Part shown: piece after piece, positions 1-26,448 of the stretch
How positions within the stretch are numbered: position 1 is the first letter of the stretch
Layout of the letters: the number at the start of each line of letters is the position of its first letter
Virus record (IMG/VR): IMGVR_UViG_3300030329_000227
Location: 1-26,448 of that record
Source of the DNA: a virus
Length of the DNA stretch: 26,448 nucleotides
Direction: 5' to 3' (one strand)
Position numbers and translations under genes: made by a program
Notes under the pieces: model-generated
The model's input: the letters and a program-made list of their open reading frames with translations, nothing else
The model's database searches: none
Told to the model about the DNA's origin: nothing

Positions 1-67
1 GTTGCCCATTTATAACCTCTAAATTCTTTTATTGCATTTAAACTATCTTTTGTTATGTTAAGTTTAT
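1..67. repeat. terminal direct repeat, copy 1 (identical to 26382..26448); circular-closure overlap of the contig
   Basis: Bases 1-67 (gttgcccatttataacctct...tgttatgttaagtttat) recur exactly at 26382-26448. The TerL reading frame is continuous across the junction only when the copies are collapsed. Confidence 0.95.
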
Positions 68-1034
68 ATCTACGCATTATATCAATACCTAGATGTATTC
101 CTGCACCTTTCTTAGCAGGTTTTATATTAAAGCCTTGCCTATATATCTCTTCAATACTTTTAGGCTCTGCAGAGTCACCAATTATTTCTGATTGTCTATC
201 TATCCTAAACTCTTTTAGTTTATTTGCCAAATCTCTATTAGTTAATCTCTTTTCATATAGCATCTCTTTAATGTATAAGTTGTCATCAGATTGATATACA
301 GCAACTAAAGCAGAGGGTGAATTAGTAAATCCAAAGTCTAAACCATAACCTATTAATCTTCCTTGTACATCATCAACTAAATTAAAGTTTCTGAATATCA
401 TTGTTTGTACAGAACCTATTTCACCAAGACCATATACCTGCCAATAATCAGGATCAAGGTCTTTTAGCCTTTCAATCTCTGCAATAGTATCTTCATCTAA
501 AAATGGGTTTGCTCTATATGTTGATTTAATAAATGTGCAATCATCTCTAACTACTACTTTATCATATATCCAAGAATAAGGATCAGAAGGGTTGTAGTCT
601 AAATAGATTTTATCTGTAGTTCTAAGTATAAGCTGTTGCCAATCTTCATAAGTAAACTCATTAGCTTCATTTAACCACAGGTAATTACGTTTACGCCCTC
701 TAATTTTTTGGCTCTGATCTACACTAATAAATTCTATTAAATTACCATTAAGAATATATGATAATTCTGATTTATTATGATTATCTTCTGTGTATAGCTC
801 TAGTTCTTTTAGGATAGAAATTACATCACGATATGCTGTTCCTTTAAGTGCAGGGAGTGTTTTTCTGCATATAGTAAATACTTTTCCTGTCTCCTCTAAA
901 CATTTAACAATAAACAACTGACACAGCGAATAGGTCTTAGAACTTCGTGTACCCCCTTGTAAGCACGTTATTCTAGTTTCTGACCTATACGCCTTGTGAA
1001 AAACATTTGTTGTATTAATCTTTCCCTGTGTCAA
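1..1034 (-). CDS. terL: terminase large subunit, 5' portion (about 345 codons). The ORF runs off the window start and continues at 26381->26258. Total 385 aa after collapsing the repeat.
   Basis: Manual minus-strand translation gives LTQGKINTTNVFHKAYRSETRITCLQGGTRSSKTYS (Walker A GGxRSSKT), NYLWLNEANEF (Walker B-like), GYGLDFGFTNSPSALV and IIGDSAEPKSI (nuclease-type acidic motifs). There is no ATG or GTG before Walker A. TTG at 1034..1032 is the first start after an in-frame TAA and overlaps the TerS-like gene by 20 nt. The ORF is absent from the track because it crosses the window edge. Confidence 0.85.
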   Translation of the reverse strand, partial: MTQGKINTTNVFHKAYRSETRITCLQGGTRSSKTYSLCQLFIVKCLEETGKVFTICRKTLPALKGTAYRDVISILKELELYTEDNHNKSELSYILNGNLIEFISVDQSQKIRGRKRNYLWLNEANEFTYEDWQQLILRTTDKIYLDYNPSDPYSWIYDKVVVRDDCTFIKSTYRANPFLDEDTIAEIERLKDLDPDYWQVYGLGEIGSVQTMIFRNFNLVDDVQGRLIGYGLDFGFTNSPSALVAVYQSDDNLYIKEMLYEKRLTNRDLANKLKEFRIDRQSEIIGDSAEPKSIEEIYRQGFNIKPAKKGAGIHLGIDIMRRYKLNITKDSLNAIKEFRGYKWA

Positions 1035-1362
1035 TTACATTAATTTTTAGTTCAGTTAGTGGTTTACCTCCACTAGTAATATCTAGCTTCTCAGCATAAC
1101 CTCTTTCTTTAGCCTTAGACTTTAGATAAAAGATTATACTAGTTTCTTTACCACTAGATATATTTTTAATTAGCTGTCCTTCTACATAGTCAATCTGTGC
1201 TTCCTTAATGTCTTCTACTGCCTGTGCAAATTCAGCATCTTCACGCATATACCTATAGTATGTACTTCTGCTTATGTTACCTGCCTTTTTACAAGCATGA
1301 TAAATAAGTCCTTGCGTTTCTTGTAACGCCTTTAATAGTTTTTCTTTTTTACTCTGTGCCAT
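1015..1362 (-). CDS. terminase small subunit-like HTH DNA-binding protein
   Basis: A 115-aa ORF immediately upstream of, and overlapping, TerL. It has an N-terminal HTH-like segment (GNISRSTYYRYMREDAEF) and an IIFYLKSKAKERGY segment typical of small terminases. The call rests on position and motif only. Confidence 0.6.
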   Translation of the reverse strand: MAQSKKEKLLKALQETQGLIYHACKKAGNISRSTYYRYMREDAEFAQAVEDIKEAQIDYVEGQLIKNISSGKETSIIFYLKSKAKERGYAEKLDITSGGKPLTELKINVIDTGKD

Positions 1363-1367
1363 TTGTA

Positions 1368-1856
1368 TTATTTTATCTTTACGTTATAACCATTTTCTTT
1401 TAAATAATCGTACAGTTGTTTTGCTTTAACCACATCATCTTCTTTTACTGTAATAGTAACACTATCCTCTTTATCATCTTCTAGTTTATCTATATTAACA
1501 TCTAAGTCAATATGCTTAAAACCCCAATCAGTAAGTTCATCAATATCAAATTCATTAGCTAGTATATCCATGTCAAAGTCACCTGTGTTTTTATTTAGTC
1601 GTATATTTAATTCTCTTTCCTCTGCTTTTGATAGGTCTAGTACCACACATTCAATATCAATGTATTTAAGCTCTTTAGCTATTTTTAATCGTTGATGTCC
1701 ACCAACTACAGTATTGTCTTTATTTATTATAATAGGATCAACTAAACCAAACCTTTTAACTGATTCTTTTAAATCGTTGTACTGCTTTGTGCTAATTTGT
1801 CTTGGATTGTATGTAGCAGGTTTTAAATCTGTAATTAATTTATTTTCTATTTTCAT
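1368..1856 (-). CDS. ParB N-terminal (ParB-like nuclease) domain protein
   Basis: LKPATYNPRQIS...LKESVKRFGLVDPIIINKDNTVVGGHQRLKIAKEL matches the ParB/Srx-fold signature (NPR box, GGHxR box). Confidence 0.75.
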   Translation of the reverse strand: MKIENKLITDLKPATYNPRQISTKQYNDLKESVKRFGLVDPIIINKDNTVVGGHQRLKIAKELKYIDIECVVLDLSKAEERELNIRLNKNTGDFDMDILANEFDIDELTDWGFKHIDLDVNIDKLEDDKEDSVTITVKEDDVVKAKQLYDYLKENGYNVKIK

Positions 1857-2136
1857 ATTTTCTTTTGTATTCTATTAGTGCATATACTTGGTTAGTTACA
1901 TTCTCTAAATGTTGAATCCGACAAAACATATTAAACATACTATCTGATTCTGCTTTAATATGACAATCTCTACACAATCCAACTAGGTTTTCTACAAAGT
2001 CATTAGTGACCTTATTTCTAGTTCTACGTTCTATGTGGTGTATATCTGTAGCTCTTGAACCACACATCTCACAAGGTATAAAGTCTTGCTCACCATAATC
2101 AAAGAACTGCATATATACTTTAGTGTGTTTCTGCAT
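1840..2136 (-). CDS. HNH endonuclease (terminase-associated type)
   Basis: CEMCGSRATDIHHIERR...NLVGLCRDCHIKAE gives a CxxC...HH...N...CxxCH HNH/zinc-finger pattern. The gene lies in the packaging cluster. Confidence 0.8.
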   Translation of the reverse strand: MQKHTKVYMQFFDYGEQDFIPCEMCGSRATDIHHIERRTRNKVTNDFVENLVGLCRDCHIKAESDSMFNMFCRIQHLENVTNQVYALIEYKRKYENRK

Positions 2137-2498
2137 TACTCTACTTTACAACTATTTTCATATACTTTTTTAAGTTTACCTAAAGTTTGCTGTACACAAC
2201 TGCCACAACTAGAAGGTCTTTTAGTTTCACCAAACACCTTATTGTATAGCTTTACTAATACTGCCTGATCCTCACCTTTAATCCTGTCACCTTGAACCTT
2301 AGCAATAGTGGTTTCATATATCTTTATTTCATCTTGGGTAAATTGCCTTATGGTTTTATAAGGAAACATTTTATTTAATTTATCCTTGCGTTCCTCACAT
2401 CCACAGTCGTCACCTAAGACAGCTTTAGCAACTTTATCTATACCTGTTGCTTTTAAAGCCTTCTCTATTGAATCTCCTAATCCTTTACTTTTGGTCAT
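2136..2498 (-). CDS. hypothetical protein with GLGD...TGI...CGC and CGSC motifs
   Basis: A 120-aa ORF coupled to both neighbours. The N-terminal GLGDSIEKALKATGIDKVAKAVLGDDCGCEERKDKLN resembles a small motif I recall from other marine phage proteins of unknown function. Confidence 0.6.
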   Translation of the reverse strand: MTKSKGLGDSIEKALKATGIDKVAKAVLGDDCGCEERKDKLNKMFPYKTIRQFTQDEIKIYETTIAKVQGDRIKGEDQAVLVKLYNKVFGETKRPSSCGSCVQQTLGKLKKVYENSCKVE

Positions 2499-2724
2499 TG
2501 TTTAAAGCTTTTAAAATTTTATTTTTTAGTTTAACGTCATCAATTATATCAAATGTTCTTTTTAATATAACATTTATAGAGTTTGTAATAATGTTCATAT
2601 AGTGTGGTTGTTCTGCTAAAAAGTATTCTTTTCCTTTTTCGTCTTTAAAAGATAAAACGCTGTCGGTTTTAAAATCCTCAGTTTTGCATTGCTTCAAAGC
2701 TCTTAGTATCCTAGTTTTTTTCAT
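2485..2724 (-). CDS. hypothetical protein
   Basis: A 79-aa ORF in the gene train with overlapping start and stop. No recognisable motif. Confidence 0.55.
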   Translation of the reverse strand: MKKTRILRALKQCKTEDFKTDSVLSFKDEKGKEYFLAEQPHYMNIITNSINVILKRTFDIIDDVKLKNKILKALNNDQK

Positions 2725-3224
2725 AGTTCATTAATTAAATAGTTCTTGACATTCTTAACTGCCTTATATATTGTAGCTCTTGATATTTTAGTTTCTTTAG
2801 CCATTTGATTAAGACTAAAACCCTCACGATAATATATTCTAAAAATTTCAGCATCAAACCAATATAAGTCTTTTAGTTTTTCCTCAATCCATTCTAACTT
2901 TTGTTCTACTTCTTTTTTGTCTTTTATAGTGTATTCTGTATTGTCAGCTGTGATACTTTCTATTGTAGTAGTAGTGTGATATTCATAATACTTTTTATAC
3001 TTATAGTAATACCTGCTAGTTTTACTATGATATTGATTAAGCATAATTCTAACAATGTAAAAAGTCATTTGACCTCTTTCTATTATTTCTCTTAATCTAA
3101 TCTGATCGCATTTATATATCTCTTCAATAACAAAACTTAACAAATCCTCACCTTTACCATTAGTTATATTATAAGATATATCTTTTAGTTTATCGTAATT
3201 ATCTGTTAAGTATTTGTCTAACAT
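2721..3224 (-). CDS. ECF-like RNA polymerase sigma factor (regions 2 and 4)
   Basis: The C-terminus DAEIFRIYYREGFSLNQMAKETKISRATIYKAVKNVKNYL is a sigma-70 region-4 HTH pattern. The N-terminal EDLLSFVIEEIYK...FYIVRIMLNQYHSKTSRYY is region-2-like. Confidence 0.7.
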   Translation of the reverse strand: MLDKYLTDNYDKLKDISYNITNGKGEDLLSFVIEEIYKCDQIRLREIIERGQMTFYIVRIMLNQYHSKTSRYYYKYKKYYEYHTTTTIESITADNTEYTIKDKKEVEQKLEWIEEKLKDLYWFDAEIFRIYYREGFSLNQMAKETKISRATIYKAVKNVKNYLINEL

Positions 3225-3499
3225 ACTTTGATTATAGAGGGTACTTTATACTGTTTACATAGGTTATACTCTGTGTGACTTAATCTATCTGTGTGTACTT
3301 CAGCTATATTACTGAATCTGTTATGTAGTTTTTTATAAATATAATTTAATATATTTTCGTTTTTTTTCAAATCTCGTAAAACAAAAGACAATGTAGCACC
3401 ACTTTCAAATAAAATTATAAACAAGTAATTGTTAGTATCAGTATAATTCCAATACAATCTTTCGTTTCTACTATTGAAAAATGTTCTTTTAACTATCAT
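3218..3499 (-). CDS. hypothetical protein
   Basis: A 93-aa ORF that is translationally coupled on both sides. Confidence 0.55.
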   Translation of the reverse strand: MIVKRTFFNSRNERLYWNYTDTNNYLFIILFESGATLSFVLRDLKKNENILNYIYKKLHNRFSNIAEVHTDRLSHTEYNLCKQYKVPSIIKVC

Positions 3500-3852
3500 T
3501 TAATTATTCCCTTTAAATAAATATCTATAACTTCTAATGCTTCATCTATTCCTGTACATATTTTTGCATAGTAACCCCTTTCAATTAATTGATCACGCCA
3601 CCACCTTTGTTCATTTGTAGCTTTATTATATCCAACTTTTAATTCTATTGCACATCCAGCATATAATTTTTTATCTATTTTAGAAATTTCATATATAAAC
3701 AAATCAGGGAAGCCACGCTTATATCCACTCTTTTTAGCTTTAATACGTTGTGAATAATGTACCTGGTACTGACCTCCCATTGATCCACAGTATAAAACAT
3801 TTTGTAAGTCTAAGTATTTACATACTGCTTTTTGTAATTGGTATTCTTTCAT
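3496..3852 (-). CDS. VRR-NUC domain nuclease (PD-(D/E)xK fold)
   Basis: LQKAVCKYL...GFPDLFIY...AIELKVGYNKATNEQRWW shows the D...ExK catalytic arrangement typical of VRR-NUC. Confidence 0.75.
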   Translation of the reverse strand: MKEYQLQKAVCKYLDLQNVLYCGSMGGQYQVHYSQRIKAKKSGYKRGFPDLFIYEISKIDKKLYAGCAIELKVGYNKATNEQRWWRDQLIERGYYAKICTGIDEALEVIDIYLKGIIK

Positions 3853-3965
3853 TTAAAAAATTTATAGATTATATAACTTATAATAGGAGTAGTCATTATT
3901 AAGGTTATTAGGTTTATATGTGCTTCACCACACAATCCAAATAAATGCTTTATAAACTCTATCAT
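3849..3965 (-). CDS. small hydrophobic protein (38 aa), below the ORF-track cutoff
   Basis: MIEFIKHLFGLCGEAHINLITLIMTTPIISYIIYKFFK. Its ATG overlaps the TGA of the upstream gene (ATGA), and its TGA overlaps the ATG of the VRR-NUC gene (ATGA). It contains one predicted TM segment. Confidence 0.55.
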   Translation of the reverse strand: MIEFIKHLFGLCGEAHINLITLIMTTPIISYIIYKFFK

Positions 3966-4753
3966 GCCTTATGCTTTTTTCTCCATGTTGTACCTGCTGT
4001 GGGTGAATATACACTTTCAAAACCAAGTTCTTTTAAGTGTTCTAAGTATTCCTGCCTACCTGTATTGTCTAATTTACTGTAAGCAAACTTATCATAATAA
4101 TCAAGGTATTTAGCTTTCTTATTTTTATTAAAACCATTAGATGCCCACCTTTTAAGTCTTAGGTTTATATCAAAGGTTCTCTGCAACTCGGCTCTAAACT
4201 TAGTGCCACTCTTATTTTTCTCTGTCCAATATAGGAAAAAGTTATCTTTATCTTCATTACTAATATCTTCTATTGCGTGGATGGATTTTTTAAAATCCTC
4301 TATTCTTTTATTAATACTTTTACTTTTACTTTTACTACTACTAATACTAATACTAGCATTGCTGTCGCATTGCGTTGGCATAGCGTTTGCATTATTCCAT
4401 CTTTTAGAAGCATTTTCTTTTGCCTTATTAGACTTATTATTTATCTCTTCTATATGGTTATTTAAACGCTTAGAATAAAAGCATCCATCTTCTACTACAA
4501 ACAAATCAAAGTCTTCTATTACTGCTTTAAGTTTATCTGCATCACATTGTAAGCTATAAGCTAAAGGTTCATAGTCATCAATACATAGTTTATTCTCTTC
4601 AGTAAATAATAATTCTAATACTGCCCAGAAGATTCCATAACCCTCCATGCCTAATTTAGAACGCATCTTGATTATCTTATAATCATAAAAGCTATTTGAT
4701 TGATGTAAGAAGTAAGTTTTTTTCATAGTAGTAAATTTAAAGACAACGCCCAT
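3962..4753 (-). CDS. DUF4373 (Lin1244/Lin1753-like) replication initiation-type protein
   Basis: YFLHQSNSFYDYKIIKMRSKLGMEGYGIFWAVLELLFTEEN matches the DUF4373 N-terminal signature. A serine/lysine linker is followed by a C-terminal domain. The alternative start at 4726 (MKKTYFLH) is probably the real one. Confidence 0.75.
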   Translation of the reverse strand: MGVVFKFTTMKKTYFLHQSNSFYDYKIIKMRSKLGMEGYGIFWAVLELLFTEENKLCIDDYEPLAYSLQCDADKLKAVIEDFDLFVVEDGCFYSKRLNNHIEEINNKSNKAKENASKRWNNANAMPTQCDSNASISISSSKSKSKSINKRIEDFKKSIHAIEDISNEDKDNFFLYWTEKNKSGTKFRAELQRTFDINLRLKRWASNGFNKNKKAKYLDYYDKFAYSKLDNTGRQEYLEHLKELGFESVYSPTAGTTWRKKHKA

Positions 4754-4789
4754 ATTACAAAAAATACAGGCATTGTCAAAAATATAAAA

Positions 4790-5248
4790 TTAAAATGGAG
4801 CTTTATTGTCTACAAACTCTAAGTTTTTAACACTTTGTTTGTCATAAACCCAATCAAGCATATTTTCTGCAAAAGTTTGTACCTCTGATATATCTATTTT
4901 ATCATGACATACTAACTCTACTGTTGCTTTTAATACTGCTAGTTTAGATATTCTCCTGTCCTTAGCATCAAAGATTTGTGACTTTTCCTCTTTAGAATAA
5001 AATCTATCATCATTATTTTGAGGCTTAAAGTTATTACTAAAACCTTCTCTTTGTATCTTTATAGTACCTCTATCTGTAAGATCATAAGTAATCTCTTGAC
5101 CTACTTCTACATAAGGATTGTCTTTCTGTTTAAAGATAGCTCCCTTATCTCCATTGTCAAGTTCTAACTCAAAGACATATAATGTTTTACCATCATTAGT
5201 TCTAAATTCAGGCTTCTGTTCAATGTTAGTTATTTTTGCTGTTTTCAT
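4790..5248 (-). CDS. hypothetical protein; possible OB-fold/SSB-like protein
   Basis: A 152-aa ORF next to the replication gene. The N-terminal half is beta-rich, and the C-terminus ends ...EFVDNKAPF, reminiscent of the SSB ...D-x-PF tip. The functional call is weak. Confidence 0.35.
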   Translation of the reverse strand: MKTAKITNIEQKPEFRTNDGKTLYVFELELDNGDKGAIFKQKDNPYVEVGQEITYDLTDRGTIKIQREGFSNNFKPQNNDDRFYSKEEKSQIFDAKDRRISKLAVLKATVELVCHDKIDISEVQTFAENMLDWVYDKQSVKNLEFVDNKAPF

Positions 5249-5250
5249 AT

Positions 5251-5451
5251 CTAGTTATTTAATAATTCATTTATATTTAGATTAAGTATATTACATAATC
5301 TGTTTGCATCATTAATCTTTAACAATCCTGGATTGCTAAGATATTTAAGCATTGTTGGATATGACATGCCCATAATACATGATAATTCTTTTTTACTTAC
5401 CTTATTCTGGAACATGCTATATTCAATAGCCATTTTAAATTTTTCAATCAT
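5251..5451 (-). CDS. XRE/Cro-like HTH transcriptional regulator
   Basis: A 66-aa ORF. VSKKELSCIMGMSYPTMLKYLSNPG...DANRLCNILNLNINELL is an HTH_XRE-like pattern. It is the first gene of the minus-strand train at the divergent region. Confidence 0.7.
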   Translation of the reverse strand: MIEKFKMAIEYSMFQNKVSKKELSCIMGMSYPTMLKYLSNPGLLKINDANRLCNILNLNINELLNN

Positions 5452-5615
5452 AATTAATTATTTAAAATTATACACAATAATAATAAATCTTTTTTAATAC
5501 ACAATTAAATAAATTTAATACTTATTAACAATTCAAATGTTAATAACTAAAAACAAAACTTTACATTGTGTTAAAATTATTTTATATATATTTGTTCTAA
5601 CAAACAATTAAAACT
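5452..5615. promoter_or_regulatory. divergent AT-rich control region with three copies of ACACAAT (two direct, one inverted)
   Basis: ATACACAAT occurs at 5470-5478 and 5497-5505. The inverted ATTGTGT at 5565-5571 overlaps the -33 TTG of the plus-strand promoter. Confidence 0.6.
5566..5594 (+). promoter_or_regulatory. Bacteroidota-type promoter (-33 TTG / -7 TAnnTTTG) for the plus-strand module
   Basis: TTG at 5566-5568, an 18-nt spacer, then TATATTTG at 5587-5594, about 22 nt upstream of the ATG at 5616. This matches the published Bacteroidetes sigma-A consensus TAnnTTTG. Confidence 0.5.
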
Positions 5616-5825
5616 ATGACAAAATTATATTTAGAATCAGGCGAAAAGATAACATTAGAATTTTCACTTATAGAATCAAAAGTAAATACAGAAAAACGTA
5701 TTGAGTATTATACAGGTAAATTAAATAGCTCTAATAATACTGAAGATGTTAAACGATATACTGAATTACTAAAGATTCAAAAGAACAAACTACAATCAAT
5801 TACTAACCTATTAAATAAATTATAA
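5616..5825 (+). CDS. hypothetical small protein (69 aa)
   Basis: First ORF of the plus-strand module. Its stop overlaps the next start (TAATG). Confidence 0.55.
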   Translation: MTKLYLESGEKITLEFSLIESKVNTEKRIEYYTGKLNSSNNTEDVKRYTELLKIQKNKLQSITNLLNKL

Positions 5826-5971
5826 TGAGAACAGTAGAATTAGATACAGCAGATTTATCAACTAAAGAAGGTCGCATTAAATACCTTAATTATAAGAACA
5901 GTAAACAATGGATATTAATTACAGATTGCATGGGTACAGAAGCAGTCTTTGAAAAGATTACAAATGAATAA
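5825..5971 (+). CDS. hypothetical small protein (48 aa), below the ORF-track cutoff
   Basis: MRTVELDTADLSTKEGRIKYLNYKNSKQWILITDCMGTEAVFEKITNE. It fills the gap between two listed ORFs, with a TAATG overlap upstream and an ATGAATAA overlap downstream. Confidence 0.5.
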   Translation: MRTVELDTADLSTKEGRIKYLNYKNSKQWILITDCMGTEAVFEKITNE

Positions 5972-6221
5972 GACATATATAATAGCAGGTAAAGGTTATT
6001 TTCCTGTAAAGAATCAGCAAGACTATACAGTCGTAGGAGTAGATACCTCAGATATACATTGGACACATGACCAAATAACTTTCACAGGAACAGAAAAACA
6101 ATTACAACAGTTTCTAAAAAAGCTTATGAAAGATGAAAAGTATTATAAGGTCATAGGTATACATGAACACAATGAAACAGAAGAGGAATACTATAAACAA
6201 CTATTAACTAAAAAATCATGA
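5964..6221 (+). CDS. hypothetical small protein (85 aa from ATG 5964; the track lists a TTG start at 5949)
   Basis: The ATG at 5964 overlaps the stop of the preceding small ORF. The stop overlaps the next start (ATGA at 6218). Confidence 0.6.
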   Translation: MNKTYIIAGKGYFPVKNQQDYTVVGVDTSDIHWTHDQITFTGTEKQLQQFLKKLMKDEKYYKVIGIHEHNETEEEYYKQLLTKKS

Positions 6222-6478
6222 AACACTATAAAATTAAAAAGCTAGTAAATGGTTACAGAGTTTCACCATTACTAAAGACAAGAACCCTAGTAGCACTACC
6301 ATATATAAATACACATGAAAGCATTAAAGTTGAATGTGGTAATGAGTTTATGGTTGTAAATAAAGAAACACCACTATTGCATAAAGAGTCGTTTAAAGAC
6401 AAGTTTGGAAGGAATAGAAATTATACATTATATTATTATGAGTGGTGTCCTAATGAGAATCAACAAAGGTTATTTTAA
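6218..6478 (+). CDS. hypothetical small protein (86 aa)
   Basis: Last ORF of the plus-strand module, coupled to the previous ORF. Confidence 0.6.
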   Translation: MKHYKIKKLVNGYRVSPLLKTRTLVALPYINTHESIKVECGNEFMVVNKETPLLHKESFKDKFGRNRNYTLYYYEWCPNENQQRLF

Positions 6479-6495
6479 AGGACAATAGACACCCT

Positions 6496-6556
6496 CCTGT
6501 ACGAACACGTTTAGTACAGGTCTAAGGAGATAGTTGCCTGTTACAAGAGACTATCT
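6496..6556. terminator. two adjacent hairpins at the convergent junction (candidate bidirectional terminators)
   Basis: CCTGTAC(6496-6502)...GTACAGG(6514-6520) and AGATAGT(6528-6534)...ACTATCT(6550-6556), in a locally GC-richer patch between convergent genes. The U-tracts are weak. Confidence 0.4.
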
Positions 6557-6697
6557 ATTATCCTTTAATTTATTGATTAGCTCTTTAAACCTTCTACGCA
6601 TACTTTGAATGTCATATACTTTATTATGGTTTTCATCATAAGTATAATACGCACCGAGTTTAATTTGCTCACTATATATGTTACCTTTTTTACTCAT
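6551..6697 (-). CDS. hypothetical small protein (48 aa), below the ORF-track cutoff
   Basis: MSKKGNIYSEQIKLGAYYTYDENHNKVYDIQSMRRRFKELINKLKDNR. Its ATG overlaps the TGA of the phosphoesterase gene (ATGA at 6694-6697). Confidence 0.45.
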   Translation of the reverse strand: MSKKGNIYSEQIKLGAYYTYDENHNKVYDIQSMRRRFKELINKLKDNR

Positions 6698-7431
6698 AGT
6701 TTCATTAACAAATTTATAGGAAGTTTTCCGTTATTCAAAACGACAGCACATCCTATTGCTGGTTTTTTTCCATACTTAGCATAAGCCATAGCATAGCTTT
6801 CATGATCTATACCACAACCTACCTGCATACCAAATACTCTAAAATTTTGACCTACATAATGCTCACAATATGCTTGTGTGTGTAAATGCCCTTGTACTGT
6901 ATTCATCATATCTGCTCTGCATTTTGTTCTCGCTGTTGAGCCTTCACCATGAATGAATTGTACACCATCTTTAACATACCTTTCTACAAAATTCCAATTA
7001 GGCACTTCTAAAACTTCTTTATAGCTCTTAATCCATTTACTAGGAATAGCAGATGTTTGCGCTTTACGCATCACCATACGATCATGGTTGCCTAAAATTA
7101 TTGTAGCTTTAGGAAAAGCTTTATACCATCTAGCAATACGTTCTATTGATAGCTCTAGTTCATCAGCACCACCCATTCCATCAGCAGAGGTTTCATGATA
7201 TGAGGCGTAATGATTATCTATGATGTCACCTATAAAGACAACTTCATTACAATCAAACTCATCATATTTAGATATGCAAAATTCTAGGTATTTATCAAGA
7301 CAAAAAGGTTCGTGGAGATCACCAATAACTAGAACGTTATTTAAACCATTGCCTTCAGATTGGCGTAATTCTTTTATGAAGTCATGTTCTGACTTTGTTA
7401 GTCTAAGTCTATATTCTTTTAATTGTTTTAT
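6694..7431 (-). CDS. calcineurin-like metallophosphoesterase. The extended N-terminus has no canonical start codon (the track lists only 6694..7176).
   Basis: The frame is open from 7437. It encodes motif I VLVIGDLHEP and motif II VFIGDIIDNH upstream of the first ATG (7176), then GNHD, FIHGEG and QGHLHT. There is no ATG, GTG or TTG in frame between 7437 and 7177. ATA at 7431-7429 overlaps the upstream TAA stop (ATAA). Confidence 0.7.
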   Translation of the reverse strand: MKQLKEYRLRLTKSEHDFIKELRQSEGNGLNNVLVIGDLHEPFCLDKYLEFCISKYDEFDCNEVVFIGDIIDNHYASYHETSADGMGGADELELSIERIARWYKAFPKATIILGNHDRMVMRKAQTSAIPSKWIKSYKEVLEVPNWNFVERYVKDGVQFIHGEGSTARTKCRADMMNTVQGHLHTQAYCEHYVGQNFRVFGMQVGCGIDHESYAMAYAKYGKKPAIGCAVVLNNGKLPINLLMKL

Positions 7432-7808
7432 TTCTTTTTAAACTTTTCAAACGACCTGCCACCGAAGTAAGCTCCTATCACCGTTATCAAAACCAACTGC
7501 AATAAATCAATCCAATTATCTTTAACTTCAAAGTCAATCATTCCTGCTTCAATGAAGATTAGTATAATTGTAGATATAACTAAAAATGCAAGTGTCAAAG
7601 GTCTAATGTTTGCAGGTAACCATCCTGCTTTTGCATCAGCTTCCCATCTTCTAGTAATCTGCTCTTCTGCACTTGCCTTAGCATCTAAAATCATTTGCTT
7701 AAACTTAATCTTTAATTCTTTACGTTCAGCATCAGTTGTTACAACATTATCAACAAGTTTATTAACATCTAAATTAAGATTGCCAAATAAGTTTTTTAAA
7801 AAGTTCAT
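7428..7808 (-). CDS. holin-like membrane protein (GTA-type 3TM holin-like signature)
   Basis: An N-terminal amphipathic region is followed by RRWEADAKAGWLPANIRPLTLAFLVISTIILIF and further hydrophobic segments. The gene is directly downstream of, and coupled to, the endolysin. The family assignment is from memory of PF11351-like sequences. Confidence 0.6.
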   Translation of the reverse strand: MNFLKNLFGNLNLDVNKLVDNVVTTDAERKELKIKFKQMILDAKASAEEQITRRWEADAKAGWLPANIRPLTLAFLVISTIILIFIEAGMIDFEVKDNWIDLLQLVLITVIGAYFGGRSFEKFKKK

Positions 7809-8302
7809 ACGCTATTATAATTAATTACAGTTCTATATTTTGTTTTATTATTTTCATCTTTATAAGCTACAAGCTCTTGACATCTATTGTCATTTATAGT
7901 ATAGCTTAAATGAATCCAGGCAGGGTTTTCAGGATCAATATATTGCGTTGCATCTCCAAATTCTAATATAACTTGGTCAAATGGCAACCCTAATTCTTTT
8001 AGTGCCTGGTATATTTTTATATTGTCCATCTTACCACGTTTAAAGTATTGTAAATCAACTGCTTCATATTTACAATGTTGTGACTTAGTAGAACCACCTA
8101 AAGCTTTGTTTAGCTCAGGAGACCTATAGCCACTTGTAATTCTCAAAGCTCCCAACCTATCACGGAGGACTTGGAGGACTTCAGTGGCTAATAAGGTCAA
8201 TTTATATATACCTTCCTTAGAAGGTTCGTTATCTATTCCTAAACGTAAAGCCGTATTACTTCTAGTAAGTTCTTTTAACGTAAAGTTTTTTGATAAACGC
8301 AT
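7805..8302 (-). CDS. peptidase M15 family endolysin (zinc D-Ala-D-Ala carboxypeptidase/L-Ala-D-Glu peptidase-like)
   Basis: FTLKELTRSNTALRLGIDNEP...ITSGYRSPELNKALGGSTKSQHCKYEAVD...WIHLSY matches the H-x6-D...H metal-ligand pattern of M15 cell-wall peptidases. Confidence 0.8.
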   Translation of the reverse strand: MRLSKNFTLKELTRSNTALRLGIDNEPSKEGIYKLTLLATEVLQVLRDRLGALRITSGYRSPELNKALGGSTKSQHCKYEAVDLQYFKRGKMDNIKIYQALKELGLPFDQVILEFGDATQYIDPENPAWIHLSYTINDNRCQELVAYKDENNKTKYRTVINYNSV

Positions 8303-8643
8303 TATTCAAATTTTGCTAGATAGATTTTGTCTATTTCTTTTTGTATCTCTTTTCTAGTAGCTTCTAGTTGCATCATGATATTAGCTTCAAATCTTATAAC
8401 CTCTTCACCTTCATCAAATATGATAACAGTTGGTACAGAAATAATCTTATATTCTTTTTTTATTTCAGGATTTTCACAAATGATAATGCTATCCAATTTG
8501 CAATCTTTTAAACCTGTTATATCAAAACTATTATCTGTATTCCAACTGCTATTATATTGCACTACTGACACTTGACTAAAAGCAATGCCATAACAAAAAA
8601 ATAAAAAACCCATTAACACTAATAATATATTGCTCATGTTCAT
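8302..8643 (-). CDS. secreted thioredoxin-fold protein lacking the CXXC active site
   Basis: A signal-peptide-like N-terminus (ILLVLMGFLFFCYGIAFSQ). VVQYNSSWNTDN sits where F-x-A-x-WCGPC would be, and ISVPTVIIFDEGEEV is the cis-Pro/beta-strand motif of thioredoxins. Confidence 0.55.
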   Translation of the reverse strand: MNMSNILLVLMGFLFFCYGIAFSQVSVVQYNSSWNTDNSFDITGLKDCKLDSIIICENPEIKKEYKIISVPTVIIFDEGEEVIRFEANIMMQLEATRKEIQKEIDKIYLAKFE

Positions 8644-8921
8644 TTTTTTAATTTGTATAAGCGTTCATCCATTACATCTAGCTTTTGCTCAATAGCATCT
8701 AGCTTCTTACTATTACCCATAATTGTAGTACGCACTAGCTCATCTTTCAGTTCATATTCAGTAGCACTTACCCAATTACCCTTTTCTAATGCTTTTTTAT
8801 TAGCATCAATATCAGCTTTTAAAGTAAAGTAAGTTCCTGAAACAGAAGCAACTAAAGTTACTATAATACCAATGGTTTTTAAGTCTAAAGTAAATTGTGA
8901 CTTTTCGTTTATTATACTCAT
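8640..8921 (-). CDS. type II membrane protein with a coiled-coil ectodomain (i-spanin-like topology)
   Basis: One N-terminal TM segment (IGIIVTLVASVSGTYFTL) followed by heptad-like charged helices. ATGA coupling on both sides. Confidence 0.5.
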   Translation of the reverse strand: MSIINEKSQFTLDLKTIGIIVTLVASVSGTYFTLKADIDANKKALEKGNWVSATEYELKDELVRTTIMGNSKKLDAIEQKLDVMDERLYKLKK

Positions 8922-9109
8922 TTGTTACAAGTTTTTCTGTCCGCTATTCCTTGACTAACTATTAATGCTATTACTACCCAAATGAGATTTGCCATTTCTC
9001 CTTCACTAATACCAACAGATGAACCACAGGTTATAATGATAAAAGTTGCAAAAGCATACCAAAATTTCTTTGATGTTAAAATTGATTTTATTGTATTTAA
9101 AATTTCCAT
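8918..9109 (-). CDS. small two-TM membrane protein (class II holin-like)
   Basis: A 63-aa ORF with FWYAFATFIIITCGSSVGI and MANLIWVVIALIVSQGIA and a charged C-terminus DRKTCNK. Confidence 0.5.
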   Translation of the reverse strand: MEILNTIKSILTSKKFWYAFATFIIITCGSSVGISEGEMANLIWVVIALIVSQGIADRKTCNK

Positions 9110-9110
9110 A

Positions 9111-10133
9111 TTATATAATTATTAAATTAATTCCTAAATTGATTGTGTAATTTTCTCTATCAAAATATCTTAGATATTCTAATTGAGTGTATAACGATAA
9201 TGTCTTAGTTAATTTGTAATTTGTTGTTAAACCAAAATCATAATCGTTTGTTTCTGATCCATATTCAGTTAGTTTATGGTTAACAAAGAAGTAGTTACCA
9301 TAAGCTAGTATAAAGAAATTATCCTGATATATGTAATAAGATAAACCAACAACACCTGAAAGTGTATATTGATTGCCAAGTTCTGCTAGTTTATTTCTAT
9401 TATAATTTGTAGGTATTGTAGCATAGTATTGTTGAAATTGTGCTGTGTTATCAGCAACTATATTGCCGTCTAGTATCCATCTAAAAAATGATTGTTCTAA
9501 CCTGTCTAAATGTCCATTTGTGTTACTGTCTATAAACCAAAATTCTTTTTGATATCCTAAAGCTTCAGCAACAGCTTCAAAATCATCAGAATTAGGAAAG
9601 TCCATTTTAAAGGGATTTAAGCCATAGACAGGGTGATAACGCATGATCCCACCTATAGTAGCACGAAAGTTGCTTAGATCACGTTTAAAGCGTAAATCTA
9701 AGGACTTATACTGTAAATCAACATACCCATTGTTAGATGATTCTATTTTTGTGCTTGTATGTTCTCCTATGTATCTGAACCATATTGTGTGATTGTCATA
9801 CTCCCTGCCAAATTGTTTTACTCTTTCATATTGTAGTAAGTATTCAAATCTATCAACAGGTGATCTTTTTAGACTAGCATTTTTCTCAGTTCCATCATAA
9901 TAAAAACGCGGTTTCTTTTCGTATTTAAAACGGCTAAGTTTCTTTATTCCTATAAAATATCTATAATTAGCTTCATCAGTATTAGTGGTTTCTATTAGCT
10001 CTCCATTAGTATAAGTATATGTTTCTAGTGGTTGTATTGTAGAATTAACAGAGCCTCCTACATAAATAGTAGAATACTTATAGAACTGTCCAAAAGACAG
10101 TAAAGGCAATAATAGAAATAAAAGGCGTATCAT
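9111..10133 (-). CDS. exported protein with outer-membrane beta-barrel-like features
   Basis: The N-terminus MIRLLFLLLPLLSFGQ looks like a signal peptide. The protein is Tyr/Asn-rich, and the C-terminal third has alternating hydrophobic/aromatic strands (YDFGLTTNYKLTKTLSLYTQLEYLRYF...INLGINLIII). Confidence 0.5.
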   Translation of the reverse strand: MIRLLFLLLPLLSFGQFYKYSTIYVGGSVNSTIQPLETYTYTNGELIETTNTDEANYRYFIGIKKLSRFKYEKKPRFYYDGTEKNASLKRSPVDRFEYLLQYERVKQFGREYDNHTIWFRYIGEHTSTKIESSNNGYVDLQYKSLDLRFKRDLSNFRATIGGIMRYHPVYGLNPFKMDFPNSDDFEAVAEALGYQKEFWFIDSNTNGHLDRLEQSFFRWILDGNIVADNTAQFQQYYATIPTNYNRNKLAELGNQYTLSGVVGLSYYIYQDNFFILAYGNYFFVNHKLTEYGSETNDYDFGLTTNYKLTKTLSLYTQLEYLRYFDRENYTINLGINLIII

Positions 10134-10135
10134 TA

Positions 10136-10684
10136 TTAAACAGTTACGATTTGATATGTTATATAAAAATCAGCACTAAATGTAGATGAGTAGTTACCAG
10201 CACTATAAACAAAAAAACCTCTATCTGTTAAACCTCCTGCACCACCTAGAGCAGAGGGAGTTTCATTTGCAGATGCAGCATAGTTTATATCAGCAGTTTT
10301 CCCCTGCATAAAACCTGTAATTCCCGCATAATATGCAGATGCAGTTGAAGTATCATAACCAAAATATAGTGTTACTTTTGCTGTTTGTGTACCTGAAGTA
10401 TAATCTACCATTAGACTTATACTTATTGGTTGTATAAAAAGACCTGCTCCTGGAGCTGCCACTAGCGTTGCAAATGTTCCTGCACCACCTGAACTATCCA
10501 TTGCTTGAAATATACCACTAGCTACACTTACTTTATCAGTTTGTATAACAAATTTGCTATCAACTTTTTTACTTGTACCTGCTGAACTCCCTGTTGTATC
10601 AGAGGTATCTACGACCATTAATTTATCATCACTAGCTAGATTGCTTGTTAATGCTGTCTTGTCGGTTAATCTTTGTCCTGCCAT
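10136..10684 (-). CDS. small tail fibre / receptor-binding-like protein
   Basis: The N-terminus LTDKTALTSNLASDDKLMVVDTSDTTGSSAGTSKKV resembles the conserved N-terminal anchor motif of many phage fibres and spikes. The remainder is Gly/Ser/Thr/Ala-rich. Confidence 0.45.
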   Translation of the reverse strand: MAGQRLTDKTALTSNLASDDKLMVVDTSDTTGSSAGTSKKVDSKFVIQTDKVSVASGIFQAMDSSGGAGTFATLVAAPGAGLFIQPISISLMVDYTSGTQTAKVTLYFGYDTSTASAYYAGITGFMQGKTADINYAASANETPSALGGAGGLTDRGFFVYSAGNYSSTFSADFYITYQIVTV

Positions 10685-10752
10685 TGTTTATTTTTTTAAT
10701 ATAATTTTTTAGCTTTTTAAAGTTCTCCAAACTACTTGGATATGTCTTTCTT

Positions 10753-11334
10753 TTAACACCCATAAATAGTAATATCTGCTCCTTGTAAAAAGTTTTTTAA
10801 TCTATTGCTTCTAGGTACGTTAATATCTAAATTCATTCCTGCGTAATAGTTCCTAGTTGTTGGATCAAGATCAGCTCCTGTATTACTGCTGTACTCAGGA
10901 AAAGAACTTGTATTGTTTCTAATATAATCAATTAAACGCTGTCTATAAAACTCTGCTGCATCTTTTGCTCTATCCATTAAAGGTTTTATATCTTCATAAG
11001 AAGCACTATCTGATTGATCTGTAGCACCCATTATAACTATTGCATTGTTTACAAATCTAAGTCTTAGAAATGGTGCAAGTTCTGCAAAAGAAAATTGTAC
11101 TAAAGCAGGTTGTATATAAGTTTCAACTAAGGTTTTATAAGCACCTGTTAAAGAGCCACCTTGTATATCTGATTTTAGTTTAGTATCTAAATCTGTTCCT
11201 AATACAGGAAGTATAAACATATCTTGTGCCAATAGTATATAAGGCATAATGATATTGTCATCCACAGAACCGCCTAAAGCTGTATCTTTTTTTATTCGTG
11301 TTGCTGATATATATAATGTATGTTGTATTGCCAT
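10753..11334 (-). CDS. head-tail connector/adaptor-like protein
   Basis: A 193-aa ORF immediately downstream of the portal. DDNIIMPYILLAQDMFILPVLGTDLDTKL is the pattern seen in gp6/gp15-type adaptors. The call rests on position and a weak motif. Confidence 0.4.
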   Translation of the reverse strand: MAIQHTLYISATRIKKDTALGGSVDDNIIMPYILLAQDMFILPVLGTDLDTKLKSDIQGGSLTGAYKTLVETYIQPALVQFSFAELAPFLRLRFVNNAIVIMGATDQSDSASYEDIKPLMDRAKDAAEFYRQRLIDYIRNNTSSFPEYSSNTGADLDPTTRNYYAGMNLDINVPRSNRLKNFLQGADITIYGC

Positions 11335-11342
11335 AGTTTATT

Positions 11343-13505
11343 TTATTTTACTCCTGGATAATGTCCTTGATTAGGCATATTCTCAGGTGCTATTACTGCA
11401 TCTTTTATTCCTCTTGGTTTTGGTGTATAGCTTTTAGGTATATTGTTAACTTTATTATAATCATCTAAGCTTTGACCCTCTTTTAATTCTGTGCCTTCTT
11501 TTAATCTATACAGTATCACCTTCCAAGCGTGTCTACAATATACACCGCCTTTAAATTTAAATAGATCATAAGCACGTCCTTTGTGTCCTAGTTGTTTGTT
11601 AACACCCTCTCTACTCGCTTTATCAATATCTTCAATTCTATAAACAAAACCTGCACTTGCTAATCTCATCATATTTTCACAAAATTTGCGTGTGCCATTG
11701 CCAGGTTTATTAGCTTTTCTACTCTTTTTAATATATTTAAACCGTACCCTATAATAAGATTTGTCTAAGTAACTAAAAGAATCTTCTTTGCTTATTATTT
11801 CATCTGCAAATTTTTCTTTATCTAGTTTTTCAATTAAACTATCTGCCCATCCTTCATAATCTTCAATATGTCCTTCATCTTGTTCATCCACAACTTCCCA
11901 TTTATCAAGGTCTATTTGCTCACCTTCTAAAGCCTCAAATAAGTCATCAAATTCATCATCTGATAAATTAGCTCTAACGCCCTCTATTTCTTTAACTTTT
12001 TTTTTTGCCCATGATTGACCTGCATCACCTCCCCATAACGCCCATGCTATACGCCCTGCACTTGGAAAACCCTCCTCACCAGGACTAAAACCTTCTGCTT
12101 GTTTATCTACTTCATGTCTAGCAAAAAAGCTATTCATTCTACTAATAGTATCTAAAGACAAATCACCATTAATTATAGACCTTGCTCTAGCTACAGCAAT
12201 TTGTGTGCCACCACGTCCATATTCTTTACGCCACTCTAAGCCTTTTTTAGCCTCTTCAATCATGCCTTCTGTAGGTGAAGTATCTATATCTTTTAAATCT
12301 TTAAACTCTTGTTTTAAATTATCTGTATTAATATCTTCTTTTGTAACTCCTTCCTTCTCTTGATCCTCTTCTGATTGTGTCTTAGTAACTTCAAGATCAA
12401 TGAAATCAGCAGGTTTAAGCGACTTAAAGTATAAATCAAGGTTTATATTGTTAACTTTAAATATCTTATCTAAACCTTTTAAAAGTATGTTCTGAAAAGG
12501 AATAATGACAGTATTATTAAATAAGCTGTAAGCATCACGCAATTCATCTGCATTGTTACCTAAACCACCACCTTCTGAACGTATACCAAATAGTATCGGT
12601 GATGTAACTCTATGACCTGCGAGAATCTGATTTACTGCCTGTTTAGACATACCTTCCCACGCACTCTGTGCATCATTCATTTGTATAGGTTCTATGATTG
12701 GTTGTGTTTCTTTACCATCATTAAAGGTTATAAGTATCTTTCCTGCGTTTCCACTACCTGAGAACTTCTGGTTTAATTGTCTTTCTATAGTGCGTCTTTC
12801 CTCTTCTGTAGGTACTCCGTTAGAGAATCCAACGTGCATACTAGGTGTCATTCCTGATGTTATATTAGATAAATGAAATTGAGCTATCTCTAACTCCATT
12901 TGAATCCAATCTGTTGCTGCAACATAATCAGGTGCAAAGCCATAAAATAAAGCAGGGTTTTTATCTCTAATCATTAAGATTTGACTAGCATGAGTTCTAT
13001 CTTTTGTGCTAAATGCTTTATAGGGTCTTGGTTTATATTCTGCTTTTTTACTTTTTGCCCAATTAGCAGAGTAATAATAAGTATCTATTTCACCATCTAT
13101 CATTTTACCTGAACGTATATATTGTGCAGGTATATGGTTCATCTTAGCTATCTTACTACGATCTCTTGACCATATTACATTTACATAACACCCCCCAAAT
13201 AGCTTTAAATCCATTGCAAGGTCTTTTAAGACATCATCATCAGAATTGTGTAATAATTCATTTAAACGTAAATATGATTCTTTAGTATCTGTATTTTCAT
13301 CAACATTAGTTGCTGCCAAACCTTCACCATAAATCATTGCTCCTATTGACTTAATTAAAGCACCATTGATAGCACTTCCTAAGAATAGCTCTAGCAAATA
13401 ATTAGGATATAGGTTGTCTTCACCAAAACTAACCCAATCATGTCTTGGATCTTCTACTAAGTGAGGTATGTTATAATGTGATAATTTTATTAAATCTAAA
13501 TTCAT
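11343..13505 (-). CDS. portal protein fused to a MuF/SPP1-gp7-like minor head protein domain
   Basis: The N-terminus has a portal-like pattern (DWVSFGEDNLYPNYLLELFLGSAINGALIKSIGAMIYGEGL). After an acidic linker, the C-terminus has TRKFCENMM...GFVYRIEDI...GGVYCRHAWKVILY, resembling the MuF C...C...H-x-CRC region. At 720 aa it is oversized for a portal alone. Confidence 0.7.
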   Translation of the reverse strand: MNLDLIKLSHYNIPHLVEDPRHDWVSFGEDNLYPNYLLELFLGSAINGALIKSIGAMIYGEGLAATNVDENTDTKESYLRLNELLHNSDDDVLKDLAMDLKLFGGCYVNVIWSRDRSKIAKMNHIPAQYIRSGKMIDGEIDTYYYSANWAKSKKAEYKPRPYKAFSTKDRTHASQILMIRDKNPALFYGFAPDYVAATDWIQMELEIAQFHLSNITSGMTPSMHVGFSNGVPTEEERRTIERQLNQKFSGSGNAGKILITFNDGKETQPIIEPIQMNDAQSAWEGMSKQAVNQILAGHRVTSPILFGIRSEGGGLGNNADELRDAYSLFNNTVIIPFQNILLKGLDKIFKVNNINLDLYFKSLKPADFIDLEVTKTQSEEDQEKEGVTKEDINTDNLKQEFKDLKDIDTSPTEGMIEEAKKGLEWRKEYGRGGTQIAVARARSIINGDLSLDTISRMNSFFARHEVDKQAEGFSPGEEGFPSAGRIAWALWGGDAGQSWAKKKVKEIEGVRANLSDDEFDDLFEALEGEQIDLDKWEVVDEQDEGHIEDYEGWADSLIEKLDKEKFADEIISKEDSFSYLDKSYYRVRFKYIKKSRKANKPGNGTRKFCENMMRLASAGFVYRIEDIDKASREGVNKQLGHKGRAYDLFKFKGGVYCRHAWKVILYRLKEGTELKEGQSLDDYNKVNNIPKSYTPKPRGIKDAVIAPENMPNQGHYPGVK

Positions 13506-13507
13506 AA

Positions 13508-13972
13508 TTAAAATGTTATATAAACGCTTTCTGTATCAGAATCGTTAGTTGTATACTCTGTGTATGTCACAGGTGGTGTTTCAACGCCTGTTGTTGCATT
13601 AATTGAAATTAAGTTCATTAAACCATTGTAAACAACCTTTAATCCTGTTGGATCAAGATTAGAATCAGAGCTGTTTTGGTATATTGTTACATCATAAAAG
13701 CCAAGTGGAAAATCTGTTGTCCCTAGATTTATGATTCCTCCTGTTAAATTATCTGAACCTGTTGTTGTAACTGTATTCATTGAAACATATCTATCTTTGT
13801 TGCTATAATTAGTTGACGGCAAATAAGTTTTAGATTTTTTTGTGAATTGACTAGTTATTGTCCATAGTGACCTGTGAACCGTAGTAGATGTATATTCATC
13901 ATATATATTTAAATATATGGTATTAGCTATTAAGTGATAGCCCACAGAATCTGGTGCAGAAAATTGAATCAT
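13508..13972 (-). CDS. hypothetical (probably structural) protein
   Basis: A 154-aa Thr/Ser/Asn-rich ORF in the morphogenesis train. Confidence 0.6.
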   Translation of the reverse strand: MIQFSAPDSVGYHLIANTIYLNIYDEYTSTTVHRSLWTITSQFTKKSKTYLPSTNYSNKDRYVSMNTVTTTGSDNLTGGIINLGTTDFPLGFYDVTIYQNSSDSNLDPTGLKVVYNGLMNLISINATTGVETPPVTYTEYTTNDSDTESVYITF

Positions 13973-14088
13973 TTTTCAGTAAAATACTTATTATAAAAAT
14001 CAACGCATTGATCTTTTATTTGTTCTAATTCCTCTTGACTATATGAATGTAAAAAATGTTCTTTGTATTTATCCTGCAAAACTATCAT
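13969..14088 (-). CDS. small ORF (39 aa), below the track cutoff
   Basis: MIVLQDKYKEHFLHSYSQEELEQIKDQCVDFYNKYFTEK. Its TGA overlaps the ATG of the 154-aa gene (ATGA). Confidence 0.4.
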   Translation of the reverse strand: MIVLQDKYKEHFLHSYSQEELEQIKDQCVDFYNKYFTEK

Positions 14089-14242
14089 CTTTCTTTTTCT
14101 TTTTAGGTTGTTCTTTTACAAACAAAGCATCTCTAACTGATTCATTAAGTCCTGCTATTTGTTTCTGTGATAATTGGTCTAAAGGTATATTTAAGGTGTC
14201 AATACTTTTACCTTCCCATTCTTTTTTTAGTTTCCAAGCCAT
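14069..14242 (-). CDS. small ORF (57 aa), below the track cutoff
   Basis: MAWKLKKEWEGKSIDTLNIPLDQLSQKQIAGLNESVRDALFVKEQPKKKKKDDSFAG. It sits 11 nt downstream of a copy of the conserved promoter-like element. Confidence 0.5.
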   Translation of the reverse strand: MAWKLKKEWEGKSIDTLNIPLDQLSQKQIAGLNESVRDALFVKEQPKKKKKDDSFAG

Positions 14243-14253
14243 AGTTGTTTTAT

Positions 14254-14281
14254 TATAAATATAAATATAACATTATTGTTT
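14254..14281 (-). promoter_or_regulatory. conserved element AAAC-N12-TTTATATTTATA (copy 1), candidate phage late promoter
   Basis: Minus strand: AAAC (14281-14278), 12 nt, TTTATATTTATA (14265-14254), then 11 nt to the ATG at 14242. It lies immediately after the strong terminator. Confidence 0.5.
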
Positions 14282-14291
14282 TTAAGTGTAC

Positions 14292-14314
14292 AAAAAAAGG
14301 GGGCAAAAACCCCC
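14292..14314 (-). terminator. rho-independent terminator downstream of the capsid/tube genes
   Basis: Minus strand: GGGGG-TTTTTG-CCCCC followed by T7, 25 nt after the stop at 14339. The stem is all G:C in a very AT-rich genome. Confidence 0.75.
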
Positions 14315-14338
14315 TCTTTTATCTATTCTGAGTAACGA

Positions 14339-14932
14339 TTAAGAACCTGTTGTAATAGTTAAGTTCGCTTCATCAGCTAAACCATCAAATGGATACTTAG
14401 CTGTTGCTGCTCCTGCACTAGCAGGAAGCTGTATTAAAGCGTTGTTTTCCTCAGCACTCCATTCTATAGTGTATCCTGTCATATCACCTTTAGCTGTTCC
14501 TGTTACTACAGTACCACCTGAAACATGACATCCATTGTCAATACCTAATAAAAATACATTATCGTTAGTATCTTGTACAAAGATTTGACTTCTTGAATAT
14601 GCCATAAGTCTAAGCTCATTAGTCATGTCATGGTCAATTTTTTGTAGTGTTACAGATAATGCCTGAGTAAAAAATGTTGTACCATTAGCGTTATCTGAGT
14701 TGATAGTAACTGTCAAACTAGATAAGTTAGGTACTAAGTCATATTTGAAAACTGTAACAGTACCACCACAACAAGACCAATTAGCAAAACCTGCTGTAGT
14801 CATTTCAGTAGCATTTATAGTAGCAGTAGCACTAACATTATTACTGTAAGACTTAGCTATAAAAATTGCTTTTAATCCACCGATTTGGTCTTTACAATCT
14901 ATTAATCGTCCTCTTGTTATATCACAAGCCAT
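14339..14932 (-). CDS. putative major tail (tube) protein
   Basis: A 197-aa ORF after the capsid gene, flanked by terminator-like hairpins. MACDITRGRLIDCKDQIGGLKAIFIA... and ...GTAKGDMTGYTIEWSAEE resemble tail-tube families as I recall them. A head-decoration role is not excluded. Confidence 0.45.
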   Translation of the reverse strand: MACDITRGRLIDCKDQIGGLKAIFIAKSYSNNVSATATINATEMTTAGFANWSCCGGTVTVFKYDLVPNLSSLTVTINSDNANGTTFFTQALSVTLQKIDHDMTNELRLMAYSRSQIFVQDTNDNVFLLGIDNGCHVSGGTVVTGTAKGDMTGYTIEWSAEENNALIQLPASAGAATAKYPFDGLADEANLTITTGS

Positions 14933-14956
14933 AATTATTATTTTATTAAAAGTTAA

Positions 14957-14983
14957 TAAAAGGGGAGTATATTACAACTCCCC
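14957..14983 (-). terminator. hairpin plus U-tract between the capsid and tube genes (attenuator/partial terminator)
   Basis: Minus strand: GGGGAGT-(8 nt)-ACTCCCC (14983-14962) followed by TTTTATT, located 15 nt after the capsid stop codon. Confidence 0.55.
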
Positions 14984-14997
14984 ATTTAAAGTATCTA

Positions 14998-15984
14998 TTA
15001 AGTCCAAACAGTTGAACCATATACACCATCAGTAGCTACAGCAGTTTGTACTCCAATAGCAAAGTTCATAACAACTCTTACGTTGTCAGAACCATCATAT
15101 TCGTATGTAGGTATTAATCTTGCTTCTGTCCAATCAGTAGCTAAGTTAGTACCAAATACTAAGTTTTCAGGGTAAGTGAAAAGAATAGTATCATTGAACA
15201 TACCAGGACATCTGTATATTGGGTATCCAAAGTAAGTAGCTGTATCAGATTTTGCATCAAATCCTAATCCTGAAATTTGACCTTGATTAGAACCTGCTGA
15301 AGCTAATGCTTGAATGTAAAAACCATAAGTTTTGTTATTCATGTAAAAACCTACACCTGGTTTTGTAAGGATTCCTGATATATCAGAAGCAGCAGCATTA
15401 TATACTGAAGCCATGTCAGTAAGTATATCAGAAGCAGCTAAAGCATCAGCGAAATCAACTTCAGTAAAGTCTTTACACGCAGAAGCGTCAGCACCTGCCT
15501 CATCTTGAGTACCATCATCAGATAAGAAGCCTGTTCCGAATGGAGCAGCACCTTGCCAAATACCGATCTCTAATTGAGCAGCAGCTTTTCCTGCAACAAC
15601 TTGTAATAAGAAGTCACCGAATGCTTGTGGTAAGTTACCATTTCTATCCATTCCTTGTCCCATCCATGTAGGAAAGATTGTACCTCTACAAATCTCTTCG
15701 TTTACTTTAAGATCAGTAAGCGTTAAAACTTGCTCAGTAGTTGATGTGTCATTCCCACTTGAGAATGAACAAGCAGAAGCAACAATAGGATTAGCACAAG
15801 CTATATTATTGATTACTGCACTTTTTGTTAGACCATCTAAGATTCTAACATAACCTTTTGCAACTGTATCTGGACTTCTCAAGGCAGCAGTCACATAAGG
15901 CATTGCGTGAACACCTGCGTATGTATCACCATTCACAGTTATATCAAATTCACGTCTTTTTGATAATTGAATTTTGTTTGCCAT
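14998..15984 (-). CDS. major capsid protein (inferred)
   Basis: A 328-aa ORF directly downstream of the protease and acidic scaffold genes. Locally higher GC, with a hairpin terminator after it. The call is from synteny and size, not a recognised motif. Confidence 0.65.
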   Translation of the reverse strand: MANKIQLSKRREFDITVNGDTYAGVHAMPYVTAALRSPDTVAKGYVRILDGLTKSAVINNIACANPIVASACSFSSGNDTSTTEQVLTLTDLKVNEEICRGTIFPTWMGQGMDRNGNLPQAFGDFLLQVVAGKAAAQLEIGIWQGAAPFGTGFLSDDGTQDEAGADASACKDFTEVDFADALAASDILTDMASVYNAAASDISGILTKPGVGFYMNNKTYGFYIQALASAGSNQGQISGLGFDAKSDTATYFGYPIYRCPGMFNDTILFTYPENLVFGTNLATDWTEARLIPTYEYDGSDNVRVVMNFAIGVQTAVATDGVYGSTVWT

Positions 15985-15991
15985 TTTAAAT

Positions 15992-16663
15992 TTATTTTAA
16001 GTTATTAATGTAATATGCTGTCCGTTCTTGCATAGACAGTTTCGCTAAGTCAACAGTTGAATTAAAATTAGAACCTTCAGGATTGTATTCAATACCTTCC
16101 GTTGCAGGTTCGCCACTCAATTCTACTATTTTGCTTTTAAGCTCTTCTATTTGTGTCATAAGATCACCTATAACTTCATTAGACATTTCAGTTTTATCTT
16201 CTTTAACTTCATCAGATAATTCCTCAACTTCCTCTTCAGCTACTTCAGATGATGCCTCTACTTTATCAGCTTTAAGATCAGCAACAGCATCTTCTAAATT
16301 TTTGATTCTTATTTCCATACCTTTCCAATCTGCTACATCTGCCTCTTCTGCTAGTTCCTCTTCTTTAACTTCAGATGCTTCTACATCTTCAGCTTCCTTC
16401 TCTTCGCCTAAGTCTAAGATTTCAGATGAATCACCGATTGTCATTTTGTTGCCATTTTCCATAGTGTAGCTTCCTGCTTCTAGCATTTCAGCTTCACCAT
16501 CATCACCAACAGCAAATACTTTAGATCCAATCATGAACTGCTCATCTTCTGTAGCAATAACACGACCATCATCTAATTTCATTTCAGCGTATAGTTCTAC
16601 GCTTTCTGATTTTGATTCGTTTTTCATTTTAATTAGATTTAAGATTTTTTCTAGTGTTCCCAT
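15992..16663 (-). CDS. scaffolding protein (acidic, helical)
   Basis: A 223-aa ORF extremely rich in Glu/Asp/Ala with coiled-coil-like repeats (EEELAEEADVADWK..., EVAEEEVEELSDEVKEDK), located between the protease and capsid genes. Confidence 0.65.
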   Translation of the reverse strand: MGTLEKILNLIKMKNESKSESVELYAEMKLDDGRVIATEDEQFMIGSKVFAVGDDGEAEMLEAGSYTMENGNKMTIGDSSEILDLGEEKEAEDVEASEVKEEELAEEADVADWKGMEIRIKNLEDAVADLKADKVEASSEVAEEEVEELSDEVKEDKTEMSNEVIGDLMTQIEELKSKIVELSGEPATEGIEYNPEGSNFNSTVDLAKLSMQERTAYYINNLK

Positions 16664-16669
16664 AACATG

Positions 16670-16697
16670 TATAAATATAAATTGATTATTATTGTTT
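16670..16697 (-). promoter_or_regulatory. conserved element AAAC-N12-TTTATATTTATA (copy 2)
   Basis: Minus strand: GTAAAC AATAATAATCAA TTTATATTTATA, then 6 nt to the scaffold ATG (16663). Confidence 0.5.
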
Positions 16698-16703
16698 ACT
16701 TCT

Positions 16704-17702
16704 TTAGTATTTTACAGTTCTATTTTTGATAGCAGAACATACTTTAGCAGCAGTTTCTTTATTGCCATATTGTTTAATTTGATCCCTCATGCAATCATCC
16801 CAAGAATACTTTAACATTGCTTTTCTTTTTGCATAAGCAACGTATTCAAGCATCTTATACCTTTTTTTGTATTTACGCTTTCCTTTCTTAGTATATAGCT
16901 CCTCTTTCATTGTAGCTGATGAGTGATCTGCACAAGGCATATATAGTTTTTCACCATCTACTGTGTGTGGATGTGATCCTTCACAACCTTTAAACATCTC
17001 TGCGTATATTTCAGCTTCCTCTCTAGTTCTAAATAAAGGCTCACCATCTAAAGCTCCTACAGGATTTAATTCATTCTCTAAAATGATGTTTTTAATTTTA
17101 CCTAGCATAATGTCATCAGGACAATCTTCACACACCTCATCTAGTATATCTTTATTCCTAGATGCTTCTATTAGTTTATCTGTAAAGTAACCTTCTATAC
17201 TAAAACCTCTAACTTCTTTATTCTTAATCTTTTCCCAAATCTCAGGATTGTTTTCTGCACTTACTTGTACAAACCAAGTACCAACAGGCATATTCTTAAA
17301 TCCATACATATTAGATTTATCAAATTTTTCATCTTCTTTAATCCACGATTCTACAACAGTTAAACCCTTTATTGGCTCTTTGTGTTCAAGAGTGTGGTTA
17401 TTGTTGTTTAAACTTGACATAAATAGGCTCTGTGCCTGTTTAATAGTTTCTTTAGTAAAGAATACATCATACTCTTCGTTAGTATCTTTATCTAGTCTAG
17501 GTATACGTTTTTCAGGAATAAGAACAGCACCAATTAATTGCTTTTGCTCTTCATCTATTTTTGCTAGACTCAGAAAGTCCTGATTAAAGAACACAAAGTT
17601 TTCCTCTATTGCAGGAAATTTGACTACGCTGATTGCGTCAACGCCAAAGAAATCTGCTGTTTCATCTATGATTAACTCTATTAGTTTTCGTTTTTTATCC
17701 AT
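16704..17702 (-). CDS. prohead protease, XkdF-like (Peptidase_S78_2-type) with a C-terminal Cys/His-rich extension
   Basis: VSVVKFPAIEENFVFF...LIGAVLIPEKRI...VFFTKETIKQAQSLFM...HTLEHK...VVESWI...GTWFVQVSAENNPEIWEKIKNKEVRGFSIEGYF follows the XkdF pattern. The C-terminus YSWDDCMRDQIKQYGNKETAAKVCSAIKNR is also common in such proteins. Confidence 0.7.
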   Translation of the reverse strand: MDKKRKLIELIIDETADFFGVDAISVVKFPAIEENFVFFNQDFLSLAKIDEEQKQLIGAVLIPEKRIPRLDKDTNEEYDVFFTKETIKQAQSLFMSSLNNNNHTLEHKEPIKGLTVVESWIKEDEKFDKSNMYGFKNMPVGTWFVQVSAENNPEIWEKIKNKEVRGFSIEGYFTDKLIEASRNKDILDEVCEDCPDDIMLGKIKNIILENELNPVGALDGEPLFRTREEAEIYAEMFKGCEGSHPHTVDGEKLYMPCADHSSATMKEELYTKKGKRKYKKRYKMLEYVAYAKRKAMLKYSWDDCMRDQIKQYGNKETAAKVCSAIKNRTVKY

Positions 17703-17708
17703 AATACT

Positions 17709-17736
17709 TATAAATATAAAGTTGTTAATTTTGTTT
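17709..17736 (-). promoter_or_regulatory. conserved element AAAC-N12-TTTATATTTATA (copy 3)
   Basis: Minus strand: GTAAAC AAAATTAACAAC TTTATATTTATA, then 6 nt to the protease ATG (17702). The TAA inside GTAAAC is the stop of the upstream gene. Confidence 0.5.
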
Positions 17737-19321
17737 ACAATGTAGCCTGTATTTCTAATTCATCCTGTAATGCCTGAGCATCTGAAATATCTGTTTCAAC
17801 AACAAATGCCTGTACAGGTGTCATGTCGGTTTCAGGTGTAGTAATAGCACTGATATTAGGAATTGTTCCACCAATACCTCCCATAGCAGGTGTACTAGCT
17901 ACTGCACCTACATCACCACCACCACCATCTGCTCCTGCTTTTTTAAGTATGTTCTTTGCTGAAGCTAGATTAGTCATAACTGCTGCAATACCTGTACCAA
18001 TCGCTGCTAAGTTACCAGGAAACGGAACAGCTTGAGCTGCTTTTACTGCACCTGAGATAGCTAGTGCAGTATCAATTAATATATTTGTTAAAGCTGCTGC
18101 CTTACCCACTTTTGTGCCTTCACCTGCTAATTTAGTTGTTGCTGTTAATACAGCTTTAGCTGCTTTTATTCTTTCATCTCTAATCCTGTTTCCATCTTCA
18201 ATCTCTTGCTGAGCATCATCTTCTTTTTGCTTTGCTAGTTCTTTTTCTAAATCTGCTTGTTCTTTAATTAAAGCATTTTCATTAGTTAACTGCTCTGATC
18301 TTTGACTTGTAATTCTTTCATCTAAGTCAGCTAATTCAGTTCTAGCTTCTATTAAAGCAACCTGTAGGTCTATATTAGATTTATCGGTAGCTAATTCTTT
18401 TTGTGCTAATTCTAGTCGTGTTAAAGCAACTTTTCTTTCTGCTTCTGCTTGTTCATCTAAGATTTCACCTAGTTTATTATTGGCAGCAATTCTTTCCTCT
18501 GTTGTTAAACTAACATCATCTCTAATTTGTCTTTGTAATTCCGCTTCTTTTTGAAAAGTTAACTGCAATTCTCTTTGTACAGCATCTGCTAATTTAACAT
18601 CATTTCTAAGTTGTACTATTGCTTGTGAAGTCGCTAATATAGCTCCTGCTCCCTGTTCAAAGTTTTTAGTAACACGAGTAGCATATTCACCAGAGGCAAC
18701 AACTGCTATCTTTGTTCCTTCTACTACATTAGTTGCTAGACCACCAAAAGCATTTGCTGTTTCACCAACTAACTCAATCATTTCATCTTTATTTTGATTC
18801 ATTGCTTCTGTTAACCTTTCAAATTCACCTTCTGTACCCATTCCAATCAAATCTAAAAAACCTGCATAAGTTGCTTGAAGTCCTAATAAGTTACCTTCTA
18901 GCATTTTTAAAGGAATAGCAAAATTGTTCTTTATAAGAACTGCCATATTACTAAAAGCATCTGCCATTACCCTTAATACATCTGTGTTTTCAGTTAGCCA
19001 ATATGCTGTGTCTACTAAAGGCTCTACAAGTTGTTTAAAGGTTATATTTAAAAACTCTAATCCTGTATTAAATTGATCTGCAAATTTTTGATTATTTAAA
19101 AAAGCGTTTCCAAGACCTACTAAAGCTGAAATAACCAAACCAATACCTGCTGATTTTAATGCTAATCCTAATCCTTTTACTGCAAGTGTCATTCCAACAG
19201 TAGAATCTGTGCCCTGTTTTGCTGATTCCTCTATGCCATCAAAACCTGCTTTTACCTCATCTAATCTTTGTACTGAGCTTCCTGTATCTACTTGTACTTT
19301 TACTGTTTTTGTTACCGCCAT
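17735..19321 (-). CDS. tape-measure-like protein (coiled coil with Gly-rich hydrophobic segments)
   Basis: A 528-aa ORF. It has hydrophobic/Gly-zipper stretches (GLGLALKSAGIGLVISALVGLGNAF; AIGTGIAAVMTNLASA), a long heptad-rich Glu/Leu/Ala/Gln centre, and a GADGGGGD tail. An internal/ejection protein is an alternative. Confidence 0.45.
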   Translation of the reverse strand: MAVTKTVKVQVDTGSSVQRLDEVKAGFDGIEESAKQGTDSTVGMTLAVKGLGLALKSAGIGLVISALVGLGNAFLNNQKFADQFNTGLEFLNITFKQLVEPLVDTAYWLTENTDVLRVMADAFSNMAVLIKNNFAIPLKMLEGNLLGLQATYAGFLDLIGMGTEGEFERLTEAMNQNKDEMIELVGETANAFGGLATNVVEGTKIAVVASGEYATRVTKNFEQGAGAILATSQAIVQLRNDVKLADAVQRELQLTFQKEAELQRQIRDDVSLTTEERIAANNKLGEILDEQAEAERKVALTRLELAQKELATDKSNIDLQVALIEARTELADLDERITSQRSEQLTNENALIKEQADLEKELAKQKEDDAQQEIEDGNRIRDERIKAAKAVLTATTKLAGEGTKVGKAAALTNILIDTALAISGAVKAAQAVPFPGNLAAIGTGIAAVMTNLASAKNILKKAGADGGGGDVGAVASTPAMGGIGGTIPNISAITTPETDMTPVQAFVVETDISDAQALQDELEIQATL

Positions 19322-19485
19322 ATTAATCGTATTATTTGTTTAAACATTCGTCTAAAGCTAGAGTGATATTCCTCTATGCCATAAACAAAGTCATAATGTT
19401 TATCTTTATATTCTACTAACTGAATATGCTCTACACTTAGAGGTATCAGTTTTGCTGTATGTTCTATATATTTTTTTAATTCCAT
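19312..19485 (-). CDS. small ORF (57 aa), below the track cutoff
   Basis: MELKKYIEHTAKLIPLSVEHIQLVEYKDKHYDFVYGIEEYHSSFRRMFKQIIRLIWR. It fills the 154-nt gap. Its start overlaps the end of the 1157-aa gene by 10 nt and its stop overlaps the next ATG by 10 nt. Confidence 0.5.
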   Translation of the reverse strand: MELKKYIEHTAKLIPLSVEHIQLVEYKDKHYDFVYGIEEYHSSFRRMFKQIIRLIWR

Positions 19486-22400
19486 ATTAAGTAATCTCCG
19501 TTTTGTAATTGTATTTTATCTCCGTTTTGATATAACGCCCAATTTTCATCATAACCTAAAGACATATTATTAATTTTATTTATATCAATATCTGCTGATA
19601 ATTGCCATACTCTTTTAGTATCTGTTTGGCTATCTTCTAATCCAAATCTAAGCACATTACTAGAAATGTCTATATCTAGTGTGCAAGTTGTTGGATTTGA
19701 TCCTTCTCTTATACTAAATTCCTGTTGACCACCTGCTGTGCTTAATTGTGTTGCTGTGCCATTAGCTATTTTAAAAGCTGTGTAATAAGCAAAACCCTCA
19801 GTAGTACCCAAAGTGTATGTAGCACTTGTACCACCCACTACAGTAGCAATACCTTTAACTCTAATAATCATATTTATATTATCAGGCACTGCCATTGACT
19901 TGCCATACTCATCTGCTTCAGGATACGCATAACCTTTAGTGTTTCCAGATGTGTTTCCTGATAATACTATTCTATGGGATTCTCCTTGTAATTGTGGTAT
20001 ATCTCGCTTTGCTGTAGCGTATTTAATAATTATATCATCACCAAATAAAGGAAACAAAGATTGACTATATTTAGTGTTATTAACACCTCTTACAAAGGGT
20101 TTATTACGCCCTCCTATTTTATCATATATTAGTGTTTTTAAATCTCCTGTATTAAGTATATTGCTAGATGAAAAAATACTCTTAAATTTTAAAGGCAAAC
20201 TACCTGCATTAGCAATACAAGGGTACAGGTTCTTATCAGCTTGTGCTGTGTAATTCCACATCACCATACCACCATTACAAATGCAACATTCTGGAGGAGC
20301 AAAAATACCTAAAAAATTAGGTGCTGTAGTATCAGGAGTGCATCCAGGATCGTTATCTGCACACCACATATAATAAGTATCTGCATATAAGTTACTATCA
20401 CCAACACTAGCTGTAACATAATCACAACCATTACAATTTTCTTTAGTATCTAAAGATTTTATTAATGTTACTTTTGTACTTGCATTAGCACCTACTTGAT
20501 AGTTAGAGATTTCTAGTATACGCCAATATGTGTCTTTTATAAATATCTCATCAGCAAAGCTAAAATTAAATATATCTACTTCATTTAAATTTAGATAACA
20601 CTCCATGATTCTAGCTTCTGTGCTATATATATTATCAAGATACTGTTTCCAATAACCACCATATAAAGTGTTATTAAACCAATTACCAAAATAGTTAGTA
20701 TAGTTGAATATAGAGAGGTTTCCAACTAAAGGAGGTGTAGCATTCCAATATAAAGATTTTGAACTAGTAGTTAATCCTGTAGTATTATATTCTAAGTCCC
20801 AAGCTGTACAGATAGGATATTTTGTAAATGTATAAGCTGTTAAAGCTGTAGATGTTGCTCTATGTAGATAGTAATTTATATTATCACCTATAGTATTTAA
20901 AACATCTGTTGCTGTACCACCATAATAAAATAATTTAGGATTTGTCTTTTTAATTTTATTGACATTTATGCCATTATTTTCCTCATAACTAAATTCATAT
21001 TGAACTGCCATATTTGGTAAAAATGTACCAAATTGCTCATCATCATTTGCAAAGACTTGACCACTTATATATGGTGAAAATATAGCATTGTTTTTTAACT
21101 CACCTGTTGCAAACTCATTATTAAACTCATCTATAGTTAGATGTCCATATACATTTATATCAGGATAGCGTTCTTTAAATGATTTATTGTACAAATCTAC
21201 ATCCTCTTTATCTGTTAAGTGTATTCTCTTTTTTTGTAATGTGGTTGTGTCTTTGACTATGATTTCTTTTGAAGTGTCTATTTTATTTGTCCAATACTTT
21301 AATTCACCACTAGCAATAAAGTCATCGTAAGGTTCTATGATTAAGTTAGTATCATCATTAGGATCAGTTAAAACAACTAAGTTAAAACGCTGTATTATAT
21401 CTTTTAAAAAATCTCTTTGCTTTATTTCAGGATCAATACAGGCAGGTATATCTACAGTAGCACCAAAAATATCATTAGAATATCCAATCCAATTAGAACT
21501 AATACTGCTAAACTGAGAACATCCAATGGTTGCATTACCTAAAACATAAGTAGCAGCTAACCCAGAGCTGTTTATTAGTGTACCTGAATCTATAATTATT
21601 TGAGCAGAAGCTCCTAAAGGCATATTTTCTAAAGACAATGTATAGTTTAAGATTTCATCTACTGTAGATTGATTTGCAGGAGTAGAATCAGGATCAGCTA
21701 CAGGATCAAGAGTTATTGTTGTACTTGCATATTCAACGCCTGTAGATAAATTATTTGTTGCATCCCATTGAACCAAAGAAATAGTTAATTCAATGTTACC
21801 ACCAAAATTACAACCTAAAACATTAATAGAATTAAATCTATGTGAAGCATTTACCTCTTCCATTGTAGTGGATACTTTAGTAAAGTAATTATAAGTTGCA
21901 TTCCAAACATTATCAGGATCAGCAGGTGTAGTGCAAGTTGCTGATATTGGAGATTCTGCATTAGCAGGTACAACAACTTGACTAACTGTACCACAAGATG
22001 CACCTATTTCACTTGATAAAACACCCCATTGAGCATTATTACCTACTGACAGTAAACCACTAGGAGATGCGTTGGTGTTTGTTGTTGGTATTGCACCTGC
22101 TTCTATATGAGTGCAGGTGGTCATAAATAATTGACCAAAATACGCATTAGAAGCATCTATAAAATTAGATGTATAAGAAAATCCTGCTTTAGCACAAATT
22201 TTATTAAATAACATTTTTAATTGTAGTGCAGGTCTAAATTGATTTATGTTAACACCATAGCTATAGGCAGTTTCTACTCCCTGTGCAGTTACTATAGAAT
22301 TTGCTGTTGTTTGGTCTAAATTAAGGTATCTAGCTTCATTAGGATCATAATAAAACTTTTCCTCAGTTACCGCCATTGGATATACCACTTTAGAAACACC

Positions 22401-22949
22401 TGCTGTTGAATCATTTAAAGATGTGCCACCTGTATTAGTTAAAGTGCCACTCCATGAATTATATAATGTGTTATTAGTTGAGTTTGTATAAAAAAAAGTG
22501 TGGTTAAAATCTGTACTGTAACTGCCATCATCCTCTTTAAATACATCTTTTAATCTTTGTTCTCCTATTGTGCTAAATAAAGAAGCTGAACTAGACATTA
22601 AGACTACTTCATACATTTGTGCTTTTTTATATACTGATTTTAATTGTAAAGCACCTTCAAATTGTGGTACTGTTCCAACATATAATACAGCATCAAATTT
22701 TTTCCTAGAGCTAAAAACTAAAGTGTCTAAATTGACATTATACCAATCTTGAAAAAATTGATTATTATTATCAGTAAATGGTAATTTAAATGTTTGTGAA
22801 TAACTTCCTTTTCTGGTTTCAGGTTCTTTTATTTCTGAGAACGCATAGTTTATAGAAACATTAGGAGCTTCTTGTAAGTCTAAATTATAAGCTGTAGTAG
22901 ATGATGCACCACTTGTAGCTTTACGATATGCAACTAATCTAACATTCAT
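19476..22949 (-). CDS. large tail/baseplate protein (probable tip or receptor-binding protein)
   Basis: A 1157-aa ORF, the largest in the genome. The N-terminus (YNLDLQEAPNVSINYAFSEIKEPETRKGSYSQTFKLPFTDNNNQFF...) resembles the phage distal-tail/tip N-terminal pattern. The composition is Asn/Thr/Ser/Tyr-rich. Confidence 0.55.
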   Translation of the reverse strand: MNVRLVAYRKATSGASSTTAYNLDLQEAPNVSINYAFSEIKEPETRKGSYSQTFKLPFTDNNNQFFQDWYNVNLDTLVFSSRKKFDAVLYVGTVPQFEGALQLKSVYKKAQMYEVVLMSSSASLFSTIGEQRLKDVFKEDDGSYSTDFNHTFFYTNSTNNTLYNSWSGTLTNTGGTSLNDSTAGVSKVVYPMAVTEEKFYYDPNEARYLNLDQTTANSIVTAQGVETAYSYGVNINQFRPALQLKMLFNKICAKAGFSYTSNFIDASNAYFGQLFMTTCTHIEAGAIPTTNTNASPSGLLSVGNNAQWGVLSSEIGASCGTVSQVVVPANAESPISATCTTPADPDNVWNATYNYFTKVSTTMEEVNASHRFNSINVLGCNFGGNIELTISLVQWDATNNLSTGVEYASTTITLDPVADPDSTPANQSTVDEILNYTLSLENMPLGASAQIIIDSGTLINSSGLAATYVLGNATIGCSQFSSISSNWIGYSNDIFGATVDIPACIDPEIKQRDFLKDIIQRFNLVVLTDPNDDTNLIIEPYDDFIASGELKYWTNKIDTSKEIIVKDTTTLQKKRIHLTDKEDVDLYNKSFKERYPDINVYGHLTIDEFNNEFATGELKNNAIFSPYISGQVFANDDEQFGTFLPNMAVQYEFSYEENNGINVNKIKKTNPKLFYYGGTATDVLNTIGDNINYYLHRATSTALTAYTFTKYPICTAWDLEYNTTGLTTSSKSLYWNATPPLVGNLSIFNYTNYFGNWFNNTLYGGYWKQYLDNIYSTEARIMECYLNLNEVDIFNFSFADEIFIKDTYWRILEISNYQVGANASTKVTLIKSLDTKENCNGCDYVTASVGDSNLYADTYYMWCADNDPGCTPDTTAPNFLGIFAPPECCICNGGMVMWNYTAQADKNLYPCIANAGSLPLKFKSIFSSSNILNTGDLKTLIYDKIGGRNKPFVRGVNNTKYSQSLFPLFGDDIIIKYATAKRDIPQLQGESHRIVLSGNTSGNTKGYAYPEADEYGKSMAVPDNINMIIRVKGIATVVGGTSATYTLGTTEGFAYYTAFKIANGTATQLSTAGGQQEFSIREGSNPTTCTLDIDISSNVLRFGLEDSQTDTKRVWQLSADIDINKINNMSLGYDENWALYQNGDKIQLQNGDYLIWN

Positions 22950-24409
22950 TATGAATTTGTATTTATAGGATTTGCGTATTCTATATTAATAGTATATTGT
23001 ATTAAGTTGTCATTAGCCACAGTCTTTTTAACAAAACTAGAATCTGTAATTATTACACCCTCTGTAAAATCTGTATCTGCATTTTCAACAATTTGAGCAT
23101 CTGTTGACATTAATAGCTTTTCAATTAATACTCCTTGTGCTTCTGTAATCCAATCTGTATTTAATGTTTCTTTTAATGTAGCTGTTGTTTGTCTAGTTGT
23201 TTTGCCTCTTTGAGTATTATTGTATCTCCATCTACTTTTATTAAATGTTCCTAGCATTGAGCTATAATTATCTCTTTTGATTTCTGTTGTTTGTGTAGAT
23301 TTCTTTTTAAAGTTAAAATAGTCATAACCACCCACAGAATTACGCCACGCTAAACGCCTCACTTTAAATCCTTTACAGCTACCATCTTCTTTTATAAAGT
23401 AATATGTTGCTGTCTTATAAGCAATAGTACCTGAATCATTGCCTGTGCCTCTTATAGTATAATACGCCCACCCTGAATTACCTGAAGGTCTTGCAGCTGT
23501 TTCATCACTTTGTGCTTCTAAGTTACCTGCACCACAACCAAAATATAATAATCTACTAGCATCAGCTAGTGAGCCATCATTAGGTGGTAAACCACCATTA
23601 GCTGAGATATTATCTATATAGTATTTACTGTTTATAAGTGATCCTGCTGAATTGTAATAAGCAATTTCAATATGGTCAATATCACTAGCAAAATTTGTAA
23701 AATCATTTAAGAAAGCTACAGTATGATAATCTGTGTCTTGTATATAGTTAATATAACCGCTTAAATTATATTCACCTGAATCAGTTTGTAAATCACTTAA
23801 AAATTTATCTGTAGCACTTGAACCATTATATACCTTAAAAGCATCAGATTGCACATAATCTGCACTAGAACTCCTTGCTGTCATTAAAGGCAATGAAGCC
23901 TCTAAATAATGCAAAGTGTCATTAACACTAGGAGTTTCATCTTCAGCAGGTATTGCTCCTGCTGTTGAACTATATTCTTGATATGCTTTTACAAAAATAG
24001 TTTGTATTTGTGTGCCATCAGTTGTATTATCACCATTAAGACTAAATGGTTTTGCTGCTGTATTTACACCTACTTTATGTATTGTTCTAAATGGTTGACC
24101 TGTATCGTTTTGGTCAAATACTGTAGGTGTTAAAACACTATTAACAATATCTCTTAAATCAAAATATGCTCTAGCTTTATTTGTGTTTACATCTACGCTG
24201 TAGCCATTTCTACGTTGTTTAATCTTTCCAATTAATGTGCCTGAAGCATCATCTAATCTAACCTCTAAAATAAGTTTAAAATAAAACAAACCACTTATAT
24301 CGTCTTGATAAACCATATAACCAATTAAAGGTGTCCAATTAGTTATGACAGGTGCTTTTGATGTTGTGTTTATTGGTTCTTGTACAAATGATATGTTTCC
24401 TAATGCCAT
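22949..24409 (-). CDS. virion structural protein (tail-associated, function unknown)
   Basis: A 486-aa ORF coupled by a 1-nt overlap to the 1157-aa gene. Confidence 0.55.
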   Translation of the reverse strand: MALGNISFVQEPINTTSKAPVITNWTPLIGYMVYQDDISGLFYFKLILEVRLDDASGTLIGKIKQRRNGYSVDVNTNKARAYFDLRDIVNSVLTPTVFDQNDTGQPFRTIHKVGVNTAAKPFSLNGDNTTDGTQIQTIFVKAYQEYSSTAGAIPAEDETPSVNDTLHYLEASLPLMTARSSSADYVQSDAFKVYNGSSATDKFLSDLQTDSGEYNLSGYINYIQDTDYHTVAFLNDFTNFASDIDHIEIAYYNSAGSLINSKYYIDNISANGGLPPNDGSLADASRLLYFGCGAGNLEAQSDETAARPSGNSGWAYYTIRGTGNDSGTIAYKTATYYFIKEDGSCKGFKVRRLAWRNSVGGYDYFNFKKKSTQTTEIKRDNYSSMLGTFNKSRWRYNNTQRGKTTRQTTATLKETLNTDWITEAQGVLIEKLLMSTDAQIVENADTDFTEGVIITDSSFVKKTVANDNLIQYTINIEYANPINTNS

Positions 24410-24434
24410 TTTGTTATTTTTTTATATTTTATTG

Positions 24435-24995
24435 TTATATTAAATTCATGTCTTTTAAATCACTATCTAAGTGTCTTTCTATATCATCTGCAAATGCTCT
24501 AGTAATTACATCCTCGTCTATCTCTTGCTCATAAGGTCTACTAAAAAACTGAGTTCTTTCTAATCCTCTTTGTGCTATTGCCCTACCTATTACAAATGAA
24601 GCACTATCTATATTTGCTTTTGTTTTAGCTAAGAATTTGCCATCAACACCTCTTAGCCTTAAAGGTTTATTTTGAATCCATTTAGCAACAACTCCTTTCT
24701 TAATGTTTTGCTTTTTAAACTTAAATGGACTTCCTTTACCTCTAGCACGTCCACTACCTTTAAAACCTCCTGATCCTCTTACTCCTTCATCTACAAATTG
24801 CCAATACTTTTTAGCTTTACCAAACACAAATTCTAACGTAACACCTCTAGCATCTTTTTTTACATTGTAATTAAATCCTTTATATAGACCTTTGCTTTTA
24901 GTTAATTTCTTTTTTCTTTTAAGGATTCTCTTTCCTTTACGGACTACATCAAAACCCATACTTTGCATTGCTTGTATTGTTCTAGGAAAATCCAT
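24435..24995 (-). CDS. HK97 gp10-like neck/tail-completion protein (basic)
   Basis: LEFVFGKAKKYWQFVDEGVRGSGG... resembles the gp10-family YA-x-x-VE-x-G core. The protein is very Lys/Arg/Gly-rich. Confidence 0.4.
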   Translation of the reverse strand: MDFPRTIQAMQSMGFDVVRKGKRILKRKKKLTKSKGLYKGFNYNVKKDARGVTLEFVFGKAKKYWQFVDEGVRGSGGFKGSGRARGKGSPFKFKKQNIKKGVVAKWIQNKPLRLRGVDGKFLAKTKANIDSASFVIGRAIAQRGLERTQFFSRPYEQEIDEDVITRAFADDIERHLDSDLKDMNLI

Positions 24996-25486
24996 TAGCT
25001 ATTAGGGTCTACAGGTACTATACAAAGGTTATTAGGGTTGTTAACATCAACGCTTATTGTTGCTGACCACCCTGTCAAGATATTATCAAAACGTGCTGTA
25101 AATGGCTCTGCTGATATAGGAAGCTCTAACACCACTTCACCATCCACCCAAGATGTAGAGTATAAAGCGTGTTTAAATTCATTTATAACATCATGCAGTA
25201 TTTGTAGATTCTCAGAATATGTATCTACACGCGCTAATCTTTGCTTATTAGGTGCATCACCTACTTCATCATTAACCATGTCTAAGACATATAGTGTAAA
25301 AGAATAGGTCATCACTCCTGAATCAATAGTTACTTCTCCTGGCTCTGCATATAGTATAACATAGTCAGTAGCACCAAGTTTATTTATATCTACTTCATCA
25401 AGTTCACCACTATGAAAGCTGTTTATCATATAATGTTTATCTGCAATGGTTTCTAAATAACCTACTACGTTTCTAAAAGTTATCAT
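24995..25486 (-). CDS. virion structural protein (unknown role)
   Basis: A 163-aa ORF coupled to both neighbours. Confidence 0.55.
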   Translation of the reverse strand: MITFRNVVGYLETIADKHYMINSFHSGELDEVDINKLGATDYVILYAEPGEVTIDSGVMTYSFTLYVLDMVNDEVGDAPNKQRLARVDTYSENLQILHDVINEFKHALYSTSWVDGEVVLELPISAEPFTARFDNILTGWSATISVDVNNPNNLCIVPVDPNS

Positions 25487-26221
25487 AATTGTTTCTTTGT
25501 TTATTGCTGTAATCCTGTTTAAAAGATAAAAATGTTAATACCTCCATTACAGGCAATTCTGTTATTTTATTTATATTAAGTATGTTATCACCACACAAAG
25601 CATATAAAGTATTATACCACCCCCACTTGCTAGTCATTGTTACGCTTTTGGTTGTTTCTTTTCCTGTGCTTTCAAATAGCTGTGCGAACTGTGTGCTAAT
25701 TGTTCGCCTAAAGTCAAAAAAAAACCTAAGCAACATAAAGCTATATCCATTGGACAATCCTTAAATAAGTCCTCTTTAAACTCAGCAGGATCATAATTTT
25801 CAATAGCATATTTATTGCCACTTTTATTTGTTATTTTCCTATATAGTATTGACATAATAATATGCAAGTTCTTTATAGGTTCTTTGCAATACTCTTCAAG
25901 GTCTATATATTCACCTGTAGTTAGTTTGCTCAAATTAGGTATAAACCCATACTCTTCATTGTTAAACACAAAACGCTTTCTAAATTTAGTTTTATCTGGT
26001 TCTGTGTCAATCATCTTTTTAAGTATATTAAGAATATCTAGCATATCTGTATACTGCATCTTCTTAATTATCTCAGGACTTTCATTGCATAATAAAGATA
26101 ATATCTTTACTGTTTTGGTTTTTGTCCTTGCTTTACCTTCCTGTATTTCTACATATTTCTGATATGTTCCTATTGTTATATCACACCATTCAGAAGGTAT
26201 CCGTAGTTTAACCTCTTTCAT
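25473..26221 (-). CDS. predicted -1 frameshift fusion product (about 249 aa: residues 1-168 of the 193-aa ORF joined to the last 81 residues of the 94-aa ORF)
   Basis: The 94-aa ORF (25473..25757) is in the -1 frame relative to 25640..26221 (start offset 464 nt = 2 mod 3). The shared run GGT TTT TTT TTG gives the junction ...CCLGFF/FDFRRTIS.... Confidence 0.55.
25640..26221 (-). CDS. tail assembly chaperone-like protein (zero-frame product, 193 aa)
   Basis: The first gene after TerL. Its 3' end carries a U9 slippery run and overlaps a -1 frame ORF by 118 nt. The overall pattern (...TTGEYIDLEEY...ENYDP...CCLGFF) resembles siphophage chaperones as I recall them. Confidence 0.55.
   Translation of the reverse strand: MKEVKLRIPSEWCDITIGTYQKYVEIQEGKARTKTKTVKILSLLCNESPEIIKKMQYTDMLDILNILKKMIDTEPDKTKFRKRFVFNNEEYGFIPNLSKLTTGEYIDLEEYCKEPIKNLHIIMSILYRKITNKSGNKYAIENYDPAEFKEDLFKDCPMDIALCCLGFFLTLGEQLAHSSHSYLKAQEKKQPKA
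25684..25724 (-). promoter_or_regulatory. -1 programmed ribosomal frameshift signal: U9 slippery run plus downstream stem-loop
   Basis: An A9 run on the plus strand at 25716-25724 (U UUU UUU in the zero frame), an 8-nt spacer, then GCGAAC-(12 nt)-GTTCGC (25707-25684 on the minus strand). Confidence 0.55.
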
Positions 26222-26225
26222 TACA

Positions 26226-26253
26226 TATAAATATAAAAGTTTATAATTCGTTT
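26226..26253 (-). promoter_or_regulatory. conserved element AAAC-N12-TTTATATTTATA (copy 4)
   Basis: Minus strand: AAAAAC GAATTATAAACT TTTATATTTATA, then 4 nt to the ATG at 26221. It sits in the 36-nt gap after the TerL stop. Confidence 0.5.
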
Positions 26254-26257
26254 TTTA

Positions 26258-26448
26258 TTACAATATATAGTATTTACCACTATGATTTATAGATAGTTTA
26301 TTTAAACATAGATACCGCGTTGCGTCAATTAGATGGTCATTTACTTTAACAGGAGTATTTAAAACATCACCATTTTTATCAGTTGCCCATTTATAACCTC
26401 TAAATTCTTTTATTGCATTTAAACTATCTTTTGTTATGTTAAGTTTAT
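26258..26448 (-). CDS. terL: terminase large subunit, 3' portion (26382..26448 duplicates 1..67); stop TAA at 26260..26258
   Basis: Continuation of the frame reads ...EFRGYKWATDKNGDVLNTPVKVNDHLIDATRYLCLNKLSINHSGKYYIL*. DHLIDATRY is the typical C-terminal nuclease motif of PBSX/Terminase_3-like TerL. 1034 + 124 nt = 386 codons exactly. Confidence 0.85.
   Translation of the reverse strand, partial: KLNITKDSLNAIKEFRGYKWATDKNGDVLNTPVKVNDHLIDATRYLCLNKLSINHSGKYYIL
26382..26448. repeat. terminal direct repeat, copy 2 (identical to 1..67)
   Basis: Exact 67-nt identity with the window start, read directly from the sequence. Confidence 0.95.

Follow-up and report, generated by a model that had tools for sequence, protein, structure and literature searches.

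A conserved trio of predicted envelope proteins in the lysis operon of an uncultured marine phage, with a possible spanin-like role

The locus described here raises the question of how a phage carrying an endolysin and holins, with no spanin pair in sight, breaks the outer membrane of its host. The window analysed, i.e. the whole stretch of 26,448 nt (IMG/VR record IMGVR_UViG_3300030329_000227, positions 1–26,448), comes from an uncultured marine phage, the host of which is probably a Bacteroidota bacterium and likely a marine flavobacterium. A preliminary description of this DNA had proposed six consecutive, translationally coupled minus-strand genes in the region 7428–10133. All six open reading frames match it exactly, and coupling is borne out by their spacing: 4-nt overlaps of the ATGA type at three junctions (63/93, 93/113 and 165/126, named by protein length in amino acids), a 1-nt overlap at 113/165, and spacers of 1–2 nt at 340/63 and at the junction with the upstream 182-aa gene (182/340). 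Since there is no intergenic space, there is no room for separate promoters, and the stop/start coupling to the upstream structural gene and to the downstream endolysin and holin implies late co-expression. For each frame, homologues in conserved synteny number from dozens to hundreds, so these are real genes and not chance frames. The region is a late lysis operon, in which three predicted envelope proteins are interleaved with the M15 endolysin and a pair of holin-like membrane proteins.

The 165-aa protein (7805..8302, minus strand) is a predicted cytoplasmic M15 (VanY/L-Ala-D-Glu-type) peptidase endolysin, as had been proposed: it matches Peptidase_M15_3 (PF08291, 2.8e-16, 60 bits against a cut-off of 23.2) and the endolysin family phrog_894 (4.3e-31), inspection of its sequence gives an SxHxxGxAxD-type motif (SQHCKYEAVD), and no TM, SAR or signal segment was found in it. 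The 126-aa protein (7428..7808, minus) matches the holin family phrog_3427 (1.6e-22) and has a soluble N-terminal part of 65 aa followed by TM segments at ~68–90 and ~99–117; its homologues are annotated as holins in Nonlabens and Vibrio phages. The GTA-type holin signature attributed to it holds for the family (GTA_holin_3TM matches three of four members, best 7e-5) but not for the window protein itself. The 63-aa protein (8918..9109, minus) was rightly described as a holin-like protein with two TM segments (class II or pinholin-like), with hydrophobic segments at ~18–35 and ~39–58 and a weak match to the holin family PHROG 9987 (E 1e-3). Its homologue is present in 50 loci, and most other loci have different TM proteins of 60–78 aa in that slot. 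Upstream, the putative tail fibre or virion protein of 182 aa (10136..10684, minus), whose N-terminal 73 aa resemble the virion structural family phrog_19691 (9e-5), is encoded by the last structural gene, which abuts the barrel gene; homologues in 80 loci, mostly in relatives of ~30 kb, lie directly upstream of the barrel there as well. Downstream, the metallophosphoesterase (6694..7431, minus) scores below the Pfam cut-off when read as a 160-aa frame from the first ATG (15.1 bits), and reaches 34 bits against a cut-off of 21.5, gaining a GDLH motif, when an in-frame upstream extension is included. Relatives share the extension as well as its ATA codon (7431–7429), where the coding sequence probably starts, overlapping the holin stop (ATAA).

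The preliminary description reported no lipoprotein frame, and a search of all six frames of the 26.4-kb window with any start codon (roughly 2–5 kb of the genome lies outside it) confirms and extends this, with no strict lipobox found. The sole relaxed match (IITC) is in the 63-aa protein, and its cysteine is not conserved among relatives. Because no frame encodes a lipoprotein, the window holds neither an o-spanin nor a u-spanin, and no canonical spanin pair is visible in it, as had been stated. To take Bacteroidota phages in general as spanin-less would go too far, as candidate spanins have been described in Bacteroides phage B40-8 and in some P. gingivalis phages (PMC6139136, PMC10367356). 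Bacteroides and Croceibacter phages are among the 91 spanin-less genomes of Kongari et al. 2018, who put forward as a hypothesis that “an OMP could act as an o-spanin”; no reported case of this was found in the literature. Our preferred reading, which we hold tentatively and judge to be somewhat short of probable, is that the three envelope proteins form a spanin-like trans-envelope complex in which a barrel is the outer-membrane anchor. If so, they may replace the usual spanins in breaking the host outer membrane.

The first of the three is the 340-aa protein (9111..10133, minus), which has a signal peptide (residues 1–15, predicted cleavage before Q16). Whether it is a membrane barrel had been set beforehand as a test, and it does model as an outer-membrane barrel (AlphaFold2, Foldseek). 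The AlphaFold2 model (pLDDT 77, pTM 0.71) has ~12 long antiparallel strands spread over the whole protein, so that the signal peptide and strands of the preliminary description stand and their restriction to the C-terminus does not. The top 50 Foldseek matches in the PDB are all outer-membrane barrels (E 1e-6 to 1e-4), including PorB and OmpG. The best structural matches are twelve-stranded barrels (FapF, NanC/KdgM, autotransporter beta-domains, COG4313) of similar strand number, although TM-scores are just 0.2–0.55, sequence identity is at most 10% and no family HMM matches; nor do these barrels have a counterpart to a conserved 85-aa insert (169–253), predicted to face outwards, or to a basic segment (67–95) modelled with low confidence. 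Conservation in the family peaks at ~55–76, a stretch that leaves strand 2 and enters the basic segment. The family comprises 85 close homologues and 237 representatives at 50% identity clustering; among 124 unique members, 121 have a Q after the signal h-region and 115 end in F, I or L. The protein is assigned as a predicted barrel of the outer membrane, with export by way of signal peptidase I.

Such a protein could also remodel the envelope, the barrel and its partners masking or replacing the receptor against superinfecting phages or against adsorption of progeny to debris. Phage-encoded outer-membrane proteins of exclusion type are known, such as lambda Lom and Bor, porin Lc of PA-2, NmpC of DLP12 beside lysis genes, and T5 Llp and Cor, although a search of the nmpC/DLP12 literature found no directly relevant paper. 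The barrel shares with Lom, Bor, Lc and NmpC its export and its place at the junction of tail fibre and lysis genes, right after a putative tail fibre gene as lom is in lambda; the Foldseek matches in BFVD are other, uncharacterised phage-encoded outer-membrane proteins, many of which appear there, and the conserved, probably surface-exposed insert carries a calcium-site-like DxNxNGxxD motif. The likeness does not extend to homology, as there is no Ail_Lom or porin family HMM match above threshold. The known exclusion proteins are moreover single genes, usually expressed early or from prophages and from their own promoter, whereas the barrel gene has no promoter space and is stop/start-coupled with two more envelope genes in a late lysis operon. 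No integrase or lysogeny module was seen in the window, nor anything else that would suggest a temperate phage, the linkage in relatives is to holins and to three endolysin-like families, and an inner-membrane coiled coil with a periplasmic adaptor exceeds what receptor masking needs. We regard envelope remodelling as an unlikely but serious rival.

The second component, of 113 aa (8302..8643, minus), had been described as a secreted thioredoxin-fold protein without CXXC, and the family profile agrees, matching solved PDB thioredoxins with E values of 1e-15 to 1e-7. The WCGPC motif is replaced by W-N-x-x-N, the positions of both active-site cysteines being invariant asparagines (N35, N38), and the cis-proline is kept (P71, also invariant). 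The fold call is that of the family profile, the AlphaFold2 model having been set aside for its low quality (pLDDT 52); the match to TIGR01068 (1e-4) is under its cut-off. A Q follows the h-region of the signal peptide in 109 of 110 members and a strict lipobox occurs in only three of the 110. The protein is thus predicted to be periplasmic and redox-dead. A thioredoxin fold that serves binding and not redox chemistry has a precedent in E. coli thioredoxin (processivity factor of T7 DNA polymerase, assembly of f1), which differs from the 113-aa protein in that the latter is encoded by the phage, exported to the periplasm and placed in a lysis cassette.

The third component is the 93-aa protein, or cc93 (8640..8921, minus), a predicted bitopic inner-membrane protein. 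The N-terminal TM segment previously noted lies at ~16–34 and is followed by a periplasmic tail of 59 aa, which reads as helical or coiled-coil from its sequence. The N-in orientation follows the positive-inside rule (in 100 of 110 members of the family the N-flank carries more positive charge than the C-flank). Homologues form 502 clusters, with 75–97% identity to the window protein among the 120 clusters listed. A Pfam scan gave no match and PHROG matches are weak. The topologies of the three proteins are complementary, covering every compartment of the envelope.

These genes could nevertheless be unrelated passengers, with the barrel a porin-like auxiliary gene or moron, the other two genes in separate roles, and their adjacency reflecting a build-up of accessory genes at the usual tail-fibre-to-lysis junction. 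That junction does vary, many phages having additional secreted or nuclease genes there, and the barrel, which has a weak Porin_4 match (0.028), is the loosest of the three: in L105 and L108 a distance of 7 kb separates it from the cc93/thioredoxin pair, which lies on the opposite strand, and there are barrels that stand by themselves. However, among 139 barrel loci a cc93 homologue is found in 126 and the thioredoxin-like gene in 120, in phages of 28–95 kb with different backbones. The genes mostly come in the order barrel, (small TM protein), cc93, thioredoxin-like, with cc93 almost always immediately upstream of the thioredoxin-like gene; in divergent lineages the barrel and cc93 genes abut directly (2–6 nt from stop to start). 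All three proteins are also well conserved within their families, which points to selection for a common role, and we consider the passenger explanation very improbable. The sequences point instead to a conserved, co-inherited module tied to lysis genes, new here, which was found in 600 or more uncultured marine viral contigs (28–95 kb), in no isolate or cultured phage and in no clear cellular genome. The module lies within lysis cassettes and not just close to them. When only the 74 loci flanked by 3 kb or more on either side are counted, an endolysin-like gene lies within 3 kb of the module in 68 (M15 in 47, phrog_33083-type in 9, and DUF5675, a proposed C82-like lysin, in 12) and a holin-like gene in 61. 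Synteny with lysis genes, whose loss had been named beforehand as a refuting outcome, survives across the three endolysin-like families and very different upstream backbones (a portal-proximal block, a siphovirus tail module, 2000-aa fibres).

The spanin-like reading draws support from what replaces the other partners of cc93. Another group of phages has a cc93 homologue, then M15, then a protein of 132–164 aa with a canonical lipobox (LSSC/LSGC), with neither barrel nor thioredoxin; this order, seen in 8 of the 10 loci that reach beyond the M15 gene, is that of a separated two-component spanin. In a relative of this group (L235), a second cc93-like gene and a thioredoxin-like gene occupy the lipoprotein position. 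The trio resembles two-component spanins (lambda Rz/Rz1; the separated type of B40-8) in its location in a lysis cassette, its late co-expression with holin and endolysin, and its combination of an N-in/C-out inner-membrane protein bearing a helical-reading periplasmic domain with a partner targeted to the outer membrane. It differs in its outer-membrane component, which would be a 340-aa barrel inserted by BAM where they have a small Lol-sorted lipoprotein, in a third, soluble component, in the lack of sequence similarity to any spanin family, and, with respect to Rz/Rz1, in the lack of cysteines for the typical intermolecular disulfides (Cys in 4 of 110 cc93 members). In such a complex, the three proteins would accumulate during late expression and link up across the periplasm, the cc93 tail binding the thioredoxin-like adaptor and the adaptor docking on the barrel at the strand-2 end, where there is a conserved basic stretch that we infer to be a periplasmic turn. 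Once the holin had fired and the endolysin had cleared the peptidoglycan mesh, the complex would breach or destabilise the outer membrane, the barrel (plus adaptor) standing in for the lipoprotein o-spanin.

In eight further loci (L163, L250–L256), a cc93 homologue lies directly upstream of holin and M15 genes, overlapping the start of a 126-aa-type holin, with no barrel, thioredoxin or lipoprotein gene in the 2–6 kb examined on each side. The presence of cc93 with just holin and endolysin fits a role at the holin level at least as well. By this account cc93 would be a holin partner or antiholin at the inner membrane, and the other two proteins would relay an envelope signal, e.g. superinfection or outer-membrane status, that delays or triggers the holin. 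A cc93 homologue adjoins a holin-like gene in every configuration seen, and the outward-facing conserved insert would be in keeping with the barrel as a sensor. In size and topology (~90–100 aa, one N-terminal TM, helical-reading tail) cc93 is close to T4 RI, and to LambdaSo Lcc6, a small TM protein of unknown class essential at the holin step (bioRxiv 10.1101/2024.01.23.576932), which sets a precedent for such proteins; it has no significant sequence similarity to either. One family member matches the holin/anti-holin family PHROG 10340 (7.9e-6), but this is a single weak match among 14 members scanned, and neither holin-like protein of the window has a sizeable periplasmic domain to serve an RI-like partner. 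We know of no association of the RI or Lcc6 systems with an outer-membrane barrel and a thioredoxin fold, nor of any antiholin system with an outer-membrane barrel. The swap of lipoprotein for thioredoxin in related phages also indicates a role directed at the outer membrane, and control of lysis timing seems to us, like envelope remodelling, an unlikely but serious rival.

The alternative outer-membrane disruption module suggested in the preliminary description is partly supported, by the conserved trio, its lysis linkage and the partner swap of cc93, while the phages with cc93 alone and the lack of a substitute in module-less phages count against it. Among phages that have the 126-aa holin family but not the module, 31 of 33 show no lipoprotein candidate near the holin, so the module is not simply a filler of the spanin slot, and in the eight cc93-alone loci an i-spanin would make no sense unless its outer-membrane partner lay farther off. 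With only ~59 aa, the tail of cc93 falls well short of the periplasmic domains that known i-spanins have, a rigid barrel would make an improbable anchor for membrane fusion, and a pure periplasmic tether would not need the outward-facing insert. Three barrels (L169, L173 and L202) have neither cc93 nor a thioredoxin-like gene nearby, and in L169 a Pro-rich lipoprotein is encoded two genes upstream of the barrel.

The six minus-strand open reading frames of the cassette lie exactly where the preliminary description had placed them, and encode, in order, a 340-aa protein predicted to be an outer membrane (OM) barrel (9111-10133), a holin-like 63-aa protein with two transmembrane (TM) segments (8918-9109), a 93-aa protein with one TM segment and a tail (8640-8921), a 113-aa thioredoxin (Trx)-like protein (8302-8643), a 165-aa Peptidase_M15_3 endolysin (7805-8302) and a 126-aa protein matching a PHROG holin (7428-7808). 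The junctions comprise three ATGA overlaps, one 1-nt overlap and two spacers of 1-2 nt, with no space for internal promoters, and the cassette runs on from the upstream gene for a putative 182-aa fibre. In the window, structural genes (portal, S78 protease and virion proteins) extend from 26.2 kb down to 10.1 kb and lead into the cassette, beyond which come a metallophosphoesterase gene, a short plus-strand island and the replication, ParB, HNH and small-terminase genes; these 26.4 kb show no sign of an integrase. A scan for sigma-70 promoters and terminators gave background-level results, the sigma-70 model being unsuited to Bacteroidota promoters. Megablast found no DNA-level match for the window region among 50,697 GenBank phage records, and the nearest isolates by portal protein, at 33% identity, are the Nonlabens phages P12024S/L.

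The 165-aa protein, described earlier as an M15 endolysin, scores far over threshold with Peptidase_M15_3 (PF08291, 60 bits against a cut-off of 23.2), matches the PHROG endolysins at 4.3e-31 and carries the motif SQHCKYEAVD. It has no membrane or signal segment and therefore needs a hole-forming holin. The 126-aa protein matches PHROG holin 3427 (1.6e-22). The GTA-type signature proposed for it is found in relatives only: Pfam GTA_holin_3TM (PF11351) picks up three of four relatives, at 7e-5 in the best case, and misses the window protein, in which a hydrophobicity scan shows two clear TM segments, not three. The 63-aa protein has a weak PHROG holin match. The region is a genuine late lysis operon. 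The phosphoesterase gene next to it (6694-7442, minus strand) has no ATG, GTG or TTG 5' of the GDLH catalytic motif; with an in-frame extension, kept in relatives, its score against Pfam Metallophos rises from 15 bits (under the cut-off) to 34 bits. The extension starts at a conserved ATA (7431-7429) overlapping the holin stop codon as ATAA; another possibility is that ribosomes enter the same frame through a -1 slip on T_AAA_AAG (7440-7434), where the holin gene ends.

A two-component spanin is needed for OM disruption, and its null mutants halt as spherical cells; a unimolecular spanin (T1 gp11 type) unites an N-terminal lipobox, a periplasm-spanning domain and a C-terminal TM segment in one protein. 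The preliminary description had seen no canonical spanin pair, and this was borne out: the 26.4-kb window, beyond which lie about 2-5 kb of the genome, has no strict-lipobox open reading frame in any frame, whichever start codon is used, so that canonical o-spanins and u-spanins are missing from these 26.4 kb. The window thus appears to encode no small OM lipoprotein with a lipobox near a candidate i-spanin gene. A relaxed scan yielded nothing beyond one Cys of the 63-aa protein, and this residue is not conserved. The 63-aa and 113-aa proteins were rejected as lipoproteins, their Cys residues not being conserved, and the former was also rejected as a unimolecular spanin, its IITC and second TM segment being only ~12 residues apart and the Cys missing in relatives. 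In the Trx-like family, a strict lipobox occurs in only 3 of 110 members, the window protein not among them.

The 340-aa protein, put forward earlier as exported and barrel-like, was modelled with AlphaFold2 (pLDDT 77, pTM 0.71) as about twelve long antiparallel strands, with an 85-residue helix/hairpin insert (residues 169-253) and a low-confidence basic segment (67-95). The top 50 PDB fold matches of this model are all OM barrels, mostly twelve-stranded, and include FapF, NanC, KdgM, autotransporter beta-domains and COG4313, with modest TM-scores; a search of a viral structure library returned the protein's own 58%-identical homologue, followed by scattered uncharacterised phage OM proteins (OMPs). 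A signal peptide with a Q-rule site is present in 121 of the 124 unique family members, and the C-terminus is GxxΦxΦ-like, with an invariant G334 and a last residue of F (68), I (31) or L (16) in 115 of the 124. The most conserved stretch, residues ~55-76, comprises strand 2 together with the first part of the low-confidence basic segment. With a Sec signal peptide, an antiparallel all-beta model and a C-terminal beta-signal, the protein is predicted to be an OM beta-barrel, and a virion role is very unlikely because of the signal peptide and the fold. In family searches, Porin_4 reached 14.7 bits (cut-off 27) over the C-terminal 93 residues only, and there were no NCBIfam or PHROG matches. 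An enzymatic barrel (OMPLA/LpxR/PagL-like) was rejected: the family has no His among its invariant or near-invariant residues, and divergent members have not kept the SSNNG motif. Nor does the gene resemble a lysogenic-conversion OMP moron of the Lom/Bor/Lc type, given the absence of intergenic space, of an Ail/Lom or porin family match, and of an integrase in the window. The GC skew over the barrel gene (9001-10000) is ~-0.04, compared with ~-0.2 for the neighbouring genes at the same GC content, which may be a mere effect of its Tyr/Asn/Phe-rich composition.

The 93-aa protein has a single TM segment at ~16-34 followed by a 59-residue tail, helical as read from sequence alone. The N-terminal flank is more positively charged than the C-terminal one in 100 of 110 family members, placing the N-terminus inside, and the periplasmic tail of the family is 55-84 aa long. 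The protein thus probably has the topology of an i-spanin (type II, N-in/C-out, one N-terminal TM segment and a helical periplasmic domain). For the 113-aa protein, the profile of its family (24 diverse members) matches solved PDB thioredoxins with E-values of 1e-15 to 1e-7; the single sequence falls under the Pfam and TIGRFAM cut-offs, and its AlphaFold2 model (pLDDT 52, alignment too shallow) was left out of the fold search. The position of the WCGPC site reads W-N-x-x-N, with both Asn, as well as the cis-Pro (P71), invariant in the 24 members of the profile. A thioredoxin fold with a cis-Pro loop is therefore predicted, and the redox-active CXXC site is absent, its positions being occupied by Asn, in agreement with the original assignment of a Trx fold lacking CXXC.

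It is quite possible, if short of probable, that the 340-, 93- and 113-aa proteins form a trans-envelope complex in which the barrel acts as the o-spanin and which breaches the OM during lysis. The envelope would then be bridged by an inner-membrane coiled-coil protein, a redox-dead periplasmic Trx adaptor and an OM barrel inserted by BAM, which would jointly complete lysis. This spanin reading is held back by the shortness of the periplasmic tail and by the barrel insert, which is conserved and probably surface-exposed. We regard superinfection exclusion or receptor masking by the trio as unlikely.

The barrel has 85 close homologues, all marine metagenomic, and a profile search extended the family to 237 representatives (50% clustering), its most distant full-length members sharing 27% identity. 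In IMG/VR, 50 close barrel loci and no fewer than 551 divergent ones turned up on contigs of 28-95 kb. The module formed by the three genes occurs on at least 600 viral contigs of ocean-metagenome origin. None of the GTDB species genomes scanned carried a close relative of the barrel, and a cellular origin of the barrel was rejected: most of the 12 divergent GTDB loci are on short or taxonomically implausible MAG contigs (bins of Pelagibacter, Nitrosopelagicus and Woesearchaeota) and resemble mis-binned phage DNA. The module was not found in any of 50,697 phage records by tblastn with the barrel, two divergent barrels and three 93-aa variants, and the Nonlabens phages P12024S/L, isolate relatives reached via portal and holin only, both lack it. 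HMMs made from the window proteins and run on 152 fetched loci detected the barrel in 139, the 93-aa homologue in 126, the Trx-like protein in 120, the 126-aa holin in 81, M15 in 75 and the 63-aa protein in 50. The commonest order is barrel, sometimes a small TM protein, 93-aa protein and Trx, and in divergent lineages the 93-aa gene starts 2-6 nt from the barrel stop. The barrel, 93-aa and Trx-like proteins are a conserved, phage-restricted trio with predicted sites in the OM, inner membrane and periplasm, respectively. A Gln follows the signal-peptide h-region in 121/124 barrels, 109/110 Trx-like proteins and 65/65 copies of an extra secreted protein. Substrates of signal peptidase I in Bacteroidetes follow this pattern, known as the "Q-rule" (PMC5837995, PMC10653852), and these signal peptides are the strongest evidence in the analysis for a Bacteroidota host. 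That the trio constitutes the first non-lipoprotein three-part "spanin" of marine Bacteroidota phages, used by a large global group, is a wider claim that we hold to be doubtful. The extra secreted protein (~160-260 aa) is encoded 2-3 nt after the barrel in 69 loci (e.g. L085, 9047-9736), mostly from 40-95-kb relatives, and is missing from the window phage. Its signal peptide conforms to the Q-rule, and it combines a Cys-rich N-terminal module containing CxDGSDE, like LDL-receptor class A repeats, with a strongly acidic repetitive D/E/V/Y/I region; Pfam gave no matches.

The link to lysis genes was counted in the 74 loci that have 3 kb or more of flank on each side. An endolysin-like gene lies within 3 kb of the module in 68 of them (M15 in 47, DUF5675 in 12 and the phrog_33083 type in 9), and a holin-like gene within the same distance in 61. 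In each of the six loci with no endolysin-like gene in this range, a holin-like gene is close by, and in one of them Ns break up an M15 gene. DUF5675 has been proposed to be a C82-like lysin (2026 preprint); PDB sequence searches with the DUF5675 and phrog_33083-type neighbours gave nothing. In several loci (L101 7450-7941, L091 6752-7360 and similar) the gene just upstream of the barrel is of one of these two endolysin-like types, and therefore at least three endolysin-like families have been swapped beside the module. The upstream context varies as well, from a portal-proximal block in the window to a siphovirus tail module with a tape-measure-sized 858-aa gene (L008) and 2000-aa fibres elsewhere, and the module keeps company with lysis genes across all of these. 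Synteny with lysis genes, raised in the preliminary description, is thus retained over several backbones and three endolysin-like families, and these sequence comparisons indicate repeated retention of the link, although the loci are phylogenetically related and the counts are not of independent events. The trio is tied to endolysins and holins over many marine phages and, as for spanins, its genes sit in lysis cassettes with holin and endolysin. The 93-aa/Trx pair is the tightest association and the barrel is looser, with the pair 7 kb off in two loci and a few solitary barrels. We find it highly improbable that the members are unrelated passengers at a variable junction. In the siphovirus-type relative L008, a 31-aa open reading frame (11847-11942) with two CxxC pairs, zinc-ribbon-like, lies between the Trx-like and M15 endolysin genes.

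Homologues of the 93-aa protein also occur in other settings. One group of other marine phages has the 93-aa homologue, sometimes an HMA-domain protein (PF00403, 2.2e-8), M15 and a 132-164-aa lipobox protein, in this order, in 8 of the 10 loci extending past M15, with barrel and Trx absent; the layout looks like a separated two-component spanin. In these loci (L234, L237-L239, L241-L243 and L246) the lipoprotein, which is Tyr/Arg/His-rich with an LSSC or LSGC lipobox, is encoded ~650-2200 nt downstream of the 93-aa homologue, and the often present HMA-domain protein is exported and carries GLTCSMC. In L235, a near relative of the group, a second 93-aa-like gene and a Trx-like gene hold the lipoprotein's place. 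In eight further loci the 93-aa homologue immediately precedes a 126-aa-type holin and M15, with barrel, Trx and lipoprotein all absent within the 2-6 kb examined on each side. This holin-only configuration is a further point holding back the spanin reading, and could mean that the 93-aa protein acts on the holin, as an antiholin or in timing, and that the barrel and Trx-like protein supply its signal input; such a role strikes us as improbable. The trans-envelope trio may alternatively be a sensor coupling cell-surface events to holin triggering. When loci were collected by their holin family, just 9-12 of 80 had the module, and 31 of the 33 loci without it showed no lipoprotein near the holin, so module and spanin do not seem to be plain substitutes for each other. 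The majority of the holin-sharing contigs come from another phage group with GroEL/GroES-like genes (named by sequence only), in which module and lipoprotein are both absent. L169, with a barrel from a subfamily that lacks neighbouring 93-aa and Trx genes, encodes a 63-aa Pro-rich, Rz1-like lipoprotein (MKYVAALWVLLIVGC..., 1308-1499) two genes upstream of the barrel.

To our knowledge, the sole worked-out alternative to spanins is the phiKT "disruptin" peptide. About 13% of 677 surveyed phage genomes (mostly from Gram-negative hosts) had no recognisable spanin, Bacteroides and Croceibacter phages among them, and it was noted in the same survey that "an OMP could act as an o-spanin" (Kongari et al. 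2018, PMC6139136). We found no reported example of an OMP in this role in the literature, no description of the barrel, Trx-like or 93-aa families in work on spanins and beta-barrels, flavobacterial phage lysis, spanin-less phages or the Q-rule, and nothing relevant on nmpC/DLP12 porins beside lysis genes; PHROGs gave no match for the barrel and weak matches only for the other two proteins. Phage-encoded OMPs as a class and lysis cassettes are already known, and there is a realistic chance that this is the first OMP-based spanin. The locus is a concrete, sequence-defined candidate for how spanin-less phages open the OM, with definite partners and predictions, namely a three-protein complex and spherical-cell arrest on deletion. 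If the spanin reading is true, it would add a new class of lysis proteins, a new use of the thioredoxin fold and the exploitation of the host BAM pathway by phages for lysis, and would improve the annotation of marine flavobacterial phages. If the module is a timing sensor or an exclusion system, it would still be an undescribed three-compartment phage envelope system.

Among the structural genes of the window, the S78 prohead protease (16704-17702, minus strand) has a C-terminal DUF3721 match (PF12518, 27.6 bits, barely over the cut-off). The 720-aa portal-like protein (11343-13505, minus strand) has a Pfam portal domain at residues 90-324 only, and between residues ~399 and 556 a segment of ~100-150 aa shares 53-67% identity with parts of proteins from unrelated phages (Roseobacter CRP phages, Synechococcus S-CBS1/3, Vibrio phages, Halorubrum virus HRTV-4 and Pseudomonas PaBG), inconsistently annotated as major capsid protein, coil-containing protein, DNA-binding protein or capsid maturation protease. 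The portal of relatives of the window phage is shorter, at 633 aa.

Follow-up and report, generated by a model that had tools for sequence, protein, structure and literature searches.

What would a phage gain from placing a protein of its own in the outer membrane of its host? We addressed this question for a stretch of 26,448 nt (positions 1 to 26,448 of IMG/VR virus record IMGVR_UViG_3300030329_000227; hereafter the window). An earlier note on this DNA had pointed to a gene for an exported protein resembling an outer-membrane beta-barrel, and had suggested lysis, receptor masking or exclusion, and nutrient uptake as its possible functions. The conserved context of this gene in a lysis block, and its linkage to the genes for two small envelope proteins (tm93 and sp113), are new here. 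Based on this gene context, we interpret its product as the outer-membrane part of a lysis-associated envelope module, a reading to which we give slightly less than an even chance.

An unannotated family of phage proteins

The open reading frame (ORF) is real and lies on the minus strand, with its ATG at 10133 and a TAA at 9111-9113; the plus-strand translation of 9111-10133 is riddled with stops. It is more than a chance ORF, because it is long for a genome of 31% GC, has many homologues and contains invariant columns (41 in an alignment of 34 sequences). One search returned 85 homologues at E<=1e-3, and a second gave a family of about 229 clusters at 50% identity from marine metagenomes. The encoded protein, which we call the barrel protein after its predicted fold, has no family match in Pfam, NCBIfam or PHROG. 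GenBank phages yielded no match to it, to one distant homologue, to tm93 or to sp113. BFVD contains many predicted viral barrels, among which A0A516LKJ4 (58% identity) belongs to this family.

The gene is phage-encoded, as proposed, and lies among genes for a portal, capsid, protease, endolysin and holin. A first genome scan found no cellular homologues. A second gave eight matches. The contigs that carry them are all metagenome-assembled and disagree with one another in taxonomy, and the majority also encode tm93 and sp113. We therefore took the matches as phage DNA and rejected them as cellular homologues.

Predicted export and fold

The N-terminus quoted in the earlier note (MIRLLFLLLPLLSFGQ) is present in the protein and has the layout of an SPase I substrate, with Arg3, the hydrophobic core LLFLLLPLL and S-F-G, followed by Gln16. 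Our analyses predict that SPase I cleaves this signal peptide and leaves an N-terminal Gln. At least 90% of sequences have Gln16, and 88 of the 93 full-length family members have a small-x-small-Gln pattern after a hydrophobic N-terminus. The signal peptide thus obeys the Bacteroidetes Q-rule, in which Gln stands at the N-terminus after signal-peptide cleavage (PMC5837995), and the proposal that the protein is exported is supported. The source is an uncultured marine phage, and judging from the Q-rule signal peptides, its host is probably a member of Bacteroidota.

The AlphaFold2 (AF2) model of the barrel protein (pLDDT 79, pTM 0.75) is mostly strand, with about 12 long strands assigned by DSSP across the whole mature protein, residues 21 to 339. 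Five segments had been quoted earlier as strands of the C-terminal third. All are present and correspond to AF2 strands b8-b12 (255-270, 273-287, 297-307, 312-323 and 326-339), but the strands are not confined to that third. A Foldseek search of the PDB gave 95 matches at E<=1e-3, and the best 50 of these 95 are all outer-membrane barrels (probability 0.93-1.00), in agreement with the proposed barrel-like nature. The best TM-scores, to 12-stranded FapF, NanC, COG4313 and the EstA translocator, are 0.34-0.38 (query-normalised); with TM at most 0.38, none of the PDB matches is a close structural relative. On the basis of this model, the mature protein is predicted to form a closed antiparallel beta-barrel of about 12 strands inserted in the outer membrane, with DSSP and the Foldseek match list as the basis for its closure and number of strands. 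The low TM-scores and the unusually polar strands 4-6 weigh against our reading. Many predicted lumen-facing positions are charged and invariant. PDB profile matches also suggested an eIF1A-like insert at residues 183-259 (E about 0.004). We judged these matches spurious because the helices and short strands of the model there do not suggest an OB fold.

Conserved loops and motifs of the barrel protein

Conservation is highest in the elements assigned to the periplasmic side, whereas variation is greater in the long loops that are assigned to the outside. Few stretches of the family are as conserved as the loop between strands 2 and 3 (invariant R68, E72, K74, Y79, G81, E83, N85 and S91), yet this loop has the lowest model confidence (pLDDT 37-40). 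Its per-segment entropy is 0.74, compared with 1.2-1.3 for the long loops assigned outside, and the loop motif G-[IV]-R-K-[IL]-A-R-F is retained by homologues at 29% identity. From standard outer-membrane protein topology we infer that this loop faces the periplasm, and it is a candidate site for binding a partner.

An 87-residue insert separates strands 7 and 8. It is modelled with pLDDT 83-94, varies more than the strands do, and is predicted from the model to be an extracellular loop or a plug. Within it, D202-E213 fits, at the motif level, all positions of the 12-residue loop D-x-[DNS]-x-[DNS]-G-x-[ILV]-[DSTN]-x-x-E. In the resulting DxNxNGxLDxxE motif, D202 and N204 are invariant, and conservation of N206, D210, R211 and E213 reaches 90% or more. 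The stretch matches repeats in two giant proteins built of SdrD_B domains, and a Pfam scan gave a weak EF-hand_5 match in one family member; some distant members have lost the loop. We consider this a putative calcium-binding site. In the last strand, N332-L-G334-I-N-L-I-I fits the core motif of a beta-signal, with G334 and N336 invariant. Beta-signals (polar-x-G-x-x-hydrophobic-x-hydrophobic) usually end in an aromatic residue, but proteins of this clade have a C-terminal I or L. Several distant members end in F or Y, as do only 10 of 93 full-length members overall.

Table 1. Positions in the window of the barrel gene, its parts and the neighbouring genes.
Feature	Position	Strand	Basis
Predicted exported outer-membrane beta-barrel protein, 340 aa, unannotated family	9111..10133	-	ORF, homologues, AF2, Foldseek
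Signal peptide, aa 1-15 (MIRLLFLLLPLLSFG), predicted cleavage before Gln16	10089..10133	-	read from sequence
Loop between strands 2 and 3, aa 68-95, predicted periplasmic	9849..9932	-	invariant residues, AF2, entropy
87-residue insert between strands 7 and 8, aa 168-254, helices and short strands	9372..9632	-	DSSP of AF2 model
EF-hand-like putative calcium-binding loop, D202-S-N-T-N-G-H-L-D-R-L-E213	9495..9530	-	conservation, motif fit
Last barrel strand, aa 326-340 (RENYTINLGINLIII), beta-signal-like N-x-G-x-x-L-x-I	9114..9158	-	conservation
182-aa protein, upstream neighbour, conserved N-terminus, variable C-terminus	10136..10684	-	phrog_19691 over N-terminal 73 aa
63-aa holin-like protein, two hydrophobic segments (2-TM)	8918..9109	-	phrog_9987 holin, E 1e-3
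tm93, 93 aa, one N-terminal membrane helix and C-terminal heptad-repeat helix	8640..8921	-	sequence, alignment
sp113, 113-aa secreted protein, signal peptide then Gln24, thioredoxin-like without CxxC	8302..8643	-	alignments
M15 peptidase endolysin, no signal peptide	7805..8302	-	PF08291, E 3e-16; phrog_894 endolysin, E 4e-31
126-aa holin	7428..7808	-	phrog_3427 holin, E 2e-22

The gene opens a tightly packed lysis block

The gene order in the window is portal, DUF6712, 182-aa protein, barrel protein, holin-like protein, tm93, sp113, M15 endolysin and holin. Between the 182-aa gene and the holin gene, neighbouring genes are separated, or overlap, by 1-4 nt (Table 1). The barrel gene is thus the first of a lysis block in which endolysin and holin follow within 1.7 kb. 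No terminator-like site occurs on the coding strand within this run of genes. Combined terminator and promoter scans, the latter of a kind that excludes Bacteroidota promoters, found nothing that parts the barrel gene from its neighbours. The genome is apparently non-temperate (no integrase or repressor was found).

Upstream, the stop codon of the 182-aa gene lies 2 nt before the barrel ATG. The family matched by its N-terminal region, phrog_19691, is annotated as a virion structural protein, and the product is possibly a tail fibre or receptor-binding protein. Downstream, the 63-aa holin-like gene starts 1 nt past the barrel stop codon and occupies a variable slot, which in relatives holds a 27-aa Cys-rich ORF, a secreted protein of 180-259 aa, or nothing. 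The architecture of tm93 is like that of an i-spanin or a class III holin, and some homologues carry an exact 7-residue insertion within the helix. sp113 has two invariant Cys and an invariant V-P-T motif. Profile searches matched it to thioredoxins below threshold, and the order of secondary structure in its AF2 model is compatible with a thioredoxin fold; at pLDDT 52, this model is too poor for a fold search.

The barrel protein travels with tm93 and sp113

We profiled viral loci seeded with the barrel protein. In all 50, wherever the sequence extends far enough, tm93, sp113 and the endolysin follow downstream. Among loci seeded independently with sp113 or tm93, the barrel gene is present for 86 of 95 distinct tm93-sp113 pairs. 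The trio occurs in three gene orders on backbones as varied as genomes of about 28 kb, a 35 kb GroEL/GroES phage and contigs of 44-120 kb, and it persists at about 29-33% barrel identity. In two relatives (L044 and L045) the barrel gene directly precedes tm93; in the window only the 63-aa gene lies between them. Some distant barrel homologues (L051, L053 and L131) have other neighbours. Divergence of the barrel protein correlates best with that of sp113 (Spearman 0.39 overall, partial 0.35; 0.73 and 0.40 within the two barrel clades). The correlation with tm93 is only 0.13, although tm93 lies between the two.

The pair tm93 and sp113 also occurs without the barrel gene in five informative lineages, some of which have a u-spanin-like gene after the endolysin. 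The pair must therefore have a role that is independent of the barrel protein. Elsewhere (L139 and L191-L197), the barrel gene is accompanied by a Pro/Tyr-rich lipoprotein gene overlapping tm93. A 130-aa strand-rich protein of another locus (L209) was considered as a barrel homologue and rejected (hhalign probability about 1%, no PDB match).

A lysis role and its possible mechanism

Because its gene travels with those of two small envelope proteins beside lysis genes, the barrel protein probably acts at the outer membrane during lysis. Lysis is also the best supported of the three functions listed in the earlier note, since the gene sits in the lysis cassette and travels with it. No lipobox ORF was found anywhere in the window, and hence there is no canonical o-spanin or u-spanin in it. 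A first scan suggested that barrel genes and u-spanins are mutually exclusive, which would make the barrel protein a strict u-spanin replacement. We rejected this idea because one relative (L215) carries the barrel gene and a u-spanin-like ORF together; the barrel protein is not simply a spanin replacement. This co-occurrence counts against the lysis reading, as do the lineages that have tm93 and sp113 but no barrel gene, the Pro/Tyr-rich lipoprotein genes found with it, the variant that has lost it (L084), the distant homologues with other neighbours and the position next to a probable receptor-binding protein gene.

The following sequence of events would fit these data. The barrel protein would be made late, from one tightly packed transcription unit with structural and lysis genes, then exported by Sec, cleaved by SPase I to an N-terminal Gln and inserted by the host BAM machinery as a barrel of about 12 strands. 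Its partners would be sp113, as a redox-inactive thioredoxin-like protein of the periplasm, and tm93, as a coiled coil anchored in the inner membrane. The conserved, apparently unstructured loop of the barrel protein (aa 68-95) and its invariant N-terminus QFYKY may dock sp113, and through sp113 and tm93 the barrel would be joined to the inner membrane close to the holins. After removal of the peptidoglycan by holin and M15 endolysin, the assembly might help to breach or release the outer membrane, either by acting as a tether in the manner of spanins or by tying the failure of the outer membrane to the triggering of the holins. More tentatively, the three proteins could make up a previously undescribed lysis device of marine Bacteroidota phages that spans the envelope in three parts and has a beta-barrel, not a lipoprotein, as its outer-membrane anchor; we hold this specific proposal to be somewhat unlikely.

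To our knowledge, the way in which phages break through the outer membrane has been established only for spanins and a single disruptin, and mostly in Proteobacteria. The barrel module resembles the spanins (two-component Rz/Rz1, unimolecular T1 gp11) in its lysis-cassette location, in its i-spanin-like tm93 and in having outer- and inner-membrane components. It differs in that the barrel protein lacks a lipobox, that a third, soluble thioredoxin-like protein takes part, that tm93 has a periplasmic part of only about 55-60 residues, and that a u-spanin-like ORF can coexist with the barrel gene. The disruptin phiKT gp28 is likewise a non-spanin means of outer-membrane disruption and illustrates that phages lacking spanins employ unrelated proteins for the final step of lysis, but it is a small cationic peptide with no likeness to the barrel protein in sequence or architecture. 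Recognisable spanins are rare in flavobacterial phages (PMC8776804). About 15% of phages of Gram-negative hosts lack spanins and have no known device for this step (bioRxiv 10.1101/515445). The barrel protein, tm93 and sp113 form a widespread, unannotated three-gene module of abundant uncultured marine phages and are a candidate for the missing outer-membrane step. If the proposed device exists, phages would have a third class of system for disrupting the outer membrane, in addition to spanins and disruptin.

Alternative roles

Superinfection exclusion or receptor masking, similar to that by T5 Llp or Cor, is in our view unlikely. The barrel protein, perhaps with sp113 and tm93, would block the receptor that the phage itself uses or its route of DNA entry, so that related phages are kept out or progeny are spared loss on cell debris. 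T4 Imm and Sp illustrate that small inner-membrane or periplasmic proteins can perform exclusion. The barrel gene directly follows the gene of the 182-aa protein, which is conserved at its N-terminus but variable at its C-terminus, as is typical of a receptor-binding protein. A place beside such a gene is a classic one for exclusion genes, and in L123 the barrel gene again follows tail-fibre-like genes. Within the two barrel clades, its divergence tracks that of the 182-aa neighbour (0.59 and 0.41), and a natural variant (L084) has about 110 bp in place of the gene, as expected for an accessory function. However, the overall correlation with the 182-aa protein is 0.12, and the barrel protein is core-like, present in nearly all relatives at 54-97% identity where the putative receptor-binding protein has only 23-50%. 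It also stays with tm93, sp113 and the endolysin in three loci without the 182-aa gene (L044, L120 and L121). The late operon of an apparently non-temperate genome, and the lower conservation of the parts assigned to the surface, further argue against exclusion.

The trio could instead be a sensor that times lysis. Much as T4 RI controls holin T, it would alert the holins to a signal arising at the outer membrane or in the periplasm and would not itself disrupt the outer membrane. We consider this improbable. tm93 and sp113 lie beside holin-like genes, the cassette has more small membrane proteins than a minimal holin-endolysin pair requires, and both the pair and, in L215, the barrel gene co-occur with u-spanin-like genes whose products could handle outer-membrane disruption alone. 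Nevertheless, none of these proteins resembles an antiholin in sequence and no signal is known, and such a role would leave outer-membrane disruption unexplained in the window, which has no spanin candidate. If the role is exclusion or lysis timing and not outer-membrane disruption, the module would nonetheless represent a new phage system that spans the envelope.

Uptake of nutrients or ions during infection, through an auxiliary porin or channel that alters outer-membrane permeability, found no specific support and is quite improbable. The fold class is common to porins and the substrate channels NanC, COG4313 and OmpG, and the charged invariant residues predicted to face the lumen would suit a channel. 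A Porin_4 match was, however, sub-threshold (14.7 bits against a cut-off of 27) and confined to one of 33 members, and about 12 strands are predicted where these porins have 16-18, so that we rejected membership in Porin_4 or Porin_1; no other porin family claimed the protein. Placement late, beside lysis genes, would leave little time for uptake to matter, and a porin has no need of partners such as tm93 and sp113.

A helper function in type IX secretion (T9SS), in which a PorP/SprF-like barrel would export secreted proteins of the phage or fix them to the Bacteroidota cell surface, is very improbable. PorP/SprF proteins are barrels known only from Bacteroidota, about 300-350 aa long, whose genes lie beside those of their partners or cargo (PMC9143113). 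The phage protein is similar in size, in its probable host phylum (Q-rule) and, in part, in context: one barrel clade encodes the secreted 180-259 aa protein directly after the barrel protein, and large secreted proteins occur near the barrel genes of L123 and L141. The cassette of the window itself lacks such a cargo gene, and the partners of the barrel protein are tm93 and sp113, not T9SS C-terminal-domain proteins. Searches of 33 diverse members against Pfam (E<=10) and of five against NCBIfam gave no PorP_SprF match. The tails of the neighbouring secreted proteins look alike by eye, but Pfam and NCBIfam detected no T9SS C-terminal sorting domain in them.

A virion or assembly protein whose N-terminus merely resembles a signal peptide would suit the position of the gene at the end of the structural block, but is highly improbable given the family-wide small-x-small-Gln pattern, the predicted membrane-barrel fold and the lack of a match to any PHROG structural family.

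Relationship to known outer-membrane barrels

Phage genes for Sec-exported barrels of the host outer membrane have precedents in lambda Lom (Ail/Lom family) and in the PA-2 Lc and DLP12 NmpC porins, all acquired as accessory genes, and lc and nmpC also adjoin lambdoid lysis genes. Uncultured phages, too, have many entries named 'outer membrane protein beta-barrel'. The barrel protein described here has no sequence relationship to Ail/Lom or to OmpC-type porins (no Pfam match). Ail/Lom and OmpX-like proteins have eight strands and about 170 aa, whereas this protein has 340 aa and about 12 predicted strands, neither 8 nor 16. In contrast to sporadic lysogenic-conversion genes, it is near-universal in its phage group and has two dedicated envelope partners.

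FapF, NanC/KdgM, COG4313, NalP, EspP and EstA share its predicted fold class and have a similar number of strands. Compared with the solved 12-stranded barrels, however, identity is 6-11%, the rmsd is 9-13 A and profile searches give no match. Its 87-residue insert with the EF-hand-like loop and its long conserved periplasmic turn have no counterpart in the solved 12-stranded structures.

Contigs with members of this family are currently binned into unrelated genomes labelled Pelagibacter, Woesearchaeota and Nitrosopelagicus. The Q-rule signal peptides of the family offer a clean marker of the host phylum for such contigs.

A phage protein family predicted to form an outer-membrane barrel

The gene for the 340-aa protein (hereafter the barrel) is read from the minus strand, and translation of the plus strand across the same interval gives many stops. 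This reading frame contains the N-terminus that the earlier note quoted and all five of its strand-like segments. One search returned 85 homologues with E-values down to 1e-224, nearly all of 339-343 aa and from marine metagenomes; Tara and GOV virus contigs of ~28-41 kb are among the sources. An exhaustive profile search gave 229 clusters at 50% identity, which include full-length members of 350-430 aa with ~27-40% identity. No model in Pfam, NCBIfam or PHROG fits the family, even with 33 diverse members scanned at E<=10. Computation supports a real, conserved and phage-encoded gene.

The N-terminus of the barrel runs from a basic residue through a hydrophobic core to S-F-G and Gln16, and small-x-small-Gln follows a hydrophobic N-terminus in 88 of 93 full-length members. 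This pattern fits the cleavable signal peptide proposed earlier from the sequence. It recurs in sp113, a 113-aa secreted thioredoxin-like protein encoded nearby. Exposure of Gln at the mature N-terminus by signal peptidase I (the Q-rule) is reported to be Bacteroidetes-specific (PMC5837995) and was seen earlier in Porphyromonas phages (PMC10367356). Because both proteins carry Q-rule signal peptides, the host is probably a member of the Bacteroidota, and probably of marine Flavobacteriia.

We modeled the barrel with AlphaFold2 from a 34-sequence alignment (mean pLDDT 79.4, pTM 0.75). It contains 12 long strands between residues 21 and 339, together with a small hairpin (39-48), a 28-residue loop of low confidence (68-95) and an 87-residue insert of helices and short strands (168-254, pLDDT 83-94). 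Strands are thus present in the C-terminal third, where the earlier note had placed them, but are not confined to it. A Foldseek search of the PDB with the model gave 95 matches at E<=1e-3, and the best 50 are all outer-membrane barrels, including PorB, FapF, NanC, PgaA, Omp33, NalP, OmpG, COG4313, EspP and EstA. Together with the modeled strands, this favors the outer-membrane beta-barrel that had been suggested. The top TM-scores (0.34-0.38, to 12-stranded barrels) and sequence identities (6-11%) are low, so the model supports the fold class without any specific family. A viral structure library yielded one member of the barrel family (58% identity) and many unrelated phage barrels. Hydrophobic and polar residues alternate in most strands; strands 4-6 are unusually polar. 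The last strand matches the beta-signal core N-x-G-x-x-L-x-I, and the C-terminal residue is Ile or Leu in the clade of the window barrel and Phe or Tyr in several distant members. Our analyses predict a Sec-exported, ~12-stranded outer-membrane barrel of a new family.

The 34-sequence alignment has 41 invariant columns. Among the best conserved parts are the mature N-terminus (QFYKY) and a segment at ~62-97 (G62, K65, R68, E72, K74, Y79, G81, E83, N85, S91 and E97), and the motif G-[IV]-R-K-[IL]-A-R-F is kept down to 29% barrel identity. Despite this conservation, model confidence is lowest at loop 68-95, a combination expected where folding depends on a partner, as may be true of this loop. 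Both termini are periplasmic in the standard barrel topology; assuming it, loop 68-95 would face the periplasm and the long variable loops would face outward. The insert contains D202-S-N-T-N-G-H-L-D-R-L-E213, in which all positions fit an EF-hand-type loop and the key residues are invariant or almost so in the alignment, making it a candidate calcium-binding loop. This stretch accounts for the way the profile repeatedly matches two giant proteins composed of SdrD_B domains.

The barrel gene lies in a lysis block with two envelope protein genes

The minus-strand gene order is portal, DUF6712 protein, 182-aa protein, barrel, 63-aa protein (two transmembrane helices, holin-like), tm93 (a 93-aa membrane-anchored coiled-coil protein), sp113, M15 endolysin and 126-aa holin (phrog_3427). 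Adjacent genes from the 182-aa ORF through the holin are 1-2 nt apart or overlap by 1-4 nt, and no terminator-like site was detected on the coding strand of this block. The tm93 protein has a single N-terminal membrane helix and a C-terminal heptad-repeat helix; an insertion in some homologues is exactly seven residues, which keeps the heptad register. The sp113 protein has two invariant cysteines and no CxxC, and its sub-threshold thioredoxin matches center on an invariant V-P-T, which corresponds to the cis-proline motif of the thioredoxin fold. Its AlphaFold2 model (pLDDT 52) is too poor to use; the order of its secondary structure fits that fold. The 182-aa protein has an N-terminus resembling a virion structural family and a fast-evolving remainder, a pattern that, judged from sequence, is like that of receptor-binding proteins.

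Seeding with the barrel gave 50 viral loci, in which tm93, sp113 and the endolysin lie downstream wherever that DNA is covered. When sp113 and tm93 served as independent seeds, 86 of the 95 distinct tm93-sp113 pairs were accompanied by the barrel. The trio is retained at ~29-33% barrel identity, in a 35 kb GroEL/GroES phage (L044) with an unrelated structural module, and in contigs of 44-120 kb in which inserted genes separate its members. Three gene orders occur: barrel-tm93-sp113, tm93-barrel-sp113 and tm93-sp113-barrel. Across 54 non-redundant loci, pairwise divergence of the barrel tracks that of sp113 best (Spearman 0.39 overall, 0.73 and 0.40 inside two barrel clades, and 0.35 once the effect of other neighbors is removed); the value for tm93 is 0.13, though its gene sits between the two. 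This co-divergence is suggestive of coupling, and recombination-block structure could contribute to it. Computation supports late encoding of the barrel and its genetic coupling to tm93 and sp113, next to the endolysin and holin genes.

A search of 50,697 GenBank phage records with the barrel, a distant barrel, tm93 and sp113 found no homologue of any of them. With one genome per prokaryotic species searched, the sole barrel matches were 8 contigs of metagenome-assembled GTDB genomes (L134-L141), labeled Pelagibacter, Parvibaculum, Woesearchaeota (two), Nitrosopelagicus, Flavobacteriaceae (two) and Rickettsiales. Six carry tm93, and four of those six carry sp113. These contigs are probably low-GC phage DNA mis-binned by composition.

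The slot between barrel and tm93 is variable: it is either empty or holds the 63-aa protein, a secreted protein of 180-259 aa, or a cationic, Cys-rich ORF of 27 aa. The conserved 27-aa ORF (MKKLICKIIKFLTFGNYCINCCNKCDK in L019) fills the slot where the 63-aa gene is absent and occurs in 12 other loci (listed as L009, L014, L015, L021, L025-L030, L050); it ends in K-x-C-x-K, similar to the C-termini of the holin-like proteins replaced. The secreted protein is inserted after the barrel in a second barrel clade, ~30-40% identical to the window barrel. This protein combines an LDL-receptor class A-like Cys-rich motif (DGWxDCVDGSDE) with long acidic T/I/E/Y repeats. Its tail resembles a T9SS sorting domain by eye, and no Pfam or NCBIfam model detects one.

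Loci without the barrel or with spanin-like genes

No lipobox ORF was found anywhere in the window, which therefore has no canonical o-spanin or u-spanin. Some loci have tm93 and sp113 without the barrel, and four of these (L201, L202, L204, L208) carry after the endolysin an ORF of ~136-138 aa laid out like a unimolecular spanin, with a lipobox near the N-terminus and a membrane helix near the C-terminus; a further locus, L207, ends short of that position. L215 has both the barrel and such an ORF, and in L139 and L191-L197 the barrel is accompanied by a Pro/Tyr-rich lipoprotein overlapping tm93. The barrel is therefore not simply a spanin stand-in. The lipoprotein (145-150 aa, lipobox AAFVSSC) lies between barrel and tm93, and its 32-nt overlap with the tm93 start in L196 recalls o-spanin/i-spanin gene pairs.

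The barrel gene can also be lost, as in L084, where ~110 bp of unrelated sequence replaces it and the last ~35 nt of its 3' end are still recognizable ahead of the holin-like gene. A few distant barrel homologues have other neighbors. In L209, L210 and L213, which have tm93 and sp113 but lack the barrel, a strand-rich secreted 130-aa protein follows an M15-like peptidase, at the position of the u-spanin-like gene in other relatives. With its Q-rule signal peptide and some eight strand-like segments, it may be a small outer-membrane barrel; no homology to the 340-aa family or any PDB chain was detected. The signal peptide of the L135 sp113 homologue contains a canonical lipobox (LVALASC), so some lineages may have a lipid-anchored form of the thioredoxin-like protein.

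Coordinates of features in the window and in related loci
Locus	Feature	Coordinates	Strand	Remarks
Window	Barrel ORF	9111-10133	minus	340 aa; ATG at 10133, TAA at 9111-9113
Window	Portal ORF	11343-13505	minus	720 aa
Window	Lowest-GC stretch	5001-6700		24% GC at 5001-6000
Window	ORF	5949-6221	plus	no family match
Window	ORF	6218-6478	plus	no family match
L044	GroEL-like and GroES-like chaperonins	1998-3608 and 11663-12229
L019	Cys-rich cationic ORF	7020-7103		27 aa
L065	Secreted protein after barrel	3858-4538
L086	Secreted protein after barrel	3761-4540
L098	Secreted protein after barrel	3954-4496
L135	sp113 homologue with lipobox	2915-3253
L204	u-spanin-like ORF	6131-6541		136 aa
L202	u-spanin-like ORF	3888-4298		136 aa
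L208	u-spanin-like ORF	5431-5841		136 aa
L201	u-spanin-like ORF	2549-2965		~138 aa
L215	u-spanin-like ORF	7258-7668		barrel present
L196	Pro/Tyr-rich lipoprotein	4571-5017		also in L191, L192, L197
L139	Pro/Tyr-rich lipoprotein	9551-9994
L209	Strand-rich secreted protein	6420-6812		130 aa
L084	Site where the barrel gene is replaced	3989-4123

A possible envelope module for lysis

Tentatively, and with slightly less than even confidence, we interpret the barrel as the outer-membrane component of an envelope module associated with lysis. In thioredoxin folds the cis-proline loop binds extended peptides, and by extension to sp113, the conserved periplasmic loop of the barrel would dock this protein. 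The tm93 protein would tie the assembly to the inner membrane, and the complete module would promote failure of the outer membrane after loss of the peptidoglycan. A role in superinfection exclusion or receptor masking is unlikely, though worth keeping in mind. We consider a part in a lysis-timing relay improbable, a porin slightly more so, and a T9SS-type helper a shade less probable again; a structural protein is very hard to credit.

Phage outer-membrane barrels are already known as a kind (Lom, Lc, NmpC and many predicted ones). The window barrel differs from these in that its family is unannotated and unrelated in sequence, and in that it behaves as a near-core gene coupled, within a lysis cassette, to two dedicated envelope proteins. 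No description of this arrangement was found in the literature searched. If the envelope-spanning model is true, the module would represent a new class of lysis device.

Other features of the phage genome

On its sequence, the window is phage DNA, AT-rich (~31% GC) and with nearly all genes on the minus strand. Besides the M15 endolysin and holins, it encodes a terminase small subunit, a ParB-like protein, a Holliday-junction resolvase and a replication initiator, as well as portal, head protease, capsid-like and other virion proteins. Family searches detected no integrase or repressor among its genes. By portal, the closest cultured relative is P12024, a phage of Nonlabens (Flavobacteriaceae), with 35% identity across half the protein.

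The portal has a C-terminal extension with a noteworthy region at aa 405-510. About 100 residues of the extension are 53-67% identical to "major capsid protein" segments of Roseobacter and Synechococcus phages and also match phrog_2859, which may reflect a shared head-morphogenesis domain or mis-annotation in those phage records. The lowest-GC stretch contains the sole sizeable plus-strand ORFs clear of minus-strand genes and is probably a regulatory or origin region dividing late from early gene blocks.

Follow-up and report, generated by a model that had tools for sequence, protein, structure and literature searches.

Conserved bipartite elements as probable phage-sigma-dependent late promoters of a marine Flavobacteriia phage

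Why does a small phage genome repeat one A/T-only 12-mer, TTTATATTTATA, a few bases ahead of the ATG of four of its genes? The window analyzed here, a stretch of 26,448 nucleotides of viral DNA, has ends that overlap by 67 nt and therefore represents a closed circular complete genome of 26,381 bp. We propose, with a probability of about three in four, that the repeated elements are late promoters (PL1-PL4) of a 26.4-kb marine Flavobacteriia phage, which depend on a phage-encoded sigma factor and give leaderless or nearly leaderless mRNAs. No description of these promoters was found in the literature searched.

Bipartite elements at four gene starts

The 12-mer TTTATATTTATA was found exactly four times in the window, every copy on the minus strand (14254-14265, 16670-16681, 17709-17720 and 26226-26237), which reproduced the coordinates given in a preliminary description of this DNA. 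The hexamers upstream of these copies are, in the same order, AAAAAC, GTAAAC, GTAAAC and AAAAAC, and the fixed 12-nt distance claimed between AAAC and the 12-mer was borne out by perfect AAAC-N12-TTTATATTTATA matches at those four places. The next-best matches to this pattern had one or two mismatches and were located on the opposite strand within coding sequence. The gap from the 12-mer to the following ATG, which had been put at 4-11 nt, measured 11, 6, 6 and 4 nt, and the distance from the cytosine of AAC to the A of ATG was, again in this order, 36, 31, 31 and 29 nt. Upon scanning both strands with a 29-nt weight matrix made from orthologous sites, the four sites scored 26-33 bits, while the next-best site on either strand scored 8.4 bits. 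As the window is a complete closed genome, four is the whole-genome count of strong copies.

PL1 (26226..26255, minus strand; AAAAAC-GA-N10-TTTATATTTATA, exact match, 31.8 bits) fills the 36-nt gap between the stop codon of TerL and the ATG (26221) of a 193-aa gene, and its AAC cytosine lies 29 nt from the A of that ATG. The earlier label 'chaperone-like' for the 193-aa protein found no support; its sole match was a PHROG of unknown function. PL2 (17709..17738, minus strand; GTAAAC-AA-N10-TTTATATTTATA, exact match, 33.4 bits) stands before the prohead protease gene (ATG 17702, with its A 31 nt from the AAC cytosine); the label of this gene was supported by a Peptidase_S78_2 match with E = 3e-17. 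PL3 (16670..16699, minus strand; GTAAAC-AA-N10-TTTATATTTATA, exact match, 29.0 bits) precedes a putative scaffold gene (ATG 16663; again 31 nt from the AAC cytosine) and then the major capsid gene; the scaffold label, which was taken from gene position only, is plausible. An intrinsic terminator (14962..14983, minus strand) after the major capsid gene ends the PL3 unit. PL4 (14254..14283, minus strand; AAAAAC-AA-N10-TTTATATTTATA, exact match, 26.0 bits) directly follows another intrinsic terminator (14295..14320, minus strand), which consists of a GC hairpin and a T-run and whose hairpin is maintained by compensatory changes in relatives. It lies upstream of a 57-aa ORF (ATG at 14242, with its A 36 nt from the AAC cytosine) that leads into the portal, tail and lysis genes.

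Conservation of the elements in related phages

A comparison with 80 related metagenomic phages (964 kb) revealed approximately 247 gene-strand copies of the motif at the orthologous intergenic regions, all at the same four positions; the reverse strand of these relatives contained six weak matches, all at one coding spot. PL1 was present at the orthologous place in 35 of 35 relatives, and it is retained in relatives whose sigma protein is only 34-49% identical to that of the window. It stays whichever gene lies upstream, and the elements are thus tied to the downstream gene. PL2 was found in 79 of 80 relatives, with 7 nt between the matrix window and the ATG in 76 of them and 4 nt in 3. PL3 was found in 69 relatives and in 9 more at contig ends, and its downstream box reads TATATATAT in some of them. 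PL4 was found in 54 of 57 relatives, at a longer distance of 35-36 nt to the ATG. The promoter-to-ATG distances were constant among relatives although the intervening bases vary, and the spacing between the boxes was invariant across the four window sites and the approximately 247 orthologous sites.

Among 162 distinct orthologous sites, the frequency of the majority base was 0.95 for AAACAA and 0.99 for TTTATATTTAT, the latter value being partly a product of construction, as the anchoring pattern fixed 9 of the 11 downstream-box positions. In the 10-nt spacer the corresponding frequency was 0.52, and in the flanks it was 0.50-0.58. The same two blocks appeared in an ATG-anchored consensus made without the downstream-box anchor, and this consensus showed no two-block signal upstream of the capsid gene or other genes. 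The cytosine of AAC was conserved in 155 of the 162 sites, and distant relatives carry GAAC or AAAC. We also observed copies far from any start codon: relative L277 has a 37-nt leader, with an intergenic copy standing clearly ahead of its sigma operon, and relatives L200-L202 have a copy inside the sigma ORF. The late-promoter interpretation put forward in the preliminary description agrees with this pattern of two dissimilar conserved boxes, separated by a spacer of fixed length and variable sequence, on one strand and at operon starts only. Because the two boxes are dissimilar, a two-domain reader is favored over a dimeric regulator.

A phage-encoded sigma factor as the proposed reader

The proposed reader is a 167-aa protein encoded at 2721..3224 on the minus strand, which had earlier been called sigma-like. 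It matched the TIGR02937 sigma70-ECF family over its full length with E = 1e-6, at 28.3 bits against a curated cut-off of 42.9, and among its homologues Sigma70_r4_2 was detected in 14 of 51 and Sigma70_r2 in 4 of 51. The AlphaFold model (pLDDT 91.9) revealed two helical domains joined by a disordered linker. All top full-length fold matches of this model were sigma factors, the best being the ECF factors SigL, SigE and SigK, with weak Foldseek E-values of 0.01-0.1, and its C-terminal domain could be superposed on region 4 of sigmaE bound to -35 DNA with a TM of 0.72. Relatives carry the JGI label 'sigma24 family', and the place of the gene in the genome is conserved in relatives with as little as 31% identity. 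As judged from these matches and the predicted fold, the protein is a divergent two-domain ECF-like sigma factor, in agreement with the earlier call. Among the ORFs tested, no RNA polymerase was found by Pfam, PHROG and PDB-sequence searches; a DxDxD motif is missing from the largest protein (1157 aa). A promoter for a phage-encoded RNA polymerase of the T7-like or crAss-like type was rejected on the basis of these sequence searches. The phage further encodes a Cro-like helix-turn-helix protein.

The hallmarks of ECF promoters are an AAC in the -35 element, close adherence to the consensus, a fixed short spacer with an optimum of 14-17 bp, and usual autoregulation (PMC5758882). All four sites carry AAAC, the ATTTA core lies 17 nt from the AAC cytosine, and the boxes are 95-99% conserved; the 167-aa protein has the predicted sigma2 and sigma4 domains of a candidate cognate two-domain factor. 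The ECF-like geometry proposed earlier was thus recovered, here as an AAC in the -35 region followed some 17 nt later by the core, and the phage sigma factor probably reads the four elements. The -35 AAC is common to the elements and to bacterial ECF (group 4) promoters such as those of B. subtilis sigmaW (TGAAAC-N16-CGTA) and E. coli sigmaE (PMC5758882). The short fixed spacer, the near-perfect adherence to the consensus and a sigma factor with domains 2 and 4 only are also shared with the bacterial systems, and there is a candidate autoregulatory copy not far from the sigma gene. In contrast, the -10 box of the phage elements contains only A and T (ATTTA), the elements abut start codons, no anti-sigma factor is evident and the regulon would be a viral late-gene set. 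As -10 boxes are group-specific, the absence of the classical CGT need not speak against an ECF promoter.

The cultured Nonlabens phage P12024L encodes a remote homologue of the sigma factor at the same genome position (hhalign E = 5e-5), which is annotated with Sigma-70 region 2. We found seven plus-strand sites AAAACAA-N10/11-TTT(C)CGTTAATA in this phage, and in 7 of 7 the distance between the AAC cytosine and the ATG is 29-30 nt. The upstream box is identical to that of the window, whereas the downstream box is of the classical ECF type (CGT) and reads CGTTA at the position equivalent to the A/T-only TTTATATTTAT of the window clade. Within the clade, the motif is nearly unchanged while the sigma factor diverges to approximately 34% identity, and the covariation of motif and sigma therefore hangs on this single outgroup. 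The host of P12024L also differs from that of the window clade.

The preliminary description had also pointed to a near match about 110 nt upstream of the sigma gene. This candidate fifth, weaker promoter (3334..3362, minus strand; AAAC-GA-N11-ATTATATTTATA) has one extra spacer base and an A in place of the first T, and its 3' end lies 109 nt upstream of the sigma ATG. Its existence and distance were thus as described, but the site is embedded in a 93-aa ORF and the AAC is lost in some relatives. Its position is unchanged in relatives whose sigma identity ranges over 48-100%, where AAC is kept in 19 of 28 distinct sequences and replaced by GAC, GAT or AAT in 9. The codon choice favors the motif: AAC occurs 19 times and AAT 3 times, compared with 29% AAC among the Asn codons of the genome, and the Ile codon is ATT in 26 of 28 sequences, compared with 37% in the genome. 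This synonymous-site bias argues for a functional site despite the loss of AAC in some relatives. As judged from these sequences, the near match is probably a weaker fifth, autoregulatory site, and it may serve as a late promoter for the sigma, HNH, ParB, TerS and TerL genes.

Late promoters read by phage sigma factors are known from other phages. Salmonella phage 7-11 has a bipartite late promoter, GTAAtg-N16-aCTA, with the phage sigma gp47 as its reader, and the phiEco32 gp36 promoters are of this type as well (PMC8948821). Both 7-11, with its eight promoters, and the present phage have a handful of near-identical bipartite promoters of fixed spacing upstream of late genes, together with a small divergent phage sigma that would re-use the host core polymerase. 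The two systems differ in host phylum and in sequence, and their sigma factors have no detectable similarity. Whereas the 7-11 starts precede ordinary leaders, three of the four sites here have their ATG at a fixed distance of 29-31 nt from the -35 cytosine. The promoters of 7-11 have been validated experimentally, while those described here are predicted from sequence. The late promoter of phage T4, TATAAATA, is read by gp55, has no -35 element and requires the sliding clamp and gp33. It is likewise an A/T-only late promoter word for a phage sigma-like factor, and the plus strand of each window site literally reads TATAAATA; however, in this reading the word points away from the genes. In Cluster K mycobacteriophages, the start-associated sequence (SAS) is a contiguous 13-mer with a Shine-Dalgarno-like core that is thought to act in translation. 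Both the SAS and the present element are conserved words that stand a few bases before the start codon in a subset of phage genes, but the latter is bipartite, has no Shine-Dalgarno core, marks operon starts and also has copies away from start codons.

Alternative readings and leaderless late expression

The elements had been described as unlike the host-type promoter, a claim that stood only in part. The Bacteroidota housekeeping promoter consists of a -33 TTTG and a -7 TAnnTTTG with a nearly invariant G-5 (PMC6847099), and a host-type (sigmaA) early promoter that follows this consensus is present at 5566..5594 on the plus strand (TTG-N18-TATATTTG). The only matches in a scan for TTG-N17-21-TAnnTTTG were this promoter and two sites within genes; the four elements were not among them. 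The downstream box of the elements contains TATATTTA, which differs from the host -7 element only by A in place of the final G, and the A/T-rich context is shared with the sigmaA promoter. However, the AAAC box, 15 nt before TATATTTA, replaces the -33 TTG and lies approximately 4-5 bp closer, and the four elements have neither the -33 TTG nor G-5 with TTT at -8 to -6: A stands at the G-5 equivalent in 162 of 162 sites, and at T-7 in 13 of them. These findings bear on whether a host sigma reads the promoters, either sigmaA with a phage activator at AAAC or a host ECF sigma, which we consider unlikely. In the sigmaA version, TATATTTA would be a crippled -7 element rescued by an activator near -30, like T4 MotA/AsiA, which suits its fit to TAnnTTTG at every specified position but the last and its resemblance to the TATATTTG of the phage early promoter; an AAC-type -35 is common to many ECF sigmas, host ones included (PMC5758882). 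The changes at G-5 and T-7 and the absent TTG speak against sigmaA, the only candidate phage activator is itself sigma-shaped with two domains, and the CGTTA box of P12024L is nothing like the sigmaA -7 element in a phage whose sigma differs too.

An action on the mRNA, as A/U-rich enhancers or ribosome-loading sites that replace the Shine-Dalgarno sequence in the manner of the Cluster K SAS, appears very improbable. An ATG follows the end of every strong copy after 4-11 nt, and the host phylum, which does not use Shine-Dalgarno sequences, depends on A/U-rich unstructured leaders (PMC6847099). A ribosome signal would nevertheless need neither an AAAC box at least 25 nt upstream nor a fixed distance over a variable spacer; highly expressed operon-internal genes such as the capsid gene have no element, and copies occur far from start codons, as in L277, in L200-L202 and at the -137 site of the window. 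We also found no RNA structure at the four sites (fold z of -1.0 to +1.1) and no Rfam match at the gathering score anywhere in the window. It is similarly hard to regard the elements as operators for a phage or host DNA-binding regulator that overlap promoters defined by other sequences. They are short conserved DNA words beside gene starts, and the Cro-like protein could be such a regulator, but, unlike the halves of typical dimer operators, the boxes do not repeat each other in either inverted or direct orientation, and nothing else is conserved in the 32-40-nt intergenic gaps that could be the real promoter. The composition of the genome (31% G+C) and of the 12-mer (A and T only) might suggest chance or a low-complexity repeat. 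In agreement with the earlier argument against coincidence, dinucleotide-preserving shuffles gave a mean of 0.10 copies of TTTATATTTATA, and 0 of 100 reached four; together with the weight-matrix gap and the conservation of position and strand over approximately 250 copies in relatives, this refuted an origin by chance.

For late promoters read by the phage sigma factor, we infer the following course of expression. Host RNA polymerase would first transcribe the early operon, including the sigma gene (2721-3224), from host-type promoters, and the ECF-like sigma would then join the host core polymerase. Its C-terminal domain (sigma4) would read the upstream box AAAC(A/G)A, and its N-terminal domain (sigma2) would read and melt the A/T box TTTATATTTAT, with the ATTTA core approximately 17 nt after AAC. 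Transcription would start at the following ATG or a few bases upstream of it, so that the mRNA of each late unit would have no leader, or almost none, before its first gene. The predicted units run from the 193-aa gene through a 528-aa virion protein (PL1), over the protease (PL2), over the scaffold and capsid genes to the terminator (PL3), and, after a restart behind a terminator, over the portal, tail and lysis genes (PL4). Through the weaker copy upstream of the sigma gene, the sigma factor would probably reinforce its own expression by positive feedback, and the packaging genes would be expressed late.

The fixed promoter-ATG distance in these sequences and in P12024L gives indirect support to nearly leaderless mRNAs. 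A Shine-Dalgarno-like 4-mer was found upstream of only 3 of 34 genes, and a host without Shine-Dalgarno use suits leaderless messages. Not every unit would be strictly leaderless, as the distance from PL4 to the ATG is longer. Host mRNA leaders average 33 nt, and leaderless messages would be unusual for the phylum, since 87% of F. johnsoniae mRNAs have leaders of >10 nt (PMC6847099). More tentatively, and with some doubt on our part, all late operons of this globally abundant clade may be leaderless, each sigma promoter being fused to a start codon at a fixed distance, with 29-31 nt between the AAC cytosine and the A of the ATG, so that transcription initiation defines translation initiation, and the A/T-only -10 box, which differs by one base from the host -7 element, keeping the promoters silent until the sigma factor is present.

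Conceptually, this is another case of a phage sigma cascade and leaves the paradigm unchanged. The clade corresponds to the 'group 1' environmental viral genomes, to which the cultured Persicivirga (Nonlabens) phages belong; 147 Tara genomes were assigned to the group of the Persicivirga phages by Nishimura et al. 2017, and the sigma protein of one clade member alone was found on 20 contigs from Tara and other marine assemblies. If the present reading is correct, a large clade of Flavobacteriia phages in the ocean, most of them uncultured, would gain its first promoter consensus and regulatory logic, and late operons could be annotated from sequence alone. It would also offer an orthogonal sigma-promoter pair for genetic tools in Bacteroidota, where promoters and translation signals are unusual. 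P12024L on Nonlabens is a cultured system for the predicted leaderless late expression in a phylum without Shine-Dalgarno sequences, and leaderless late operons, if they exist throughout the clade, would be a viral answer to such a host.

The bipartite element and its place in the genome

We found the 12-mer TTTATATTTATA four times in the window, starting at 14254, 16670, 17709 and 26226 and on the minus strand every time, which reproduced the copies of the preliminary description. Its rough estimate that such a sequence should be rare by chance was borne out by dinucleotide-preserving shuffles, which gave a mean of 0.10 copies and never reached four. The pattern AAAC-N12-TTTATATTTATA had its perfect matches in the window at the same four places, as expected from the fixed 12-nt distance described earlier; the other matches carried one or two mismatches and were intragenic on the plus strand, and there were no further ones. 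As evident from reading the sequence, the hexamer preceding the spacer was GTAAAC or AAAAAC at each site, and the next ATG followed after 11, 6, 6 and 4 nt for the sites at 14254, 16670, 17709 and 26226, respectively, within the reported range of 4-11 nt. On a 29-nt weight matrix, these putative late promoters, termed PL1 (26226-26255), PL2 (17709-17738), PL3 (16670-16699) and PL4 (14254-14283), scored 26-33 bits, and the runner-up on either strand scored 8.4 bits. The cytosine of the AAC was the most informative position, and an ATTTA core started 17 nt after it. The window ends (1-67 and 26382-26448) were identical over 67 nt, and the TerL gene spans the junction; this overlap makes the assembly a closed circle of 26,381 bp, and the four sites are all the strong copies genome-wide. 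A weak plus-strand match at 19381-19409 (8.4 bits), in the overlap of the 57-aa and 1157-aa genes, was shared by six relatives, where it scored 14-20 bits. This match runs antisense to the genes and is probably a by-product of the coding sequence.

The window has 31% G+C, and almost all genes lie on the minus strand. In minus-strand order, the first gene is Cro-like, and its divergent early control region lies near 5450-5620. A replication initiator and a VRR-NUC resolvase come next, then a 93-aa ORF and the sigma-like protein of 167 aa (3224-2721), and after them small ORFs, HNH, ParB-like, TerS and TerL genes. The PL1 unit comprises a 193-aa gene, other ORFs and the 486-aa, 1157-aa and 528-aa proteins, the PL2 unit the S78 prohead protease, and the PL3 unit a putative scaffold and the major capsid protein, which ends at a terminator. 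A 197-aa gene and a second terminator separate this unit from the PL4 unit, which contains a 57-aa ORF and the genes for portal (720 aa, PF04860), tail, endolysin and holin. The intrinsic terminators that flank the 197-aa gene downstream of the capsid gene were located at 14962-14983 and 14295-14320 on the minus strand. Instead of neighbouring the terminase, the portal gene (11343-13505, minus strand) comes after the protease, scaffold and capsid genes, and the interval from TerL to the protease holds eight ORFs, including the 486-aa and 1157-aa proteins, which had no family match.

An SD-like 4-mer was found upstream of just 3 of the 34 window genes. In the early region (5451-5616), a consensus promoter of the Bacteroidota type, TTG-N18-TATATTTG, faces plus-strand small ORFs, and the closest cultured phages by capsid protein were the Nonlabens (Persicivirga) phages P12024L and P12024S. 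Taken together, these features point to a host among marine Flavobacteriia. The same 5451-5616 region contains a near-consensus TTG-N19-TATTATTG facing the Cro-like gene; the arrangement resembles a lysis-lysogeny switch or an early switch, although no integrase was seen. A standard sigma70 promoter scan of the window gave 61 matches against 67.5 in shuffled sequence, as expected with a Bacteroidota host. From its capsid similarity and the gene order in common with the Persicivirga phages, the genome appears to belong to 'group 1' of the putative Flavobacteriaceae phages, which was defined with those phages (Nishimura et al. 2017, PMC5332604). A DNA-level search for close cultured relatives returned a single 80-nt match, to Cellulophaga phiST-like phages.

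Conservation among related phages

We compared the window with 80 IMG/VR contigs (964 kb) whose proteases were 83-96% identical to that of the window. The exact 12-mer occurred in 107 gene-strand and 4 other-strand copies. The matrix scan revealed about 247 gene-strand sites, every one at the four orthologous positions; the reverse-strand matches were six, weak and all at one coding spot. ATG-anchored alignments, in which the motif was not used, showed two blocks of at least 90% conservation, TAAACAA and TTTATATTTAT, with a variable stretch between them, and no comparable block upstream of the capsid, 197-aa, 528-aa, 486-aa and portal genes. Among 162 distinct sites, the majority-base frequency was 0.95 in the upstream box AAACAA, 0.52 in the 10-nt spacer and 0.50-0.58 in the flanks; it was 0.99 in the downstream box TTTATATTTAT, partly by construction, as the anchoring pattern fixed 9 of its 11 positions. 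Such an arrangement, two dissimilar boxes with constant spacing that are confined to one strand and to operon starts, is the signature of a promoter for a two-domain sigma factor.

PL1 was kept regardless of the preceding gene, which is TerL in some relatives and another gene in others; in the latter, the AAAAC is supplied by the coding end of that gene. PL4 was always preceded by a GC hairpin and a T-run, and compensatory changes maintain the stem. The retention of PL1 and the position of PL4 after a terminator tie the element to transcription of the downstream gene. In the higher-G+C relatives (42-57%; loci L203-L205 and L262-L273), whose genomes are partial and few, we found no TTATAT-type motif and no clear peak in the histogram of AAC-to-ATG distances. 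Among the matches listed from an exact bipartite scan of viral contigs, family members were mixed with single chance matches in giant-virus contigs, and a query for distant loci (P0124) had no match in viral contigs.

In the vicinity of the sigma and packaging genes, relatives carried different DNA-modification genes (Mom; Dam; Tet_JBP with ADDT; TAGT; 2OG-oxygenase with glucosyltransferase), with inserts at 9094-9729 in L081, 8245-9381 in L200, 11833-13444 in L201, 11570-12442 in L204 and 16409-18674 in P12024L (L285), and none of these genes was found in the window. This variety suggests that DNA hypermodification varies within the clade.

The sigma-like protein and the sites around its gene

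The 167-aa protein (gene 2721-3224, minus strand), which had been described as sigma-like, aligned over its full length with TIGR02937 (sigma70-ECF) at E = 1e-6, below the curated cut-off. Its family comprised 594 representatives at the 50% identity level, and Pfam recognized Sigma70_r4_2 in 14 and Sigma70_r2 in 4 of 51 diverse members. The AlphaFold model, built from a 51-sequence alignment, had a pLDDT of 91.9 and revealed two helical domains with a disordered linker between them. The best full-length Foldseek matches were ECF sigma factors, namely M. tuberculosis SigL, SigE and SigK, E. coli sigmaE, SigW and AlgU; the E-values were weak (0.06 to about 1), and no competing fold was found. 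The C-terminal domain superposed on region 4 of DNA-bound sigmaE, in complex with its -35 DNA (2h27, TM 0.72), and of SigD (TM 0.78). In relatives down to 31% identity, the gene still followed VRR-NUC or NinG and preceded TerS and TerL. Profile, model and gene position are evidence that the protein is a probable ECF-type sigma factor.

A tblastn search of 50,697 phage records with this protein gave no match; P12024L (NC_018272.1) was found via its capsid protein only, and its sigma was then recognized from the annotation and hhalign. The gene order VRR-NUC (gp34), gp35, small ORFs and TerL (gp39) is common to P12024L and the window; gp35 is annotated with Sigma-70 region 2 and aligned with the window sigma family over 133 columns (E = 5e-5, probability 68%). 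P12024L contains seven plus-strand sites of the form AAAACAA-N10/11-TTT(C)CGTTAATA-N4/5-ATG, at 147, 2999, 5380, 22059, 24740, 25979 and 27580, upstream of gp01, gp05, gp08, gp37, gp42, gp45 and gp46, respectively, of which we found no earlier description in the literature searched. The upstream box is identical in the two phages, whereas the downstream box of P12024L is, unlike that of the window, of the classical ECF type (CGT), at an equal distance (AAC-N17-CGT). P12024L is the sole case obtained of apparent covariation between sigma lineage and -10 box. Inside the window clade such covariation was absent, the motif being essentially unchanged to about 34% sigma identity; relatives with 34-49% identity (L200, L201, L202, L277 and L278) differed only in TAC for TAT or in one extra spacer base.

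The near match previously noted upstream of the sigma gene was also present, at 3362-3334 on the minus strand; it has one extra spacer base, begins ATTATATTTAT and lies within the 93-aa ORF, where it encodes ...KKN-ENIL-NYIYK... It occupies the same position in relatives with 48-100% sigma identity, and its AAC is GAC, GAT or AAT in 9 of 28 distinct sequences. The Asn codon was AAC in 19 cases and AAT in 3, against a genome-wide share of 29% for AAC, and the Ile codon was ATT in 26 of 28, against 37%, counts that are inflated by relatedness among the sequences; neighbouring codons varied synonymously. On these counts, codon choice favours the motif despite the AAC losses. Other lineages have a copy at a different place near the sigma gene; in L277 it lies between genes, upstream of the sigma operon, and in P12024L (the gp37 site) just past the sigma gene. 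Considering the near match together with these copies, we lean towards a weaker sigma-dependent promoter, which would provide feedback on sigma and late expression of the packaging genes. In L200 and L201 (10260-10288 in both) and L202 (about 10258-10291), whose sigma identity to the window is 41-49%, the sigma ORF itself carries a full copy, within the linker that joins the two domains; this copy may act as an internal promoter, either for the downstream packaging genes or for a product with sigma4 only.

Start codons and the reader of the sites

Measured from the AAC cytosine, the A of the ATG lay at 29 nt in PL1 (29 in 29/29 close relatives), 31 nt at PL2 (31 in 43/44), 31 nt at PL3 (mostly 31) and 36 nt at PL4 (mostly 35), and 29-30 nt in 7/7 P12024L sites. 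These distances were constant while the bases between box and ATG varied, and the 5-nt gap at the gene after TerL was kept down to 34% sigma identity. The annotated ATGs are the true starts of the genes after PL1-PL4: their next in-frame Met comes at residue 55, 95 or 13 or does not occur. In the ECF geometry, the AAC cytosine lies near -31 (sigmaE). In the host rule, transcription starts 4-5 nt past the -7 element (PMC6847099). By either rule, transcription at PL1-PL3 is predicted to start at most about 4 nt before the ATG and no later than its A, and a leader of roughly 5-9 nt is predicted at PL4. Leaders longer than 10 nt make up 87% of those in F. johnsoniae, where the mean is 33 nt (PMC6847099), so such short leaders would be unusual for the phylum. 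We consider the odds slightly in favour of truly leaderless or near-leaderless mRNAs.

We put the probability that PL1-PL4 are late promoters read by the phage ECF-like sigma at roughly 0.74; the late-promoter interpretation, judged from sequence and model, is supported with corrections. Chance origin is excluded by the shuffles, the matrix scores and the orthologous positions. ECF promoters typically carry AAC in the -35 and a group-specific -10, with a spacer optimum of 14-17 bp and close adherence to consensus, and most ECF sigmas regulate their own synthesis (PMC5758882); the upstream AAC and the ATTTA core 17 nt on fit these properties, as the preliminary description had proposed. Reading by host sigmaA with an activator, or by a host ECF sigma, is unlikely, even though AAC is generic to ECF sigmas and the downstream box is close to the -7 element of the host, T-12 A-11 H H T-8 T-7 T-6 G-5 (PMC6847099). 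The box contains TATATTTA, which is this element with A for G-5 at every site; T-7 was A in 13 of 162 sites, and the -33 TTG was absent, so the sites fail the host sigmaA definition, though one base away. The claimed dissimilarity to the host-type promoter stands for the -33 TTG and G-5 and not for the downstream box as a whole. This one-base departure may keep the sites silent early in infection.

A start-associated translation signal in the mRNA is very improbable: the AAAC box lies far upstream, some copies are far from start codons, internal highly expressed genes miss the element, and neither RNA structure nor an Rfam family was found. Operators do not fit, as the boxes are asymmetric and nothing else is conserved in the 32-40-nt gaps. 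Promoters of a phage RNA polymerase would need such an enzyme, and sequence-based searches found none in the genome. The plus-strand reading of each site (14254-14265, 16670-16681, 17709-17720 and 26226-26237) holds TATAAATA, which is the late promoter consensus of T4; so oriented, it faces away from all genes and was taken as a coincidence.

The closest experimentally proven analogue is phage 7-11, in which eight bipartite late promoters (GTAAtg-N16-aCTA) are read by host core polymerase with the phage sigma gp47 (PMC8948821); the principle is the same, in a different phylum. We found no description of the motif, or of promoters of these phages, in the literature searched. Compared with phage 7-11, the particular features of the window sites are the A/T-only -10 box one base from the host -7 element, the conservation across a very abundant, mostly uncultured clade of ocean phages and the start codons locked to the promoter. 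This leaderless coupling is the part that could set the case apart, if start sites confirm it.
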